Source: Candidatus Hermodarchaeum yapensis
GTDB lineage: Archaea; Asgardarchaeota; Hermodarchaeia; Hermodarchaeales; Hermodarchaeaceae
Assembly (NCBI GenBank): GCA_016840405.1
Contig: JAEOSK010000003.1
Location: 1-64,000, forward strand
Direction of reading: 5' to 3'
DNA length: 64,000 bases
The notes below the pieces were generated by a model that searched no databases, was not told the DNA's origin, and saw nothing but the letters and a program-made list of their open reading frames with translations. Position 1 is the first letter of the stretch. Each line of letters opens with the position of its first letter. A program made the translations under genes and the position numbers. Of this stretch, positions 1 to 64,000 are shown piece by piece.

Positions 1-303
1 CGGGCGGATGTCGTCTACGCTTGGCCCAGCACGGAAATGGCTGTGATGGGTCCAGAGGGCGCTGCTAACATTATTTTCCGTCGAGAAATTGAGAAAGCCA
101 AGGACCCTGAAGCAGCCAGAGCGAAGCGCATCGCTGAGTACCGAGAACGATTCGCCAATCCCTACTCGGGTGCGGTTCGGGGATTCATTGACGAAGTGAT
201 TGAACCTGCTGTGACTCGTTCACGCATCATTGCTGCCCTTGAAATGCTCCGCACGAAACGGCAATCCCTCCCGCGTAAAAAGCACGGTAACTGTCCACTC
301 TAG
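1..303 (+). CDS. Acyl-CoA carboxyltransferase subunit (methylmalonyl-CoA decarboxylase alpha / propionyl-CoA carboxylase beta / transcarboxylase 12S type), 5'-truncated by the window edge
   Basis: Frame is open from base 1: ADVVYAWPSTEMAVMGPEGA...FIDEVIEP...KKHGNCPL is the canonical C-terminus of this family. Confidence 0.92.
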   Translation, partial: RADVVYAWPSTEMAVMGPEGAANIIFRREIEKAKDPEAARAKRIAEYRERFANPYSGAVRGFIDEVIEPAVTRSRIIAALEMLRTKRQSLPRKKHGNCPL

Positions 304-435
304 AACGCATTGAAACAGACTTCAATTATTCATTCCGAGTTGAACAAACTGCATAACCTTATAATGATGTTCTATGAAAACTCCGTAACTGATTGCCCTA
401 GCTGTTTCTAGTGGTAATCAAGGGAGTAATCAAGG

Positions 436-1011
436 ATGCATTGTTCAAGTTGTGGTGCAAAGCTCACCGAGTCAGATCAATTCTGCTATCGTTGTGGTGC
501 ACCAGTTACACCAACCGATGCTGCAGCTCCTAAACGTGTCCCTGCAGCGACTCAGATTCCGCCTCCAACCACTCCTGTTTACCTTGGTGACATCTTCAGT
601 TATGCAGGATTTTGGAAGCGTTTTGCTGCTTGGCTTCTCGATGGTCTTATCCTCTTTGCTATCGGTTTAGCTGTTAGTTTCGCATTTGATCTTGTGTACT
701 TTCTAACTCCAATCCCATTCCTTTGGTATGTGATTATTTCCGATTTTCTAATAGGAATTTTTGCTAGCCTTCTATACTATTCAATCTTTGAAAGTTCATC
801 ACATCAAGCGACACCCGGAAAAATGGCGTTGGGCATCATCGTCACTGACATTGCTGGTCAACGAATTTCCTTCGGGCGTGCAGTCGCTCGTGACTTATCC
901 AAGATCGTCTCTGTACTAACATTAGGCATTGGATATCTCATCATCGGATTCACCGATGAAAAACGGGGACTTCACGACTATATTGCAGGAACCTTAGTCA
1001 TCAACAAGTAA
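436..1011 (+). CDS. RDD-family membrane protein with N-terminal zinc ribbon
   Basis: CxxC...CxxC N-terminus; YAGFWKRFAAWLLD, TPGKMALGI and LHDYIAGTLV RDD motifs. Confidence 0.88.
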   Translation: MHCSSCGAKLTESDQFCYRCGAPVTPTDAAAPKRVPAATQIPPPTTPVYLGDIFSYAGFWKRFAAWLLDGLILFAIGLAVSFAFDLVYFLTPIPFLWYVIISDFLIGIFASLLYYSIFESSSHQATPGKMALGIIVTDIAGQRISFGRAVARDLSKIVSVLTLGIGYLIIGFTDEKRGLHDYIAGTLVINK

Positions 1012-1209
1012 GGTCACCCACTGGCCTTTCCCTCCTTTCTTTCCTAGGATATCTGCGAAAGCTGGCATTCCCAGTCAAAGGTACAACATTATTCGAAGAG
1101 AGAACGGCTAAAATGGGGTTGCCATAATGGAGAGGCAGAAGACTAAAAACCCCCAGCCTTCAATAGCACCTATCCCAAACGAGAATATGAACTGAGAGGT
1201 GTAATCACG

Positions 1210-2721
1210 GTGCCAAAGACTCCATTTAAGCCGATTCGATTTACTGACACCACATTTCGTGATGCTCATCAATCTCTGCTTGCCACACGCATGCGAACCG
1301 AGGATATGCTTCCTATTGCGGAAAAAATGGATCAAGTGGGCTTTCATTCTATGGAAGTGTGGGGTGGAGCCACCTTTGATGCTCCGCTGCGATTTCTGAA
1401 AGAAAACCCTTGGGAGCGTCTTCGACAACTCCAAGCTGTTATCAAGAAAACGAAGCTTCAGATGTTACTCCGAGGGCAAAACATCGTGGGGTACCGCCAT
1501 TATCCTGATGATACTGTTCGGAAATTCGTCGAGCTTGCGGCGAAAAATGGGATTGATATCTTTCGAGTTTTTGATGCACTAAATGATCCACGGAATATGA
1601 AAACGGCACTGAAGGCTGTTCATAAAGCGGGGGCACACGCTCAACTAAGTTTCAGCTACACGATTAGTCCAGTTCATAATGTCGAAACTTTCGTGGAACA
1701 AGCCAAGAATCTTGAAGCCATGGGAGCAGATTCAATTTGCATTAAAGACATGGCCGGACTCCTCAGCCCCTTCATTGCCCGTGAACTAGTTACTCGCCTG
1801 AAAGAAGAAATCAGTGTTCCAATCCAACTCCATTCTCATTACACCTCGGGAATGGCAAGTATGTCTTACTTGGAAGCCATTCAATCAGGCGTAGATGTCG
1901 TGGATACCGCGATATCCTCCCTTGCCCAGTCAACTTCACAGCCTCCTTGTGAAAGTCTGGTAGCAGTACTCGAGGGAACCCCATGGGATTCCAAACTTGA
2001 CTTAGTACTTCTATCAGAAATTGCCACATACATTCAGAATGTCCGTGAGCGATATGAGGCTTATGAGTGTGGACTCGTCGGTGTTGACACAAACGTCTTA
2101 CAATTCCAAGTTCCCGGAGGCATGATGTCCAACCTTGTTAATCAGCTTCGTGAACAAAACGCTCTAGACCGCTTACAAGATGTACTCGATGAAGTACCTC
2201 GTGTCCGTAAAGAACTGGGCTATCCACCATTGGTGACACCCTCCAGTCAGATAGTCGGGACTCAAGCTACCCTCAATGTTCTCCTTGGAAAACGGTACAA
2301 GACCATTCCAGAGGAAGTGAAACAATACGTCCGCGGATATTATGGACGGCCTCCTGCTCCAATTGACCCGAAGATTCAGAAGATAGTAATCGGTGACGAA
2401 GAACCCATTACGTGTCGTCCAGCAGACCTACTTGAATCTGCCATTCCCACAGCGCGGAAAGAGTTGAAAGGAATTACTTCAGAAATGGAAGACATCATCG
2501 CTTACATTTTGTTTCCTCAGCCAGCCCTTGAGTTTTTTGAGCACCGACAACAACAGGAAGCATTAGGACAATTAACACCCGACCTACTTGCAGTGATAAC
2601 GGCAACCCTTCTCGAAGCCCAACCCGAGCCAGTAAAAATGCCCACAATACGTCGCCCCAATGCAAATGCTTCAAATCCATGGGTCCTTGCCGGACGCCGT
2701 GAAGCCATGGGATATGATTGA
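1210..2721 (+). CDS. Pyruvate/oxaloacetate carboxyltransferase (OadA/PycB/transcarboxylase 5S-like), without a fused biotinyl domain
   Basis: DTTFRDAHQSL, EVWGGATFD, IKDMAG, HSH, QVPGGM and PLVTPSSQIVG motifs; GTG start after GAGGTG SD. Confidence 0.93.
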   Translation: MPKTPFKPIRFTDTTFRDAHQSLLATRMRTEDMLPIAEKMDQVGFHSMEVWGGATFDAPLRFLKENPWERLRQLQAVIKKTKLQMLLRGQNIVGYRHYPDDTVRKFVELAAKNGIDIFRVFDALNDPRNMKTALKAVHKAGAHAQLSFSYTISPVHNVETFVEQAKNLEAMGADSICIKDMAGLLSPFIARELVTRLKEEISVPIQLHSHYTSGMASMSYLEAIQSGVDVVDTAISSLAQSTSQPPCESLVAVLEGTPWDSKLDLVLLSEIATYIQNVRERYEAYECGLVGVDTNVLQFQVPGGMMSNLVNQLREQNALDRLQDVLDEVPRVRKELGYPPLVTPSSQIVGTQATLNVLLGKRYKTIPEEVKQYVRGYYGRPPAPIDPKIQKIVIGDEEPITCRPADLLESAIPTARKELKGITSEMEDIIAYILFPQPALEFFEHRQQQEALGQLTPDLLAVITATLLEAQPEPVKMPTIRRPNANASNPWVLAGRREAMGYD

Positions 2722-2744
2722 GATACACTCTGGGAGGAGAACAC

Positions 2745-3314
2745 GTGCCACGAAAATACGAACTAACAATAAACAACACGACCATTACCGTAGAAGTCGA
2801 TGGTCCCAACAAAGGCATCTTCAATGTGACTGTCGGCGAAGCCACATTTCCCGTAACAGTGACTGATGGAGATCGCAGCACTGGCACCTTCAAAGTTTCC
2901 GTAGGTGACACAACACACACAGTACATGTCACACCAAATCCAGACACATCCGATTTCACCCTCAAAATTAAACAACAGAAATACGCTGCTGAACTCAAAT
3001 CCCTAACCCGACCATCAGCTTTTAGTTTTCAAGCATTCCCTTCCAAACCCATTACCACCACTCCGCAGAAGCCCACTACCGTTGTGCCTGAAGCAGCTGA
3101 ACCAGGCACTGTGACAGCACCTCTACCAGGACGAGTACTCGATGTCCGAGTGAAAGAAAACCAGAAGGTTAAGACTGGTGAGGTTCTTCTTGTTCTTGAA
3201 GCCATGAAGATGGCAAATGAAATTCGTGCACCACAAGGAGGGATGGTTCGTACACTGCATGTTCAAGCAGGAGACACAGTCGAGAAGGGTCAGCCAATGG
3301 TTAGTCTTCAATAG
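2745..3314 (+). CDS. Biotin carboxyl carrier protein
   Basis: EAMKM biotinylation motif and Pro/Thr linker; GTG at 2745 follows GGAGGA SD (ORF track starts at 2718). Confidence 0.92.
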   Translation: MPRKYELTINNTTITVEVDGPNKGIFNVTVGEATFPVTVTDGDRSTGTFKVSVGDTTHTVHVTPNPDTSDFTLKIKQQKYAAELKSLTRPSAFSFQAFPSKPITTTPQKPTTVVPEAAEPGTVTAPLPGRVLDVRVKENQKVKTGEVLLVLEAMKMANEIRAPQGGMVRTLHVQAGDTVEKGQPMVSLQ

Positions 3315-3413
3315 ACTGATTGCGAATTGTGCAAATACAACCAAGAAGCCACGAAATGTGGAGAAGACTTTTTTATCAAAATCGAATCATCTTCTTTTGG
3401 GGTTATGATCGAC

Positions 3414-3548
3414 ATGGCCTGTCCAATGTATGATTCTACGAATAATATGTGCCAACAATTGCAAAGGAATTTCCCGGAAGGTGCTCAAACTCCCTGTGAG
3501 TTTGTCAACGACCCTTCCAAATGTCCAATTTGCATGATGTCCTCCTAA
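3414..3548 (+). CDS. Small Cys-rich hypothetical protein (44 aa)
   Basis: MACPMYDSTNNMCQQ...CEF...KCPICMMSS has 5 Cys; TTTTTAT TATA-like element at about 3370. Confidence 0.5.
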   Translation: MACPMYDSTNNMCQQLQRNFPEGAQTPCEFVNDPSKCPICMMSS

Positions 3549-3730
3549 ACATCTCATGTGAAATTTCTTCTTTTCAACGAATAGGCAACGCCATTCTAGT
3601 TCATAGTAGATGTATGAGAACCAACTTTGTATACTGCCAAAACCATTAAAACAACCATAGACGTATCTGAACCAGACCCTCTCAAGCATTAACAAGCTCA
3701 AAACTGCTCCAACCTGAGCTAGCCTTTAGG

Positions 3731-5419
3731 ATGGCGCATTCTATGGTCACGAAAGAAAAATCAGACGTTTCCCAGCAAAAGCGCGAGTGGGAAAAAAACA
3801 CGCTAAAGAAGACCTTAGAAAAATCACCTGAAAGAAGAGAGCGATTCATAACTACCTCCAGTCGCCCTATCGCCCGGCTCTACAGCCCAACTGATATGGC
3901 GAACCTCGATTATGATCGGGATCTCGGATTTCCAGGAGAATACCCTTACACGCGTGGTGTTTACCCCACCATGTATCGTGGTCGTTTCTGGACAATGCGA
4001 ATGTTCGCAGGATTTGGCACTGCCGAACAAACCAACGCACGATATAGGTATTTACTTGAGCAAGGGCAAACTGGGCTTAGTGTTGCTTTCCATTTACCAA
4101 CCATCCAAGGTCTAGATTCGGATGATCCTATGTCAACCGGAGAAATTGGCGTGTGTGGCGTAGCAATCGATTCACTAGCTGATATGGAAATTTTGTTTTC
4201 TCAGATTCCACTCAATAAAGTCACAACCTCGATGACCATCAATGCACCAGCTGCTGTCCTCCTTTGTTTCTATATTGCAGCTGCAGAAAAACAAGGTGTA
4301 TCATCGACACAGATAGGTGGAACTATCCAAAACGACATACTGAAAGAATACCAGGCTCAAAAAACCTGGATCTTCCCACCAGACCCATCCATGCGCATCA
4401 TTACGAACACCCTTGAGTATTGCACAAAAAACGTACCACGATGGAACACCATAAGCATTAGTGGGTATCATATTCGTGAAGCAGGCAGTACAGCTGTGCA
4501 AGAACTTGCTTTTACCCTCGCTAATGGCCTCGCCTATGTGAAGGCGGGGGTTGATGCTGGATTAAAAGTTGACGATTTTGCCCCCCGACTGTCCTTCTTT
4601 TTTGACAGCCATCTTGATTTGTTTGAAGAAGTAGCCAAGTTCCGAGCTGCTCGTCGCATTTGGGCTCGTGAAATGCATGAACGATTTAACGCAAAAAGCC
4701 CACGCTCCTATTTACTTCGATTCCATACCCAAACTGCCGGTGTCAGTTTGACCGCCCAGCAACCAGAAAATAATATTATCAGAACAACCATTCAGGCGCT
4801 GGCAGCCGTGTTGGGTGGAACCCAATCCCTTCACACAAATTCAATGGATGAGGCCTGGGCACTACCTACAGAAAAAGCAGCTACCATCGCTCTTCGCACT
4901 CAACAAATCCTTGCTCATGAGAGTGGTGTAGCAAACACGATTGATCCATTAGGGGGCTCTTACTTTATCGAGTCGCTCACCAACGAAATGGAAGAAGAAA
5001 CGTACAAATATTTCGACCGCATTGATAAATTGGGGGGCGTAGTTGAGGCAATTAAGAAGGGCTTCTTCCAACGGGAAATCGCGGATGCAGCATTTCGGTA
5101 TCAACGCGAAATCGAAGAGAAAGAACGAACTATTGTCGGAGTAAACGACTACATCACAGATGATATGTTAGAAATTCCAGTTCTAAAAATCGATCCCGAA
5201 GTAGAGCGAACTCAACTCGCACGGTTACGCAAAACCCGAAAAACACGCAATAATAAGAAAGTCGATCAATTACTAAGCCGATTACAGAAAGCCGCTGAAG
5301 GAACAGAGAATATGCTTCCACATATTTTAGCAGCGGTTAGAGAGTATGCAACCGTTGGTGAGGTGTGCAACGCATTACGTGAGGTATTTGGCGAATATCA
5401 GGAACCCATAATATTCTGA
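3731..5419 (+). CDS. Methylmalonyl-CoA mutase, large (substrate-binding) subunit
   Basis: [43 protein letters not shown] and [10 protein letters not shown] motifs. Confidence 0.95.
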
Positions 5420-5444
5420 CACAAAAAACGATGAGTTGAACTGT

Positions 5445-5846
5445 ATGACAGAAGCAGAACAAAAAATTCGGGTGTTGATTGCTAAACCCGGTCTTGATGG
5501 ACATGATCGCGGGGCAAAGGTAGTTGCTCGTGCCCTAAGGGATGCTGGTTTCGAAGTTATTTACACTGGATTACGTCAAACACCTGAACAAATTGCAGAA
5601 GCAGCACTACAAGAGGATGTTACCGTTGTCGGTTTGAGTATCCTCTCTGGGGCCCATATGCGTCTCTTTCCAGAGATAATGAAGTTGTTGAAAGAAAGAG
5701 GTATGGATGACACCCTTGTGATAGCAGGTGGCATCATTCCCGAGGATGACATTAAACCATTGAAGAAGCTTGGAATTAAGGCAATTTTTGGTCCTGGAAC
5801 CCCAACCACCGAAATTGTCGAATACATTCGGACAAACGCCAAATGA
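5445..5846 (+). CDS. Methylmalonyl-CoA mutase, cobalamin-binding small subunit
   Basis: [10 protein letters not shown] (DxHxxG) motif, GGIIP, FGPGT. Confidence 0.95.
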
Positions 5847-5901
5847 ATAAACGGAGGACACTGTTGCACACTTTAGGAGTACCGTGGGTGAGGCTGTTTT
5901 C

Positions 5902-6867
5902 ATGACCCAGGATACACGTAAACTGATTAAACAGCTCTTGAAGGGTAATCGTCGTGCAGCAGCTCGCCTAATGACCCTTGCTGAATCTATGTCCCCCGAA
6001 GCCCACGCCGCAATCAAACAATTGTATCCGCATACAGGAAAAGCGCATATTATCGGCGTGACCGGACCTCCAGGCTCCGGAAAAAGCACTCTCGTGGATA
6101 AACTCATCGAAGAATTTCGCGCTCAAGGTCGCACGGTCGGGGTCGTAGCCGTTGATCCCAGCAGTCCTTTCACTGGTGGTGCCCTACTCGGAGACCGAAT
6201 CCGAATGAACCGATTCGCTTCGGACCACGACGTCTTTATTCGCAGCATGGGTTCTCGAGGAAGCTTAGGGGGACTTGCCTGGGCAACCCACGATGTCGTT
6301 CATATACTCGACGCTCTTGGAAAGGACATTATCATTGTCGAAACTGTAGGAGCAGGTCAGGCCGAGGTAGATATTATTCAAATTGCTGAAACAGTCGTCC
6401 TCTTATCTGTCCCCGGGCTAGGCGATGACATCCAGACTATCAAAGCAGGAATCATGGAGATTGGCAATGTTTTTGTCATCAATAAAGCCGATTTGGATGG
6501 CGCGGATCGTCGATATGCTGAACTTCAAATGGCTTTAGAGCTAGATAGGAAACCCGATGGATGGCAACCACCCATTCTCAAAGCCATAGCTACGACCGGT
6601 GAAGGGGTAAGTGAGGTGGTAAAGGCGATTCAGAGTCACCATGACTACCTCATCGAGAGTGGGGAAATCGCCCAAAACCGTGAGCGCCGGTATTGTGCAC
6701 AGCTGGAAACCATAGTGGAACACAGCTTCATACGAAAACTATTCGTAGAGCCTGAAGAACAAGCCCTCTTTCAACAACTTGTCCAAGAAGTGAATGAACG
6801 AAAAACGGACCCGTACACTGCAGCTGAACGGCTGATTTTGCATCTAATCAAACAAAAGGGAAACTAA
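5902..6867 (+). CDS. meaB: Methylmalonyl-CoA mutase-associated GTPase MeaB/ArgK
   Basis: GPPGSGKST, VDPSSPFTGGALLGDRIRM, ETVGAGQ and NKAD motifs; adjacent to the mutase. Confidence 0.93.
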   Translation: MTQDTRKLIKQLLKGNRRAAARLMTLAESMSPEAHAAIKQLYPHTGKAHIIGVTGPPGSGKSTLVDKLIEEFRAQGRTVGVVAVDPSSPFTGGALLGDRIRMNRFASDHDVFIRSMGSRGSLGGLAWATHDVVHILDALGKDIIIVETVGAGQAEVDIIQIAETVVLLSVPGLGDDIQTIKAGIMEIGNVFVINKADLDGADRRYAELQMALELDRKPDGWQPPILKAIATTGEGVSEVVKAIQSHHDYLIESGEIAQNRERRYCAQLETIVEHSFIRKLFVEPEEQALFQQLVQEVNERKTDPYTAAERLILHLIKQKGN

Positions 6868-6875
6868 AAAGCAAA

Positions 6876-7772
6876 CTAAGGTCGTTTTCCGCGAGGTCCG
6901 GATTTTCCATCTAAAGGAGTTCCCAAACCAACAGTAGGCGCTCCACCACGCATGTGGTAAGGAACTTTCAGATATGTTGTGAGTTCGTCTGGTGCAGTGG
7001 TTTTTAGGATTTGTACGAACTTGGATGGCTGTTTCAGTCCTGGTACATCTCCGTATCCCCAGCGTAGCACTTGATCAACTGATCGTTCAAACGCTGTATG
7101 CACTTCGGGATTGGTCCCTCTCCACCCCATTAAAAGCACGAGTGTGTGACCAAATTTTCGCATTTGATTGATTAGACGGCGGAGATAGTTCAGTGCGCGA
7201 TTAGGGGTCACTTCGTCGATGAAGTCGTCTATGTAAGCCATATACATACGAATGCGACCCTTTCCATGGATAGAGGATGAAATATTACTGATCGCCGCGG
7301 GTAATCCATCGACCGATTGGATTTCGTCTGGTTTTCGAGGTGAAATCAGAATATCTGGATTTCCGCCCATTTGCGAAATTCGAACTGGGTAAGATACTTT
7401 CACCAAATCCCGTTCGTGATCGCCAAATCCGCGATACGTGAACATATCAATCCAGGAAAAATGCTTTGTTTTACTAGTGGCAAGGAAGGTTTCAAACGAC
7501 TTAGGGAGTTTTCGCTCACACCACGAAGCGATAGCAACAGGATCAGCATAGGTGGTTACGAGAAGAATTGTTTCCTGATCTTGAACATCATTGGTGAGCC
7601 ATTCAATCATGAGATTAGTTGGATCCGTGAAGGTTTGGTTCTGGACATACATAATCGTAGCAGTCCCAGACATAATGCCAAAATACTGATCAAAGCTCTT
7701 ATTTCCAGTAAAAAGGCGCTGTCGCTTCTCAATGCCTTCTAAAACGATGCTTGAATCAGTTCTTTCACTCAC
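6876..7772 (-). CDS. KaiC/RAD55-like RecA-fold protein, apparently catalytically degenerate
   Basis: N-terminal 'LFTGNKSFDQYFG', 'WIDMF' and 'FERSVDQVL...VQILK' resemble KaiC-like ATPases, but there is no Walker A GxxGxGKT. Confidence 0.5.
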   Translation of the reverse strand: MSERTDSSIVLEGIEKRQRLFTGNKSFDQYFGIMSGTATIMYVQNQTFTDPTNLMIEWLTNDVQDQETILLVTTYADPVAIASWCERKLPKSFETFLATSKTKHFSWIDMFTYRGFGDHERDLVKVSYPVRISQMGGNPDILISPRKPDEIQSVDGLPAAISNISSSIHGKGRIRMYMAYIDDFIDEVTPNRALNYLRRLINQMRKFGHTLVLLMGWRGTNPEVHTAFERSVDQVLRWGYGDVPGLKQPSKFVQILKTTAPDELTTYLKVPYHMRGGAPTVGLGTPLDGKSGPRGKRP

Positions 7773-7979
7773 GGAATGGTGCCTCCCACCAACGCCGTCA
7801 ATTAATGACTAGCAGCAAAAACCATTTAATGAGTTTCCCTCCACCTCGTCGTTCTGCGATTTCCATTACGATTTCTGCGATTTCACTCATGTTGTCGCAG
7901 AGAAGACTTTTAAGCGGAGTAGTTTCGTGTAAGCGCCATCCAATTACCTGAATACCCTCAATGTCGGGGGACAAGTTGT

Positions 7980-8777
7980 ATGAAAATCATCGTCCCTATT
8001 AAACAAGTGCCCGAAATCGCGGAGGTCAAAATCGACCCGGAAACGAAAACCCTGGTTCGTGCTGGGATTCCTTCAATTCTCAATCCCTTTGATGAATTCG
8101 CTGTTGAAGAAGCCGTTCGTATCAAAGAAAAGTTCGGTGAAGGAGAAGTTATCATTATTACCATGGGCCCACCCCAAGCCGAAGACGCACTGAAAAAATG
8201 TCTAGCCATGGGAGGAGACCGCGCAATTCACCTCTCAGACCGAGCATTTGCGGGTGCAGATACCTGGGCAACCGCATACACTATCGCACAAGCCATCAAA
8301 ACAGAAGAGCCCTATGATCTCATCATCTGCGGGAAACAAGCCATTGATGGAGACACCGCCCAAGTGGGACCCGAAATCGCAGAAATTCTCGGCATCCCAC
8401 AAATCACCTACGCCCTGGAAGTTGAAGTGGCAGAGAACAAGAAACGCATCAAAGTACGCCGCGAAACTGATGAGGGATTTGAGGTCGTCGATTGCCGACT
8501 ACCTGCCCTGCTAACAGCGACCAAAGGTCTCAATGAACCCCGGTTACCAAGCCTGATGGCCATTATGAAAGCCGGGAAAAAGGAAATCAAACTCGTCACC
8601 GCCGAAACCTTAGGTGGTGACCCTGAACAATTCGGGCTTCCTGGTTCACCCACACAAGTCGTGGAAGTGTTCACTCCAGAACAGCGATCCGCTGGTATCA
8701 AAATCGATGGCACCGAAGACCCAGAAGGTGCTGCAAAACAACTGGTTGAGTGGCTGCTGAAAAAAGGAGTGATCTAA
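7980..8777 (+). CDS. etfB: Electron transfer flavoprotein beta subunit
   Basis: KQVP, NPFDEFAVEEA, GADTWAT, GKQAIDGDTAQVGP and NEPRLPS motifs. Confidence 0.95.
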   Translation: MKIIVPIKQVPEIAEVKIDPETKTLVRAGIPSILNPFDEFAVEEAVRIKEKFGEGEVIIITMGPPQAEDALKKCLAMGGDRAIHLSDRAFAGADTWATAYTIAQAIKTEEPYDLIICGKQAIDGDTAQVGPEIAEILGIPQITYALEVEVAENKKRIKVRRETDEGFEVVDCRLPALLTATKGLNEPRLPSLMAIMKAGKKEIKLVTAETLGGDPEQFGLPGSPTQVVEVFTPEQRSAGIKIDGTEDPEGAAKQLVEWLLKKGVI

Positions 8778-8791
8778 TCGCGAGGTGACAT

Positions 8792-9985
8792 ATGATGCTT
8801 AAGATTAACAAAGATGAATGTACTGGTTGCGGTCTCTGCGTGAAAGTCTGCCCCTTTGACGCGATGCACCTTGTTGGCGAGAAGGCCCAAGACGACGAAA
8901 AATGTACCCTCTGCGGAGCCTGCGTGAAAGTCTGCCCTGTTGATGCAATCACCATTGAACGCAAACGGGTAGATCCCTCCAAGTTCAAAGACTTCAAAGG
9001 TGTGTGGGTCTGGGCTGAACAAATCGACGGGCAACTCCGCAACGTCGGTCTCGAATTACTCGGAAAGGGTCGAGAACTCGCAGACAAACTCGGTGAACCC
9101 CTTTGTGCCGTTCTACTCGGTCATAACGTGGACGAAATGCCGAACATTTTGGCCCAAAACGGTGCGGATATCGTCTACGTCAGTGATCAGGAGATTCTTG
9201 CCCATTACACCACCGATGCCTACACAGACGTGATTTCTGCCCTCATTCTCACTGAAAAACCGAACATCGTTCTGTTTGGTGCAACATCTAATGGACGAGA
9301 TTTAGGACCACGAATTGCAGCACGCCTGCAATTAGGACTTACCGCCGATTGCACCGGCCTCGACATTGACGACAAGCGTCAACTGATCCAAACCCGCCCT
9401 GCATTTGGTGGGAATATCATGGCCTCCATCCTCAGCCCCTATACCCGCCCCCAAATGGCAACCGTTCGCCCCAACGTCTTCAAACCCCCCACCGATGCTG
9501 CCAAGAAAGCGGACATCCGTGAAGTAGATATCAAAGTAAACAAAGCTGCCGTCCGCACCAAAATCGTCGACACCATCATCGAAATGGAAGAAGGAGCTCT
9601 CAAAGTCGATGAAGCCGAAATGGTCGTCACCTGTGGTCGCGGCATCAAAACCCCTGAAAACATCGAAGTCGTCGGCGAACTCGCCACCGAACTCAACGCC
9701 GCTCTCGGCGGCTCCCGACCCATCGTCGACCAAGGCTGGATGAAACACCACCAACAAGTCGGCCAATCCGGACGCACAATCGCTCCCCAACTCTACATCG
9801 CCTGCGGCGTCAGCGGCGCCATCCAACACCTCGTCGGCATGCGCACCAGCGACGTCATCATCGCCATCAACAACGACCCCGATGCCCCCATCTTCACCGT
9901 CGCCGATTTTTCAATTGTAGGAGATCTTTTCAAGGTCGTCCCAGCAATTGTGAAGGAACTGCGCCGTGTGAAAGCTCAAAAATAG
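8792..9985 (+). CDS. etfA: Electron transfer flavoprotein alpha subunit with N-terminal 2x[4Fe-4S] ferredoxin domain
   Basis: Two CxxCxxCxxxCP motifs; GLTADCT, RPAFGGN, QVGQSG and SGAIQHLVGM. Confidence 0.95.
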   Translation: MMLKINKDECTGCGLCVKVCPFDAMHLVGEKAQDDEKCTLCGACVKVCPVDAITIERKRVDPSKFKDFKGVWVWAEQIDGQLRNVGLELLGKGRELADKLGEPLCAVLLGHNVDEMPNILAQNGADIVYVSDQEILAHYTTDAYTDVISALILTEKPNIVLFGATSNGRDLGPRIAARLQLGLTADCTGLDIDDKRQLIQTRPAFGGNIMASILSPYTRPQMATVRPNVFKPPTDAAKKADIREVDIKVNKAAVRTKIVDTIIEMEEGALKVDEAEMVVTCGRGIKTPENIEVVGELATELNAALGGSRPIVDQGWMKHHQQVGQSGRTIAPQLYIACGVSGAIQHLVGMRTSDVIIAINNDPDAPIFTVADFSIVGDLFKVVPAIVKELRRVKAQK

Positions 9986-10062
9986 TTGCTATTTGGATTT
10001 TACAAAAGTTCTGGCGATCCAAGTTGCAAATGCTTGGCGTTTTCTTTCATGGTTAGGTGGTG

Positions 10063-11343
10063 CTAAAAGTCCCCATCTGATACTTGATTCATACCCAGAG
10101 GTCGAAACTGTCCAATTGGAACTGGAATCCGGAGGCGATCGTTTTCTTCATTATATTGAACATGACCTAATTGGTCTAGGAGGCTCTTAACGCGTTGGCG
10201 GCGTTCGAAGTCTCTTTCTACATAATATAGTACACGTTTTTCGTCAAGGTGACCGTCAGAGAGCATGGTAGCAAGGAGGCGGGCTTGGAGGATTTCGATG
10301 TTGGGGAATTTGGGGTCATTAACGAAGCCGCCATCTCGGAAGCCGATGTGGCTTATTTCGGGTTTAATTATGTCGAACGAGGTTCCGACGGCGTCTAGTA
10401 TGATATGGAGTACTTCACCATGGAGGAATGGTTCACGGTTGCGCAGTTCGGGTAGTGGTTCGTAGCCTTCATGTTGGCGTTCGGTGTATTGCCCGATAAG
10501 GCGCGAGAATTTACTAATCCCGGCTGTATAGGAGTCAGTTTCGTTGTTGAAACCGAGGTGTCTGCAGGCGTTTTCGACAAGTTGATTTTTGAAATCAGGA
10601 TTCTTGAAGTGAAAGATTTCGTCGTTCCATAGGTTAAGCCAGTGCTGTGGGTTGGTGTTTTCGTGCCAGAGGTAGAGGACATTACTGACGACGCCGAGGC
10701 GGATTTTCGTGTGGGGAGTTTCGTGGGTTTTGAGGAGGGTGTTAAGGCGGGTTTCGATAGGGTGGCGGTGTTGGTGGATGGTTTGTGCGAATTGACGGAG
10801 CCAGGTGGGTCCGCGTTCGTGGTAGGGTCGGAGTTCGGCGAATATCACTCTAAGTTTAGTATCTGACTGATAGTAGAGGGATGCAATGGTAGTGGCAGGG
10901 AGTGTGGGGTTATGGCGTTCTGGGTGACCACGGAGCGGTCGGAGAGTATGGTAAACAGTACCAGCGTCAATGCAATGATTGTGGGCTTCAGGGGCTAGTT
11001 TGGCTTTGTGTTCGACGCGAGCGTTTTCGTGGGAAATTAGAGTTCTGAAGAGTCGGGGTTGTTTCTTTCCATTTAACCAAAAGCTGATTTGTGATTGATG
11101 AACGCCATAATGGTTGGCAAGTTGGTTTTGAGAAAAACTGGAGAAGATTTTGTTGTTTTGTTTCTTTTGTAGAGAAAGGAATGCTTGTGCGGTGTGATAA
11201 AGGTTCGGAAAGTTAGAGCGATCACGGAGGTAAGGATGATTATCAACTAGTTGGTGCAATTGTTGGACGGTGGTAATGAGAGTCGAATGTATATCTTGAT
11301 GATGGCGTTGAGAACCAAGTAGACTAGTACGCATCAAAGACAT
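10063..11343 (-). CDS. Hypothetical protein with an HTH-like segment and a C-terminal LAGLIDADG-like helix; possibly truncated
   Basis: SQNQLANHYGVHQSQISFWLNG (HTH-like); LLATMLSDGHL (LAGLIDADG-like); ORF ends about 60 aa after that motif. Confidence 0.45.
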   Translation of the reverse strand: MSLMRTSLLGSQRHHQDIHSTLITTVQQLHQLVDNHPYLRDRSNFPNLYHTAQAFLSLQKKQNNKIFSSFSQNQLANHYGVHQSQISFWLNGKKQPRLFRTLISHENARVEHKAKLAPEAHNHCIDAGTVYHTLRPLRGHPERHNPTLPATTIASLYYQSDTKLRVIFAELRPYHERGPTWLRQFAQTIHQHRHPIETRLNTLLKTHETPHTKIRLGVVSNVLYLWHENTNPQHWLNLWNDEIFHFKNPDFKNQLVENACRHLGFNNETDSYTAGISKFSRLIGQYTERQHEGYEPLPELRNREPFLHGEVLHIILDAVGTSFDIIKPEISHIGFRDGGFVNDPKFPNIEILQARLLATMLSDGHLDEKRVLYYVERDFERRQRVKSLLDQLGHVQYNEENDRLRIPVPIGQFRPLGMNQVSDGDF

Positions 11344-11604
11344 CTACTAGCATTACCATATCTCCTGAATGTTTTATATTGACAGAGACTAGCATCAAAC
11401 TAATCGTTTGGACTTCGAAGTGCGTGTGGTTGGATTCACTTAGCGATTTACTAGCGGTGTGATGATTAGTTAATTAAAACTCTTCAAAATCGTTCCTGCA
11501 CTAGTCAAAGAAATCAAGCGAGTTAAGACGCAGAAGTAGCCTTTTGCAGAGTCCTTTCCGTTAATTGATTGACGACAGAGTCATAGTATGTGATTCTTGC
11601 AGCG

Positions 11605-12045
11605 TTAGGCAACCATTGTTTCTTTGGCGATGAGACCTGCGACGAGGGCGAGGAGTCCGGGGATGGCTCCTAACAGGATGATGATGGTGTAAATGTCTGG
11701 TACGGGGGTTCCGGTCAAGAGGTAGGAGAAGTAACCGGGTAGGACGCCGCAAAGGATGATTGCGATGATTCCGGTGATGATGAGACCGATTTTTAGTTTG
11801 CTGGGTTTGATGAGGAAGATGATCCAGAGGATGAAGAATATCGTACCGGCGAGGATGCTGAGGGCGAGTGAGCCCATCAGGTTGCTGGCCATGACTAATT
11901 GTGGGTCGAGGGGGTCGAACACTGCGACCAATGCGATGCCGATGAGGTAGATGACGAACAAGAAGATGAAGAAGATGTTATAGATGAGTTGGATGACAAT
12001 TCCAAAGATGACCAAAACGCGTGAAGCATTTCTTTCTGCCACCAT
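11605..12045 (-). CDS. Hypothetical membrane protein (about 4 TM)
   Basis: Four hydrophobic segments; GGAGG SD upstream. Confidence 0.75.
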   Translation of the reverse strand: MVAERNASRVLVIFGIVIQLIYNIFFIFLFVIYLIGIALVAVFDPLDPQLVMASNLMGSLALSILAGTIFFILWIIFLIKPSKLKIGLIITGIIAIILCGVLPGYFSYLLTGTPVPDIYTIIILLGAIPGLLALVAGLIAKETMVA

Positions 12046-12332
12046 TAATAACCTCCATAAGGTTGAATGTCAGGGAGTATTGACTTGTGAGCTATTAAAT
12101 ACAATAGTAGCATAGGCGTAGACCTCACAGGAAGAATGTTTTGACTACTCTGGAATCCCTAGGAAACCCAGAAGTTTCTTTGTTTTAGAATAACCAAAAA
12201 ATGTCTCTAGGCGGGCGTTTCTGAACAGCGTTGAGCTGGTGAAAATGCGTGAGACACTTCAGGCGATGAAGAAGAAACCATATTTTTTAATAATTATCCT
12301 TATTTTCAGAAAGTTCTTTCATTTCCCTAGAA

Positions 12333-13106
12333 TCAGATCTTCTTAGTTCCTACGGATATGAGATTACGACTTTGTTGTGGATTAAAGGGTTGTTCGTTGT
12401 AGTCTTGGTAAAAGACCAGATGCTTGAATCCGGCGTCTTGTAATGCTGATTTGAGGATCGGTTTATTGAGTTGAAGTACTTGTTGTGAGCTGAGTGTAGG
12501 TTGCCATCCTGCTTCGGTTCGAATGATGCCGAAAAAGACAAGATGTCGGGACTCATCAGTTTTCTCTGGTTCAAAGAATCGAGCAAATACTACTTCCTTT
12601 CCATCTTTTGTTTGTCCTGATTTCAAGGGGAAAAAGCGGAATCCTGTGTGACGGATTTCTTCAAAATTTAGTGTCTGAGAAACGAACGAGCCACCTTCTG
12701 TGAGTAGTTGAAAGATATTAGTGAGAGTTTGTTGCACGTCAGTTAAGGCGTGAAGAAGGGCTAATGAGTTTCCTAAGCAAGCGACGAGATCGAATGGACC
12801 TTCAAGGAGCTCTGTTACCTGACGCATGTCCGCAATGGAAAACTGAACGACGACTCCCTTTTCTTTTGCATGGTGCTTGGCGGCTTCAATCATTTGTGGG
12901 CTTAAATCAAGTCCTGTAACTCCATAGCCTTGAGAGGCGAGTGCAACTGCATGTCGACCGCTGCCACAGGCTAAATCAAGGATTCGAGCATTTGGTGTAT
13001 CTTGAATAACCTTGATTAGAAAGGGGATTTCACGGGCAAGCCGTTGTTCCCAGTCGATGGCTTGATCGTAAATGAAGGCGAGGTCTTCAAAGACTGGCAT
13101 TCTCAT
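12333..13106 (-). CDS. Class I SAM-dependent methyltransferase
   Basis: ILDLACGSG motif I, GLDLS, ADMR, FDLVACLGNS. Confidence 0.9.
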   Translation of the reverse strand: MRMPVFEDLAFIYDQAIDWEQRLAREIPFLIKVIQDTPNARILDLACGSGRHAVALASQGYGVTGLDLSPQMIEAAKHHAKEKGVVVQFSIADMRQVTELLEGPFDLVACLGNSLALLHALTDVQQTLTNIFQLLTEGGSFVSQTLNFEEIRHTGFRFFPLKSGQTKDGKEVVFARFFEPEKTDESRHLVFFGIIRTEAGWQPTLSSQQVLQLNKPILKSALQDAGFKHLVFYQDYNEQPFNPQQSRNLISVGTKKI

Positions 13107-13140
13107 CGACTACATTCGTTCAATGGTTTTTCAAGGTTGA

Positions 13141-14400
13141 TTACTTACTACTTGCCTTCTTTATTACTTCGGCGAACTGGTACACTTCGGTGAAGGTGTT
13201 GTAGAAGGGTGTGGGAGCGACTCGGATGACATCGGGTTCACGCCAATCACAATAGATACCTGCTTGAGTGAGATGGTCAAACAGCTCCTTCCCATTTTGG
13301 TGCGTGCGAATCGAAAGTTGACACCCCCGGTAATCAGGATTGCTGGGAGTGAGAATGGAGAACTGGTCACTGCCAATTTCATTGAGGAGAAATTCAAGGT
13401 ATCCTGTCAGTTTCACCGATTTCTCCCGTAGTTGGGTCATGGTTGTGGTATCAAAAAGTTTCATTGAGGCATCCAAGGATGCCAAAGCTAGGGGGGAAAT
13501 ACAGCTGATTTGCCAGCCACTAGCGCCCACAATTGGGTCAATATCAGGACGCATGAGGAACCGATTCTCAAGTTTATTGCCCCACCAGCCTTCAAATCGT
13601 GGTAAATCAGAAGCCAGCTCATGTTGTTCATGAACGAAGCAGCCCCCGGGTCCAGCGGGTCCGCCATTCATGTACTTGTAGGTGCACCACACGGCGAAAT
13701 CGACTTTCCAACCATGAAGCTTCAGGAGTATGTTTCCTGCCGCATGGGCCAGATCATAGCCAACAACACATCCATATTCATGACCTAGCTGGGCAATGTA
13801 GGCAAGGTCAAAAGCTTGCCCCGAATAGTAATTCACCCCACCAAGGAGAATTAGTGCAATGGAATCCCCCTCTTTTTCCAACACCTGACGGAAATCGTCG
13901 TTTTGTAGAGTGGCTTCACCCGGTTGCGCTTTAACCTCGATCAAAGCATCAGCGGGATTGATGCCATGGAACCGCATTTGGGATTTGATAGCGTAATGGT
14001 CACTTGGAAACACCTTCTGCTCAATTATCACCTTGTATCGCGAAGTAGTCGGACGATAAAAGGAAACCAGCATGAGATGAAGGTTGACCGTCAACGAATT
14101 CATGAGCACAACTTCTGTGGACTTAGCGCCCATAATGCGTGCAACACTATCACGAACAGCATCCTCATATGATACCCAGGGACGATCACCTTTAGTGTAG
14201 GCTTCTACTCCCCACTGTTCCCAGCTATTCATTACCGATTCAAGATGAGCCCGTACGGTTTTCGGTTGTAACCCCAGAGAGTTACCAAGAAAATAGATAG
14301 GTGGAGTTTTTCCTGTGTCTGCGGGAAGGTGAAACTCGTCACGATATTGGTGAAGGGGATCCTTAGCATCCATTTCCGAAGCATAGTCTTTGCTAACCAT
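13141..14400 (-). CDS. kynU: Kynureninase (PLP-dependent)
   Basis: YFLGNSLGLQP, MNSLTVNLH, FPSDHYA, DLAHAAGN, WCTYKYMNGGP and DWREPDVIRVAP motifs; start taken at ATG 14400, exact start uncertain. Confidence 0.93.
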   Translation of the reverse strand: MVSKDYASEMDAKDPLHQYRDEFHLPADTGKTPPIYFLGNSLGLQPKTVRAHLESVMNSWEQWGVEAYTKGDRPWVSYEDAVRDSVARIMGAKSTEVVLMNSLTVNLHLMLVSFYRPTTSRYKVIIEQKVFPSDHYAIKSQMRFHGINPADALIEVKAQPGEATLQNDDFRQVLEKEGDSIALILLGGVNYYSGQAFDLAYIAQLGHEYGCVVGYDLAHAAGNILLKLHGWKVDFAVWCTYKYMNGGPAGPGGCFVHEQHELASDLPRFEGWWGNKLENRFLMRPDIDPIVGASGWQISCISPLALASLDASMKLFDTTTMTQLREKSVKLTGYLEFLLNEIGSDQFSILTPSNPDYRGCQLSIRTHQNGKELFDHLTQAGIYCDWREPDVIRVAPTPFYNTFTEVYQFAEVIKKASSK

Positions 14401-14605
14401 GGAATCTGTCACAATCGTCACATCCTGTGCCAAATTAGGACCTAACGTTCCCCTTAAGCACCTACTAACAGCCCAAAAAAAGAGCAAGTGGAATATTGCC
14501 AAAAACGTTATAATCAACCAGCAAAACACCCGTGTAGAAAAGGTTAATTAATCAAATTTTGTAAGTCCAATTGAAGCCAGCTCGTCTGCTGGAGGCTACA
14601 GAACT

Positions 14606-14782
14606 ATGTCAAAACAATATCTTGAATGCCCACTTTGTGGTAACACCCAATTTCGAAAAGAACAAGGTCGTATGGACAGTAAATGGGGATTCACCTCCCA
14701 CAAAATCACGCTCATGATTTGTGAGCAATGTCGCTTCATCATGCAATTCTCGAAAGGTCGCTCAATCTTCGACTTCGACTAG
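14606..14782 (+). CDS. Small zinc-ribbon protein (58 aa; below the ORF-track cutoff)
   Basis: MSKQYLECPLCGNTQFRKEQGRMDSKWGFTSHKITLMICEQCRFIMQFSKGRSIFDFD has two CxxC; GGAGG SD upstream. Confidence 0.8.
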   Translation: MSKQYLECPLCGNTQFRKEQGRMDSKWGFTSHKITLMICEQCRFIMQFSKGRSIFDFD

Positions 14783-14935
14783 GTACAACCTCGAAGTAGT
14801 ATCCACTAACATTTCTAGCAATCTATGGGCGTTTCCATTTCATTCGACTGCTGAAGCCCGCTTCGCCCTCTCAGAAGCGCTTACATGCGGTTTTATAAAG
14901 GTAATCAGGGGTGAGTTCGTGAAGGAGGCTTCAAC

Positions 14936-15151
14936 TTGTCAGAACCAGAAAAAGAGTGCTTTGGTCTGCCCTATGGTAGCGCTATTTGTGGACTGATCAT
15001 TGGTGTAATCATCATCCTATGGGCTCTGTCTTACTTTATCCCAGCTCTCCAAATTATCTGGACATTGTGGTGGCCCATCCTACTCCTGATTGTAGGAGTA
15101 TTAATTATCGCAGGAGCACTCTATGGAATGTTTCGAGGCCGGAGAAGGTAA
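14936..15151 (+). CDS. Small membrane protein (2 TM, WWPILL motif)
   Basis: AGGAGG SD, TTG start, two hydrophobic helices. Confidence 0.75.
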   Translation: MSEPEKECFGLPYGSAICGLIIGVIIILWALSYFIPALQIIWTLWWPILLLIVGVLIIAGALYGMFRGRRR

Positions 15152-15192
15152 CTCAACTACATGATTTTCAAAGGAATCAGCCATTAGTTGGT

Positions 15193-15633
15193 TCACTGAT
15201 AATCCCGGGTGTAATGTTCGGGATCTTCGACGATGTTATAGCGGTTTCCATCAGGGTCTTCAAATCCAGCCATGATACCACCCCAGGGCATCTCTTCCGG
15301 AGGCAAAAAGAACCGGACTCCCCGTTCTTTCAATTTTTTATACAATTTATTCATGTCCCGTGTCTCAAAGGTGATCCCTGTACTCTGACCAATTTGACCC
15401 AACTGCCACTCATACAGGATAGGATCGGCATCCGGATTTGGCTCAACAAACGCGATTTTCGCTCGGTCACCGGCTGGACCTATTTCCACCCACCCGAACC
15501 GTGGAGCATACAATATCACAGGAATTTCGAGAATATCCTGGAAAAAGTTCATCGCCTCCTCCTGATTGGAAACAAACACGCGAATCGTCCAAATACGATG
15601 AATCAAACTATCTGAACTTTCATTTGACGTCAT
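15193..15633 (-). CDS. VOC/glyoxalase family protein
   Basis: FFQDILE, GVRF, MPWGG and FEDPDGN motifs. Confidence 0.88.
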   Translation of the reverse strand: MTSNESSDSLIHRIWTIRVFVSNQEEAMNFFQDILEIPVILYAPRFGWVEIGPAGDRAKIAFVEPNPDADPILYEWQLGQIGQSTGITFETRDMNKLYKKLKERGVRFFLPPEEMPWGGIMAGFEDPDGNRYNIVEDPEHYTRDYQ

Positions 15634-15729
15634 AATAGCCCACCACTAACGTCCTCACCCTTTACAGTCATAACTGTTACTTCTTTCTAACTCAAACTTA
15701 CAAGACTTCCTCTCCCCTCCATAAACGGA

Positions 15730-16368
15730 TTAATCGATGAGTTCGAGCCATTTGAGAACAGCCTGGACGAGAAGCACACATCCTACAATACTCATCACAC
15801 CCGTAGTAAGATACCAAAAATCAGGCCACAAAAATCCAGGGAAAACAAAGATAGCTAGTAAGTCCAAATGCCCGAGAAAACTCAACTCTTGATTTACTCC
15901 GTCATGAAGGGTTAAATGAATACCAAACCCGAGAGAGTGATTCCCCAAAGATCCAATTGAAATTCTATAAGCAGCGTACATCCAAAATCCAGTAGTATTG
16001 AAGAGCTTCAAGAAATTGTGATTACTGTATACTCTATCATACCATTCATCGGGGTCTGGAACATTCATAATGGTAAGAAATAATTCACTTACACTAACAT
16101 TCATTGGAACCCCACTGAGAATCCGAAACGATCCATTGATGGTTACATACTCGCTACGCTGCTGGTAAAAAATCGGTTTAACAGAAATCGTAAGCTCCCC
16201 ACTAACAAGTGATGACGTAGAATCCTCCAAGGAAACAGTTCTCCTCTGACCCTGTCTTTCCCCAATCCGATATTGCTCGTGAAACAAAAACACTCCGAAA
16301 GTCGAAATCAGAAGTATCACGAAGAGAATGGCAACGGCCCCATAAACCATTCGGCGCATCACTCTCAT
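15730..16368 (-). CDS. Hypothetical protein with N- and C-terminal TM helices
   Basis: 212-aa ORF with hydrophobic ends. Confidence 0.6.
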   Translation of the reverse strand: MRVMRRMVYGAVAILFVILLISTFGVFLFHEQYRIGERQGQRRTVSLEDSTSSLVSGELTISVKPIFYQQRSEYVTINGSFRILSGVPMNVSVSELFLTIMNVPDPDEWYDRVYSNHNFLKLFNTTGFWMYAAYRISIGSLGNHSLGFGIHLTLHDGVNQELSFLGHLDLLAIFVFPGFLWPDFWYLTTGVMSIVGCVLLVQAVLKWLELID

Positions 16369-16602
16369 CCCTAAGGTTATTCCTTGACTCCACCTTCTTA
16401 TACCTTTAGAAACAAAAGATATATTCTTTTATGAATTTGAAACCATTGTAAAATTCGAGGAACCGTTTCCAAGGGGAAGCCCAAGCATGACAATGTCGTG
16501 GATGGAACAAGTGGTCAGACAGTGGCTCAAGCGACGTCGAGCAGAACTAATCCAACAGAATCAAGCCAACATCAGAGCACTCACTAAGGGCTAACGTATG
16601 AT

Positions 16603-16914
16603 GTGAGACTGATACAGAATGATAAGCCATCTCCTCAAGTTGATGAGATTCAATGTCCCAAATGTAAGAGCAAACAAATCATGGAATGGAAACCCGCATG
16701 GGAACCACGCTCCTCATCCATCCGCCTCATGTTCATGGAAAAACCCGAACCCCTAGCCAAACCCCGAGGATTCCAATGCCCTAACTGCGTACACATCTGG
16801 AAAAACACATACCCAGAACACGTATGGCGCCCCTGGGTTAAAAAACAAGGACCGTCCCTCGAACAGGAACTCGATTCCCTCCGCAAAATCGCCAGAGGAC
16901 GCAGAAGGAAATGA
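16603..16914 (+). CDS. Zinc-ribbon hypothetical protein
   Basis: CPKC...CPNC motifs. Confidence 0.65.
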   Translation: MRLIQNDKPSPQVDEIQCPKCKSKQIMEWKPAWEPRSSSIRLMFMEKPEPLAKPRGFQCPNCVHIWKNTYPEHVWRPWVKKQGPSLEQELDSLRKIARGRRRK

Positions 16915-16980
16915 ATACTTCACAAAGGCTTTAATAGACAAACAATCTGATTGCCGCCGTAAACATATGGAGGTCCACTT

Positions 16981-18210
16981 ATGGATTTTGAATTTTCACC
17001 TGACGAAGAACTTTTTCGCCAAACGGTGCGTGAATTCGCTCAAAAAGAAATTCGTCCCTATACACGGGAAATGGACGAGACCGGTCAATTGCCGAAAGGT
17101 TTGGTCAAGAAGATGGCTGATCTCGGTCTTTTGGGCATAACGATCCCGGAGAAATATGGTGGAGCAGGCGGTAACTTCATGCAAACCTGTATCGCAGCTG
17201 AGGAACTTGCACGCGCAGATCTCAGCATTGCTATCCCCGTCTTCTACCTCGTTGAAGCTAGCTGGGCCTGGGTCTTCGCCCGTCATGGCACAGAAGAAGC
17301 CAAGCAGGAGATATTACCCAAAGTTGCTAGCGGGGAATATTTCTTTGGAATTGCGACAACAGAGCCTGGAGGAGGCAGTGACATTGTCGGCGCAACAACA
17401 ACGACCATTGCCCCCAAAGGCGATAAGTACGTTGTAAACGGCGAGAAGGTCTACATCAGTGGTATTCGTGAATCAACCACTGAGATGAAAGGCCGCTACT
17501 TCACCACTGCCTACTTGGACAAGAAGGCGAAGCCAAAGCACCGTGGTATTGCTGCGTTCATTCTTCCGGTTGAAAAGGATACACCGGGTCTGACTCCTAC
17601 ACTCTTTGAGGATTGGGGTCGAATGGGTATTAGTACTGGAGGCTTTGCCATGGACAACGTGGAGATTCCGAAGCATTGGTTGATTGGTGAACCAAACCGT
17701 GGCTTCGTGTACTCTATGGAAGGTTTTTCTGCCGCACGTGTCATCATTGGTGCTACCTGTATCGGTTGTGCCCTTGAAGCCCTCGAGATTGGGAAGAACT
17801 ATATCCGCCAACGCAAAGCCTTTGGCAAAGAACTTGGGAAATATGAAGGAATCAGCTTCCCGCTCGCTGAATGGCATAGCAAACTCATGGGCGATCGCCT
17901 AATTATGTACAATGCCGCGTGGATAATGGATAAAATGTATTCGGGTGACAGCAAGTACACGCATTTCGATGTTGCTCTCTGGACTGCTATGGCTAAACTT
18001 CGCGCACCCATTGATGCTTTCGCGATCCTCAACGAAGTTGCTGATTGGCACGGAGCGTTTGCTTATACCAAGGACAGTGAACTGGACTTGGGCATTCGTG
18101 GTGTCCGCAGCTACAGTATTGGAGCTGAGGGTGGTATGAATGTTATGCGGCTGATTATTGCCCGTGAACTATTGGGTAAGGATTTCGTTCCGTACGATCG
18201 ACAGGAATAG
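16981..18210 (+). CDS. Acyl-CoA dehydrogenase
   Basis: PEKYGGAG, TEPGGGSD, NGEKVYIS and RKAFGK motifs. Confidence 0.92.
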   Translation: MDFEFSPDEELFRQTVREFAQKEIRPYTREMDETGQLPKGLVKKMADLGLLGITIPEKYGGAGGNFMQTCIAAEELARADLSIAIPVFYLVEASWAWVFARHGTEEAKQEILPKVASGEYFFGIATTEPGGGSDIVGATTTTIAPKGDKYVVNGEKVYISGIRESTTEMKGRYFTTAYLDKKAKPKHRGIAAFILPVEKDTPGLTPTLFEDWGRMGISTGGFAMDNVEIPKHWLIGEPNRGFVYSMEGFSAARVIIGATCIGCALEALEIGKNYIRQRKAFGKELGKYEGISFPLAEWHSKLMGDRLIMYNAAWIMDKMYSGDSKYTHFDVALWTAMAKLRAPIDAFAILNEVADWHGAFAYTKDSELDLGIRGVRSYSIGAEGGMNVMRLIIARELLGKDFVPYDRQE

Positions 18211-18239
18211 CATTGGTTGGCCAGGTTTTCGTTCAAAGC

Positions 18240-18737
18240 TTAAGGCTCGTTCTTTCGCTTCCTGGCATACAGTGGTATGGTTATGCCTACTAGGAGACCC
18301 AAGAAGATAGCTGTAAGTGGAAATCCAGGGATTTGAGCACAAGAATCCATTTCGAGCCAGATTGTATACTCTCCTGTAACGTTGACAATATCTGGTCCAG
18401 GATTCACCCATTCGATGACCCAAGTGGCGTTTACGGGTATGATGAATTCGAAACTGCCTGAGGTTTGGTTTTCATAAGCCTGTTTAAGATACTGTTCTGA
18501 ACTCGATGATGAGTTAAAGATATAGACATGGATTAGTTGATTGACACTTGACCAGTTGAAGAGTCGTCTGGCTCTCATGTCTGATGCATGCATGTTCCAA
18601 TGTCTGTAGTCTCCGGCTGGAATGGATTCATCTAATTCTTCTGTCGTCAGTTGGCACCATTCAGCTGAGACTTGTGGTAAGAGTAGGAATATGAGAAGAT
18701 ATATGCCTGTGAGGACGGGAATTATCCTTCGTGTCGT
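18240..18737 (-). CDS. Secreted/surface protein with signal peptide and IPGF-TM-basic (Loki-CTERM/PGF-CTERM-like) sorting signal
   Basis: Frame extends 48 codons upstream of ATG 18593 through a signal peptide (RRIIPVLTGIYLLIFLLLPQVSA-E); C-terminus QIPGFPLTAIFLGLLVGITIPLYARKRK; start placed at ACG after GGAGGTGG. Confidence 0.7.
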   Translation of the reverse strand, partial: TTRRIIPVLTGIYLLIFLLLPQVSAEWCQLTTEELDESIPAGDYRHWNMHASDMRARRLFNWSSVNQLIHVYIFNSSSSSEQYLKQAYENQTSGSFEFIIPVNATWVIEWVNPGPDIVNVTGEYTIWLEMDSCAQIPGFPLTAIFLGLLVGITIPLYARKRKNEP

Positions 18738-18883
18738 AGAACCACCTCCGACTCACCTGTTCCCTTTGGTGATATAGAACACTGCTGACTTTGGAGGATA
18801 ACAAGTGAACCGAACTAGCTTACACTTTGAGTGAGGGGATTCCCGCACCCCTTCTCTTTTCCTAATGTCTTTGTTTTTGTTGA

Positions 18884-19651
18884 TTACATGTCCGGGTCAT
18901 ATTTGATGTAGAAGTAGGGATGACAATCCTGGGGTTTTAGCTCTTCGAGAAGTGTTGCTGGTTGCATCCAAATCGTGGTTTGTGTAGCGTAGGCGGTCAT
19001 GGTGACTTCGTTGACGGGGATTTCGTGGAGTAAGTCTTTGTGGGATTTTTGTAGTGTGAGGGTTCCGGACCCGATTTCAATGGGTCCGTAGTCTACTTTG
19101 CTTTGATGTCGAATAAGGCTGGGATGGTCGTCAACGCCAATTGCATGTAGGCTTGGGAAGGCTTTTAGGACAAAATGGGGAGAACCTGTGAATTTCTCGG
19201 GGAATGGAGCTTGGATGTCAGCGTTAATTTCAATGATTGGTATGCCCCGTCGAATACAAGTTCCTTTGATGTGATTGCCTTGACGTATAAGTGTGATAGA
19301 GTCTGCAATTTTTTTCGGGTAGCCATACACTTCGCGACCTGCGGCCATTGCGATATCGTTGTCTACGGGCATGGAGAGACAATAGTTACCGATTTCATCT
19401 TTGTATTGGGCTTGGATGAAAAGTGCGGCTTCGTTGTATTTGATACCAAAATTCGTTTTTTGAAATTCTGCGACATAGGCGTATGCGAGTGGCTCTGGAC
19501 TGGGTGTCAGAGGGGGTGGTAAAATCTGCTTGATAATCGCATGATCTGTTTTGAAGAAAGCTAAGACCATATTCACATCGCCAAGCATGAAGCCGTTGGC
19601 GTACTTTTTCTTCCGTGTTTGGAAGTCGTCTGGGGTTTGAACAAGTTTCAT
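18884..19651 (-). CDS. Acetoacetate decarboxylase family protein
   Basis: YNEAAL and AGREVYGYPKK (catalytic Lys motif). Confidence 0.85.
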   Translation of the reverse strand: MKLVQTPDDFQTRKKKYANGFMLGDVNMVLAFFKTDHAIIKQILPPPLTPSPEPLAYAYVAEFQKTNFGIKYNEAALFIQAQYKDEIGNYCLSMPVDNDIAMAAGREVYGYPKKIADSITLIRQGNHIKGTCIRRGIPIIEINADIQAPFPEKFTGSPHFVLKAFPSLHAIGVDDHPSLIRHQSKVDYGPIEIGSGTLTLQKSHKDLLHEIPVNEVTMTAYATQTTIWMQPATLLEELKPQDCHPYFYIKYDPDM

Positions 19652-19818
19652 TGTAATCCCAACTAATGCCAGGTATTGTTAGGGGTTGTTGTATTAATGG
19701 CTATGTGTTTTGAGGAAGGTTTAACGCTACATGGAGGTGAGGAATGGAATTTGAGTTGGGGTTAGTAAATCCCTATTATTCTTGAAGCCTCTTTTCTTTT
19801 TGTAGCATATCGTTAGGG

Positions 19819-20865
19819 ATGATCATGAATCGGTCGATGTTGAATGCGGTCATTGTTGTGGGGTTATGTTGTCTGCCGTTGGTTCTCATTGGAGTGGTTA
19901 GCTATTCACGTTCGCAAATTACCCCTAATGACCAGTTTTTCACATTACAGATTGGTGATATCCCCCAAATTGATATCTCGAACTGGACACTGGTTATCGA
20001 TGGACAAGTTGACAATCCAATCAATTTCACTTATGCTGAGTTCATTGCATTGCCCAGTGTCTCGATTCGCGCCACATTACAATGCGTGGATGGTCCTTCG
20101 GGAACGGCGATATGGCGAGGTGTCCGCATCAGTGATTTACTATCTTTAGCGCAGGTGAACCAAAGTGGGTTTGACGTCGCCTTTTATGCCGTTGACGGGT
20201 TCTCCTCATCACTCACCTTACAAGAGGTGAGTACAGGAGATGTCCTCTTAGCCTATGAGATGAATGGTGAAACCCTTCCTACGGCGCATGGGTTTCCGGT
20301 CCGTGTTGTGGCGCCAGAGCAGTTTGGCTACAAGTGGGTCAAATGGGTCGATCATATCGAAGTGGTGGATTATGATTTTCGTGGGTTCTGGGAATCGCGA
20401 GGATGGGCTGATGATGCTCGCCTGTCACCAATTTCACATTGGGGACTGCATGCGTTTTTATTTTCCATCTCGTTTGTATTCGGAGCTATCGCTCTGGTGA
20501 CCGGGCTGAAATTTTCACGACGGACGGATTATTTCATCGATTTGCCAGATCTTGTTTCCACGAACTTTCATCGAATTGTTTCTGTCGCATATATTGGAAC
20601 TGTTGGAGTAGTATTCGTTTATTGGGCAATCCAAACGCTACTTCTCAAAGGAGCCTTGCTTTACTCGTTTCATGGTATTGGGGCATTAGTAGTGCTCATC
20701 CTGCATGTGCTGGGTGGAATAACGGGTCGAACCACGAGAATGACTAATCGGTCAAACCGAGATCTTCACTACAAATTGAACTTTGCCGGGTATTTGGTGT
20801 ATACACTTACGATAACAACAGGGTTTCTGTTGGCGTTTGGAGCGAGTTTCATTTACATTTACTAG
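19819..20865 (+). CDS. Molybdopterin-dependent oxidoreductase (sulfite oxidase family) fused to a His-containing 4-TM domain
   Basis: TLQCVDG Mo-ligand Cys, LLAYEMNGE, HGFPVR, GYKWVKW, GFWESRG; C-terminal TMs with several His. Confidence 0.85.
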   Translation: MIMNRSMLNAVIVVGLCCLPLVLIGVVSYSRSQITPNDQFFTLQIGDIPQIDISNWTLVIDGQVDNPINFTYAEFIALPSVSIRATLQCVDGPSGTAIWRGVRISDLLSLAQVNQSGFDVAFYAVDGFSSSLTLQEVSTGDVLLAYEMNGETLPTAHGFPVRVVAPEQFGYKWVKWVDHIEVVDYDFRGFWESRGWADDARLSPISHWGLHAFLFSISFVFGAIALVTGLKFSRRTDYFIDLPDLVSTNFHRIVSVAYIGTVGVVFVYWAIQTLLLKGALLYSFHGIGALVVLILHVLGGITGRTTRMTNRSNRDLHYKLNFAGYLVYTLTITTGFLLAFGASFIYIY

Positions 20866-21495
20866 TTAGTCGAATTCTTTCAGAAGTTTATATCCTTGAA
20901 AAGCAGACCAAAAGATGAGGCCGTAGACAGCAACCTTCTGCATGGCAGCACCCTTAATAATGGGGACATTGAAGATCATTCCAATTAGATATGCGTAGGC
21001 AAGAATGGCGACGATGATTCCAATGATGGCATACAAGTTTTCATAGTCCTTGTTGAGAAGGATAGCAATTGTGTATACGATAATCGCGGACGAAATGAAA
21101 AAGAAAAACGCGTATGTTGAGTAACCGTGGAGGCTTGGAAATACATCCATGGCGAAGATTGCAAGACTTGAAACGAAAACTGCTGCAAGAAAACCAAAGA
21201 TGGTTCCTAGCCAGCTAAGGTAGAATAATCGTTGTGTACCTGTGAATATCGTTCGGATAGCGAACCAGAAGGGGATTGAACAGGCCGCTACTAGTGTACA
21301 GGTGAAAGCAAAGAGAAACCAGTTTTGAGGAGTAGGTACAACATTAGTAACAGCTTGTCCAAGTTGACTGAAGCTGTTAAAGAAGAAGTTGTAGCCGCCA
21401 GGGTAGATGAGCATGATGATGGCGGTGATGATGATGAATTGGATGCCTCCAAAGATGCCAAGGTAGGCTCCGAGTCGTTTCCATGAGATAGCTAT
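20866..21495 (-). CDS. DUF998-like membrane protein
   Basis: YPGGYNFFFNSFSQLG motif; frame extends upstream of ATG 21414 through a further TM helix to ATA codons behind AGGAGG SD. Confidence 0.7.
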   Translation of the reverse strand: MAISWKRLGAYLGIFGGIQFIIITAIIMLIYPGGYNFFFNSFSQLGQAVTNVVPTPQNWFLFAFTCTLVAACSIPFWFAIRTIFTGTQRLFYLSWLGTIFGFLAAVFVSSLAIFAMDVFPSLHGYSTYAFFFFISSAIIVYTIAILLNKDYENLYAIIGIIVAILAYAYLIGMIFNVPIIKGAAMQKVAVYGLIFWSAFQGYKLLKEFD

Positions 21496-21691
21496 AACTA
21501 TCCCTCCTGAAATTCAGTGAGTAATGACAGGGAGTAGTCCTTTGATTGAATGTTTCTTATAAAATACGATGTAACCACCTCTAAAGTTTAGAGATTGACC
21601 AGGATTGGTGAAAGGCTCGGATTGGTGAAAGGAAAGTGCTTTTCATAGGATGGCTTAACTGGAAATATCCATCAGAGGAGTCAAGCAAAAG

Positions 21692-22128
21692 ATGAATCCG
21701 TTGACCGTGTTTCCCTACAAGAATATGCGAATGATTGTAGACCTCATTGCAGAGGGGAGATCGGTGTACGGCAAATTGCTGCAGTAACGGGCATGTGTAG
21801 CTTTGATTCGACTGAAGCCACAGACATGTTAGCATATCTTTCTACATTTGGACGCGTGGAACACACTGATGAGGGATGGGTAATTCACCCTGAGGATGAT
21901 GAATCGGTATATGAGCGATTCCGTACGCGGTACATAGAAACCGCTGAATCAATTCTCAAACAATTATCAACAGAAGCAAAGACCGTGTCAGAGTTATCGA
22001 ACGAGACGAATCTCTCAAACGAAACGATTGATTTGTTTTTACCATTCTTAGCTGAAATCTCGATACTTGGTGTTATAAGCCGATGTTCCACGGATTGGCC
22101 AATAACTTGGTGTCAGGCTTCTTCATGA
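21692..22128 (+). pseudogene. Double winged-helix-like protein, apparently frameshifted in a G run (or a sequencing error)
   Basis: ATG 21692 (GAGGAG SD) frame MNPLTVFPYKNMRMIVDLIAEG joins EIGVRQIAAVTGM... if one G is added at 21753-21756; second HTH-like KTVSELSNETNLS. Confidence 0.5.
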
Positions 22129-22847
22129 AGAAGCGTATTTAGTTGAGGTAGGATAACCCCAGCTTTTTCTTTGAGATGCACATCGGCAATCGGTGTTAAT
22201 GGTGTGGCTTCAACGTTAACTTCGAGAACGTGCCCTCCGGCGCGTTTCACGATGAAAGGAAAAGAAGCTGAGGGTTGAATGAGGGCAGAGGTGCCAATTA
22301 CGATAATCGTATCTGCTTGTTCGAGCTGAGAAAAGACTTCATTCATTATTGTGGAGGGTAGGCTTTCACCGAACCACACCACATCTGGTCGTAGATTTGC
22401 TCCACAATCAGCACAGGTCGGAATGCCGATTGCGGGTTCTGAGAGGTGTGTTCGGTATGAACAAGCAGTGCATTTGACTCGCCAAATATCTCCATGGACT
22501 TCCAAGACTTTTCCAGATCCTGCTTGTCGGTGTAAACCATCAACATTTTGCGTAATCACAGCTTTGAGAATGCCCCGTTTTTCCCACTCAGCTAGGGTTA
22601 AGTGAGCAGGATTAGGTTGGCATTTGGAGATGAGGTTTTGTCGCCAGGTGTACCACTCCCAGACGAGTTTGGGGTTTTGAGCAAATGCCTGAGGGGTTGC
22701 TAAGTCCATGGCATTGTATTGACGCCAGAGACCATCCTTTCCTCGGAAGGTGGGGACATTGGATTCTTTAGAGATTCCTGCACCGGTTAAAGCGATGAGA
22801 TGATTTGCGTTTCTGATGAAGCTCGTAGCTGAGGAGAGTAAATCCAT
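22113..22847 (-). CDS. cobB: NAD-dependent protein deacylase (sirtuin)
   Basis: TGAGISKESNVPTFRG, TQNVDGLH, HG, two CxxC, RPDVVWFGE, GTS. Confidence 0.95.
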   Translation of the reverse strand: MDLLSSATSFIRNANHLIALTGAGISKESNVPTFRGKDGLWRQYNAMDLATPQAFAQNPKLVWEWYTWRQNLISKCQPNPAHLTLAEWEKRGILKAVITQNVDGLHRQAGSGKVLEVHGDIWRVKCTACSYRTHLSEPAIGIPTCADCGANLRPDVVWFGESLPSTIMNEVFSQLEQADTIIVIGTSALIQPSASFPFIVKRAGGHVLEVNVEATPLTPIADVHLKEKAGVILPQLNTLLHEEA

Positions 22848-23002
22848 GGTTGAGAAAAACTCCTATGCGTAGATGGAAGATTTAAGAAATCATGTAAAAG
22901 GACCGTATAAATAAATGGGAAATATCTGTCTCCGAAATCAGTAGGATAGAGTTTATCTTTTATACTGAACTATGTGCATACCCAGTCCAAGGTGTACGTT
23001 GA

Positions 23003-23557
23003 ATGACTGAGGAACGGACTTCTTTTGTTGCACGAGTGTTTGATGTCATATTCGGAGTAATATCAATTGGATTAGCAACCACGGTGTTCTGGCTCCCACA
23101 ATCTTACATCACATTGATGATTATCCTCTTAGGCCCCGCAGTTTTCTTCTTGGGTATTTCTCGGATAATTTATGGGTATCGTGAGAACCGCTTGCCATCT
23201 AGGCTGCGTATCCTCAACTTCATCTGTGGCTTTGTCTTAATGATTTTCTCCGTACTAGTCATGATTTCTAATTACTTGGGAGGAATATATTGGATTCTTA
23301 TCCTCGCCATCGGTTTGATGGTGTTCGGTCTTAACACTTTATTAACTGGGCAACTTTCACCGGTACGAGCTACCTGGTTCCGAATAATGGAAATTGTCGA
23401 CGGCGCTGCTTTAGTCGTCTTGGGAGTGGTTGTAGCGATTTTTTCCCAATTAGGTGCAATAAGGCTCTTGTACATTCTAGCCATTGGAATAGCCTATGCT
23501 GGGATTTACCTCATTATCGTCGGAATTATAGGTCGCCAAATCTTTATAACGAACTGA
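23003..23557 (+). CDS. DUF308/HdeD-like membrane protein
   Basis: Six short TM helices in repeated pairs. Confidence 0.6.
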   Translation: MTEERTSFVARVFDVIFGVISIGLATTVFWLPQSYITLMIILLGPAVFFLGISRIIYGYRENRLPSRLRILNFICGFVLMIFSVLVMISNYLGGIYWILILAIGLMVFGLNTLLTGQLSPVRATWFRIMEIVDGAALVVLGVVVAIFSQLGAIRLLYILAIGIAYAGIYLIIVGIIGRQIFITN

Positions 23558-23595
23558 TTCACCGAAAGGAACGTTGCAACCACCGGTGATAGAAT

Positions 23596-24159
23596 ATGTC
23601 TGAATCGTCGCGCTGGTCGTGGTCCTGGGGTCCACGCTTTGCCATTATATTCTTACCAAATATCCTCTATTTTGTAATTCTCGGTATTGGTTTAGTTCTA
23701 ACTCGGTATCTTACTCCCCTCATTCCCTGGCAATTATTACCCATTGTAATTTATCCATACCCATGGATATGGCGCTACATTGAACTCTTTGCGGGAATGA
23801 TACTTCTGATTTTAGCGGTTATGTTCATTGTTTGGGGCGTTACTTCGATGGGAAGAAAACGGGCGCAGGGAGAGGAAATTAATCTAAGTCGGCGATCCTC
23901 GCAGTTGGTGACAACAGGTGCATATTCGTATTGTCGTCACCCCCAAACCCTAGGATTCATTCTTGCTACTCCAGCAATTGCTTTGTTATTCGACTTTGTT
24001 CCACTCCTTATTGTTGCCATAGTTTTCACACCGCTTCAGCTAGCGTTGCTGGGTTACGAGGAAATTGAGTTGTTACGGCGGTTTGGTGATTCTTATGGTA
24101 AATATCGTGAAGCGGTTCCCTTTCTTATTCCTCGGGGAAAACGTGTTGTGACCTCGTAG
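23596..24159 (+). CDS. Isoprenylcysteine carboxyl methyltransferase / PEMT family membrane methyltransferase
   Basis: LVTTGAYSYCRHPQ and EEIELLRRFGDSYGKYREAVP motifs. Confidence 0.85.
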   Translation: MSESSRWSWSWGPRFAIIFLPNILYFVILGIGLVLTRYLTPLIPWQLLPIVIYPYPWIWRYIELFAGMILLILAVMFIVWGVTSMGRKRAQGEEINLSRRSSQLVTTGAYSYCRHPQTLGFILATPAIALLFDFVPLLIVAIVFTPLQLALLGYEEIELLRRFGDSYGKYREAVPFLIPRGKRVVTS

Positions 24160-24242
24160 TGAAATTGGCTCCAGAAAAACTAGATGTTGTTATCCGACCA
24201 AGATTAACTACTTAGCTAGCTTACGAATAGGGGACGAAATGG

Positions 24243-25853
24243 TTATTCAATGCGCCAGTGGCGTATTGATACAAATAAGAACACTGCGAGTAGGACAAAA
24301 ATCGCCAGAACTAGAATTGCAGGAGCAAGCCAGGGATTAAAGACGGTGGGAGGCACGAGAGTAACAGAAACGGAGACGATGTTACTCCAAGGCCCTGAAT
24401 TACTGTTATTATCAAAGGCACGAACTCGGAAGTAGTAAGTGCCAATTTGGGGATTGGTAACAGCTACACTTGTTTGATTGATCCTCCAGGTTATCATGGG
24501 TCGTTCGAAGAGAGACGTTGTGTCCATTTGAAGTTCATAATCTGCAATGTTTCCATCAGGATCAATGGCAATGGTCCACGGTACAACAAAGGACCCATAG
24601 GGATTGAGGTAAATAATGTCTAATATTGCCACAGGACCGGATGAACCTTTTCCATCGAAACTGAACTTACAGGCAAACCCATTCGTAGATTCTGTTAACC
24701 ACTCCGAAGTGGTTCCGGAGAAGAAGAGCCCCTCAAGGGATGCACTAAACCCAAAGGGTTGACAATTATCTGCTCCACCCCACATTCGTTTCCAAGCAAG
24801 ATCACCCGTGCTGTTGAACTTGTTAAGACTTGCCTGGAAGCCAGAAATTGGGTGTTCCAGTTCACCCCCAACAAAAATGCTGTCTGCTGTGACATGGATC
24901 CCTATCCCTTCTTCATTGATTCCCGTTTCATCAAATTGCTCCCAAAGCAGGCTTCCAGTACTGTTGTATTTTTGTAAAAAAAGTTCTTTGGGACCTAATG
25001 CGCTAGAATTTTGTATTGATCCAGTGACGAAGATATCGTCATTGAAAACTGTCACCCCTCGGGCGATATCGGAATATTCTCCACCCCAAGTTGTATTCCA
25101 CAGTTGGGTGCCACTGAAGGAATACTTTGTCAAAAAGGCGCTAGAATTGGATCCGTCCCATTGATTTCCCGCATCACCCACAAGATAGACGCCGTCGGAG
25201 CCGACTGCGACTCCAAATGCGCGGTTAACTGAGGTATTCTGCCAGCTTTCTGTCCAGACTTCGTTCCCCTCGAAGTTAAATTTGACCAGAAGAGCATCAA
25301 CATCGTTTTCTGTATTCCTTCGGATTCCGCCAGCGTAGATGCCATCTGCACCAACACTGACGCAGGTAAACCATTCTTCTGGAAAGTTTCCATATGAAGA
25401 ATTCCAGATTTCATTACCATTATAATCAAGGTTGACTAGCAAGCCATTCGTTCCATATGGACCTGTTGTCGTCATGCCGGCAAGGTAGATGCTCCCTGCT
25501 CCGGCGCTGAGAGCATAGGCTGAATCGTTATAGGAATACGCCCAAGTCTGATTCCAAATGTACTCTCCTTCTGGCGTGTATTTCACCAAAAGGACGTTAT
25601 GTGCGCTACTGCCAAGAGTTGAAGTTGATCCTGCAACAAAAACTGCTTGAGTTGTAACAGCTATCGCGTTGAAACCATCATTTCGGGGTTGCATCCACAG
25701 TATGCCCCAAACATCTCCATTGCTCAACACCTCGGCACTAACTAGAGTTGGGTTAGAAGGCAAATAGCACAAAGACACGACCAGCCCTAACAATATCAGC
25801 GAGAATACTAGTGCATTTATCCCGCGAGGTTTCATGGCCACCAAGACACCCAA
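24243..25853 (-). CDS. Surface protein: signal peptide, beta-propeller (SBBP-like) repeats, Fn3-like domain, C-terminal TM anchor
   Basis: Repeated LVKY/F-xxxG-xxxW units; YYFRVRAFD...GPWS Fn3 motif; C-terminal hydrophobic helix. Confidence 0.8.
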   Translation of the reverse strand: MGVLVAMKPRGINALVFSLILLGLVVSLCYLPSNPTLVSAEVLSNGDVWGILWMQPRNDGFNAIAVTTQAVFVAGSTSTLGSSAHNVLLVKYTPEGEYIWNQTWAYSYNDSAYALSAGAGSIYLAGMTTTGPYGTNGLLVNLDYNGNEIWNSSYGNFPEEWFTCVSVGADGIYAGGIRRNTENDVDALLVKFNFEGNEVWTESWQNTSVNRAFGVAVGSDGVYLVGDAGNQWDGSNSSAFLTKYSFSGTQLWNTTWGGEYSDIARGVTVFNDDIFVTGSIQNSSALGPKELFLQKYNSTGSLLWEQFDETGINEEGIGIHVTADSIFVGGELEHPISGFQASLNKFNSTGDLAWKRMWGGADNCQPFGFSASLEGLFFSGTTSEWLTESTNGFACKFSFDGKGSSGPVAILDIIYLNPYGSFVVPWTIAIDPDGNIADYELQMDTTSLFERPMITWRINQTSVAVTNPQIGTYYFRVRAFDNNSNSGPWSNIVSVSVTLVPPTVFNPWLAPAILVLAIFVLLAVFLFVSIRHWRIE

Positions 25854-25921
25854 CCAATTACTTTGAATACCGTATACTTCAAGTATATGAGGCTTCGTTT
25901 CAGGGCAGGATTTGTGGTAAA

Positions 25922-26362
25922 CTATTCATCCATCGCTTTTCGGATTTTCTTCGCTTGGTCTTCTAGTTCGTTTGTAGGAGGAGTTTGCCCATAATCTGGA
26001 CCCGCCTTAATACGTATTCCATCCCCAACGAAGCGAGGAATCACATGAATATGAATATGCGGAATTTCTTGAAAGGCTGCTTTTCCATCAGCAAGCCAGA
26101 CATTAATACCCTCACACTTTAGTCCTGATTTTCGCAGAGCTGCAGCAATCCTTCCGGCTACTTGAAATTGCCGCCCTGCTAACATCGAATCTAATTCGCT
26201 CAGACTCGCAACATGAGCTTTAGGAATCACAAGAGTATGGCCCGGGTTAATGGGACGAATATCCAGAAAGGCGAGGATTTCGTTGTCTTCATAGACGACA
26301 TGAGCGGTGAGTTTCTTTGCAACAATGTTGCAGAAGATACAATCAGTGGATTGATTACTCAT
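25922..26362 (-). CDS. HIT family hydrolase
   Basis: CIFC, AFLDIRP, GHTLVIPK and HIHIHVIPR motifs. Confidence 0.93.
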   Translation of the reverse strand: MSNQSTDCIFCNIVAKKLTAHVVYEDNEILAFLDIRPINPGHTLVIPKAHVASLSELDSMLAGRQFQVAGRIAAALRKSGLKCEGINVWLADGKAAFQEIPHIHIHVIPRFVGDGIRIKAGPDYGQTPPTNELEDQAKKIRKAMDE

Positions 26363-26419
26363 ACCCTTACTTCCCAGTATTCTTTCATAAGTCGTACGTT
26401 TTGAACCGAATTTAGTGCG

Positions 26420-28996
26420 TTAATCAGAACGAGCTTGGTTAAGGACTTTAAAGATCTGTTCTGAGTTGATAATTTTTTCACTTTCAACTTTGAATTCCAC
26501 AGGATGAACGAGAATTGCATTTGTTTGATCGCCACCTATTCCACCGTGATTACCGATGAGTTCTTCGAAGGCTGCCACTGAACCATCTTCATACACAGGA
26601 CTCATAAGAATGAGTTCACCACTACTAGGAAAGTTAGCAAGGCGAAGTAATTGTTGTCTTCGAACTTCTTCGTTTCCATAAGGTGTGAGAGGGTTCTGCC
26701 CCTTGATTTTTCCCGTCCTCAACTCTATTGCACCCTCCCCACTAAGAAGGACCGGTCCAAGTTTTTCATCCATGACAATGGCAAAGCCAATGCCCTGATG
26801 AGCAACGAGTTTTGATATGAAGCCAGGAAATTGAGTTTCAAGATTTTGCAATGTTTCACGTTTTTCTGTTGTTGTGAAATAGATCTGAGCAAGATTCCCT
26901 GAAGCACATACGAGGACATCTTTTGCTTCTACTTCTTTGTCTAGGGGAGCTTCATCTTTTTTACTAGCCTGCCGGTGGAAATATTTCAGTACTCCATGTT
27001 CTTTTTTCTCTTTTTTCGCTGCAGCTCGACCGGCATTCATGTCATCGACGAGTCCTGCAACGTAACCTCGATGGGCATCAAGGGCTTCCATTTCGCCTAC
27101 CGAGGCTTTGCCTTCGAGAAGCTCTGTGATGAGATCTTTGAGTGAAATGTTGTATCGTTGCTTGAAGGTCCAACCAGCAGACTGACCATGATCTGAAAGA
27201 ATGAACAGATGGTAAGGCCTGGGTGCGTAGTATTCAATAACGTGTAGAATTCGTCGTATTTGCTTATCCAGACCATGGAGGGCTTTGAGGGCATCTGAAG
27301 TCAATGGACCGGAGTGATGTGCAATTTCATCGTAACCTAAATAGGTCACGTAAATTGCAGGTGATCCGCGAAGAATGTCTTGAATTACCATTGATGTGGC
27401 GACATCACGCATGAAGATGTTAGTTGCGGCACGAACAATAGGATAGGCATGCGAGAGTCGGTTCATTCGTGGTTTTCTACGTGTGATGGTTTGTTTGATG
27501 ATTTGTCCAATTTCGACAAATATATCCCAGATCGTGAAGATGATGCTACGATTCATGGCATAGGGATCGAGTAGATAGTAATAGAGGTCCTGGCTTCTAC
27601 GTCGCCCTGCCTCTTCATCTTCTTGGGTAAGGGTTGACATCGTGAAAAAGGAATACGAGGCATCACCGCTGATGAGATTGCTTACACTTGAGCCGCCGTT
27701 ACGGAGAATGCCTTGACCGGAAGAGGCTCGCTGGTCGATTTCTTGAGCGTTTTTGGGGTTGTTGGAGACCATCATACGTTTTTCAGGTTTTAGATACCAA
27801 CGAAAGGCGGGGATGTCATTATTATTTCCATGCATGATACCAGCTTGGCACGATGAAGTCATGGAAGGAATTCCACAATCCCAGTGTGTGAGTATGTGAC
27901 TTCCACGTTTTAGCAATCCTTGAAGCGTAGGCATGTATTCGCGTTTTAACGCCTTTTGAATGGCTGTGTAACTAAGACCATCAATTTCCACTGCGACTAA
28001 GGCATGAGTTTGAGGGATATCAATTGTTGCCATTTCTTCCCGGATTTGTTTGGCGACATAATCATTGAAGAAAGAGATATCATCATCAAGACCTACGATA
28101 TTCACGACAAGGGCATTAACAGCTGCTAGAATGAGTCCAGCGGCTAAAGCGGCAATTAAATTGACCACATAGAATCCTGGGAGGATACGGGGTAGTTGCC
28201 ATAATATGATGCCATTAATGAGGAACATGAAAACGAATGAAATGATAAACCCCAGCCACCAGCGGGCAATTAATGAAACGAGTTTAGTGAACAGGGGACG
28301 AATTAACACGTTGATAACCGCAATTATTGCGACTGCGATGTAAACTACCCCGAGCATCGTAAGTAGATCACTTGTAACAAAACCCATTCCAGCATACAAG
28401 AAGGTGGTAACTAGTAAGCAGAGCGCATCTATGTTCCAGATGAGGATAAAACGCCCCATTCTAATATTGTATCGCGGTTGCTCCTCCAGTTGCCAAATCA
28501 GAAAAGCTCCAACGAAAAAGATGTTGATTGCCAGGATTCCGAAAAATAGGCTTAAAGCTAAATCTAGGAGGTTAAGAGGACCAATCGGCTGAAAGGGGAA
28601 AAGAACTCTGTAAACATAGCTAACTATTCCTCCAGTGATAGCGAAAACGGACACAGCCACTCCTAAAGTGATGGCCCAGGGTTTCTTGTACGCGGTTCCT
28701 AATGCAACTATCATTCCAACCAACGAAACGGTTGTTAGGATAGCACCCAACAGAGTAAAGCCATTGACAATGAAGGGAACGGTGAGCCCTACATTAATGA
28801 TTTCATTGATAATCTCAACATAGAGAGAGGGATCATTCGCATGTGCATAATTTAGGATTTCATTAAAAAGCGATGAAAGACCTGAGATAAATACTCCCAA
28901 CATCGCAAACCCGAACATCATTACAAAGTCGATGCCTGCAAAAATTCGTACAATTCGGGGCGCTCGAATAACTTCATGCACTTTTTTATCAGGCAG
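26420..28996 (-). CDS. Membrane protein: extra TM region, 4-TMS holin-like domain and alkaline-phosphatase-superfamily (type I phosphodiesterase) domain
   Basis: NVLIRP holin-IV-like motif; EIDGL, SMTSSCQAGI, GYDEIAHHSG, SDHGQ and HGGIGG; probable CTG start at 28996 (GTG at 28981 is the alternative). Confidence 0.8.
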   Translation of the reverse strand: MPDKKVHEVIRAPRIVRIFAGIDFVMMFGFAMLGVFISGLSSLFNEILNYAHANDPSLYVEIINEIINVGLTVPFIVNGFTLLGAILTTVSLVGMIVALGTAYKKPWAITLGVAVSVFAITGGIVSYVYRVLFPFQPIGPLNLLDLALSLFFGILAINIFFVGAFLIWQLEEQPRYNIRMGRFILIWNIDALCLLVTTFLYAGMGFVTSDLLTMLGVVYIAVAIIAVINVLIRPLFTKLVSLIARWWLGFIISFVFMFLINGIILWQLPRILPGFYVVNLIAALAAGLILAAVNALVVNIVGLDDDISFFNDYVAKQIREEMATIDIPQTHALVAVEIDGLSYTAIQKALKREYMPTLQGLLKRGSHILTHWDCGIPSMTSSCQAGIMHGNNNDIPAFRWYLKPEKRMMVSNNPKNAQEIDQRASSGQGILRNGGSSVSNLISGDASYSFFTMSTLTQEDEEAGRRRSQDLYYYLLDPYAMNRSIIFTIWDIFVEIGQIIKQTITRRKPRMNRLSHAYPIVRAATNIFMRDVATSMVIQDILRGSPAIYVTYLGYDEIAHHSGPLTSDALKALHGLDKQIRRILHVIEYYAPRPYHLFILSDHGQSAGWTFKQRYNISLKDLITELLEGKASVGEMEALDAHRGYVAGLVDDMNAGRAAAKKEKKEHGVLKYFHRQASKKDEAPLDKEVEAKDVLVCASGNLAQIYFTTTEKRETLQNLETQFPGFISKLVAHQGIGFAIVMDEKLGPVLLSGEGAIELRTGKIKGQNPLTPYGNEEVRRQQLLRLANFPSSGELILMSPVYEDGSVAAFEELIGNHGGIGGDQTNAILVHPVEFKVESEKIINSEQIFKVLNQARSD

Positions 28997-29159
28997 TTAA
29001 CACACCTCATGTCCAGTTTGCAGTGTAAATCTTAAGAGTGCGTTTCTTCCTTTTATTTCATTTTCCGCCCTAAGAAATGAGATTTTCTTGTGAATCTGCG
29101 AAAGCTATTTGTGGAGAATGCTCTGACTTGCATCAGGTTTTGTGTTTGGTGAGTCGAGT

Positions 29160-30992
29160 ATGAAAGGTTGGACTGGACAGCTTCTACGCGTGAATCTTTC
29201 GAACAAAGATGTAACCACAGAAAAGTATCCGAAAGAATTTGCCCTGCAATTCGTGGGGGGTCGCGGATTTGCGGCAAAGATTCTCTGGGACGAAGTGCCT
29301 AAGGGTACAAATCCCCTCTCACCAGGGAATAAGTTCATTGCTGCTGTAGGACCTTTATCCGGTTTGGCGATGCCGAATGTTGGGAAAGTTGTTGTTGCAG
29401 CAAAAAGCCCCTTGACGGGCGGGTATGGGGATGGAAATCTTGGCTCACATTTTGGTTCCCAATTACGACGAGCAGGTTATGATGTTTTGGTTGTCGAGGG
29501 TAAAGCCGAAACCCCGTCCTATGTTCTGATCCAAGATTCTGAAGTAAACGTACTGGAGGCTGACCACCTTTGGGGAAAAGGTGCGTTTGAAGCAGAACAG
29601 AAACTCGAAGAGACCCATGGTAAGAGTATTGGCACGTTAATGATTGGTCAAGGCGGCGAACACCTCGTCAAATATGCAACCGTCCGGTCTATGATGGGAC
29701 GATCTGGGGGACGCCCAGGTATGGGTGCTGTAATGGGTTCAAAGAACCTGAAAGCCTTGGTCGCGAAAGGCTCCTCTACACCTGAACTGGCGAGCCCTGA
29801 AGCGTTTCGCCAACTTGGTCGAGACGGGTTCAAAGATATTCGTGAGAAGCCAGGCTACGATGAATGGATGACCCAGGGTACGATGCTCATTCACGCATGG
29901 TGTCAAGAATACAGTGTCCTCCCCAGTTACAACTTTCGGGAGGGGCAATTCGAGCATGCCGAAGCGCTCAGTGGCGGCACCATGGAGAAATTGAAAGAAA
30001 AAACACGCGGGTGTCCCTCCTGTACCATGCAGTGCGGTCATTGCATCAAAGATTCTGAAGGACTCTCTGCTGAGCTCGATTATGAGAACGTAGCACTCCT
30101 TGGATCTAACATTGGGATGCGGGATCTCCGCGAAGTCGCTACTTTGAATCGACTCGCAGATGAATATGGTCTTGATACGATTTCCTTAGGTAATACAATC
30201 GGCTTTGCTATGGAAGCATCAGAAAAAGGAATTCTTGATGAAAAGCTCGACTGGGGAGACTTCCATGCGACACGGAAACTAATTACGGACATTGCATTCC
30301 GAGCAGACAATCTCGGAAACATGCTTGCCGATGGCACACAAATCATGGCAAAACAACTTGGTAAAAGTACTCAAAATTTTGCCATGCAAATTAAAGGTCT
30401 GGAAATCTCCGGGTATGATTGTCATGCTGCCCCAGGTATGGCCCTTGCTTTTGGAGTCTGTTCTATCGGCGCCCATCATAAAGAAAGTTGGGTGATTACC
30501 CATGAGGTGGATGTGGGTCGGGAGACATATGATGAGAGTAAAGTCGATAAAATCATCGAATTGCAGCGGATTCGGGGTGGGCTGTTTGAGCAGTTGGTTG
30601 GCTGTCGCTTCCCCTGGATTGAAGTAGGATTTGACTTGGAGTGGTATCCGAAGTATTTTGCGGCAGCGACAGGTCTGAAATGGACATTAGATGACTTCTG
30701 GGTGCTCTCGGATCGTATCTATTCATTAGTTCGTTCTTATTGGGTTCGAGAATTTGATGGTGAATGGGACCGGTCGATGGATTATCCTCCTGCACGTTGG
30801 TTTACTGAACCACTATCTGTGGGTCCTCTATCTGGAACCAAGCTTGAGAAAGAGGGCTACGAGAAACTGCTTTCATGGTACTATCAGAAACGGGGTTGGG
30901 ACGAGCGCGGAATTCCCACGAAGAAACGGCTGAAGGAACAAGATTTGGAGTGGATAATCCCAGAGCTCGAAAAAGTAACCAAACTGAGCTAG
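29160..30992 (+). CDS. aor: Aldehyde:ferredoxin oxidoreductase (tungsten family)
   Basis: VGGRG, AKSPLTG, GMGAVMGSKNLKA, CxxCxxxC, DEYGLDTIS and YYQKRGWDERGIP motifs. Confidence 0.92.
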   Translation: MKGWTGQLLRVNLSNKDVTTEKYPKEFALQFVGGRGFAAKILWDEVPKGTNPLSPGNKFIAAVGPLSGLAMPNVGKVVVAAKSPLTGGYGDGNLGSHFGSQLRRAGYDVLVVEGKAETPSYVLIQDSEVNVLEADHLWGKGAFEAEQKLEETHGKSIGTLMIGQGGEHLVKYATVRSMMGRSGGRPGMGAVMGSKNLKALVAKGSSTPELASPEAFRQLGRDGFKDIREKPGYDEWMTQGTMLIHAWCQEYSVLPSYNFREGQFEHAEALSGGTMEKLKEKTRGCPSCTMQCGHCIKDSEGLSAELDYENVALLGSNIGMRDLREVATLNRLADEYGLDTISLGNTIGFAMEASEKGILDEKLDWGDFHATRKLITDIAFRADNLGNMLADGTQIMAKQLGKSTQNFAMQIKGLEISGYDCHAAPGMALAFGVCSIGAHHKESWVITHEVDVGRETYDESKVDKIIELQRIRGGLFEQLVGCRFPWIEVGFDLEWYPKYFAAATGLKWTLDDFWVLSDRIYSLVRSYWVREFDGEWDRSMDYPPARWFTEPLSVGPLSGTKLEKEGYEKLLSWYYQKRGWDERGIPTKKRLKEQDLEWIIPELEKVTKLS

Positions 30993-31029
30993 GTGTAGAT
31001 AATCCGATATTCATGTAGTGTTGTGTTTT

Positions 31030-31578
31030 TTAATCGGCGAAATGAATACGAAACTCGCAGGTCGGATCTCCTTGGAGGCGACCCTTGGTTTGGGTGACCC
31101 GAGCAGTATAGGAGAGTTTGAGGTTGTCAATCCAGTGTTGAAGAAGACCTTCAAGCATACCGGAAACAAGTTCACAATACCGTAAATCGAGGACATTTTC
31201 CATGGTGTCTTGTTGACAGATTGGACAGAATTCTGTAGTCAGATGGAGGGTGCGGTCATCAGAAAATTCCAGTTTGTCTGGCGGATGTCCTGTGGCAAGG
31301 TTCCAATTTCGTGATAGGTACTCGTCAACACGGTTCAAGAATAAATCCGGAGAAGTGGGAAAATAGTTCTCTGGAGGTTGCCCGTACCGACTTACTAGTC
31401 CAAGAAGAAGTGGGGTCGTCATATTCTTTCCCAACTCGTGAAGAGCTCTTTCGATGGCCGTTGGATTTCCTTGGTGTTCGACAGAGAGAGCTTCAACGAG
31501 CCGCAGGTAAAAAATTGGTAGTAAAGGTCCTATAAAGAGAGGTTGTTTCTCTTTGGGAGCATTTTCGTCAGGGGTCAA
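31030..31578 (-). CDS. V4R-domain protein (Bet3/TRAPP-related fold)
   Basis: CPIC...YCELVSGMLEG...QTKGRLQGDPTCEFRI V4R pattern. Confidence 0.7.
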   Translation of the reverse strand: MTPDENAPKEKQPLFIGPLLPIFYLRLVEALSVEHQGNPTAIERALHELGKNMTTPLLLGLVSRYGQPPENYFPTSPDLFLNRVDEYLSRNWNLATGHPPDKLEFSDDRTLHLTTEFCPICQQDTMENVLDLRYCELVSGMLEGLLQHWIDNLKLSYTARVTQTKGRLQGDPTCEFRIHFAD

Positions 31579-31616
31579 ATTCTTACACCATTTGTCATCG
31601 AGTTGGTTTTGAGGGA

Positions 31617-32870
31617 TTATTCTTCTTCGGATTCTTCAGGTGGTTTATCAGTTGGTTGTTCTTTTGCCGCCACTTTGGCAGGCTTTTCTTTAAGGGTGGC
31701 TTTTGCTCGTTCTTTGCGGGAGGTTTTTGCGGGGGCTCGTTCACGGAGTTGGCGCTCTGCTTCTGCTAACGGACCTGTTGGAATTGTAGCGGGTAGGGTG
31801 GGGGCTTGCCCGGTTAAACTGGCGATTTCTACTGACTTTTCAGCCCATAGGACTTGGGCAGGATGTACGCCTGCAACACGCCAATAGAAGAAGCGATCCC
31901 AAAGCTTCTCTTCAATGGAGAGCACTCCAGCTGACAGAGAAACCAGATTAAGTCCTAGCCTGCTAAACGCCTTAGCAACAACGCCTCTGACTTCATTACG
32001 AATTTCAGCTTCATCGCGTAATGCACTCATGAACTCATGTTCTGAGAATTGGTCTCGCATGACGTTATCAATGAGCGTTTTGAGGTATTCGATGAGTTCT
32101 TGGGAGTTCATCGGAATTCGTTGCTCATGAAGAGTCGATATGAGTTTTCGAGAGTCATCGACGACAAACGCGTAAAGCAATCCATAGGGCTCCTGCAGCC
32201 GAATTGAACGTTTGTAAGTTATTTTCCCTTCAGCACCTTTAACGGGAATATCATATTCTTCTCGGCGCCACGATTTACCTGTCCAGGTCAGTCGGGCAAG
32301 ATCCGATGTCTGTGTTACGCCTGTATTGGCATAAACATGAACACGACCTGTGTAAATGAAAACAACATTTGCCTTGTAACCTTGTCCACGCCAGCCTGTC
32401 TTGATTAGCGGTGACTGAAATGTCTCTATGGTGTATGGTGTTTCGCTGGGTTCCCAAACCTCATAAACTTTAAACTCTCGATCCCCGTTATTGAATTCCT
32501 CTCCATAGCCACAACAGATCCAATCAGGGGGAACATAGATTTTCGCATCTTTTTCAAGAATTTCAATTTGCTCCATATCCCGTTCAAGATCTGGGGGATG
32601 ATAGATGAATTGGGGAAGCCGTGAATCGGACTCGGTTATTTCAGTGCCTGAAGCCAGGGTCCGTGTCAATGTTTTACCTGTCGAAAAGCCTCCAAAAGCT
32701 GCAAGCCGTGTCAGTCGCCTGAATGCGCGGATGGCTTGAGCACCCCGATCCTTATGGGGAGCTTGAATCATTTGGGTCCAGTAATTTTGACTTCCCACAT
32801 CGCCAATTGGGATACTAGGGTGAGGTCCTAAGACTGGATCTGGAGCAAGTAAACAAATTGTTTTCGCCAT
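31617..32870 (-). CDS. Soluble SPFH/band-7-like domain protein with a charged C-terminal tail
   Basis: VFIYTG...VPVKG...YGLLY...IRNEVRGVVAKAFSRLGLNLVSLS resembles the band-7 core; no TM helix. Confidence 0.55.
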   Translation of the reverse strand: MAKTICLLAPDPVLGPHPSIPIGDVGSQNYWTQMIQAPHKDRGAQAIRAFRRLTRLAAFGGFSTGKTLTRTLASGTEITESDSRLPQFIYHPPDLERDMEQIEILEKDAKIYVPPDWICCGYGEEFNNGDREFKVYEVWEPSETPYTIETFQSPLIKTGWRGQGYKANVVFIYTGRVHVYANTGVTQTSDLARLTWTGKSWRREEYDIPVKGAEGKITYKRSIRLQEPYGLLYAFVVDDSRKLISTLHEQRIPMNSQELIEYLKTLIDNVMRDQFSEHEFMSALRDEAEIRNEVRGVVAKAFSRLGLNLVSLSAGVLSIEEKLWDRFFYWRVAGVHPAQVLWAEKSVEIASLTGQAPTLPATIPTGPLAEAERQLRERAPAKTSRKERAKATLKEKPAKVAAKEQPTDKPPEESEEE

Positions 32871-32932
32871 AGTTGAAACCTCCTTCTCTTATCTGCGGTA
32901 TTTTCTAGCCTCATATAACTTCTGGTGCTATA

Positions 32933-33781
32933 TTAGAAGCCTGTGATTTCATATCGGTCTCCTAGTTTTTCTCTTTTAGCTTCTTCTTCAGCTCGCCATT
33001 CCTCTATAAGCTGCTGGATTTTTTGTTGAAGAATATCATTTGAAGAATGGGCAATCCACTCTTCTGAAATATGTACATGGTCACCTCGTAGTGCTAATGT
33101 TCGTGAGACTGAATCGAAATAGCCACCTTGACCTTTCTTTCCGAGAAACTTGACCAGCCCATTGAAGACTATTTGGGCTTTTTTCGGATAGGCATCTAAC
33201 ATGCTTTCGGGCACTATTGTCATCTGTATGTTGATACGTTGTCCGACCAAATCATAGATTGTTGATTCTGTTGTTTCTCCATGTTTTACACCGCTTTCAA
33301 GAAGCGTATAGAAGTCAATGGGTCCAGCGAAACATTGCTTGAAGAAATCATGGCTCGTTCGCTGGAAGTCAAGGAGTTCACCGGTTGCTTTCACATATAC
33401 CAATTCTTGCACTCCATCTGATCTCTCAATTGCCAAATTCATATGTTTCTTCCATTTTGCGTAACTACCCGGATGTTCCTGTAGTTCAGGCAAGTATACC
33501 AAAGGGACATTGATGAATACTTTACTTTGTTTGAAGGCTTTTTCTAGCTCGCCAGCATACGGCTCTGCAGGTGGGAGACCTTCGACTTCTGCAATAAATG
33601 CTACACGATAGCTGGTAAGAACGAGATGACCATCTTGTCCACGCACAAGCATTGGTCGCTCCCCTGCGCGAATACCCTTGGCAATTTTGGCCTTGGCTAC
33701 CAGAATGAGAGTCTCTTGTTCCTTTGGTAAGATGCTTTTGGCCAATGTTAGCTTTTCAGTTGGTTCCAGTTCCCATGTCAA
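32933..33781 (-). CDS. Hypothetical protein with N-terminal GRAM/PH-like domain and possible C-terminal winged-helix/PCI-like segment
   Basis: DGHLVLTSYRVAFI (G-x-L-x-L-T-x-x-R-x-x-F); GYFDSVSRTL near the C-terminus. Confidence 0.45.
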   Translation of the reverse strand: MTWELEPTEKLTLAKSILPKEQETLILVAKAKIAKGIRAGERPMLVRGQDGHLVLTSYRVAFIAEVEGLPPAEPYAGELEKAFKQSKVFINVPLVYLPELQEHPGSYAKWKKHMNLAIERSDGVQELVYVKATGELLDFQRTSHDFFKQCFAGPIDFYTLLESGVKHGETTESTIYDLVGQRINIQMTIVPESMLDAYPKKAQIVFNGLVKFLGKKGQGGYFDSVSRTLALRGDHVHISEEWIAHSSNDILQQKIQQLIEEWRAEEEAKREKLGDRYEITGF

Positions 33782-33841
33782 CGTTTATGACCATCCTTTC
33801 CGCGATATCCTGATGTTACCCTATACTGATTCGATATTTGA

Positions 33842-35992
33842 TTATTGTCCAAGGAAACGTTCAGCAAATTGACTGAATTTATTCAGAGTATCCTGTGAAA
33901 TACTAGGTTGTACTGATGCTAGTGCATCCTGAAAGTGATTCATGCTGACCTTTGAAGCGTCTGGGTTTTCACGGATAGCAGCCAACACCGCTTTTCGACA
34001 GACATTTCCGATATCAGCACCTGAAAAGCCTTCAGTTGTCGATGCCAGTTGATCTAGATTTACATCTTCAGTAAGAGGCATTTTTCGTGTATGGACTGCA
34101 AAGATTGCACGTCGAGCGGCTAAATCTGGTGGAGGTGTGAATACAAAGATATCAAAACGCCCTGGACGAAGCAAGGCAGGATCAATGATATCAGGACGGT
34201 TTGTTGCCGCAAGCACGACAACTCCCTGAAGCTCTTCCATCCCATCAATTTCCACAAGGAGTTGGTTTACTACACGTTCACTTACGCGACTGTCAAATCC
34301 TGAACCACGGCGAGGTGCAAGATTATCTAATTCGTCTATAAAGAGGATTACAGGAGCTGCTTGCCTAGCCCGGCGAAAGATCTCTGCAATAATTTTCTCA
34401 GATTCTCCCACCCATTTACTCATAACTTCAGCGCCACGTACACTAATGAAATTTGCTTGGCTTTCAGTGGCAACGGCTTTTGCGAGTAGTGTTTTACCTG
34501 TTCCGGGTGGTCCAAATAAGAGGACACCCTTGGGTGGATCGATGTTAAAACGTGTGAAAACATCGGGTCGATTGATGGGGAGTTCAACGGCTTCACGAAG
34601 TGCCTGTTTTGCTTCCTCCATTCCACCAACATCATCCCATTGAACCATGGGAATTTCGACGGAAATTTCACGTAACGCAGAAGGTTCCACGAGCTGTCTA
34701 GCGGAGCGGAAATCATCTGCTGTTACTACGATTTGATTAATCAGTTCCGGGGGAATTTGCATTTGTTGTTCTTCAATCTGTGGAAGGACACGTCGCAAAG
34801 CGCTGAGTGCAGCTTCTTTGACTAAAAAGGCTAAATCTGAACCCACAAATCCGTGTGTATTGTGTGCCATTTGCTGCAGATTCACTGATGGATCCAAGGG
34901 TACTCCACGAGTGTGTACTTGCAGGATGTCAAGCCGTCCTCGTGTATCGGGAACATTGATCAAGATTTCGCGATCAAAACGTCCAGGTCTTCGTAGTGCA
35001 GGATCAAGAGCTTCGAGTCGGTTTGTCGCAGCGATGACAAAAACCTGGTCACGATCTTTGAGACCATCCATCAGGGTTAGAATTTGAGCAACGATACGGC
35101 TTTCCATTCCCCCCGTTTCACGCCGTGATGCAATAGCATCGATTTCATCAATAAAGATAATGGCAGGTTTGTGTTTCTCCGCTTCTTGGAAAACGTCTCG
35201 CAGGTACTTTTCTGATTCGCCATAATATTGACTGACAATCTCAGGACCGTTTATTGCCCGAAAAAAGGCTTCGCTTTCTGTAGCCACTGTTCTAGCGAGT
35301 AACGTTTTTCCGCAACCGGGTGGACCATGGAGCAACACTCCACGAGGAGGCTCAATTTTTAATCGAGCAAACAGTTCCGGATGTCGAATGGGGAGCTCGA
35401 CGATTTCACGAATCCGATGAATAGCGACATCCAGTCCTCCCACATCATCGTATGTTGCAGTGGCAACAGTATCAACTTCTTCTGGAGCTTCCTTAAGGAG
35501 TTGGAGATCGGTACTTGCTGTAATTATGACATTCCCCGTGGGCACTGTCTTAGCCACGTAGAATTTGGCTTCGCCGAGGGCAAAAGCTGCTCGCCCTACG
35601 GCAATCACGGTATCTTTCTTGACTGGTTTATCCATGAGATTGGATTTCAAAAGTGATGCCGCTAATTCCTGCCGATATTGTAGTTCTTCCCCCTTCATTG
35701 GCGTTAATACAACATTTCTTGCGGGTTGTGCATCGGTTCCTTGTAGCGTAACTGTGTCACCTAAACGTACTCCCGCATTTAGCCGTGATAATCCATCCAT
35801 CTTGATGACGGCTCGATTGTGAATAGAAGAATCCCTGAGTGCAAGAGCACATACACTCTTTTTGCCGACTATTTCGACAACAGAACCATCAGAAATCTGC
35901 AATTGGTCTAAAATTGTTGGATCAACACGAACCGTGAAACGACCCACATCAACGGCGCTTGCTTCAGCAACACGAACCGACGCTACAGTCAC
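33842..35992 (-). CDS. cdc48: CDC48/VCP/p97-family AAA+ ATPase
   Basis: N-domain plus two AAA modules ([16 protein letters not shown]; IFIDE, LFIDE; [22 protein letters not shown]). Confidence 0.95.
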
Positions 35993-36098
35993 GCTAGTCT
36001 CACACCCCTATTTGATGTATCAGGAGAGGGCACATATAGACCACGCGAGTAGCATATTTAACTCCAGCCCCTGATAGGAGATATAGAGTAGAGAGTCT

Positions 36099-36995
36099 AT
36101 GACCACCTCAAAGCCAATTTCAATACTTTTTGATGCTGCGCATAATGAGGAGGTAATTCTTCAAGAGCCTGAACTTTCCAGTCTGTGTCTTCTTTTAGAA
36201 ACGAATGGAATGAAGACTGGCTCCCTTGATACATCGATCACGCTGGAAGAACTCACGAATTTTAAAGTCATAGTCCTAGGAAATCCTCGGGAATCTAAAT
36301 TAAAATCAAAAGAAATCAAAGCTTTGCAATCTTTCGTTGAATCAGGAGGAGGTTTGCTGTTAATCAGTGGAGCAACAATTTTCGGGAAAGGAGGAGATTC
36401 AGCCCGGCTTACAAACCTGAATGCCCTTGCGACCAAATTCCACTTTGAATTTTCGGAGAAAGCCATTAGTCGTCAGTTAGAAGGAGATTTGTCCGATGCT
36501 GCAGCTAAAGACGAGATGATAATGGCTGTTCCTGCAGCACAGCATCCCCTTGTAAAAGGAATCAGCCACCTTCTATTCACAACAAGCACAAGCATCAAAG
36601 CAGAGGACACTGCAACCCACCTTTTTCGAACGGCAAATAGTCCAGGGAATCCAACAAATGTCATTACTATTGAGTTGGACAAGGGACGTGTCCTCGCAAT
36701 GGGTGGAGCCACACCCTTCTTCAACGACTATGTTGGAATCCATGACCATGAGGTTTTCATTATTCAAGCTTTTCGCTGGTTGGCGGGTCATCCAGTGAAT
36801 GTCCCTGTAATTTCTTTGACTCCTGATACAGAGATGAGTGAAGTTGTTAGTGCGAATGAAGCAATTGCTGACCTGCAACTACAACTAAACCAGATTGAAC
36901 AGGAACTAGCTGGTCTAAAGAAGGTCATCAATACGAGTTTGAAAGAAATGGAGAAGATTATTCGTCAATTTCAAGACGAAAAGGACGAGTCCTAA
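36099..36995 (+). CDS. GIFT/IFT52-like (DUF4350) domain protein with C-terminal coiled coil
   Basis: ILFDAAHNE...ITLEEL...VIVLGNPRE...EIKALQSFVESGGGLLL...TNLNAL...GRVLAMG...FRWL; heptad-rich tail. Confidence 0.7.
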   Translation: MTTSKPISILFDAAHNEEVILQEPELSSLCLLLETNGMKTGSLDTSITLEELTNFKVIVLGNPRESKLKSKEIKALQSFVESGGGLLLISGATIFGKGGDSARLTNLNALATKFHFEFSEKAISRQLEGDLSDAAAKDEMIMAVPAAQHPLVKGISHLLFTTSTSIKAEDTATHLFRTANSPGNPTNVITIELDKGRVLAMGGATPFFNDYVGIHDHEVFIIQAFRWLAGHPVNVPVISLTPDTEMSEVVSANEAIADLQLQLNQIEQELAGLKKVINTSLKEMEKIIRQFQDEKDES

Positions 36996-37000
36996 GATAG

Positions 37001-37675
37001 TTACTCTCGAGTCTGGGTTGTTGAAGAAACGAGTTGTTCGACGGTTATTCGTCGTTCTAACATTATGGCATGATGGTCCTGTAATGCTTGAAAGTTAACG
37101 ATGACTTGAAAAAGTGGTTGTTGGAGGACAATTGCAAGTTCTTCGAGTGATCGATTATCATCGATGGCTTCCAGAAGAGGTTGGAGTGTTTGAGGGAGAG
37201 AGCTTTGGGGAAAAGTGTGAACACGAACGGGAACATAGCGCTCTGAGATCGCTAGGGGTCGAAATAGTGTATCAATTATCGGTACAAAATCTCGGAAATG
37301 ACTGAGATCACCGAGCCAATTTTCTAACAGCTTTTCATGGCGCATTTCAAGCAGGGTTATTAAAGTACACATTCGTCGCCGGATCACGGGTAAATCATGG
37401 GTTGAAAATGCGGCTACATAGATATTTTTTCCGTATTCTAAGAGGATCTTGACATCCTCTCGGTCGATAATTCGTAAACGGCCATCTTCTCGTTCCAGGG
37501 ATTTCAACTGTTGCCCATCATCAGATATTCGTCCAACAAGATCTGATAGAAACATGCTCACCGCTGAGAGGAACCCGGTGACAAGGTCTGGTTCCATATT
37601 TTCAATTTGGAAGTCCTTTTGGAGCAGAGTACGTCCATCTCTGTAAACAACATAGAGACTATACAATGTTGCCAT
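37001..37675 (-). CDS. Longin-like domain plus C-terminal winged helix (NPRL2-like architecture)
   Basis: LYVVYRDGRTL...DLVTGFLSAVSMF...ILLEYG...W-x-GD-xx-F longin pattern; YVPV...LLEAIDDNRSLEELA wHTH. Confidence 0.65.
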   Translation of the reverse strand: MATLYSLYVVYRDGRTLLQKDFQIENMEPDLVTGFLSAVSMFLSDLVGRISDDGQQLKSLEREDGRLRIIDREDVKILLEYGKNIYVAAFSTHDLPVIRRRMCTLITLLEMRHEKLLENWLGDLSHFRDFVPIIDTLFRPLAISERYVPVRVHTFPQSSLPQTLQPLLEAIDDNRSLEELAIVLQQPLFQVIVNFQALQDHHAIMLERRITVEQLVSSTTQTRE

Positions 37676-37776
37676 TCAACTTCACACGAATTGTCTGTTC
37701 TGTGATTGTTTAACATGTCTAATGGTATCTTAAATAGGTACTGAGCTTTGTTCCAACTCGCTTCTCACGTTGAAAA

Positions 37777-40428
37777 TTACCAGGCACCTCGTCGGGCAAT
37801 CGCGCGTATTTCACTGATGATTTCAGTGGGTGTCGTCAGTTCATCGCCGAGATATGTGCGTCCTGATGTGATGAATGCCATATAGTAGCCTAGAAAGGGA
37901 ATTAGCTTGTCTTCTTTGAGACCAACTTCGATGATGCTAGATGTATCGAGTTCTTTCGCACGTTGGTGAAGCCAATCAGCAATTACTTTGTGGTGGCGTT
38001 TTTGTCGAATGGGAAAGAATTCGTGATGCAGATTAATAGTTACTAGTGGTATACGGTCTTTTGCCAGGAGATGGCATTGATGGAGGACATCAGCCACTGC
38101 TTCGGGAAGTCCAAGGTCAGGGGTATCTGATTTGCTTAGCTGAATATTTGGGAGGTAGTCACTAAAGACTACAATGAGGGGAAGGGTGCCTGAGTTTCGG
38201 CGACGTTCGCGCTTTATGGTCTCATGTGCTCGTTTGAGTCCTGCGGCTAGAGGTGTGTATCCGGATAGGCGCAGTGTCATGAGTTTTGCGACTAAACGTG
38301 TCCAGTTTGTGGTGGGAGCTTGGACTTCTGCTGCGCCCCAATCTTTTAGGGCAATAAGCCCGACGCGATCTCGAGTGCCTTCAAGGCAGTTTTTGAAGGC
38401 TATTAGAGAAAGCTGGAGTTTGTCGAAGTTTTTGAGCATGGACACGCTGAGATCAACGACAAAGATAATGGTGATTGGGGTTCTGCTAAGGAACCGTTTT
38501 TCGCGGACATCTTCCAGTTGAATTTTCACCCTAGGTGTTTGTTTTGTGGTAAGGTCAGTATGGATTGCTGCTGCAGATATTGTGGCGGGGAGATGGATGT
38601 TACGTGGAGATCCTTGAGGAAGACTTGAACCCTGTATGACACCACTCTCGGCAAGTCGTGTTGTTCCGGTTCCAGCTCTTCGACCCACTTGGCGGATCGA
38701 CCATTTGGGTGCGCGTTGTCGTCCGAAAAAGCGTGGTTCGAGTAATTCCTCTAGATGGAACAAGGGTGTGCCTTCATCTAATCGGATGAGCTTCGCTGAA
38801 TCCGTGGGACTCGACGGAGCGGATTGCTGTGAAGGAGTCGTTTTACTAGAAGATGAGGGTTTTGAACTCGTAGTTGCAGGTGCTGTAGAGTCGCCCTTAT
38901 GTTTTGTAGGACGGATTTTTGAACCGGGATCAGGGGGTCGATCAGCTTGAGCTAGCGACGGCATGACTAAACCAGCTTTGCGTCGATAGCGCATTACACG
39001 TTCAATTAGAAACAGTAGGCTAAATGCCAGAATACCACCAATGATGAAATTAATGGGAAAAATTAGAGTGCCTAAGAGGTAGCCAAATGCCGCCGTCATC
39101 ACCATAAAAGAACAGATAAGCGACGTGTATGCGCAGCGTCCAGGTGGCCCTCGGCTAGGCGGGGTTCCAAAAAAACGCTGTCCATCCTGATTACTATCTA
39201 GCGCGTGATGCTGTTTGAATTTGCTTGTAAGTTTCTTGTGTATATCTTTAGTAGCTGGATCTTTGTCTTTGGATTTGGGATCGGTCGTTTTTACTTTCTT
39301 TTTTGCCTCTTGAATGGTTGCGCTAATTTCTTCACGAGTTGGTGGTTCCAGGATGCCTCGTTGCCGTGTCCGGTGGCTTAGAGCAAGATTCGCGACAATT
39401 TCAACGTCCTCCGGAGTGACTTCTGCCCGTCCATCAAAAGCGGCGAATGCCATAGAAGTTTTGGCGATTACGATATCAGGACGAGCCCCATCCACTTGGA
39501 GGCGCGAGGTTAGGTTAGCTATAACTTCCATGACCTCAGCAGGAATTTGAACAACACCCATACGTTCTCGAGCAGCGACAATCTCCTCACGTAATTTGTT
39601 CTCTTCATCCATCCATTTTGCACTCATCGCTTTAGGATTGCGTTCGAAGGCGATATTTAATCGAATAATTTCGACTCTTTCGTCTATTGTGAAAGGGCGT
39701 TGAATTGCCACGTGAAGAGGAAAACGATCCAACAATTGAGGACGCAATTCGCCTTCTTCTGGGTTCATAGAACCGACAAAGATGAACCGAGCCGGATGGC
39801 TAATCGAAATTCCCTCTCGTTCAACTACATTGACACCCGTAGCCGCCGCATCTAAAAGCGAATCAACAATATGATCTGGGAGTAAATTGACTTCATCAAC
39901 ATAGAGAAGATTTTGATTAGCATCTGCCAAAATTCCCGGTTTGAGGGCTGCAACGCCTTCTCGGATGGCCCGTTCAACATCCAAACTACCAACCACCCGA
40001 TCCTCAGTGGCACTCAATGGGAGATTTACAACGCGCATTTTTTGCGTTACCGACGTGAGTTTTCGTTTCTTCTGAAGTTTTGCTGTACAAGCCTCACAAA
40101 CCCCACTTGGATCATCAGGGGCGCAACGAAATTTGCACCCTTTCACAACGGGAATGTCAGGAAGTAATGCTGCCAACGAACGTACGATGGTTGTTTTTCC
40201 GGTTCCCTTGGGACCAGTGATAAGAAGCCCACCTATGTGAGGATTAATGGCGTTGAGTAACAGAGCCAGTTTCAGCTCATCATGGTTGACAATTGCTGAA
40301 AAAGGAAGGACAGTGCGAGTGGCATCCATCTCTTCTGGTTCCAAGCTGTGAACCTCTACCACCCCTGTTCTTCTCCAGTTTAAAGAATTTTGGGAACAAG
40401 CACCACTCAAAGGAGTTTTTCCTACCAA
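37777..40428 (-). CDS. Mg-chelatase-type (ChlI/ChlD) AAA+ ATPase fused to a vWA domain, with an internal TM hairpin
   Basis: [46 protein letters not shown]; vWA DLSVS...GYTPLA...VFSD; true start probably TTG 40344 or ATG 40329. Confidence 0.85.
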
Positions 40429-40485
40429 TTGAGGATAATTTATACAGGTAAAAAATTAAAGCGATTAGAGTAAAAGGTGCGTTTC

Positions 40486-41004
40486 ATGACGACTCAGACA
40501 ACCAAGGATTTCCGCGATGGTCTCGCAACCGCATATCGGGCTGCTCGAAGCCATCTTCGATATCTTTTAACGGATTTAACACCTGAGCAGGCTGCAACAG
40601 AACCTGCCCCCGAGTCCCGAACCATTCTGTATTATTTGACTCATATTGCGAACTCTGAACTCTATTGGTTCGCGGCATCAGGACGGAAAGTTGCTGTCTA
40701 CGCCAAAGAGGTTCCACTTGACATTGCTATCGACCTTCTTGACGAAGTCAAAGATCGTGTGCTACACGAACTCAAAGAATGTTTGGATGAGGAGCTTGTT
40801 TTTCAACCGCCAACTGAAGGCGTTAAGCCTAGTCTTGGGTGGGTTGTGTCCCGAATTACTCTTCATGCGCTTTATCATAGTGGTGAAATCATTTACACGC
40901 GGTATGCGGTTGGAGGGTCGGATTTACCTAACGATGTAGTCGAAGAGTCGTGGAGTCGTATGATGGATGCAATGATGCATTTGATTTTTATGGCCCAACA
41001 ATAG
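40486..41004 (+). CDS. DinB/DUF664 family protein
   Basis: LTHIANSELYW and HALYHSGEI His motifs. Confidence 0.75.
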   Translation: MTTQTTKDFRDGLATAYRAARSHLRYLLTDLTPEQAATEPAPESRTILYYLTHIANSELYWFAASGRKVAVYAKEVPLDIAIDLLDEVKDRVLHELKECLDEELVFQPPTEGVKPSLGWVVSRITLHALYHSGEIIYTRYAVGGSDLPNDVVEESWSRMMDAMMHLIFMAQQ

Positions 41005-41048
41005 GAACAGAACGGCAGTTCAACTCATTCAAAAATTTGCTTTGAATA

Positions 41049-41585
41049 TTATATTGATTTTGTGAGATCTGTAAATGCATCTTTGAAAATGGTTAATGTT
41101 GTAGGATCATAAAGACAGAAGACTATTCGACGAAGCGAAGCATTGCTTTCTTTAAGATAGGTAATCGTTGTTGAGAGAATTATCTCTGCAGCCCGTTCCT
41201 TAGGAAAGCCAAAGATACCCGTACTGATTGCTGGAAATGCTATGCTTCGTAGTTGCTTACTGTCAGCCAAAGTCAGAGCACTACGTACCGCGCTGGCAAG
41301 CTTCTGATCTTCATCCCCTTCTCCCCAACGAGGCCCCACTGCGTGAATTACATACCTAGCCTTTAGGTTTCCCCCACTTGTTTTCACTGCAGTGCCGACA
41401 GGTGTTCCCCCGATGTCATCACATTCCCGTTGGATAGTTGGACCACCACGACGGCGAATTGCCCCAGCCACGCCTCCACCCAGTTGAAGCGATTCGTTCG
41501 CAGCATTCACGATGGCGTCAGTTGCTAAATCGGTGATATCACCTTGGACGAGTTCAACGATGACTTTATTGATAACTCGCCGCAT
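41049..41585 (-). CDS. Macro domain (ADP-ribose-binding / O-acetyl-ADP-ribose deacetylase) protein
   Basis: GDIT, DAIVNAAN, GGGVAGAI, VIHAVGP and AFPAISTGIFGFP motifs. Confidence 0.93.
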   Translation of the reverse strand: MRRVINKVIVELVQGDITDLATDAIVNAANESLQLGGGVAGAIRRRGGPTIQRECDDIGGTPVGTAVKTSGGNLKARYVIHAVGPRWGEGDEDQKLASAVRSALTLADSKQLRSIAFPAISTGIFGFPKERAAEIILSTTITYLKESNASLRRIVFCLYDPTTLTIFKDAFTDLTKSI

Positions 41586-41739
41586 GCGCCTACATCCATT
41601 CGATCATCCACTATCCGCACAAAGCTTCGTTTTCAAGCTTAAAGGTTTCCCCTCCAAAAACCTTCATTACTGAAACACTGAATTCTTCTTGAAGCCCCTG
41701 TGCATTTTTCTTAATTTGAATGTCAAATATCTTGTAGAG

Positions 41740-42426
41740 TTATGGGAAAGAGAATACTGGACCCATGAGCCATCCTGTCAATCCGGCTACGATGATTAGA
41801 ATCCAAGAAAGAACAACGAGACATAGACTGAATAGCAAGACGCCCAAACGACCAGGCGCCTTGACCAGGTTCAAGTGATCATCCAGATATGTGGCTTTGA
41901 AGGAAGCACGGACATAGTAAATTGCAGCTACACCAAGGGGAATCCAAACTATATCAACAATAGTCCAAATTGTACCGGTTAGAATTGCGGTTAATCCTGC
42001 AAAAAACCCACCAATCATACCCCAAAGGTAAAAATCTGCTATGACGAAACCGGCAGTTTCCCATAAGGCACCAGTTACCATGGCGCTTATTTCCCCATAT
42101 CGGCTTGAGGCAAATCGTCGACCTAGATAACCTACAATGTAAGCTTCGACGCCGCGAACAGCTACGACGCCTGGAATGTAGACTGCAGGTAAACCAGCGT
42201 AGGTGATAAGGAAGCCCTTTCCAACAAGCTGACCGATAACCGTGACAATTAGACCAATTTCCGGACCATACAAAATCGCTGTAGCAAAAATAAGAACAGA
42301 AGAGGAATCGATGCTTCCCAATGGTGTGGGAATAACAATACTCGCATAGGATAATACGGCCATAAGGGCGCTGAGGATTCCGATTGTAGCAACATACATT
42401 GATCGCGGTGATGGTATTTCAGCCAT
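41740..42426 (-). CDS. ECF transporter S component
   Basis: ILSAL...IVIPTPLG...ILYGP pattern, multiple TM helices. Confidence 0.65.
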   Translation of the reverse strand: MAEIPSPRSMYVATIGILSALMAVLSYASIVIPTPLGSIDSSSVLIFATAILYGPEIGLIVTVIGQLVGKGFLITYAGLPAVYIPGVVAVRGVEAYIVGYLGRRFASSRYGEISAMVTGALWETAGFVIADFYLWGMIGGFFAGLTAILTGTIWTIVDIVWIPLGVAAIYYVRASFKATYLDDHLNLVKAPGRLGVLLFSLCLVVLSWILIIVAGLTGWLMGPVFSFP

Positions 42427-42551
42427 TGTGGTTCCCTCATATGGATTGATTGCGTTTGCTATACGTGATGTATATAAGCCTTGTGTAAAAAGTGTAGATT
42501 CAAAAGGGAGGATTAATCAAGAACCAAAACGGTTCAAGCCACGGAGGGACT

Positions 42552-43100
42552 GTGATGTCAACTACTGCAGAAGAACTCAAAAAACAATTGGCTAGAAACA
42601 TAAATTCAATATTGAGAACGCCAGGATTTGCCAGACTTATTCCAGAGGTAGGGAGCAACTTTGTAGCGTGCCTTCCAAACGCCACTAAACTCTCCCAAGT
42701 TGCAGGTTTAACAGGAAGAATCATTATTGTCCGTGGACGCCCACAAGCTGTGGGTGAAGTGGATTATGGTTGGTCGCCTTTTATGGGTCGAGTGATTTTA
42801 AAAGCGCACAACTTGGATGAAGACATTCGTTCAGCGATATCATTACGATTTTCCTCAACAATTACTGAAGCAGGTCGAAAGGCGAAATTGCAGGTTGTAG
42901 GGTTTCGACTGCCTGAAAGGGCAACAATCCCTGATTGCATGACATTGGCTGGATTATCGCGATTAAAATTTGTACCCGAATTGCTGTTTGATTGGGGAGC
43001 ACATGGAATTGAACCACTTGTCGTTGTCTTTGGTTCGAACTCAAAAGAAGTAAGAGAACATGTTCAAGCGATTATTAATGAACTACCTGTGAATGAGTGA
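42552..43100 (+). CDS. ThiN-like (thiamine-phosphate synthase family) domain protein
   Basis: LIPEVGSN, VAGLTGRI and DWGAHGIEP motifs. Confidence 0.75.
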   Translation: MMSTTAEELKKQLARNINSILRTPGFARLIPEVGSNFVACLPNATKLSQVAGLTGRIIIVRGRPQAVGEVDYGWSPFMGRVILKAHNLDEDIRSAISLRFSSTITEAGRKAKLQVVGFRLPERATIPDCMTLAGLSRLKFVPELLFDWGAHGIEPLVVVFGSNSKEVREHVQAIINELPVNE

Positions 43101-43860
43101 GGAAATCTTGTCATCTGTGCTTCCCAATGATGCAACGAAAAAACGCGCTGTGCGGTCAGCTTTTGGAGCTCTAGCCCCCGTTTATGATACATGGTATCAT
43201 ACTCCGTTAGGAAAATACGTCTGGACAGTTGAAGCTGCAGCAGTGCATGCAATGCTTCCTCCGAAAGTGAACGGTGTTGTTGTTGACATTGGTGTTGGTA
43301 CAGGAATGTCGTTGTCTCTCCTTCAACCATTTTCCTCGCAAATTGTAGGGGTGGATAACACTTGGCAGATGGTCAATATTGCGTATCAAAAGAACCAAGA
43401 AAATCAAGAGGTGCATTTGGTTATTGGGGATGGAGAGAACTTACCCTTCCGAAGAAACGTTGCTGATCTCATAATAGGAATGACTGTGCTTGAATTTGTG
43501 CCGAATCCTGACCGTTTCTTAAAAGAGGTGCAAACCTGTCTTCATCCAAAAAGATGGTTAGTATTAGGAGTATTAACATCCACAAACCTATGGGCATTGG
43601 AACGTAGAATCCGAAGTTTAGCCCAACAAAACGTCTTTAGCCATGCCCAATTTCCGAGCCCCTGGCAGTTAATCCGGAGACTCTATCAAAATGGATTTCA
43701 TCGTGTTCATTATCGAGGCGCCGTTTATGCACCAACATTTACACCTAAGAGGTGTTTAGCAACCTTTTCTCGGCTGGACGGTATATTGGGAAATCGATGG
43801 GTAAGTCGATCCTTAGGTGCATTTAGCGTTGTTCAAGCCCGTTCTGCTGAGACTAAGTAA
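43093..43860 (+). CDS. Class I SAM-dependent methyltransferase
   Basis: YDTWYHTPLG, VDIGVGTG, GDGENLPF and VLEFV motifs. Confidence 0.88.
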   Translation: MSEEILSSVLPNDATKKRAVRSAFGALAPVYDTWYHTPLGKYVWTVEAAAVHAMLPPKVNGVVVDIGVGTGMSLSLLQPFSSQIVGVDNTWQMVNIAYQKNQENQEVHLVIGDGENLPFRRNVADLIIGMTVLEFVPNPDRFLKEVQTCLHPKRWLVLGVLTSTNLWALERRIRSLAQQNVFSHAQFPSPWQLIRRLYQNGFHRVHYRGAVYAPTFTPKRCLATFSRLDGILGNRWVSRSLGAFSVVQARSAETK

Positions 43861-44839
43861 TTTCTGAAGTAAAACGTTTGTATGGATCCTCTCCTGGTTC
43901 GAGCGGTTTGGACTTGTCGGGATATTCGATGATAATTCGTTTCTTTCTAGTAAAATGACCGATCACCGCTGCTTGTCGGTTGCAGGCTTTTGCTGCGTGA
44001 ATAATTTCGTCGGCAGATTCAATCGTGGAGATTATGAGAAAACTCCCGAAGGAAGAACAATGGAGGGGATTCCATTTCAGATATTCAAACAGTTGGATAC
44101 CAATCTCATCCCAAGGAACAGCATCGTATTGTATTGTAATTCCATAGCCTGTTGCCGTTTGCAGTTCCTTAAGCCCCGTGGTGAGTCCTCCCTCAGCTAA
44201 ATCATGTAAGAGGAGTAAATGGTCTCGAGGTAGACTATTCACAACGGGCACAATAGAGAAGGGTGAAAGGTCCATGGCGAGAGCTTCTAGTTGGGAGCGG
44301 GATAGAATTGCATCAACATGTGAAGGGGCAACATTGGCTAGAAACCATAAGGTTTCTCGTGTGACAGGACCAACTGCGATAATGACATCATCGGCTTTGA
44401 TTTCATTTGGTTGAAACGGCTCGCCCGTAATGACGCCAAAACAAGTTGTGCTGATTATTGGAACTTGCAATCCGTCGTATCCACCGGTATGCCCGCCAAC
44501 AACTTTGAGGTTGAGTTGGTTTGCTTCATTACCAAGTTGTTGTAAAGTATTGGTAAGCCAACTCTCTTCAGTTTCAGGTGGATAGTAAATTCCCAGATTT
44601 AGAAATTGAGGTGTTCCTCCCGACATAGCTACATCTGTAGCAGAATAGTGAACCGCAAAGAACCCGTAGAACTGGAGAGGAATACCAATTACTGGATCGG
44701 AGGCAACAACTAGATTGCCTTGAACCGTGGTAGTTGCATAATCCAGAGTAACTTTTCGAGGATCATCAATACGTGGAATGTGAGGAAACACGAGTCGTTC
44801 TAAATCAGGTAAATGCAGTTTGCCTTTAGGAAGGGTCAT
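43853..44839 (-). CDS. AIR synthase-related (HypE/ThiL/PurM fold) protein
   Basis: SDPVIG, DVAMSGG, VVGGHT and HDLAEGGL motifs. Confidence 0.8.
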   Translation of the reverse strand: MTLPKGKLHLPDLERLVFPHIPRIDDPRKVTLDYATTTVQGNLVVASDPVIGIPLQFYGFFAVHYSATDVAMSGGTPQFLNLGIYYPPETEESWLTNTLQQLGNEANQLNLKVVGGHTGGYDGLQVPIISTTCFGVITGEPFQPNEIKADDVIIAVGPVTRETLWFLANVAPSHVDAILSRSQLEALAMDLSPFSIVPVVNSLPRDHLLLLHDLAEGGLTTGLKELQTATGYGITIQYDAVPWDEIGIQLFEYLKWNPLHCSSFGSFLIISTIESADEIIHAAKACNRQAAVIGHFTRKKRIIIEYPDKSKPLEPGEDPYKRFTSEIT

Positions 44840-44906
44840 GTTGATGGCAACTCCGTAGGTGATTGCAGCGTTTCAAGTTATAACGAATGTGGTAAAGCCG
44901 CAAACC

Positions 44907-45869
44907 TTACTCTAATGCATTCTGGGATTTTCTTCGTTGTTGGAGACGTGGTTCTATGGCAATGAGGGCAGTAGCGAGGAGTATTAGTGCTGCACCAATA
45001 GCCTGCAAAGAGGCCACGGGTTGACTGAGGAAAATGACTCCAAAAATTACAGAGCTTATTGGGTCTAACAGTAGGATGATTGAAGCTGCAGCTGCATCGA
45101 TCCCCTCAACTCCGACGTTTGTGAGTGTATATGGTATTGCAGTAGAAATTAGCGCGAAACCCACAAGGAGAAGCCAAGTGTGAGGGGGAAGAAAGAGTTG
45201 AAATCCACTTACACGAGGGTCGGTTATGAAGAGGCTGAGAATGAGCATGAGGGGGCCTGTCCAGAGCATTGCGAAAAAGAATCCCCAGAAGGTGGTTATA
45301 GTGGGGCGATAGCCTTCAAAACTTCCCCATTTTCGTCCTAGGATCATGTAACACGCTGCAAAGACCGCATTTGACAGAGCAAGAATTATTCCAGCAATGG
45401 GAACTGCAGCGATGTAGGGAGTGATTGGAAGGGAGACTACTATTGCACCAATAATTGATAACGGTACGGCGATGAGGCGGATTGGTGTGAGGGATTCTTG
45501 GAGAAAAACCCGCCCAAGAAGCAGTGTAATGGCAGGGTATAGATATGTCAAGGAAACTGCAATAACCACAGGTGTACCAATGGCAATCGCTGTTACGTAT
45601 ACAATGATTGACATGGCAATGGCGATTAATCCATAGATAACAAACTGAATCAGGTGTTCGCGACGAATCAGGATGTTCCGAAAGGCAAAAGTTATGCCTA
45701 GACCAATGAACAGAAAGAACACAGTAAAAAGAATCCGGAAGAATGCTTGTTGTAAGGACGGGACACCCAGGTCGGTTAGATAAAACGCGAATACGGGGAT
45801 GGTTCCGAAACAGACGGCGGCAATAACAAGGCTGAGATAGTTCTTGAATCGGGATTCTGTCATCAACAC
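44907..45869 (-). CDS. EamA/DMT family transporter
   Basis: Ten TM helices in two repeats; YLYP...FLQE, LLDPISS. Confidence 0.85.
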   Translation of the reverse strand: MLMTESRFKNYLSLVIAAVCFGTIPVFAFYLTDLGVPSLQQAFFRILFTVFFLFIGLGITFAFRNILIRREHLIQFVIYGLIAIAMSIIVYVTAIAIGTPVVIAVSLTYLYPAITLLLGRVFLQESLTPIRLIAVPLSIIGAIVVSLPITPYIAAVPIAGIILALSNAVFAACYMILGRKWGSFEGYRPTITTFWGFFFAMLWTGPLMLILSLFITDPRVSGFQLFLPPHTWLLLVGFALISTAIPYTLTNVGVEGIDAAAASIILLLDPISSVIFGVIFLSQPVASLQAIGAALILLATALIAIEPRLQQRRKSQNALE

Positions 45870-45903
45870 TCACCTTGTTTTGCCAAATGCTCTAAGGTGT
45901 ATC

Positions 45904-46488
45904 TCATGATATCTGTGGTTTAAGTAATGATATGGCTTTGCCTCCCTTTCGAAGGGCGGTAAGATTTTGTTTCTCGAAGCGCCGTAATTTTGAGTCAATT
46001 TTAATCGTTTTTTCCAAGAGGCGTTTATCTACTCGGTCATCAACAGCAGCAAGAGCTCCAAGCGAAGCAATACCAATATAACGGACATGCCCTAATTCCT
46101 CGGCGATTTGTCGAATTCCAATCTGGTAGATTTTTGTACCGTTATGATGGGCGAGACCGGCGAGTCCCATTTTCACTGTGGGTTCTTCAAGGATTTCTGA
46201 TTCGATTAATAGAAAATCGCTACTCAAATCTGGACTTAAAGAACAGCACTTTCGGAAAGCCGGGGTTGACAAGACGAGGAGGACACTAGGTTTGTCAAAG
46301 CCAAGTTCGTAAATCGGGTCCGTAGAAATTGTTAGATCTGCTGTGCATGCGCCTCCACGGGCAGCCGCACCATGTGATTCGGTCTGAAGAACATGGAAGC
46401 CTTTCTGTGTAAAGGTTAAGCCTAGAATACGGCTGGCAGTAACGACACCATAACCACCATATCCAGCAAAGCGAATTGTGAGATTCAT
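45904..46488 (-). CDS. korC: 2-oxoacid:ferredoxin oxidoreductase gamma subunit
   Basis: IRFAGYGGYGV and SHGAAARGG motifs; operon context. Confidence 0.85.
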   Translation of the reverse strand: MNLTIRFAGYGGYGVVTASRILGLTFTQKGFHVLQTESHGAAARGGACTADLTISTDPIYELGFDKPSVLLVLSTPAFRKCCSLSPDLSSDFLLIESEILEEPTVKMGLAGLAHHNGTKIYQIGIRQIAEELGHVRYIGIASLGALAAVDDRVDKRLLEKTIKIDSKLRRFEKQNLTALRKGGKAISLLKPQIS

Positions 46489-46507
46489 TCTTGTAACACC
46501 TTTCATG

Positions 46508-47395
46508 CTAGCCCCAGAGTTCTTGAAGATTATCGATGAGAGTTGGTCGCTGTTCTCTTAGAAAAACCCCAAGTTCGATTTCTCTGTCTTTGAAGACCAT
46601 CTTATACCGTGGGTGCCCATTGGATTCCCCAGTTTTTTTGCCTTTGAAAGCTTTCAACATCCAAGCGCCGGGATATTGTTGGAATTGTTCTAATTCGTCG
46701 GAAGAAAGTGAGTTTTGATATTCAGTGAAGAAGCGAGCGGCGTAGGTTGGGCATTGAGCGAGGATTTCTACAAAGGCGAATCCAGGGTGCAGTATTGTCT
46801 CTTTTAGAGTAGATATGAGTTCATTGACATAGAAGGTGGTCCACCGGGCAACATAGCTAGCCCCTGCACCTAGCATTAATTGGCAAAGGTCGAAAGGGGC
46901 TTCGGGATGTTTTGGATACGTTGAGGTTCGAACATGGAGTGGAGTGGTGGGTGCAGATTGTCCTCCTGTCATGCCATAGTTGAAGTTATTGACAAGGATC
47001 ACCGTCATTGGGATATTTCGTCGTGCCGCGTGAATGAGATGGTTCCCACCGATTGCAGCCCCGTCACCATCGCCTGTGAAGACGGTGACCTTTAGCTTTG
47101 GATTCATAACCTTTGCACCCGTGGCAAATGCAATTGCGCGACCATGGGTTGTATGAAGGGTATCGGCCCGAAAATGGGGGCTGGGTATCCATGCTGAGCA
47201 ACCAATACCAGAGACAGCAAGTAATTCTCTTTGACGTAGTTCCTTTGCTGTAACTAGTTCATCAACTGCTCGAACAAAGGAATTAAGGATAGTGCCATTT
47301 CCACACCCGGCACAAAATGATGTGGGGAGGTTGCGGAGATAGCGATCACGGTAATATTTTTGGGGAGTTCCAAGTCGTGTTTGGGGTTTACTCAT
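46508..47395 (-). CDS. korB: 2-oxoacid:ferredoxin oxidoreductase beta subunit
   Basis: FCAGCG, SGIGCS, HGRA, GDGD TPP motif, YGMTGGQ, QCPT. Confidence 0.92.
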   Translation of the reverse strand: MSKPQTRLGTPQKYYRDRYLRNLPTSFCAGCGNGTILNSFVRAVDELVTAKELRQRELLAVSGIGCSAWIPSPHFRADTLHTTHGRAIAFATGAKVMNPKLKVTVFTGDGDGAAIGGNHLIHAARRNIPMTVILVNNFNYGMTGGQSAPTTPLHVRTSTYPKHPEAPFDLCQLMLGAGASYVARWTTFYVNELISTLKETILHPGFAFVEILAQCPTYAARFFTEYQNSLSSDELEQFQQYPGAWMLKAFKGKKTGESNGHPRYKMVFKDREIELGVFLREQRPTLIDNLQELWG

Positions 47396-48528
47396 GCTGC
47401 ATCAGCCTCCTGAATGCGTTTTATGATTTCATTCGAATGATGAACTTCTCCAGCGACCTTCGGCACACTCTCAACATTTGCGTGGCATGCTACTCGAGCG
47501 ATTTCGTTGACCATCATGCCCATATTCATTTCGACAACAAGAACATGGTGAACATCTTTCATGAGTTCTGATAGGTGTAATTCTGGAAGTGGCCATAGCG
47601 TTTTCAGTCGGATGAACCCAACAGCCGTTCCTTCCTCTCTGGCTGTTTGAACGGCTTGATAGGCAGGTCGTGCAGCCGCTCCAAAACTTAGCACAATAGT
47701 GTCTGCACCTTCAAGATTGAAGGTTTCCAAGTCCAGCTTCTCTTTTCGTAACATTGCACCTGCTGCCTGATTCTTTTTGAAAATCCACTTAATGGTGGCC
47801 CGGAGGAATTGGGGAGAGTAATCGCGAACACCAGTAGGTCGATGGGCAGAACCAGTGACAAGGAGATTGTGTCCATCACCAAAGCGTGGCATTTCATACC
47901 GTAGAAAAGTCTCCTCGGGACGTGGATGTTTTTTCGTCAGTTTTTCACGGTTGATTACTTCCATCTCACCTGATTCCGGAATTTTTAACGGTTCACGCAT
48001 GTAACTGACTTCGCCATCTGTCATAATGAGTGTCGGTGTTCGGAAACGTTCCGCGTAGTTGAATGCATGGATTGTGAAATTGAACATTTCTTGAACAGAC
48101 CAAGGGCAAAAGGCGATGGGAGCAATATCACCGTGGGTGCCATACCGGGCTTGCATAATGTCTTGTTGACCAGGCATCGTGGCTTGACCGGTGCTTGGTC
48201 CGGATCTTTGAGCATCGACGACCACGAGGGGTGTTTCTGTATGGTAAGCGTAGCCGAGATTTTCCTGCATTAAACTAAAGCCGGGACCTGAAGTGGCAGT
48301 CATGGTTTTACCACCTGCCCATGAAGCACCAATGATGGCTGCTATTGAAGCGATTTCATCTTCCATTTGGAGATAATACCCTTTCACTTGCGGGAGGCGT
48401 AAAGCCATGTGCTCAACAATACTATTCGCAGGAGTAATTGGATAACCGGCGAAAAAGCGACATCCTGCATAGATTGCACCTTCCGCACATGCGGTTCCTC
48501 CATCAACAAAATGTACACCGGGTTTCAT
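47392..48528 (-). CDS. korA: 2-oxoacid:ferredoxin oxidoreductase alpha subunit
   Basis: GYPITP, QMEDEIA, TATSGPGFSLMQE, QRSGPSTG and VVEMNMG motifs. Confidence 0.93.
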   Translation of the reverse strand: MKPGVHFVDGGTACAEGAIYAGCRFFAGYPITPANSIVEHMALRLPQVKGYYLQMEDEIASIAAIIGASWAGGKTMTATSGPGFSLMQENLGYAYHTETPLVVVDAQRSGPSTGQATMPGQQDIMQARYGTHGDIAPIAFCPWSVQEMFNFTIHAFNYAERFRTPTLIMTDGEVSYMREPLKIPESGEMEVINREKLTKKHPRPEETFLRYEMPRFGDGHNLLVTGSAHRPTGVRDYSPQFLRATIKWIFKKNQAAGAMLRKEKLDLETFNLEGADTIVLSFGAAARPAYQAVQTAREEGTAVGFIRLKTLWPLPELHLSELMKDVHHVLVVEMNMGMMVNEIARVACHANVESVPKVAGEVHHSNEIIKRIQEADAA

Positions 48529-48773
48529 TCTTCTTCCACCTCAACCATGATTGCGGCATCTGGACATCGTTTTTCACACAGTCGACAGGCCACTCCCTCC
48601 TTTCCGCGAACGAGCATGCACCGCGTTTCACCACCCTCAATTAGACAGGGACTATGACCACCCCAAGCGGTAGGCTCATCCTCTTCCAAGACCTTTGTTG
48701 GACAAAAGAGGATGCAAATTTCACAGCCCTTACAGAGTTCCCGATTAACGGTAATCTTGACCTGTCGTGTGAT
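48525..48773 (-). CDS. korD: 2-oxoacid:ferredoxin oxidoreductase delta (ferredoxin) subunit; missed by the ORF track
   Basis: Translation (I)TRQVKITVNRELCKGCEICILFCPTKVL...CRLCEKRCPDAAIMVEVEEE*; TGA overlaps the korA ATG; no ATG/GTG/TTG upstream of the first Cys cluster. Confidence 0.85.
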   Translation of the reverse strand: MTRQVKITVNRELCKGCEICILFCPTKVLEEDEPTAWGGHSPCLIEGGETRCMLVRGKEGVACRLCEKRCPDAAIMVEVEEE

Positions 48774-48874
48774 GTTAATATCCCCCTGAAATCAATTGGA
48801 CGTGAGTTCTCAGCGCTGGTGAATTGGTCTGGCTACCTAAAGTTTTATGGAATGGACATATGCACAATTTTTGA

Positions 48875-49081
48875 TTATAATTTTGTGCCTTCTGGTTTAC
48901 GAAGAAGTTGGTCAATCCCCCAACCACATATAAACGCACCAATAATAGCTGAAATAATTGCAAATGCAACAAGTAAAGGTTGTCCGAGGAATACAGCAAA
49001 AAAGGCAATGATGATTGCATTGACAAACATAGCACCAAACAATATGACCTCAATTTTAATTCGAGCGCGTCCTGATTTCAC
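48875..49081 (-). CDS. Small 2-TM membrane protein
   Basis: Two hydrophobic helices; GTG start after GGGGAGTG. Confidence 0.6.
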   Translation of the reverse strand: MKSGRARIKIEVILFGAMFVNAIIIAFFAVFLGQPLLVAFAIISAIIGAFICGWGIDQLLRKPEGTKL

Positions 49082-49156
49082 AAACTCACTCCCCAAATTA
49101 AGAAATCATAATGGATATTTTTGCTCAGTACTTTATTATTGTAATTGTTGAATATT

Positions 49157-50140
49157 GAAAAAGAAGTTTTTTGACCAAACACAAACCCGACATCTTATGC
49201 AACACATTTTGGGAAAGATTACATACGATTTTGTCTTCTAAATTTGTGGTGATTGGGACTCGTTATGCTTCAATTATTGCCTTCTGGTGACGATGTACCA
49301 GATGAGGATGAGCCATACTCCGATATTGGCTATGAGTCCAGTGTTGAGAAGGTAGACATTTGGGATATCAGGGATTACGAGTCCGATGTAGAAGAACAGG
49401 AGTCCGGCGAAGAGGATGAACGCGGTTTTCTCTGTGGTGGCTTTTAGAAGGACGACAGCAAAGGCGAAGATGAAAACAATCGTCAGAAATACTGTGCTGG
49501 TGACAAAGTGAGTATTGGGGTTGAAGAAGAATTCAAGGTATAAGTATGACCCGAGGAAGATGACCCACAGGATGAATCCTGCTATGGCTAAGATGAGTTT
49601 TCGTTCGTGGAGCCATTCGGGGCGTGAAATGGCAAGGGTCCAACACGCGAGTAGGATTATCGCTGCCCCGAAGAATGCTACAGAGGTGGTTGCATAGGCG
49701 GTTCCCCCGAAGCCAGGTATTGGGAAACCTAGGAGAATGTTAAAATAGACACTGACAGTCCACATTGCATAGACGATGGCGAGAAGGGTGAAGGTGACTA
49801 ACCCGAAGAGGGCGGTTCTGCGTTCCTGCCCTTCCTTTTTTCGAGTCTCAATCAGATAGAGTAGACTAAGAAGCAAACAAGGAATGAACAATAAGATGTT
49901 TGAAAGGAGAAATAACATTTCAAAAATTTGCACTCAATCCCTCCAATGAAGAGGGGTGAACAGTTGTCCTTTAAAAAGGATTCCCTGAAGGCAGGACTAC
50001 TCGATTAGCTTGCGTTGTGAAGCACTGTATCATAATGGTAGACTTTTCTTCTATGTAGGTGTAAATACCATTATCCATAGAAAAAGGAGTTTTCGACCCA
50101 AAACAAACCCGACATTTTTTGAAACACATTTATGGATAGA
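49157..50140 (+). repeat. Degenerate direct repeat of about 60 bp (copies at 49157-49218 and 50080-50140)
   Basis: gaaaaagaagttttttgaccaaacacaaacccgacatcttatgcaacacattttgggaaaga vs gaaaaaggagttttcgacccaaaacaaacccgacattttttgaaacacatttatggataga. Confidence 0.8.
49274..49933 (-). CDS. Hypothetical polytopic membrane protein (about 7 TM)
   Basis: GGAGG SD; about seven hydrophobic segments. Confidence 0.75.
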   Translation of the reverse strand: MQIFEMLFLLSNILLFIPCLLLSLLYLIETRKKEGQERRTALFGLVTFTLLAIVYAMWTVSVYFNILLGFPIPGFGGTAYATTSVAFFGAAIILLACWTLAISRPEWLHERKLILAIAGFILWVIFLGSYLYLEFFFNPNTHFVTSTVFLTIVFIFAFAVVLLKATTEKTAFILFAGLLFFYIGLVIPDIPNVYLLNTGLIANIGVWLILIWYIVTRRQ

Positions 50141-51532
50141 CAACACGAACACCACCCTATGACAGCCGCTTCTGGCAGGCGCCTTCCACGTTGGCTTACA
50201 GCAGTTTTCATGTTCATATTGACCTTTGTACTCACCGGGCTTACATACTACATTGATATTTTTGGAGCCCTTTATTATTATATTATCATCCTTCTTGCTG
50301 TTGGACTCTGGCTTTACGTTGATAAGCAACCTCCTGAAGAAATCGGTGTTAAGTTTGACCGCCATTGGTTGCTGCAACTCATTTTTGGTTCAGTATTAGC
50401 CAGCATTGTGATTGGGCTCGTCATTTGGTTTGAAGCCCTCATGGGATGGATCACTCTTACTCCATACTTCCTGTTCGAATCACCTTTGTTCATCGTAGGG
50501 CTATTAGCAGTATACGCTATCAATCAAGGTGTTGTCGCCTTTTCTGAGGAACTATTGAGTCGGGGATACCTTCAACAGAATCTGGCTACCCGAATTTCCA
50601 CACCCCTCGCAATTCTTATTACGAGCATCATGTTTTCCTCATTTCATATCTGGAGTATGTTGTATTACGCAATTCCACCCATTAACGCGAGTATTATGTT
50701 TTTCAACATCGTCCTTGGCGGAATAATGTTTGGCGTAGCATTTGTGTGGACGCGAACCCTCTGGTTGCCCATGGGGCTTCATTATGGTTGGAACTTCATG
50801 CTGTATCATATCGCTGGATTCAGAGACGAGGGACTTTTTCAAGCCCAAAATATCGGACCCAATATCCTGACAGGGGGAACCGTTGGACCCGAAGCAGGAT
50901 TGATGGGCACCATCGCTTTCGTTTTTCTAATCATCATTATTTGGATCTGGGCAAAGGCTTCTGATGGACAACTCATGCGAACATTCGACCGAAAACACCT
51001 TCTCCTGTTTCTCTTTGGATTCTTAGTTGTAGCAATTCCAGTCATGATTGGTGTTGTTGTTGCAGGCTTTGGATTAGCCCTCGTTTTTTGGTTAATATTC
51101 TTGATTCTCTTTTTGCAGGTCTGGGAAAATCGTATTCTGTGTAGCCACTGTCCCTATTATGCGTCCGAGGATCGGATTCTGCGGTGCCACGCAAATTATG
51201 GATTGTTCAAACTCTGGAAATATAATCCAGGACCGATGAGCTGGTCAGAACAGATTCAGATGATTGGTGGCGTCAGTATTCTCATCGGCTTCCCTTTTCC
51301 CTTCCTAATCATTGGACAACAGTGGCTCTACCTAATTCTTGCTTCTCTGGGAGCCGTTGTATTTGCAACGATTCTATTTGGTTGGCTATGTCTCAGGTGT
51401 GTGAATTTTTCCTGTCCTTTTAATCGAGTCCCAAAGGAGGTAGTTGATGGCTTTCTTAAAGAGAATCCGAAAATGCGAAAGGCCTGGGAGAAAAAGGGCT
51501 ATCGGCTGGGTCCAAAGAAAGATTTAGACTAG
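50132..51532 (+). CDS. CPBP (Abi/type II CAAX) intramembrane protease fused to a Cys-rich membrane domain
   Basis: EELLSRG, FSSFH and HYGWN motifs; C-terminal CSHCPYY...C and CLRCVNFSCPFN. Confidence 0.85.
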   Translation: MDRQHEHHPMTAASGRRLPRWLTAVFMFILTFVLTGLTYYIDIFGALYYYIIILLAVGLWLYVDKQPPEEIGVKFDRHWLLQLIFGSVLASIVIGLVIWFEALMGWITLTPYFLFESPLFIVGLLAVYAINQGVVAFSEELLSRGYLQQNLATRISTPLAILITSIMFSSFHIWSMLYYAIPPINASIMFFNIVLGGIMFGVAFVWTRTLWLPMGLHYGWNFMLYHIAGFRDEGLFQAQNIGPNILTGGTVGPEAGLMGTIAFVFLIIIIWIWAKASDGQLMRTFDRKHLLLFLFGFLVVAIPVMIGVVVAGFGLALVFWLIFLILFLQVWENRILCSHCPYYASEDRILRCHANYGLFKLWKYNPGPMSWSEQIQMIGGVSILIGFPFPFLIIGQQWLYLILASLGAVVFATILFGWLCLRCVNFSCPFNRVPKEVVDGFLKENPKMRKAWEKKGYRLGPKKDLD

Positions 51533-52152
51533 TCCTTCTGGAAGCGGAGTGCAAGCTGTGCTACTCGCTCGCCAACTAACTGACTATTTCGAACTGCAAC
51601 TTCATCTTTGGGTGTGCCCCGCCATGTGAAGCCTTCACTTTGGAGACCGGTCATTCCTGCCCAGGCCTCTGTGACTGGGTTGCCCACACCCCCTGCAACA
51701 ATCATCCCTTGCGCTAGAGCATAGTTGACAATTGTCTCTGCAGTAGTTTCCTGACCTCCATGCCGAAGCCCGGCAGCCACTATCACTCCCACAATCTTAT
51801 CTCGTAATCGGTGATCCTGCATTTTGAAGGTTCGAGAGCGATCAATCAGATTCTTTAACAATCCAGGAACGGTCCCGAAATAGGAAGGACTAGCAAAGAT
51901 GATGGCATCTGCATTCTCCATCTTATCAAGGACCTTGGACACATCATCTTTGGCATCTTCTGGACAAGGTTTTTTTCGCACGCAGTTGTCACAGCCAGTA
52001 CAGGGCAGGATTTCTTGGTCAGCTAGACGTAGAAGTTCGGTCTTTACTGATCCAGTTCCTGCTGCAGCTTCAAGGGCTTTCCCAAGAAGGAATTCAGAAC
52101 TGGATTTTTCCAGTTTAGGGGATCCACAAATACCCAACACTTTGATTGCCAT
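51529..52152 (-). CDS. Iron-sulfur flavoprotein / flavodoxin family (NADPH-dependent FMN reductase fold)
   Basis: GICGSP, CTGCDNC...C, ASPSYFG and GGQE motifs. Confidence 0.88.
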   Translation of the reverse strand: MAIKVLGICGSPKLEKSSSEFLLGKALEAAAGTGSVKTELLRLADQEILPCTGCDNCVRKKPCPEDAKDDVSKVLDKMENADAIIFASPSYFGTVPGLLKNLIDRSRTFKMQDHRLRDKIVGVIVAAGLRHGGQETTAETIVNYALAQGMIVAGGVGNPVTEAWAGMTGLQSEGFTWRGTPKDEVAVRNSQLVGERVAQLALRFQKD

Positions 52153-52227
52153 AGAATCACATCAGTGCTAAAGGGTAATAACTTCTATGAATCCCCCCAA
52201 TAGGTTTCCGGTGTGTGTTGAAAGAAG

Positions 52228-52857
52228 TTAACGAACTAGTTTTCGACGAAGGAGTTGCTCAATCCGCCGAAGATCACCAGGCGTATTGACGTTTGTAAAT
52301 GTTCGAAGTTTAGAATCAAATCGTTCAAGTGCTGAAGTCGAAAGAAAGATTACGCGACCAATATTCTCGATAAGGCATTGCATCCGAGGTTCTTGTTTCT
52401 CCAAACAAGAAGTGGCGATTTCTTGAGCGAGGGATGTATCAAATATTGAATGGAGTGGCTCCACCCACCCATTAGGCCAGCGGGGAACTGCAGCATGATG
52501 ATTTTCAATCATTCCCCACATAATTTCGATGTACATCGGATGAATAAGAGGGGAATCGCAGGGGAACAACTGTGTGAAGGGATACTTTGCATGACGAAAG
52601 GCTGATAACGCGCCTACCAAGGGACAACGAAACTCAGATACAACATCGGTAATGATTTGTTCTTCAGGAAAGTGTTTCGAAAAAGCATCACGATCTTGGT
52701 CAGAGTGCACGACGATGAAGATTTCACTTGCGTAGGCTTCACTTGCATCGACGACATGAAGGAAAAGGGGCTTTCCTGCAACGAGTGTGAGGGCTTTAGC
52801 TTGTCGAAACCGATTGCTTTCTCCTCCAGCTAAAATCGCGACACTCACAGGTTGCAT
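52228..52857 (-). CDS. mobA: Molybdenum cofactor guanylyltransferase
   Basis: ILAGGESNRF..KAL, PCDSP, EPLHS and NVNTPGDL motifs. Confidence 0.88.
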   Translation of the reverse strand: MQPVSVAILAGGESNRFRQAKALTLVAGKPLFLHVVDASEAYASEIFIVVHSDQDRDAFSKHFPEEQIITDVVSEFRCPLVGALSAFRHAKYPFTQLFPCDSPLIHPMYIEIMWGMIENHHAAVPRWPNGWVEPLHSIFDTSLAQEIATSCLEKQEPRMQCLIENIGRVIFLSTSALERFDSKLRTFTNVNTPGDLRRIEQLLRRKLVR

Positions 52858-53342
52858 ACTATACCCACTTATCCACAGCGAATTTTGCATTTACGGCGCA
52901 TGAACTTCTTCTCAAACTTAAAGTTACTGATAAGATGAAATCCATTCAATATTCAAATGGTTTGAGGAGAATAACAGAAGTATATTCATCTATTATTTGT
53001 GTGCTCACTCTACGATGATATCAAAAAGTGGTGGAGAAAAAGTAAGAGGTCTCCCCTCCTAATCTGGTTTAACATTCGCAATTACACCTATAAACTGGAA
53101 AAAGAAGACCATAGAGGTTTGAAAAACACAATTGATAGGCTCAATAGCATTATTTTGAGCATAAAAATCCTAAGAGGAATAAAATCGTTAAAACGAGAGA
53201 CGAAATGGAACAAAACGCGTTTTTACAATCCGACACATAGAAAAAAATACACTAAAATAGACCAACATGACATAAAAGTCGCTATAGCATTCAAATCAAC
53301 ACTTACAACCCAAAACCTCAACGTATTCACCGAGGTCTGATA

Positions 53343-54740
53343 ATGACTGTGATAGCAAACGACACGTTGGAAATCATTGAACAACGAATTCTCTCCCGTT
53401 TAATGCCAACAGAACGGAATCAATTAGCCAGTTTGCTTCGAAACGCAATTCTTTTTATAAAACAAATGCGAGGAGAGCCACTCACTGATGAAGAGAAGAG
53501 CTATCCAGCGCACAAGCTGCTTTCACATTCTGAGCATTTTGGAGGGAAAGAAGCAGCGGAAACTGTAGCATTTCGATTACACCTCATTGATCGTTACCAG
53601 CTTCAGAATGCAAATTACATTGAGCAAATTGTAACCCTTGATTATCCAGCAGCTTATGGAAAGCGGTTTACTGCAAGAAAAGCACTGATTCTTCGGGAGC
53701 TTTATGAAACTCCTACAATTCCAAAGTATAAACTTGCAAAAAAAATTGGTACGTCTTCTCGGGTAATCACTCGGGAGCTAAACGAATTACAACATGAGTT
53801 CGCTTTTCAAATAGTTACTTCGGCAGATCCACAAAAGTTTCGATTAGTCAGTCAGGGTATTCTCTTCCGTGCCAAATCTGCAAAACATTCAGAACGCCTT
53901 GAGAACTTGCTTTCCAATCAGCAGGGTTTCAACCGAACATTCCAATTGGATAGAGACATGCTTCGGGGAGTTATTGTATTTCGATATCCGAACCAGCAGA
54001 AAGCTCATCGTATGTTTGAAGAACGGGTCCGTTGGCTTCAAGATGAATTCTTCTTGGATTGTTATCTTTTCCTACTGACAGGATTTCATTATTCACTTTC
54101 ATTTGCAACGTATGATCCAGAAATTAATGCTTTTTCATTTGATCCAGAGATTGTATCAGAAGCCCCGTTTACATACATCAAACAGCACATCAGCACTTTG
54201 CCTAAACTTCAGGGATGTGATTACGGAGAACCAATCCGATTTGATCGTGCAGATTTTCTCCTTGCTCATTCCCTCTATTCCAGTGGCTATTTGGGACAAA
54301 CTGATTTCAAACAAAGACTGCTTAAACAGCATGGTGTTGATCTTTCAAAGAAAACGATTTGGAAACGTGAACAACGATTACGAAAGAAGCGAGTAGCGAC
54401 TCCAATCATTGAGGTGCAAATCCCTGGATTCGATGAAAATATTAGTTTCATTGTTTTTGGTTCACAAGAAGCGTGTAACACTATTCGTGGGATTCCAACC
54501 TTTCTCCCCTACGTCATATTCTTTACGACTGATAGCGGATGCATCTTACACATTCAACGTCCTGCCCACACTTCTGCTTTGACGGGTCAGCTTTTACATT
54601 CTATCCAAAAAGAACCCGAGGTTTCAGATGTAAAATTACTCCGATATCAATGGCGCATCGTATCAACACGTCATGTGGACATTGTAGATAGATGGAACGA
54701 AGAAGAACAAAAATGGGAAATTCATGAAGGAGATATTTGA
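53343..54740 (+). CDS. Large wHTH transcriptional regulator-like protein, paralog 1 (duplicated Lrp/AsnC-like units)
   Basis: ILRELYETP...LAKKIGTSSRVITRELNEL HTH; second HTH-like LSKKTIWKREQRL; similar to 54750 and 61065. Confidence 0.7.
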   Translation: MTVIANDTLEIIEQRILSRLMPTERNQLASLLRNAILFIKQMRGEPLTDEEKSYPAHKLLSHSEHFGGKEAAETVAFRLHLIDRYQLQNANYIEQIVTLDYPAAYGKRFTARKALILRELYETPTIPKYKLAKKIGTSSRVITRELNELQHEFAFQIVTSADPQKFRLVSQGILFRAKSAKHSERLENLLSNQQGFNRTFQLDRDMLRGVIVFRYPNQQKAHRMFEERVRWLQDEFFLDCYLFLLTGFHYSLSFATYDPEINAFSFDPEIVSEAPFTYIKQHISTLPKLQGCDYGEPIRFDRADFLLAHSLYSSGYLGQTDFKQRLLKQHGVDLSKKTIWKREQRLRKKRVATPIIEVQIPGFDENISFIVFGSQEACNTIRGIPTFLPYVIFFTTDSGCILHIQRPAHTSALTGQLLHSIQKEPEVSDVKLLRYQWRIVSTRHVDIVDRWNEEEQKWEIHEGDI

Positions 54741-54749
54741 AACACATTT

Positions 54750-56210
54750 GTGGTGATAATCAAAACAATGTGCCCATATGAGAAATCACTTGACGAAGAA
54801 AGGAAACACCGACAAAAGGAATTCAAAGACCTAGAGCAATTGGTAAATCGGATTCTAAAACTAGCACAGCCGAGGAATGAGAAAGAAGACCTTGCGTTAT
54901 TTCTTGGGAATGTTCTGCTATTTATTAAACGGGTTGAGGGGTTTGAGCTTTCAGAAGACGAGAAAAAGTATCCTTCACATTCACAATTCTCTCATAGCAC
55001 ATTGACTAAAGGGAGAGATACAGTCCTTGGATTGAAACATCGATTAGGGATTATTGACCGATTTAACATCACGAATGCCCATAGGATTATCCAAATTATC
55101 GCCTCCACAGCAGTATCAACACCAATAGAGACACTATCTAGAAGACAAATTCGACTTATCCTCGAACTTCATCAGGAACCTTTATTGCGTCAGCAAGAAC
55201 TAGCCCAGCGGTTATCAACAAGTTCAACTGTTATCAAACGAGAACTTGATAACCTTCGTCGCCATTTTTCATTTGCAGTAGTTCATAACGTCGATTTTCA
55301 GAAATTCAAACTACTGTTAGTTGAGATTGATTTTTATACAAAATCTCTTGCCGCATCTGAACGATTGGCACAGTTCTGTCGAAAAACGCCTCCGTTATTT
55401 TTGCGTCGAATTTGCTTTGATCATGACTTTCGACTGGGTTACCTAACCTATCAGATACCTGATCAACCCCGAGGTCGTCGACTTTTGGAAGACCGAATTA
55501 AGTGGTTAAAAGATGAGTTTTTTGAAGACGCTTCCAAATTCCCCATAAGGAGTATGCATATCGGGATTTCATTTGACAGCTATGATTTATCTAGTGGCGC
55601 TTGGATGTTAGGAGCAGAGACCGTTGCAGAAACAATGTTGCAGTTCGCTCTACGTGAAACTCAAGACGCCGTACAATTCCGAAGCCACCGATATGGCGAA
55701 GCATTGCAATTTGATCAAGTTGATTATCTTCTTGCTCAAACTCCAATCATCTCTGGTGAGAAGAATCGCCTTGAGGTTTGTCAGAAGGTCCTTGAGCAGT
55801 GGGGCTTTGAATTAGCTACAAAGACGATTTGGAAACGGGATCAAAAACTTCGTGAAGCAGGTGTATATTTCCCTACTGTTTGGTTTGATATTCCTGAATT
55901 GGAAGAACTGGTTCAATTTAGTATTGAATGCACTCCAGATGCCCGTGATCGAATCAGTCGAATTCCTTCAATACTTCCCTATACATACATGGTCACATCA
56001 GATGATGGGCTCTTTTTCACGTTTCAACGACCGAGTCGATGTGCATCCATAACAGGACTATTAACTCGGTTGATTAATCGTGAAGAAGGAGTATCCAAAG
56101 TTACTCTATTACGATATGAACCATCATTTAGTCCACAAATGTTTACACAAACGGCTTCCCGATGGGATAGTAGTCGCCAACGCTGGGTACTTCAAGAAGG
56201 GGACATTTAA
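54750..56210 (+). CDS. Large wHTH transcriptional regulator-like protein, paralog 2
   Basis: RQQELAQRLSTSSTVIKRELDNL HTH; LATKTIWKRDQKL; ends RWVLQEGDI, like paralog 1. Confidence 0.7.
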   Translation: MVIIKTMCPYEKSLDEERKHRQKEFKDLEQLVNRILKLAQPRNEKEDLALFLGNVLLFIKRVEGFELSEDEKKYPSHSQFSHSTLTKGRDTVLGLKHRLGIIDRFNITNAHRIIQIIASTAVSTPIETLSRRQIRLILELHQEPLLRQQELAQRLSTSSTVIKRELDNLRRHFSFAVVHNVDFQKFKLLLVEIDFYTKSLAASERLAQFCRKTPPLFLRRICFDHDFRLGYLTYQIPDQPRGRRLLEDRIKWLKDEFFEDASKFPIRSMHIGISFDSYDLSSGAWMLGAETVAETMLQFALRETQDAVQFRSHRYGEALQFDQVDYLLAQTPIISGEKNRLEVCQKVLEQWGFELATKTIWKRDQKLREAGVYFPTVWFDIPELEELVQFSIECTPDARDRISRIPSILPYTYMVTSDDGLFFTFQRPSRCASITGLLTRLINREEGVSKVTLLRYEPSFSPQMFTQTASRWDSSRQRWVLQEGDI

Positions 56211-57121
56211 CTTTCTGGCATTTGATTCGATGATGGGGTGATGACTTCAATAAATCGATCTACTAGCCGTTGTGCGATATTGATATCTGTTACCTGTTGA
56301 AGTCCTTGCCATCCACTGCTACTATTGACCTCAGTCACGACTAGCCCCTGTGCGGTTTCAAGGATATCGACACCCGTATACTCTAACCCAATTACTTCTG
56401 CACAGTGAACAGCTAGATCAGCTAATGCAGGTGTTAGTTTATATGGTTGGGGTTCGGCACCATGACGGATGGTGGTTTTCCAATCTGACCCGATTCGGTA
56501 CATTCCCGCAACGGCTTCTCCGCCAATCACGAATACTCGAATATCTTGATTTCCGTGTTCAAGAAACTCTTGAACGTACATAACATATCGACTTGCTTCC
56601 AGTGCACGAAAGACCCTCCGAGCAGTTTCGGGGTCTGAGACCCGAGTCATCCCCACTCCACCTGATCCGAAAAGGGGCTTCACGACAGCATCTTTGTAGC
56701 GGCGGAATGCACGGAGGGCGTCGCGAGTGTATTGAGTGACAGTCGTTCGAGGTACGGGGATACCGGCTAACTCAAGTAATCGTAAAGTGTAATATTTGTC
56801 AACAGCTTTTTCGATGGAATGAGGACGATTCATGAAGGGAATTCCTAGCCGTTCAAGGCAGTGGAGGGTATCCATCCGTAAGATCACTTGTTCAAGGGAA
56901 CCACCAGGTACGGCCCGGGTAAAGATGCCATCAAGTGTGGTCAGATCTTCCTTTTTATATTGGGCGTGAGGTTTTTTGCCACCAACCCTGACGACAGTTT
57001 CAGTGACATCAAAAACGACACACTCGATATTGCGACGTTGGATTTCAGCCACCACTCGACTGGTCTCCCACCCCTCCGGTTCGGAAGAGGCCACACCTAC
57101 ACGCTTTATTGGTTTTGCCAT
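56207..57121 (-). CDS. RimK-family ATP-grasp alpha-L-glutamate ligase (CofF/MptN-like)
   Basis: DKYYT, VVKPLFGSGGVG, YVQEF, DIRVFV, GVDIL and EVNSS motifs; next to cofE. Confidence 0.88.
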   Translation of the reverse strand: MAKPIKRVGVASSEPEGWETSRVVAEIQRRNIECVVFDVTETVVRVGGKKPHAQYKKEDLTTLDGIFTRAVPGGSLEQVILRMDTLHCLERLGIPFMNRPHSIEKAVDKYYTLRLLELAGIPVPRTTVTQYTRDALRAFRRYKDAVVKPLFGSGGVGMTRVSDPETARRVFRALEASRYVMYVQEFLEHGNQDIRVFVIGGEAVAGMYRIGSDWKTTIRHGAEPQPYKLTPALADLAVHCAEVIGLEYTGVDILETAQGLVVTEVNSSSGWQGLQQVTDINIAQRLVDRFIEVITPSSNQMPES

Positions 57122-57127
57122 CGCATC

Positions 57128-57907
57128 TCACCTTCGGAAGATATCGCGTTCGGCTTCTCGAACGAGTAATCGTGCTGATGCCGTTCCTTTTTCGTATCTA
57201 TAGTCACGGATGATGATTACTGCATTACCCTCATCTGCTTCGCCCATGAGTAATTCTGCAGCAGAGGCGAGTTCATCAGCGACAGCTACCTTTGTTGATC
57301 TTAGTTCATACCCGAATAGATCTTTCAGGCCAATATAATTTTTCAATGGAAGTAAACCAGAAGTTCCAATTGCTACATTAACGGCTCCTTCACGAAATGG
57401 ACGACCATGCGTATCAGAAATTATCACAGCAACATCGACATCACATAGCTCCAGAATGGTTTGTCGTATTTTTTCAGCGGAGTCATCTGGATTTTCAGGT
57501 AAGAGTGTTACAGAATTTTCATTGGGCACATTTGAAGAATCGACACCCGCATTAGCACACACAAATCCATGGGGTGTTTCGACTATTAGATGACCTTGCT
57601 CAGCACGAACTACCCGCCTGGAAGATTGTAAAATCACTTCAACTAGTTCTGGTCGTCTCTCAAGTTTTTGAGCGAGTTCCAGTGCCTTTTTTGAAGGTGT
57701 CACTGTTGTAAGATTTACTATGCGTCCTTCGGCACGAGACACTATCGTTTGGGCTATAACAAGAATATCACCATTTTGGAGGTTGAATCCACTATCTTGG
57801 CTAGCCTGGCAGATTCGTGTCCCTACATCATCGCCCTCTTGAATAATTTCAAGACCAGGTAATGCATGAACAGAAAAAGATGAAGAGGAGTTGCTAGGCG
57901 AAGACAT
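57128..57907 (-). CDS. cofE: Coenzyme F420-0:L-glutamate ligase
   Basis: VSRAEG, ANAGVDSSN, LLPENPDDSA, SDTHGRPFREG and ADELASAAELLMGE motifs. Confidence 0.93.
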   Translation of the reverse strand: MSSPSNSSSSFSVHALPGLEIIQEGDDVGTRICQASQDSGFNLQNGDILVIAQTIVSRAEGRIVNLTTVTPSKKALELAQKLERRPELVEVILQSSRRVVRAEQGHLIVETPHGFVCANAGVDSSNVPNENSVTLLPENPDDSAEKIRQTILELCDVDVAVIISDTHGRPFREGAVNVAIGTSGLLPLKNYIGLKDLFGYELRSTKVAVADELASAAELLMGEADEGNAVIIIRDYRYEKGTASARLLVREAERDIFRR

Positions 57908-57983
57908 TGTGTAGGTCCTTCGGCACTCCGTTCTTCCAGCTTAAGAGTGTGCCGACTTAGATTACAAAATTGATAGGAAAGCT

Positions 57984-59075
57984 GTGAACTACCATCGACT
58001 GAAGTTGATGGCTTCTATGCATTTGCATAGTTAAGGGTCGGTTCACGGGCGACCCCGCACAGGGGCATATAGCCAAGGTGCCTCTCGACTTTCCGAGCGA
58101 TATTAATGGCCCCATTGAGGTCCGCATTATACTCTCCACATGCAGAACACCGAAACCGGGCCTGGCTTGAACGCATCCCACGTCGACCACACACGTGACA
58201 GGTGATACTGGTATACGCCTCATTCACCATGACAACAGGTAAACCCCGCAACAATGCCTTATAGATTATCATCTTGGTCAGCTTGTGGAAGGGCAAATTC
58301 CCGATGATTCTTCGCACCCGTCTACCCTTTTTCTGAGTTCTTTCTCTGATTCCCATCAGATCACCAATCGCAATCCAAGACGACGTTGCATCCGCCAGCT
58401 CCACAATCTCCTTGCTTATTTGGTGGAGGACCGCTTCCACTCGCCTTTTCTCCCTATGACCGATTCGCCGGATTACTCGCTTAAGACCTCGTTTTTGTAA
58501 CCGCCTGCGGAGCCACGCATGATGTCGCCTGATTCCTCGCACAAATCGACCAAAAAACTGAGGTTGTTTAATGCATCCGTTATGCAACAACACCGTTGTT
58601 GCCATGATGCGTTCACCCAGGCCTACACCCAGCACCGAGATACACCGTCGAAAGGGTGGGACCTCAACCGTGAATACCAGATTCACATAGAACTTTCCCT
58701 GTCGACGAAAAAGTTTGCTCTCCCCTAATTTCGCACCCTTGGGAAAGGCGCGATGTGGGATGATAGGGATATTGATTCCTCCCCGTTGACCATGGACTCG
58801 AACTCGGAGAAACCAGAAAGTCTTCGACTTGCGTAGGTCGATGAGATCTTTCCTAAGAGAGAGGGGATAATCCTTATCCCGTTTGGGTTGCTTGTAGTAG
58901 CGTCAGGCTTGTTGACGGTTGGCCGAATAGAGCTGAACGCTTCGTTCCCCTCGAAGGAATCTTTGTAAGTTATTGTATTCCGTTTCCAGAAGGGCTCTTT
59001 TTTTGTGGTGAGTTTGACTATGCCACATTTGATTGTCAACCTCACCTGCATATCAATGTGTGGACACAGTTTCTT
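57984..59075 (-). mobile_element. IS200/IS605-family (IS1341-like, tnpB-only) element, decayed
   Basis: tnpB remnants plus a right-end hairpin GAAGCCATCAACTTCAGTCGATGGTAGTTCAC ending in TCAC at 57984; left end approximate; no tnpA. Confidence 0.8.
58015..59051 (-). pseudogene. tnpB: TnpB RNA-guided nuclease pseudogene
   Basis: Frameshift in A7 (58998-59004), in-frame TGA (58903-58905), RuvC-I GVDLG changed to GVGLG; zinc finger CHVC...CSAC and NADLNGAINI retained. Confidence 0.85.
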
Positions 59076-59221
59076 AAAAACTCGTAAAATCCTGTTCATC
59101 AATCAGTTTAAGTTTGTTGTCATCTTGGATAGCTTTTATAAATATAAAGACGAGAATCACTGCAGCAATCATATCACCCATAAAAATATGGTTTACTGTT
59201 GTTATGGGTTGAAGGAAATCT

Positions 59222-59845
59222 ATGAGTGTGGAACGGATGCATCATAAAGTTTTGAAATACCACGTTCAAAAGGGTCAACTCGTTCGCGTCCCTAAAGACA
59301 AGCTCAATGAATTTGGGACCGGAGACGTGTACCTCATCGATACTGGACCCACTATCTACTTGTGGGTAGGTAATAAATCCACACCTGATGAGAAGTTCAT
59401 CGGAGCAATTACATCTGTGTGGAAAGACAAAGACCGGAAGGGTGCCGCTAAACTTGTTACAGTTGATGAAGGAGATGAACCTAAAGAGTTCCTGAAATTA
59501 TTCAAGGACAAAATCAAGATTACAGAACAGGACACAGAGGGCATCCTGAAACGTATCGCATTGAAGAACCGTGAATTCAAACTCTTTCGTGTCCACATTG
59601 AAAAGGATTTGAATTTATACTACGAGGTTGATCGTTCCAAGGACTCACTGGCAACAGACGATGTTTTCCTTTTGGACACCTATAAAAGAATCTTCATCTG
59701 GCGAGGTAAGGCATCTTCAGCTTTTGAACGATGGGAGGCCATGCGAATTGCTGAAAGATATGATGTAGAAAGAGCTGGAGCTCAACAAATCATCATCGTT
59801 GAAGAAAGTGAAGAACCTAAGGAATTCTTAAAAAGCCTGAAATAG
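59222..59845 (+). CDS. Two-domain gelsolin-like actin regulator
   Basis: GDVYLIDTGPTIYLWVGNKSTPDEK...EGDEPKEF and DDVFLLDTYKRIFIWRGKASSAFER...ESEEPKEF gelsolin repeats. Confidence 0.88.
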   Translation: MSVERMHHKVLKYHVQKGQLVRVPKDKLNEFGTGDVYLIDTGPTIYLWVGNKSTPDEKFIGAITSVWKDKDRKGAAKLVTVDEGDEPKEFLKLFKDKIKITEQDTEGILKRIALKNREFKLFRVHIEKDLNLYYEVDRSKDSLATDDVFLLDTYKRIFIWRGKASSAFERWEAMRIAERYDVERAGAQQIIIVEESEEPKEFLKSLK

Positions 59846-60019
59846 AAAAATCCGATTCCTCGAAAGTGGAGAGTACCAAGAAGGAGAAGAAACCCTAGAG
59901 CCCTTCTTGGTTCGATTTCCCGTTGATCTTTGTCTCCCGTTAATCCTGATTCAGTTACTTGAACCCAGTCAAGCTCTGCCCCAATGCTGGTCCAAACATC
60001 AGGGCAGAGGTCAGACTGG

Positions 60020-60367
60020 TTAAGTGGCTTCATCGAGGACTATACTGACAAATTTTCCTAATCGACCTGTGTGTTGAATGGCTTTAATGAGCCGGGCCTC
60101 GTGCGACGCTTTTTGGGCGAGAAGATGATTCTCGCGGACGACGGCGAGTTCGGTTAGAAGGTCATAGAGACGACGGAGTTCCATTCGATCAATTTGCTGA
60201 GAAAGGCGTTCCAGGAGGCGGAACACATCGTCCATTGCAACCTTCTTGAGCTGGTCTAATTTGTCCGTGACAGATTGCGACCGTAAGTAAGTGCGGGCCA
60301 AACGCAATATAGGGTCGCCTGTGTCTTCTGTCCCTGTGGTCACGGCTATCCCCCTCAGGGTCGCCAT
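60020..60367 (-). CDS. Hypothetical alpha-helical protein
   Basis: 115-aa ORF starting 2 nt after the upstream gene's stop; helical, charged composition. Confidence 0.65.
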   Translation of the reverse strand: MATLRGIAVTTGTEDTGDPILRLARTYLRSQSVTDKLDQLKKVAMDDVFRLLERLSQQIDRMELRRLYDLLTELAVVRENHLLAQKASHEARLIKAIQHTGRLGKFVSIVLDEAT

Positions 60368-60369
60368 AC

Positions 60370-60633
60370 CTACGCACCCCCAATGGTGGCGACGCTCGAG
60401 ACTTCTTGACCATTCGGCTCAACGCGAACGCGGACACCGTTGGGAGTTGCCTCCACAGTGATCCGACCGTTCAGGCCGCAGGTATCCTTTACTAACTCTA
60501 TTAGTAAGGATCCAATCGCTCCGATTTCTCGGAGGTCTTCATCCCCCGTCTTCGGGGTTATATCTATGTCGATAGGATAGGCGTCTGCAACGCCAATGAT
60601 CCGCTGGGTTTCTTCCATCAGTTCTGTAGCCAC
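60370..60633 (-). CDS. Hypothetical small alpha/beta protein
   Basis: GTG 60633 behind AGGTGGAG SD; coupled to 60020-60367. Confidence 0.65.
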   Translation of the reverse strand: MATELMEETQRIIGVADAYPIDIDITPKTGDEDLREIGAIGSLLIELVKDTCGLNGRITVEATPNGVRVRVEPNGQEVSSVATIGGA

Positions 60634-60659
60634 GTTTTTCTCCACCTTTCTTAACACAA

Positions 60660-60870
60660 CTGGGAAAAAGAAACAGATCAGATAACAATGAATGAGTGCG
60701 CTAGAGTCGACTGAGCCCTTACTCAGTCAGATACCGTTTAAGTGACGGGCATCGGATTCGACGGTTGTTGGGGGAAATCCATTGTTTGTCTTCACATCCG
60801 CGTTTGTTTTTCCCTTGGCGAGTGTGTTTGCTGGAATCTATCATAGACAATGAACAACAGCCTTTATATG
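60660..60870 (-). promoter_or_regulatory. Promoter with long structured 5' leader (TATA, possible uORF, hairpins, T-tract)
   Basis: CATATAAA at 60870-60863; perfect 7-bp stem at 60709-60728; adjacent stem at 60730-60753; TTTCTTTTT at about 60673-60665. Confidence 0.5.
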
Positions 60871-61064
60871 GGGGTTCTTTGGCAGTACAAAGAAGCGGAC
60901 AAAAAAGCTAATTTTACAAATAGGGACACGAGAAGTTTACGTTAACCCTTAAATTTTCTTAAGCCATTGTTTTCGCAATAAGGGGATTTGAGTCCTCTCT
61001 CACGTTTAGAGCATTTCGTCAAAAGGAAAGTTTTTATGCGAGTTTCTTTCTTTTTGACGATGGT

Positions 61065-62501
61065 GTGGCAATCGTGTCAGTTTCCTCAGAAGCAGCTAAT
61101 TTACTTGTTGCATTGAAGGATAACATTCATGAGACTATGCCATCTAGCCCCGAACTTACTGAAATAGATTCGCTTCTTGATAATCTACGAGTATATGCAA
61201 AACGTGTGAAGGGGCTACCATTAGACGAGGAAGACTATCAACTAGAACCACACCGATACTTTGATGGTATGGCTGGCGTTCCTCGCGAAAGAGTATACAA
61301 TTCATTGCTGCGCCGGCTACGAGTTATCTTGCGGTTCAACATTACATCATTCCAAAAAGTGACACGAGATTTATTGGAAGGTCTCGCACCAGAAGAGGTT
61401 GATCGGATAAGTGGTCGTGAGATTCGATTACTTAGCCTGTTATATCAACGACCCGACACACCTCAGGCCCAAATGGCAAAGGAACTAAGGATCAGCCTTC
61501 CCACCCTGCGGAAAGATATTCAAATACTCGAAGAAAAAATTGGTCTTCGTTTTGCTAATCTTATTGATTGGGGACGTTTCAAACTTCGTCTGTATGGCGT
61601 TTTCTTCATAACCAAGGGAGTAGATGCATCAAAAAATTTTCAAAAAATACTTCAAGAGAATATGTCAACCTATTTATCATCAGCAGTGTTTGATACAACA
61701 CTCCTAAGAGGATTCGCTGGTTTTAAGATTCCAGATCAAGGGAAACCACTGAAACTTTTTAATCAGCAACTAGAATTCTTGGAGGACAATTACTTCGAAG
61801 TGATGCAAGTTCATGATATTAAGAAATACTATCAATCTGTGTGTTTTGATCACTTTGATTATGATACGAGTACTTGGCTTGTCGAGGGAGATGTCTCTGC
61901 TTTAGGCCTATTGAACTTTGTACGTGAAAACTGGACAATTCTTCCAAAACCGAAAGGACTACCAGTAACGATTGCACGTCCCTTTGATGAGTTGGATTTC
62001 TATTTAGCATCTTTTCTTGTTGGTGATGGTCACGCATCCATGAAAAAAATTCAAAACAGGCTAGCATCCGTGGGAATTGATGTTCCTCGGACAACTGTTT
62101 CTACTCGAAAAAGCCGACTTTTCAAAGAAGGGACGTTGAGACCGTATTTCGTTTTTAGTACACCACAATTACCTTTCTTCATCTCGTTTGCGATTCGGTG
62201 TGAACCATATATTTCTGAACAATTAGCTGTGGCTGTTGCACAGATGCCCATGGCTTTTGCTCAAATCACCAATATCGGTTGCATCGTTCACGTCTTTGTT
62301 CCCTCACGGAGTTTGGGAACCATAATGAATCTGCTATCGCTTACTCTTGAAGACGAAGGAGTACATGAAGTGTGGCAAATGCAACAATTTCACAATGTAG
62401 GTTCTGCTGACCCCGCCATTCTTGCACCAAAGTGGAATGGTTCGTATTGGAATTGGTCAGAAGAGGAGTTTGCCATTCCCTCGTTAGGTTTTGAGTTCTA
62501 A
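61065..62501 (+). CDS. Large wHTH transcriptional regulator-like protein, paralog 3
   Basis: PQAQMAKELRISLPTLRKDIQILE HTH; VPRTTVSTRKSRL; shares the N-terminal domain and W-rich ends with paralogs 1 and 2. Confidence 0.72.
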   Translation: MAIVSVSSEAANLLVALKDNIHETMPSSPELTEIDSLLDNLRVYAKRVKGLPLDEEDYQLEPHRYFDGMAGVPRERVYNSLLRRLRVILRFNITSFQKVTRDLLEGLAPEEVDRISGREIRLLSLLYQRPDTPQAQMAKELRISLPTLRKDIQILEEKIGLRFANLIDWGRFKLRLYGVFFITKGVDASKNFQKILQENMSTYLSSAVFDTTLLRGFAGFKIPDQGKPLKLFNQQLEFLEDNYFEVMQVHDIKKYYQSVCFDHFDYDTSTWLVEGDVSALGLLNFVRENWTILPKPKGLPVTIARPFDELDFYLASFLVGDGHASMKKIQNRLASVGIDVPRTTVSTRKSRLFKEGTLRPYFVFSTPQLPFFISFAIRCEPYISEQLAVAVAQMPMAFAQITNIGCIVHVFVPSRSLGTIMNLLSLTLEDEGVHEVWQMQQFHNVGSADPAILAPKWNGSYWNWSEEEFAIPSLGFEF

Positions 62502-62572
62502 TTGGTTTTGGCGAAAGGATTTTGTTTGCTAGTACTCATTCTAAGGGTCTTCAAACTATGGTGGTGTAAGTT

Positions 62573-63601
62573 ATTCAAACGGGTATTTCTGTTCGAGAAG
62601 GAGATTTCATCGAAACCCGTGAGGGGTTGATATTTGATGTCAAGGGGCTAGTACACCCCCCAGACAAGGTGATTGCGTTTCTCCGGTATTATCCTTCACC
62701 CAAGGGTAAACGATCACGTGGTGGACAACAGTATGATAAAGTCTACCATTTGTCAAATCGGTTTGATTTTCTACGACAGCACTACCCGCAGTACCTTTAC
62801 CATGACGAAGTTTTTGGACGGGAGTTGCAAGGTGTTCCACATTCTTCTATTAAACATGTGTACCAGCCACAGGCGAGCCTGGCAAAGTTAAAACAGTTGG
62901 ATACACGTGATCCACTTCAACAAGATGTTGTAACTTTTTCACAATTGATAGAGCAGGCAGCCCGAATCCCTGAAGAAAGTCTAGGAATCTCAGGTAGCGT
63001 CCAAGTTGATTTGCACGGTCCAACTTCGGATATTGACCTGATTGTTTATGGCAGACGTGAAGCACGAGCCGTGCAATTATCGTTGAAGCGAGCGCAACTT
63101 GTACCAGAAGAAGGGATTTCGAAGTATCACTTGGATACGTATCGCCCCGTCTATAATCTTCGTTGGAGTGGAACGGGTATCCCCATTGAAACGATGTTAC
63201 TTGTTGATGGTTTGAAATCTATGCATGGTATCTTTGGTGGACACCACTATTTTGTCCGAGCAGTCTTAAACTGGGATCAGGTTCAGAGACAATATGGGGA
63301 TTATACATTTCATCCTTTAGGTCAAGCACGGGTCCGCTGCATCATAACGGATGATCGTGATGGCCTATTTACTCCATGTCGATACGAAATTGAAGATGTT
63401 GAGTTTCTAAAAGGGGAGGAGTGGGATGAAGTGCGAGAGATTGTGAGTTTTCGCGGGAGATTCACTGAGCAGGTTAGGCAGGATGAGGAAGTCATTGTTC
63501 AAGGTTCGCTAGAAGCTGTTCAGCAGGGGAAGGAGCAATGGGTTCGGTTTGTGTTGGGTGATCATCCATCGGATATCTTATTACCGAGTAGCCTGCTTTA
63601 G
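62573..63601 (+). CDS. Predicted archaeal nucleotidyltransferase (COG1665-like)
   Basis: GISGS...SDIDLIVYG catalytic motif; N-terminal REGDFIETREGLIF lies upstream of the TTG, implying an ATT start at 62573. Confidence 0.8.
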   Translation: MQTGISVREGDFIETREGLIFDVKGLVHPPDKVIAFLRYYPSPKGKRSRGGQQYDKVYHLSNRFDFLRQHYPQYLYHDEVFGRELQGVPHSSIKHVYQPQASLAKLKQLDTRDPLQQDVVTFSQLIEQAARIPEESLGISGSVQVDLHGPTSDIDLIVYGRREARAVQLSLKRAQLVPEEGISKYHLDTYRPVYNLRWSGTGIPIETMLLVDGLKSMHGIFGGHHYFVRAVLNWDQVQRQYGDYTFHPLGQARVRCIITDDRDGLFTPCRYEIEDVEFLKGEEWDEVREIVSFRGRFTEQVRQDEEVIVQGSLEAVQQGKEQWVRFVLGDHPSDILLPSSLL

Positions 63602-63610
63602 AGTACAGGA

Positions 63611-64000
63611 ATGGTGGTTTCCGAGGTGGCGCGTCACCCAAAGGACAAGGATTTCGTGGAAACACAAGATGGATTGCTGTTTACTGTGGTGGGATACCTG
63701 CACCCACCCGATGCATATACCACGTACTTGAAGTATCGTCCCGATCCTGAGGGAAAGTGGGAACGGCAAGGCGTTCACTATCGTCGGATGATACAAGTGT
63801 ATAGTGCTGCAGAAGTGCAATCAAGTAGTAATTGGTTGCGTGAGTATTATCCTGAGTATATTTCACTGGATAGGATTCGAGGCTTTGAATTGGCATTAGT
63901 GCCTTGGAAGAGTATCATTGCCTACTATTTACCAGAAGTCCGAATGTCGGAAATTATGAGAGATCCACAAGACCCGTTAGAATCGAGAACTCGAGCTCTT
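63611..64000 (+). CDS. Second nucleotidyltransferase paralog (COG1665-like), 3'-truncated by the window edge
   Basis: MVVSEVARHPKDKDFVETQDGLLFTVVGYLHPPDAYTTYLKY aligns with the N-terminus of the upstream gene; frame open to the window end. Confidence 0.75.
   Translation, partial: MVVSEVARHPKDKDFVETQDGLLFTVVGYLHPPDAYTTYLKYRPDPEGKWERQGVHYRRMIQVYSAAEVQSSSNWLREYYPEYISLDRIRGFELALVPWKSIIAYYLPEVRMSEIMRDPQDPLESRTRAL

Follow-up and report, generated by a model that had tools for sequence, protein, structure and literature searches.

Does the stretch at 31030-37675 of contig JAEOSK010000003.1 from Candidatus Hermodarchaeum yapensis, in which a cdc48 gene stands among five other open reading frames, encode a single system, and if so, is it a membrane system? 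The preliminary description of the window (the whole 64,000-nt stretch of DNA that was analysed) proposed one dedicated p97-dependent membrane or trafficking system at this place. Our analysis indicates that the block is a real, probably coherent, lineage-specific module of a Cdc48 paralogue, and that its membrane-remodelling or ERAD-like reading is an analogy.

Layout and inheritance of the locus

The features of the locus are collected in Table 1. The coordinates bear out the layout as it was first described: a run of four co-oriented genes on the minus strand is separated by spacers of 38 nt (V4R/SPFH), 62 nt (SPFH/orphan) and 60 nt (orphan/cdc48), a divergent GIFT gene lies 106 nt from cdc48, and the end of this GIFT gene is 5 nt from the end of the adjacent P0006 gene. 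With one strand, short spacers and GGAGG-type ribosome-binding sites preceding the internal genes, the minus-strand run has the layout of an operon. Archaea often have four co-oriented genes with short gaps; what lifts this gene string above chance is its block-wise presence and absence, not the short-gap co-orientation.

Table 1. Features of the six-gene block and its conserved non-coding DNA (positions in the window)
Feature	Coordinates	Strand	Basis
P0001, 182 aa, V4R/TRAPPC3-like, four invariant Cys, putative Zn site	31030..31578	-	Pfam, profile, alignment
P0002, 417 aa, divergent YdjI-type (Band_7_1) SPFH protein	31617..32870	-	Pfam, alignment, AF2 model
62-nt conserved spacer upstream of the SPFH gene	32871..32932	-	Genus alignment
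P0003, 282 aa, orphan; possible PH/GRAM-like N-terminal part	32933..33781	-	Weak Atlas leads
P0004, 716 aa, third, genus-restricted Cdc48 paralogue (Cdc48-A)	33842..35992	-	TIGR01243, Pfam, tree
36-nt near-invariant element, cdc48/GIFT divergent region	36041..36076	.	Nine-genome alignment
P0005, 298 aa, cytoplasmic GIFT-domain protein, C-terminal coiled-coil-like tail	36099..36995	+	Pfam
P0006, 224 aa, Asgard-specific N-terminal domain (putative longin-like) and C-terminal winged-helix-like region	37001..37675	-	

All six ORFs are real genes, since they are intact in at least ten related genomes and since the differences in the orphan and V4R genes fall on the third codon position far more than on the first, and on the first more than on the second, which is the pattern of purifying selection.

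In the window the six genes sit between the genes for AFOR and for a ChlD-like AAA/vWA protein. The orthologues of these two flanking genes abut in three genomes of the sister genus, with 53-70 nt between them, and therefore the six genes are exactly one presence/absence block. The AFOR and ChlD-like orthologues are 59-67% identical. The two genera are close: the Cdc48 paralogues common to both are 79-91% identical. Each of the 14 genomes of the genus had orthologues of P0001, P0002, P0003 and P0006 and a member of the Cdc48-A clade, 13 of the 14 had the GIFT orthologue, and none of these was found in the four sister-genus genomes, which are 80-83% complete. In the metagenomic lineage L135, ABC/FtsX genes are inserted between the V4R gene and AFOR, and all six genes are kept in order; the order is the same in L136, L056 and L169. 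On this comparative evidence the six genes make up an island specific to a single genus of Hermodarchaeia, and they were gained or lost together.

The distribution of the block is thus far one genus-level lineage, in which the whole 16-kb neighbourhood is collinear throughout the carriers. As all carriers belong to this one narrow lineage, the gene order within the block is not independently replicated. At a distance of 3 kb the region has a second, independent indel, of a DinB gene.

The encoded proteins

P0004 scores 916 bits against TIGR01243 (cut-off 802.65), which places it in the CDC48 family of AAA ATPases, and its CDC48_N (65.6 bits) and CDC48_2 (25.3 bits) matches both exceed the Pfam cut-offs, with two AAA domains present; the Cdc48 assignment made earlier is thereby upheld. 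The Walker A and B motifs, the arginine fingers and the aromatic pore loops (QYYG, KWVG) are intact and invariant in the genus, GPPGCGKT and DELD being among the motifs of the AAA modules. The protein ends in FLGQ and so lacks the HbYX motif, that is, a small or hydrophobic third-last residue followed by a penultimate Tyr or Phe (definition from PMC3493965), and the other two Cdc48 paralogues of the host genome end in PYA and PFV. In the tree, Cdc48-A forms a separate clade with a stem of 0.74, outside the two paralogue groups shared with the sister genus; the nearest Cdc48 loci from beyond the genus have unrelated neighbours and none of the genes of the block. Judged by its motifs, Cdc48-A is most likely a catalytically intact, specialised paralogue without the proteasome-docking HbYX tail.

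P0002 scores below the Pfam cut-offs, with 22.9 bits for Band_7 (cut-off 23.6) and 13 bits for Band_7_1 (cut-off 24), and 10 of the 19 clusters of its family have a precomputed PF01145 match. It aligns over about 300 columns with bona fide Asgard proteins composed of Band_7_1 and a zinc ribbon (80 bits on Band_7_1), to which tblastn relates it at E ~1e-13. When residues 106-328 of its AF2 model were used in a structure search, about 20 SPFH structures were retrieved at Z 9.2-7, among them prohibitin, HflK/C, flotillin, stomatin and erlin (the last at Z 7.9) and the entries 7VHQ, 9CZ2, 8RRH and 9O9U, and the next unrelated row followed at Z 3.7. The model and the alignment confirm the predicted SPFH fold, of a divergent YdjI/Band_7_1 type, in agreement with the SPFH-like label that the protein had been given. 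Additionally, P0002 has a conserved N-terminal extension of about 100 aa, three inserts and a Lys/Glu-rich tail, and it lacks the zinc ribbon, while its Asgard relatives end in CxxC...CxxC. No transmembrane or hairpin anchor is predicted (its peak Kyte-Doolittle value in a 19-residue window is 1.38), and after residue 330, where confidence is low, the model contains short helices only and no long CC1 helix. It is the best conserved of the six proteins (84-94% identical within the genus), and its closest relatives in other Asgard families lie next to unrelated genes, for a metallo-beta-lactamase-fold hydrolase and an Eco57I-type methylase.

The orphan P0003 had no match in Pfam, NCBIfam, PADLOC or PDB; 15 orthologues gave zero Pfam matches at E <= 10, and when 1.84 billion representatives were searched with a HMMER profile, its own cluster was the only one found. 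The AF2 model has a pLDDT of 39.5, and weak Atlas leads (0.85-0.87) point to clusters of GRAM, BBS5, Vps36-GLUE and bPH_3. Its C-terminal tail, LGDRYEIxGF, is invariant.

For P0001, Pfam gave TRAPP at E 1.2e-3 (19 bits, cut-off 27) and V4R at E 0.016 (15.7 bits, cut-off 31), and eight of ten orthologues match TRAPP and eight of ten V4R (E <= 0.1, best 1.5e-6). Among solved structures its profile matches Thorarchaeota TRAPPC3, in the entries 7YH3 (E 8.5e-5) and 7YH2 (E 5.9e-4), and in the alignment with TRAPPC3 the CxxC and YCE motifs and the C-terminal Cys line up. C118, C121, C135 and C174 are invariant, and the zinc of TRAPPC3 is bound through four Cys (PMC10933270). These matches confirm the V4R claim as a predicted V4R/TRAPPC3 fold with a putative four-Cys zinc site.

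P0006 has no Pfam match and no PDB sequence match. Its orthologues give weak matches to HVO_A0114, HTH_47 and DUF742, its Atlas look-alikes (0.90-0.94) are all Asgard proteins, some with HTH_47 or TrmB, and its N-domain recurs across many Asgard proteins. At least five Asgard families have a P0006-family gene followed by a V4R paralogue in the same orientation. In the genome G027 a single ORF combines the P0006-type N-domain (E 1.3e-4) with V4R (probability 94.9%), and PMC10933270 names such an architecture longin-TRAPPC3. At the level of sequence, adjacency and fusion establish the association of the V4R and P0006 families. Elsewhere the pair stands alone, in the host's family beside HMG-CoA reductase.

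P0005 exceeds the Pfam cut-offs of both IFT52_GIFT (35.6 bits against 27.2) and DUF4350 (31.8 against 30.4), which confirms the predicted GIFT domain; four of the six folds are thus assigned. It evolves fastest of the six, being 88% identical to its closest relatives and 47-57% to most of the genus orthologues, versus 72-87% for the other block proteins. Its orthologues were found in no genome outside the genus, and paralogues elsewhere are at most 30% identical.

Conserved regulatory DNA

The 36-nt element between cdc48 and the GIFT gene, TTAAATAT, is TATA-like and flanked by a GGCGCC-type palindrome. It is near-invariant in nine genomes of the genus while the remaining spacer varies, it occurs once in the host genome, which was the one searched, and it is a candidate shared promoter/operator of the two genes. 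In the 62-nt spacer before the SPFH gene, a TATA-like TTAT(A/T)TGA stands some 45 nt ahead of the start, and there is also a Shine-Dalgarno sequence, GGAGG. In the genus alignment the spacer is largely invariant, compared to about 60% difference at synonymous sites; it is single-copy in the genome, and no RNA structure was found in it (-2.7 kcal/mol, no covariation). This promoter-like conserved spacer suggests that the block comprises more than one transcription unit. A search for RNA runs that contain the sequence of the block gave none.

One system or several

Because the six genes are present or absent together in related genomes, the reading that we tentatively prefer, at somewhat less than an even chance, is that the island encodes one system around Cdc48-A. 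Cdc48-A would be a proteasome-independent segregase or unfoldase acting on an SPFH-scaffolded assembly, the orphan P0003 would serve as adaptor, and the V4R protein and the P0006-type protein could form a ligand-sensing pair. This pair may either regulate the conserved candidate promoter, which we consider because the winged helix of P0006 suggests DNA binding, or recruit the Cdc48 machine, and the GIFT gene would be transcribed divergently from the conserved shared promoter region. We infer co-transcription and physical contacts of the block products, and any membrane link that they may have. It is unlikely that every part holds at once, namely that the island is a new archaeal machine consisting of a proteasome-independent Cdc48 paralogue, an orphan adaptor, a soluble SPFH scaffold and a longin-like/TRAPPC3-like ligand-sensing control or targeting. 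If true, SPFH-AAA+ membrane quality control would have a counterpart in prokaryotes, built from several 'eukaryotic signature' folds.

It could also be that the island is co-inherited and consists of separate units, with Cdc48-A in quality control (perhaps together with the orphan and the SPFH protein), the V4R and longin-like/wHTH proteins as a ligand-sensing pair of regulators and the GIFT protein unrelated to both, so that no single machine exists. We regard this as somewhat unlikely. The V4R/P0006-family pair is indeed found by itself elsewhere, the conserved promoter-like DNA ahead of the SPFH gene is a sign of separate transcription, and the GIFT protein evolves much faster than its neighbours. 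However, the four other genes of the block separate the V4R and P0006 genes, which lie at its opposite ends, all six genes have a single indel and a single phyletic pattern in common, and the near-invariant candidate promoter element is common to the GIFT and cdc48 genes.

A weaker case can be made for neighbours by history alone, that is, for lineage-specific, functionally unconnected genes piled up between AFOR and the ChlD-like gene, to which we assign a low probability. Such a pile would not be expected to contain four closely spaced, co-oriented genes with Shine-Dalgarno sites, to stay intact in every carrier including L135 with its altered flank, to have end-gene families that are linked elsewhere by adjacency and fusion, or to be as highly conserved as its SPFH protein, even though the DinB indel indicates that the region tolerates insertions.

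The reading nearest to the preliminary description is a proto-ERAD/proto-TRAPP system for membrane extraction or trafficking, made of a p97-like Cdc48, an SPFH cage like that of erlin, a lipid- or ubiquitin-binding GRAM/GLUE protein and longin and Bet3 TRAPP-like subunits. In its favour are the confirmed Cdc48, SPFH, TRAPPC3-like and GIFT domains, the conserved association of longin-like and V4R proteins and the structural match of P0002 to erlin, but we hold this reading to be very unlikely. P0002 is of the YdjI type and has neither a transmembrane anchor nor a long coiled coil for a cage, and P0003 matches no GRAM/GLUE family model and is poorly modelled. No transmembrane helix is predicted in any of the six proteins; the block contains no ubiquitin-like or ubiquitin-system, UBX, ESCRT-III/PspA or small-GTPase genes, and no domain of a ubiquitin-like modifier, an E3 ligase or a UBX/SHP/VIM adaptor was found in the six proteins or the flanking genes. 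Additionally, a block found in a single genus-level lineage is no ancestral feature of the Asgard archaea. Therefore, of the single p97-dependent system proposed at the outset, the belonging together of the six genes is supported (one indel block, intact in L135, with linked end-gene families), whereas its membrane or trafficking function is not.

Finally, a horizontally acquired mobile or defence island, with an AAA+ ATPase, effector and sensor proteins, would suit the restriction to one lineage, the orphan without homologues beyond its own cluster and the long branch of the Cdc48-A clade, but is highly improbable, as the block is fixed at one and the same place in each of the 14 species of the genus, its G+C resembles the surroundings, no integrase, tRNA gene or terminal repeats were found at it, PADLOC returned nothing past generic AAA domains and the searched IMG/VR viral contigs held no relatives.

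Comparison with known systems

SPFH scaffolds are paired with AAA+ machines in HflK/C-FtsH, prohibitin-m-AAA and erlin1/2-p97, where the SPFH proteins are anchored in the membrane and assemble into cages by means of long coiled coils. The block likewise encodes an SPFH protein and an AAA+ unfoldase, and the SPFH1/2 fold of P0002 matches theirs at Z 7-9; in contrast, P0002 lacks the anchor and the long coiled coil, and the block lacks a protease domain and ubiquitin machinery.

Closer in SPFH type is YdjI/SamI of B. subtilis, a cytosolic Band_7_1 protein that is recruited to membranes (PMC13713150) and belongs to the PspA-YdjGHI (SamGHI) module (Scholz 2021, as cited in PMC11188069). P0002 falls in the same subfamily, is also without a predicted transmembrane helix and is also encoded with partners in a short predicted operon. 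However, genes for PspA/ESCRT-III and for a membrane recruiter like YdjG or YdjH are missing from the block, P0002 is partnered by a two-ring Cdc48, and it differs from YdjI by the missing C-terminal zinc ribbon and by its N-terminal extension and inserts.

The ESCRT-like archaeal loci 'Meth_adaptin' and 'Halo_adaptin' also join a gene for an SPFH protein, there with a coiled coil and zinc ribbon, to that of a Vps4/Cdc48-clade ATPase (Makarova et al. 2024, PMC11188069), and one such ATPase has a VAT-N-type N-domain (PMC11188069). These loci encode proteins of the ESCRT-III/PspA-like, adaptin-appendage and GOLD types, and their Vps4-like ATPase is single-ring, whereas the present block has a full two-ring Cdc48 and none of their partners.

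P0001 resembles the Thorarchaeota TRAPPC3 (7YH2, 7YH3) in profile and in the putative four-Cys zinc site, and the G027 fusion has the architecture of the Heimdall longin-TRAPPC3 fusion (Tran et al. 2024, PMC10933270). The published TRAPPC3 proteins, in contrast, were studied alone (PMC10933270), and in the literature searched we found no report of TRAPPC3 associated with a Cdc48 paralogue and an SPFH gene.

For Cdc48-A itself the parallel is CDC48-C of M. mazei, which has no HbYX motif and fails to activate the 20S proteasome (Forouzan et al. 2012, PMC3493965). Dedicated operon partners have not been described for CDC48-C, but both proteins are one of several paralogues in their host and have no penultimate Phe/Tyr, while their sister paralogues keep it.

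Gene content and coding status

The preliminary description had placed six open reading frames in the block, and all of them were recovered with starts and ends matching exactly (see table). The genes of the minus-strand run are separated by spacers of 38, 62 and 60 nt, the cdc48 gene lies 106 nt from the divergent GIFT gene, and the GIFT and P0006 genes are convergent with ends 5 nt apart. All six genes are intact in ten related genomes. Compared with their orthologues, the orphan P0003 and the V4R gene differ by ~0.6 at third codon positions, 0.22-0.31 at first and 0.11-0.20 at second positions, and this third-position excess identifies them as real coding genes under purifying selection. 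No hydrophobic stretch compatible with a transmembrane helix was found in any of the six block proteins, the highest Kyte-Doolittle 19-residue mean being 1.58. The source assembly (77 contigs, 2.7 Mb) has a completeness of 86%.

Features of the six-gene block and of the neighbouring DNA
Feature	Position	Strand	Description
853-aa protein gene	26420-28981	-	holin-like four-TM region and type I phosphodiesterase/nucleotide pyrophosphatase domain
P0001	31030-31578	-	182 aa, V4R/TRAPPC3-like
P0002	31617-32870	-	417 aa, SPFH
P0003	32933-33781	-	282 aa, orphan (supposed GRAM/GLUE)
P0004 (Cdc48-A)	33842-35992	-	716 aa, CDC48-family ATPase
36-nt element	36041-36076		near-invariant, between cdc48 and GIFT genes
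P0005	36099-36995	+	298 aa, GIFT
P0006	37001-37675	-	224 aa, "longin"
ChlD-like gene	37777-40428	-	AAA+/vWA fusion, strongly hydrophobic stretch near residue 457 (Kyte-Doolittle 2.32)
DinB-family gene	40477-41004	+	second, independent indel

The spacers were aligned from nine genomes. Within the 36-nt element between the cdc48 and GIFT genes are TTAAATAT and a GGCGCC-type palindrome. Strong conservation is also seen in the 62-nt spacer upstream of the SPFH gene, which carries GGAGG and a TATA-like box. Conservation is weak between cdc48 and the orphan, and the spacer between the SPFH and V4R genes is conserved at Shine-Dalgarno-like sites only. Both the 36-nt element and the SPFH spacer element are single-copy in the genome, and the SPFH spacer gave an RNA fold of just -2.7 kcal/mol with no covariation. 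We infer from these patterns that the cdc48 and GIFT genes share a predicted regulated bidirectional promoter, and the SPFH and V4R genes may have a promoter of their own besides. The stretch was found in 20 sequencing runs, all of them DNA metagenomes (marine or estuarine sediment, seawater).

Distribution of the block

Synteny within the genus is uninformative, since all its genomes share a collinear 16-kb stretch of twelve genes. The sister genus provides the comparison: P0003, P0002 and P0001 were found in each of the 14 genus genomes and in none of the four from the sister genus, and the orthologues of GIFT (13/14) and P0006 follow the same phyletic pattern. The block is flanked by AFOR on the V4R side and the ChlD-like AAA/vWA gene on the P0006 side; their orthologues in three genomes of the sister genus (66-67% and 58-61% identical, respectively) are convergent neighbours 53-70 nt apart. 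A single insertion or deletion between the two closely related genera therefore accounts for 31030-37675 exactly. The outgroup families have no AFOR/ChlD-like adjacency, so the block may have been either gained or lost. In one metagenomic lineage (L135) V4R and AFOR are separated by a small ORF and an ABC/FtsX pair, with the six-gene order kept, and three further loci (L136, L056, L169) agree with this order.

The proposed grouping of the six genes is thus supported by the distribution, the single indel and the linkage of the end genes elsewhere, which together speak for a coherent, lineage-specific island of six genes centred on a third Cdc48 paralogue. A mobile element or a defence system is an improbable origin of the island: it is fixed at a single locus across 14 species, has the G+C content of its surroundings and contains no integrase, terminal repeats, direct or inverted, are missing at its ends, the g2 junction has no target-site-like repeat, PADLOC matched no system in the block (generic AAA only), and no viral relatives of it occur on IMG/VR contigs.

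The ChlD-like gene, though it flanks the island, lies outside it because it is conserved in the sister genus. There (L105) the ChlD-like and Macro-domain genes are ~44 nt apart and the DinB gene is absent between them. The 853-aa protein has fragment-only matches in some genomes of the genus (L016, L021). Submitter taxonomy is unreliable here, as one genus (L120-L134) has been deposited as Hermodarchaeota, Promethearchaeota, Odinarchaeota and Thorarchaeota.

The third Cdc48 paralogue

P0004 is a bona fide CDC48-family ATPase, with a TIGR01243 score of 916 bits (cut-off 803), CDC48_N and CDC48_2 domains and two AAA modules; throughout the genus, its Walker A/B motifs and arginine fingers do not vary, nor do the two aromatic pore loops. 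In the Cdc48 tree it forms its own clade on a long stem (0.74), and the other two paralogue groups are common to both genera and 79-91% identical. A special divergence of its N-domain was ruled out, as the 30-42% identity to the other paralogues is close to the 37% at which the two ordinary ones match each other.

P0004 has FLGQ at its C-terminus, where the genome's other two paralogues have PYA and PFV. The latter two tails are of the HbYX type as defined by Forouzan et al. (PMC3493965), and that of P0004 is not. This loss has a precedent in the HbYX-less Cdc48 paralogue of Methanosarcina mazei, which does not activate the 20S proteasome (PMC3493965). Docking of Cdc48-A on the proteasome is improbable. 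The 12 closest Cdc48 loci outside the genus have no neighbour resembling any block partner. A complex prediction of the Cdc48-A N-domain (1-185), SPFH (100-360) and V4R with the orphan P0003 as partner scored 0.00 with an uncertain P0003 fold, which speaks neither for nor against binding. To our knowledge, no archaeal Cdc48 adaptor is known apart from the 20S proteasome; Cdc48-A, which lacks the proteasome-docking tail and is accompanied by three partner genes of its own, is a specific starting point in the search for one. Outside the window, one ordinary Cdc48 paralogue of the source genome (G000 contig C13, ~20200-23900) is a 1178-aa open frame with a ~430-aa, intein-sized insert between parts matching Cdc48 residues ~323 and ~319.

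The SPFH protein and the orphan

The SPFH protein P0002 is of the soluble YdjI type and is not an erlin-like anchored cage former. It scores just under the Pfam Band_7 cut-off (22.9 versus 23.6 bits). In tblastn, proteins of ~300 aa from another Asgard family align with its residues ~158-357 (E ~1e-13); these proteins match Band_7_1 with 80 bits and end in a zinc ribbon. In the full alignment the YdjI-type SPFH core of P0002 is complete, with a conserved ~100-residue N-terminal extension and three inserts added to it and a Lys/Glu-rich tail in place of the zinc ribbon. Confidence in the AF2 model is low over the whole protein (pLDDT 50.5) and better over residues 103-325; residues 106-328 match prohibitin, HflK/C, flotillin, erlin, stomatin and QmcA with Z 9.2-7, the first unrelated row having Z 3.7. 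Foldseek alone gave E ~0.01 for these matches and re-alignment was required, and the SPFH profile had no match among PDB sequences. Matches to P0002 in 300 Asgard genomes are partial and cover the SPFH domain only, and among 5.8 billion clusters its family comprises 19 members with identities of 74% or more. A canonical YdjI-like gene is also present in the genome (contig C67). The neighbours of the Band_7_1 genes in the other Asgard family are unrelated; in 2/2 genomes examined (L053:227-3311, L047:1-2846) the canonical YdjI-type SPFH and zinc-ribbon gene adjoins an Eco57I/MmeI-type DNA methylase gene.

P0003 has no match in Pfam, NCBIfam, PADLOC or PDB sequences, and 15 members searched against Pfam at E <= 10 gave nothing consistent. 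Its HMMER profile, run against 1.84 billion representatives, returned its own 50% cluster and one noise match (hhalign probability 8%), and an AF2 model built with 15 orthologues (pLDDT 39.5) was too low for a fold search. Language-model leads to GRAM, BBS5, Vps36-GLUE and bPH_3 clusters are sub-threshold. P0003 shows no similarity to P0006.

V4R, GIFT and P0006 proteins

P0001 has weak Pfam TRAPP and V4R matches, each in 8/10 orthologues, and its profile matches both solved Thorarchaeota TRAPPC3 structures (7YH3, E 8.5e-5; 7YH2, E 5.9e-4) with CxxC, YCE and the C-terminal Cys aligned; the four Cys at these positions are invariant. The Thorarchaeota proteins possess a four-Cys zinc site and ligand cavities (Tran et al., PMC10933270). 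P0005 is above the Pfam cut-offs for IFT52_GIFT and DUF4350. P0006 itself matches no family; its look-alikes are Asgard-only, some with HTH_47 or TrmB winged helices, and its N-terminal domain has many copies per Asgard genome.

On contig C59 of the source genome, a 159-aa protein whose winged-helix region matches that of P0006 (hhalign E 3.9e-5) is followed after 66 nt by a 169-aa V4R paralogue, which matches P0001 with 85% probability and has the same Cys motifs. The P0006-type/V4R pair recurs co-oriented in families f1, f3, f6, f12 and f16, and in one genome (G027, L162:1495-2394) a single 300-aa ORF carries a P0006-type N-domain followed by a V4R domain (probability 94.9%), which corresponds to the architecture that Tran et al. 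call longin-TRAPPC3 (PMC10933270). At the C59 locus (L137:2587-4966, outside the window) the P0006-family winged-helix, V4R/TRAPPC3-like and HMG-CoA reductase genes are consecutive on the same strand, and the reductase was seen beside the pair only in the source genome's family; this row could encode a ligand-sensing regulator of isoprenoid lipid synthesis.

V4R and P0006 can be read as a ligand sensor with a winged-helix regulator or, equally, as a TRAPP-like pair. Bacterial V4R-containing activators offer a parallel for the sensor-regulator reading. The longin-like/V4R adjacency and fusion across Asgard archaea lead to a testable hypothesis, namely that Asgard "TRAPP-like" proteins couple ligand sensing to a winged-helix protein.

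Relation to known systems

The island unites in one co-inherited unit several folds that have been considered as raw material for eukaryotic membrane biology, namely Cdc48, SPFH, TRAPPC3/V4R, GIFT and a longin-like domain. The preliminary description had read it as a p97-dependent membrane or trafficking system, with ERAD and TRAPP as eukaryotic background. This eukaryote-like reading is not supported, for several reasons: P0002 belongs to the soluble YdjI class of SPFH proteins, not to the erlin-like anchored cage formers; no gene for ubiquitin, a UBX protein, ESCRT-III/PspA or a GTPase lies in the block; P0003 is only a putative GRAM/GLUE protein; and none of the other Asgard lineages searched has the island. 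Its confinement to one uncultured genus limits its significance and marks it as a lineage-specific invention, not an ancestral Asgard or proto-eukaryotic feature. The mechanistic proposal for the island is drawn by analogy.

Literature searches found no published description of the six-gene combination. Closest to it in print are the archaeal ESCRT-like loci that contain SPFH genes together with Vps4-type ATPases (PMC11188069), the PspA-SamGHI module of Bacillus subtilis (PMC13713150), and the SPFH "baskets" observed beneath the membrane of a cultured Asgard archaeon (bioRxiv 10.1101/2025.11.06.686947). The association of AAA+ with SPFH proteins is a known theme, and the island around Cdc48-A is a new form of it.

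Follow-up and report, generated by a model that had tools for sequence, protein, structure and literature searches.

Do conserved genes of a Thor-type Asgard archaeon begin at codons that standard gene callers do not admit? The question is raised by a 64,000-nt stretch of DNA (the window; positions 1-64000 of contig C42 in the 77-contig, 2.7-Mb, 86% complete metagenome-assembled genome (MAG) G000), in which five genes had been predicted from the sequence alone to start at ATT, ATC, ATA, ACG, or CTG. Reading of the sequence located all five near-cognate codons, the upstream in-frame stops, and the Shine-Dalgarno (SD)-like motifs where that original prediction had placed them, four on the minus strand and one, ATT 62573, on the plus strand (Table 1). 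An in-frame stop lies 0-6 codons upstream of each codon, and an SD-like motif precedes each by 5-7 nt, which corresponds to an aligned spacing of 7-8 for all five. The 3' end of the 16S rRNA of G000, read directly, is ...GGATCACCTCCT, which makes AGGAGGTGATCC the ideal SD motif; the five motifs are complementary to this tail and stand at the spacing of canonical starts, where ATG peaks at 7-10. The 16S rRNA gene itself (contig C71, 619-4212, minus strand) occupies 3.6 kb for a 1478-position model, implying large introns, and the helix-45 loop carries an insertion of approximately 32 nt just ahead of ...CCTGCGGCTGGATCACCTCCT. Database relatives of its proteins carry the labels Thorarchaeota or Promethearchaeota, which places the source among the Asgard archaea. 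A scan of the 64-kb window against Rfam returned no matches.

Table 1. Coordinates of the proposed near-cognate starts in the window and of the features associated with them.
Feature	Position	Strand	Remarks
Candidate promoter (BRE/TATA), block CGAAAGGATTTTGT	62512..62525	+	nearly invariant in 14 genus orthologues; 70-nt intergenic region
Mini-ORF ATG GTG GTG TAA	62558..62569	+	GGTGGTG 62560-62566, SD-like motif; TAA 62567-62569, in-frame stop
Nucleotidyltransferase (NTP_transf_2) gene	62573..63601	+	proposed ATT start 62573; stop TAG 63599-63601; Pfam PF01909
Tandem paralogue	63611..64000, runs past window end	+	ordinary ATG start; N-terminal yardstick
korD, delta (2x[4Fe-4S] ferredoxin-like) subunit of 2-oxoacid:ferredoxin oxidoreductase	48525..48773	-	proposed ATC start 48773; Fer4 E 1.4e-8
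SD-like AGGGGGAT of korD	48780..48787	-	pairs with anti-SD through one G.U pair
Multi-pass membrane protein gene	20866..21495	-	proposed ATA start 21495; SD AGGAGG 21508-21503; TGA 21516-21514
Secreted or membrane-anchored protein gene	18240..18737	-	proposed ACG start 18737; SD GGAGGTG 18749-18743; TGA 18755-18753
858-aa membrane phosphodiesterase-family gene	26420..28996	-	proposed CTG start 28996; SD GAGGTG 29008-29003; TAA 28999-28997; Pfam PF01663

In four of the five genes, namely korD and those for the nucleotidyltransferase, the ACG-initiated protein, and the multi-pass membrane protein, no ATG, GTG, or TTG comes before residues on which the protein depends. In the fifth, a GTG stands five codons past CTG 28996. 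At the orthologous positions the near-cognate codon is either kept or swapped with ATG, GTG, or TTG, and the ATG anticipated at equivalent positions was seen for ATA 21495 and CTG 28996 and, in the sister genus, for korD and the nucleotidyltransferase gene. Independent MAGs carry the same codons, and assembly error, which the original prediction had named as grounds for abandoning it, is excluded for the five sites by that recurrence. The five genes have dN/dS values of 0.05-0.23 at dS 0.23-0.47 with no internal stops; they are under purifying selection and are not pseudogenes. From these comparisons it is very probable that intact conserved genes, including korD and rpoA1 (RNA polymerase A', the largest subunit), start at ATT, ATC, ATA, ACG, or CTG just behind an SD, and we consider it likely that the five sites in the window are genuine translation starts at the near-cognate codons AUU, AUC, AUA, ACG, and CUG.

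The nucleotidyltransferase gene was compared with its orthologues in 14 genomes of the genus and four of the sister genus. ATT 62573 stands 6 nt after GGTGGTG, which pairs at six of seven positions with the 16S tail and is kept at the nucleotide level in 12 of the 14 genus orthologues, while the codons that follow it vary freely; in those genus orthologues that bear GGTGGTG, the motif is followed at exactly 6 nt by an Ile codon (ATT, ATC, or ATA). The motif position reads GTAGTG in G007 and ATGGAGTTG in G006, the latter having canonical options. Roughly 35 nt upstream of the SD, the block listed in Table 1 is held among the 14 genus orthologues while its flanks vary, and it may be the promoter of the gene, which would give a leader of approximately 30 nt.

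The first ATG, GTG, or TTG after ATT 62573 is TTG 62627, and the public callers choose a canonical start for this gene, giving a product of 324 aa. If such downstream codons were the real starts, the proteins would be shorter and the conserved residues ahead of them untranslated. The proposed motif REGDFIETREGL (62594 onward, ahead of TTG 62627) does align, as predicted, with KDKDFVETQDGL of the downstream tandem paralogue, in an alignment of 31% identity (E 1.6e-43) that begins at query residue 9. TTG 62627 is itself not conserved among close kin, being CTG in G002 and TTA in G005, and in these three genomes the stretch between ATT and TTG has changed synonymously (GGT/GGA, CGA/CGG, GGA/GGG) and has kept REGDFIET; the dN/dS of the whole gene is 0.10-0.11. 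In the sister genus an ATG lies five codons ahead of REGDF. Elsewhere, a downstream start would fall behind the first Cys cluster of korD, would cost the ACG-initiated protein its signal peptide, and would open the membrane protein 27 codons on, within its first hydrophobic helix, and in five matches of the genome-wide census described below a Pfam domain begins upstream of the canonical codon. The GTG five codons into the phosphodiesterase-family gene is a plausible start of this kind, but as an account of the five sites the downstream reading is improbable.

In G000, G002, G005, and G014 a TAA directly follows the GGTGGTG motif, leaving ATH (ATT, ATC, or ATA) as the sole start option there. 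The protein tree places G014 together with G003 and G004 (support 100/99), whose codons at this place are TTA and TCA, so the TAA must have arisen at least twice; its origin at least twice from sense codons is as expected of an untranslated spacer. In 10 of the 14 genus orthologues the reading frame runs open through GTG GTG, and a GTG start is possible in those ten. In the window, the in-frame ATG GTG GTG (62558-62566) ahead of the TAA makes a three-codon mini-ORF that the original prediction did not mention, and raises the possibility of termination and reinitiation: ribosomes would start at ATG 62558 (GTG in G014), translate two or three codons, stop at TAA, and restart at ATT 3 nt on, with GGTGGTG acting as a coding-plus-retention sequence and not as a primary SD. 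The arrangement ATG GTG GTG TAA stands directly before the ORF in G000, G002, and G005, with GTG GTG TAA in G014, and short-distance coupling is documented in archaea (PMC10666635). Against this, no SD was seen before the ATG or GTG of the mini-ORF, and upstream of korD, ACG 18737, and CTG 28996 there is no mini-ORF with its own start codon to which the scheme could apply. Since a restart needs ATT as a start codon anyway, reinitiation amounts to a variant of the main reading, and we regard it as unlikely. Under direct initiation at ATH, callers confined to canonical codons would be expected to truncate the gene, and the public calls are indeed shorter in the TAA-bearing clade (324, 320, and 295 aa) than in relatives (345-346 aa), bearing out the claim that such genes are cut short.

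For korD the original prediction had left two options, ATC 48773 or ATT 48779. Reading along the minus strand, the leader runs from TGA (48794-48792) through the SD-like motif to ATT 48779 and then ATC 48773; orthologues carry GAGGAGGA or GGAGGA as the SD. At the position of ATC 48773, 13 of 14 genus genomes have ATC, ATT, or ATA, whereas ATT 48779 is not conserved, and the start is therefore assigned to ATC 48773 and the second option is dropped. The remaining genome, G008, has TTA at the start position of its orthologue (contig C290) and lacks any canonical start ahead of the Cys cluster, which could mean that the start is weaker still, that the sequence is in error, or that this copy is decaying. 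Between the in-frame stop and the CxxCxxC motif, no canonical codon was found in the korD orthologues except a TTG within the SD in G011. The equivalent codon is ATG in all four genomes of the sister genus, where it stands one codon later. The dN/dS of korD is 0.05-0.11, and the ORFs that follow it carry POR_N plus PFOR_II, TPP_enzyme_C, and POR domains; by domain content the locus is a delta-alpha-beta-gamma 2-oxoacid:ferredoxin oxidoreductase operon.

The korD leaders also bear on stop-codon readthrough or recoding, by which ribosomes from an upstream canonical start would pass through TAA or TGA, and for which the in-frame ATG before the TAA of the nucleotidyltransferase gene would be suitably placed. 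In korD of G012, G010, G001, and G007, the SD (GAGGAGGA) and ATH are separated by a TGA or TAA, so that both stops occur and at varying positions, and in several genomes korD has no upstream canonical start from which readthrough could begin. The TAA of the nucleotidyltransferase gene, for its part, has two separate origins from sense codons. Programmed readthrough would call for a single conserved stop that keeps its place, together with an upstream canonical start in all orthologues; this combination was not found, and we consider the explanation extremely improbable. Across 14 species the third base of the korD start varies among T, C, and A and is never G, which suggests that a weak start is maintained.

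The three remaining sites differ in age and in clarity. The multi-pass membrane protein gene had been labeled DUF998, a label without Pfam support, as its single match is a weak one to YibE_F (E 0.009). The position of its ATA start is ATG in G002 and G005, TTG in G007, and CTG in G001, and the dN/dS of the gene against G002 is 0.16. Sequence comparison thus places ATA 21495, found in G000 alone, as a recent change in that genome, possibly a mutation with a mildly harmful effect. The G005 orthologue (contig C218) keeps its ATG and has TAA at codon 4 (ATG CCT ATC TAA TGG); the rest of that ORF is 89% identical to the window copy, so another three-codon mini-ORF stands before a conserved frame. 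The uniqueness of ATA 21495, the early TAA in G005, and the fact that all compared genomes are MAGs of 72-91% completeness would each fit a different view, in which mutation or mis-assembly has altered the start codons of genes that are dying or artefactual. As a general explanation this is very improbable, given the same codons in independently assembled genomes, the low dN/dS values with intact frames, the retention of ATH at the core genes korD and rpoA1 across genus or family, and an enrichment, described below, that is specific both to near-cognate codons and to ATG spacing.

Genuine near-cognate starts are likewise indicated at ACG 18737, where the codons after ACG encode RR, a hydrophobic stretch, and VSA, in agreement with the signal peptide noted earlier. 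G000, G002, and G005 all have ACG, and among them the spacer from GGAGGTG to ACG differs in length by one T; a 1-nt indel between SD and ACG means that the spacer is not coding. Paralogues and orthologues show an SD, 7 nt, and ATG or GTG followed by xRK, aligned with ACG-T-R-R, and the dN/dS of the gene is 0.20-0.23. CTG 28996 directly follows its TAA, 6 nt behind GAGGTG, while the alternative GTG 28981 would be 21 nt from the SD. G000, G002, and G005 share the pair TAA CTG, and CTG lies 11 codons ahead of APRIV, the same distance as the ATG in G003 and G004. The stretch between CTG and GTG has few substitutions, all of them non-synonymous (whole-gene dN/dS 0.12), and this site is, as had been said of it at the outset, the weakest of the five, not separable with certainty from a start at GTG 28981. 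ATG 29010 opens a 29-codon ORF with a CxxC motif (28921-29010, minus strand) over the SD and CTG of this gene; this ATG is absent in G002 and G005, and the small ORF is thus probably not a gene.

A genome-wide count of SD motifs paired with near-cognate codons had been proposed as a check, and it was carried out on 2313 stop-to-stop ORFs that do not overlap and have 120 codons or more, together covering 86% of the genome. In-frame codons before any canonical start were scored by ungapped pairing of the upstream sequence to the anti-SD, and an any-frame guard dropped codons with a canonical triplet nearby. ATG starts of G000 peak at an aligned spacing of 7-10. With an SD score of at least 14 and a spacing of 7-9, ATT, ATC, ATA, CTG, and ACG yielded 25 hits in 953 as opposed to 74 in 8446 for other non-start codons, a 3-fold enrichment at ATG spacing (ratio 3.0, Fisher p 1.2e-5) that reached 4.6 at a score of at least 16 and was 2.0-3.5 against composition-matched permuted codons at spacing 7-9. 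No near-cognate excess was present across the whole genome at the flanking spacings of 4-6, 10-12, and 12-14 (ratio ~1). The best three non-canonical codons in the census were CTG, ACG, and ATC. When spacing was widened to 6-10 with the in-frame guard alone, little enrichment was obtained at low SD thresholds, and many of the control matches in this wider census were direct neighbours of near-cognate codons.

The excess corresponds to approximately 17 genes (about 30 at a score of at least 11), or ~1% of long ORFs and 5-9% of starts with the same SD criterion, and the near-cognate share of starts climbs with SD strength. The assertion that such initiation is common in this lineage therefore holds for genes with a strong SD and does not hold overall. 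A codon-usage test upstream of the first canonical codon was too weak to give more than an upper bound of ~90 ORFs (~4%), with interior windows at 0.076 +/- 0.11 and known non-coding ones at -0.077 +/- 0.14. Several candidates were set aside. An apparent near-cognate excess at spacing 2-4 is an artefact, as the ATC belongs to the SD consensus GGTGATC; an ATA before fibrillarin looks false, the domain fitting the canonical start; AAG 42519 in the window gives way to a true start at ATG 42555 with its own SD; and an ATC inside the REGDFIET coding region of the nucleotidyltransferase gene is a census false positive.

Outside the window, five of 20 census matches have a Pfam domain that begins before the first canonical codon is reached: RNA polymerase Rpb1 domain 1 (ATC), PHP (CTG), Oxidored_FMN (ATT), Radical_SAM (CTG), and a Fer4 protein (ACG). 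The next canonical codon is 74 codons on in the Radical_SAM gene, and there is none within 100 codons in the Fer4 gene. Among the remaining matches an NYN protein is borderline, fibrillarin looks false as noted above, and the others are uninformative. Of the 17 family genomes, 14 open rpoA1 with ATC, ATT, or ATA and the other three (G012, G001, and G007) with ATG, always behind AAGGAGG; in other Asgard families the same position is ATG, GTG, or TTG. The Oxidored_FMN ATT (G000 and G002) is replaced by GTG, TTG, and ATG in G010, G014, and G007, respectively, the Radical_SAM CTG by ATG in three relatives, and the Fer4 ACG by ATG in G016. A tnpB ACG site (contig C1, score 16, spacing 7) is also among the census matches. 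Within the window, a 295-codon ORF (58018-58902, minus strand) with a TnpB-like N-terminal sequence lacks ATG, GTG, and TTG throughout its first 72 codons and may represent a shortened IS element or another non-canonical start.

By their distribution among relatives, the sites of korD, the nucleotidyltransferase gene, and rpoA1 are old, having been held as ATH across the genus or family, and ATA 21495, CTG 28996, and several census matches are recent flips from ATG in the clade of G000, G002, and G005. The Oxidored_FMN ATT, Radical_SAM CTG, Fer4 ACG, CTG 28996, and ACG 18737 are shared by these three genomes alone, with ATG, GTG, or TTG in relatives. The distribution indicates fast start-codon turnover in the clade, an indication confounded by the sites having been picked in G000.

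The same census was applied to G019, a complete 1.42-Mb genome from a different family of the same phylum that has the same anti-SD. Near-cognate codons gave 22 of 612 and the controls 24 of 3943 (ratio 5.9, p 1.6e-8), an excess of approximately 18 among 1282 ORFs that consists mostly of ATA. This roughly 6-fold enrichment means that the habit reaches beyond the genus and that a distant Asgard lineage shows it no less strongly; the census compares Asgard genomes with one another, and the baseline for typical prokaryotes is that of the literature. Whether relaxed start choice extends Asgard-wide, with several percent of SD-led genes including that for RNA polymerase A' using AUH, CUG, or ACG and with flips between canonical and near-cognate codons over short evolutionary distances, we judge to be an even question.

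The initiation machinery of G000 looks ordinary. Its aIF1 gene (PF01253, 71.5 bits, contig C10) starts at ATG behind GAGG, and its initiator tRNA has a CAU anticodon with the usual A1 and G-C stem; aragorn found 16-20 tRNAs in the genome. In vitro, aIF1 of Sulfolobus rejects AUU, as summarised in PMC4705826, and this rejection together with the ordinary-looking aIF1 here counts against near-cognate starts. In the mechanism that we propose, the 16S 3' tail (...GGAUCACCUCCU) would pair with the SD motif and so place the P site 5-7 nt beyond it (aligned spacing 7-9), where the ordinary initiator Met-tRNA with its CAU anticodon would be accepted at a near-cognate codon with one mismatch. The N-terminal residue would then be Met, and the weak start may lower or regulate output. 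The idea of recurrent SD-driven near-cognate initiation that gene callers miss draws support from four directions, namely site anatomy, orthologues, selection, and the spacing-specific enrichment.

If these starts are used, annotation is affected, as Asgard genomes are mined for eukaryote-like proteins with callers limited to ATG, GTG, and TTG. Canonical calling would reduce korD from 82 to 53 aa and the nucleotidyltransferase from 342 to 324 aa; korD, the nucleotidyltransferase, and RNA polymerase A' would be shortened or missed altogether, at the cost of N-terminal domains and signal peptides. Were the Asgard-wide reading true, present Asgard proteomes would be systematically cut short at such genes. 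Genus-wide ATH at korD, as opposed to ATG in the sister genus, suggests that the weak start is kept by selection, and a selected weak korD start could set subunit stoichiometry or overall output. A tolerance of aIF1 and aIF2 for AUH, ACG, and CUG under a strong SD would also bear on the evolution of start stringency between archaea and eukaryotes.

In comparison with known systems, one of the closest resemblances in form is to bacterial infC and pcnB. The pcnB gene of E. coli has an AUU/AUH-type start, and NCBI translation table 11 lists ATT, ATC, ATA, and CTG as rare starts. Like infC and pcnB, the sites described here would combine a near-cognate codon behind an SD with the initiator tRNA, are conserved in relatives, and are missed by callers that accept ATG, GTG, and TTG. 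E. coli starts are 83% AUG, 14% GUG, and 3% UUG, with AUU at infC, encoding IF3, as the classical exception (PMC4705826). Whereas E. coli has a handful of near-cognate genes, here they are estimated at 5-9% of SD-supported starts and include those for RNA polymerase A' and an oxidoreductase subunit. The infC start serves feedback by a fidelity factor; no such autoregulation was seen here, as aIF1 of G000 begins at ATG, and the machinery is of the archaeal/eukaryotic type (aIF1, aIF1A, and aIF2), unlike that of E. coli.

As in archaea generally, SD-led mRNAs would be positioned by the 16S tail. Reviews give archaeal starts as AUG, GUG, and UUG only (PMC7531240, PMC4705826), and ribosome profiling of Haloferax volcanii found ~30% of putative alternative initiation sites to be near-cognate, which were set aside as possible false positives (PMC7261190); a literature search found no account of conserved near-cognate starts in Asgard archaea or in archaeal core genes. 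Unlike the picture in these three accounts, the starts proposed here are conserved, open the main ORF, and occur in core genes. Asgard archaea are described as the closest prokaryotic kin of eukaryotes (PMC12993045), and the proposed starts resemble eukaryotic initiation at CUG, ACG, and AUU in having the same codon spectrum and eIF1/eIF2-type machinery. Eukaryotes, however, find such codons by scanning with Kozak context, whereas here the position would be fixed by SD spacing.
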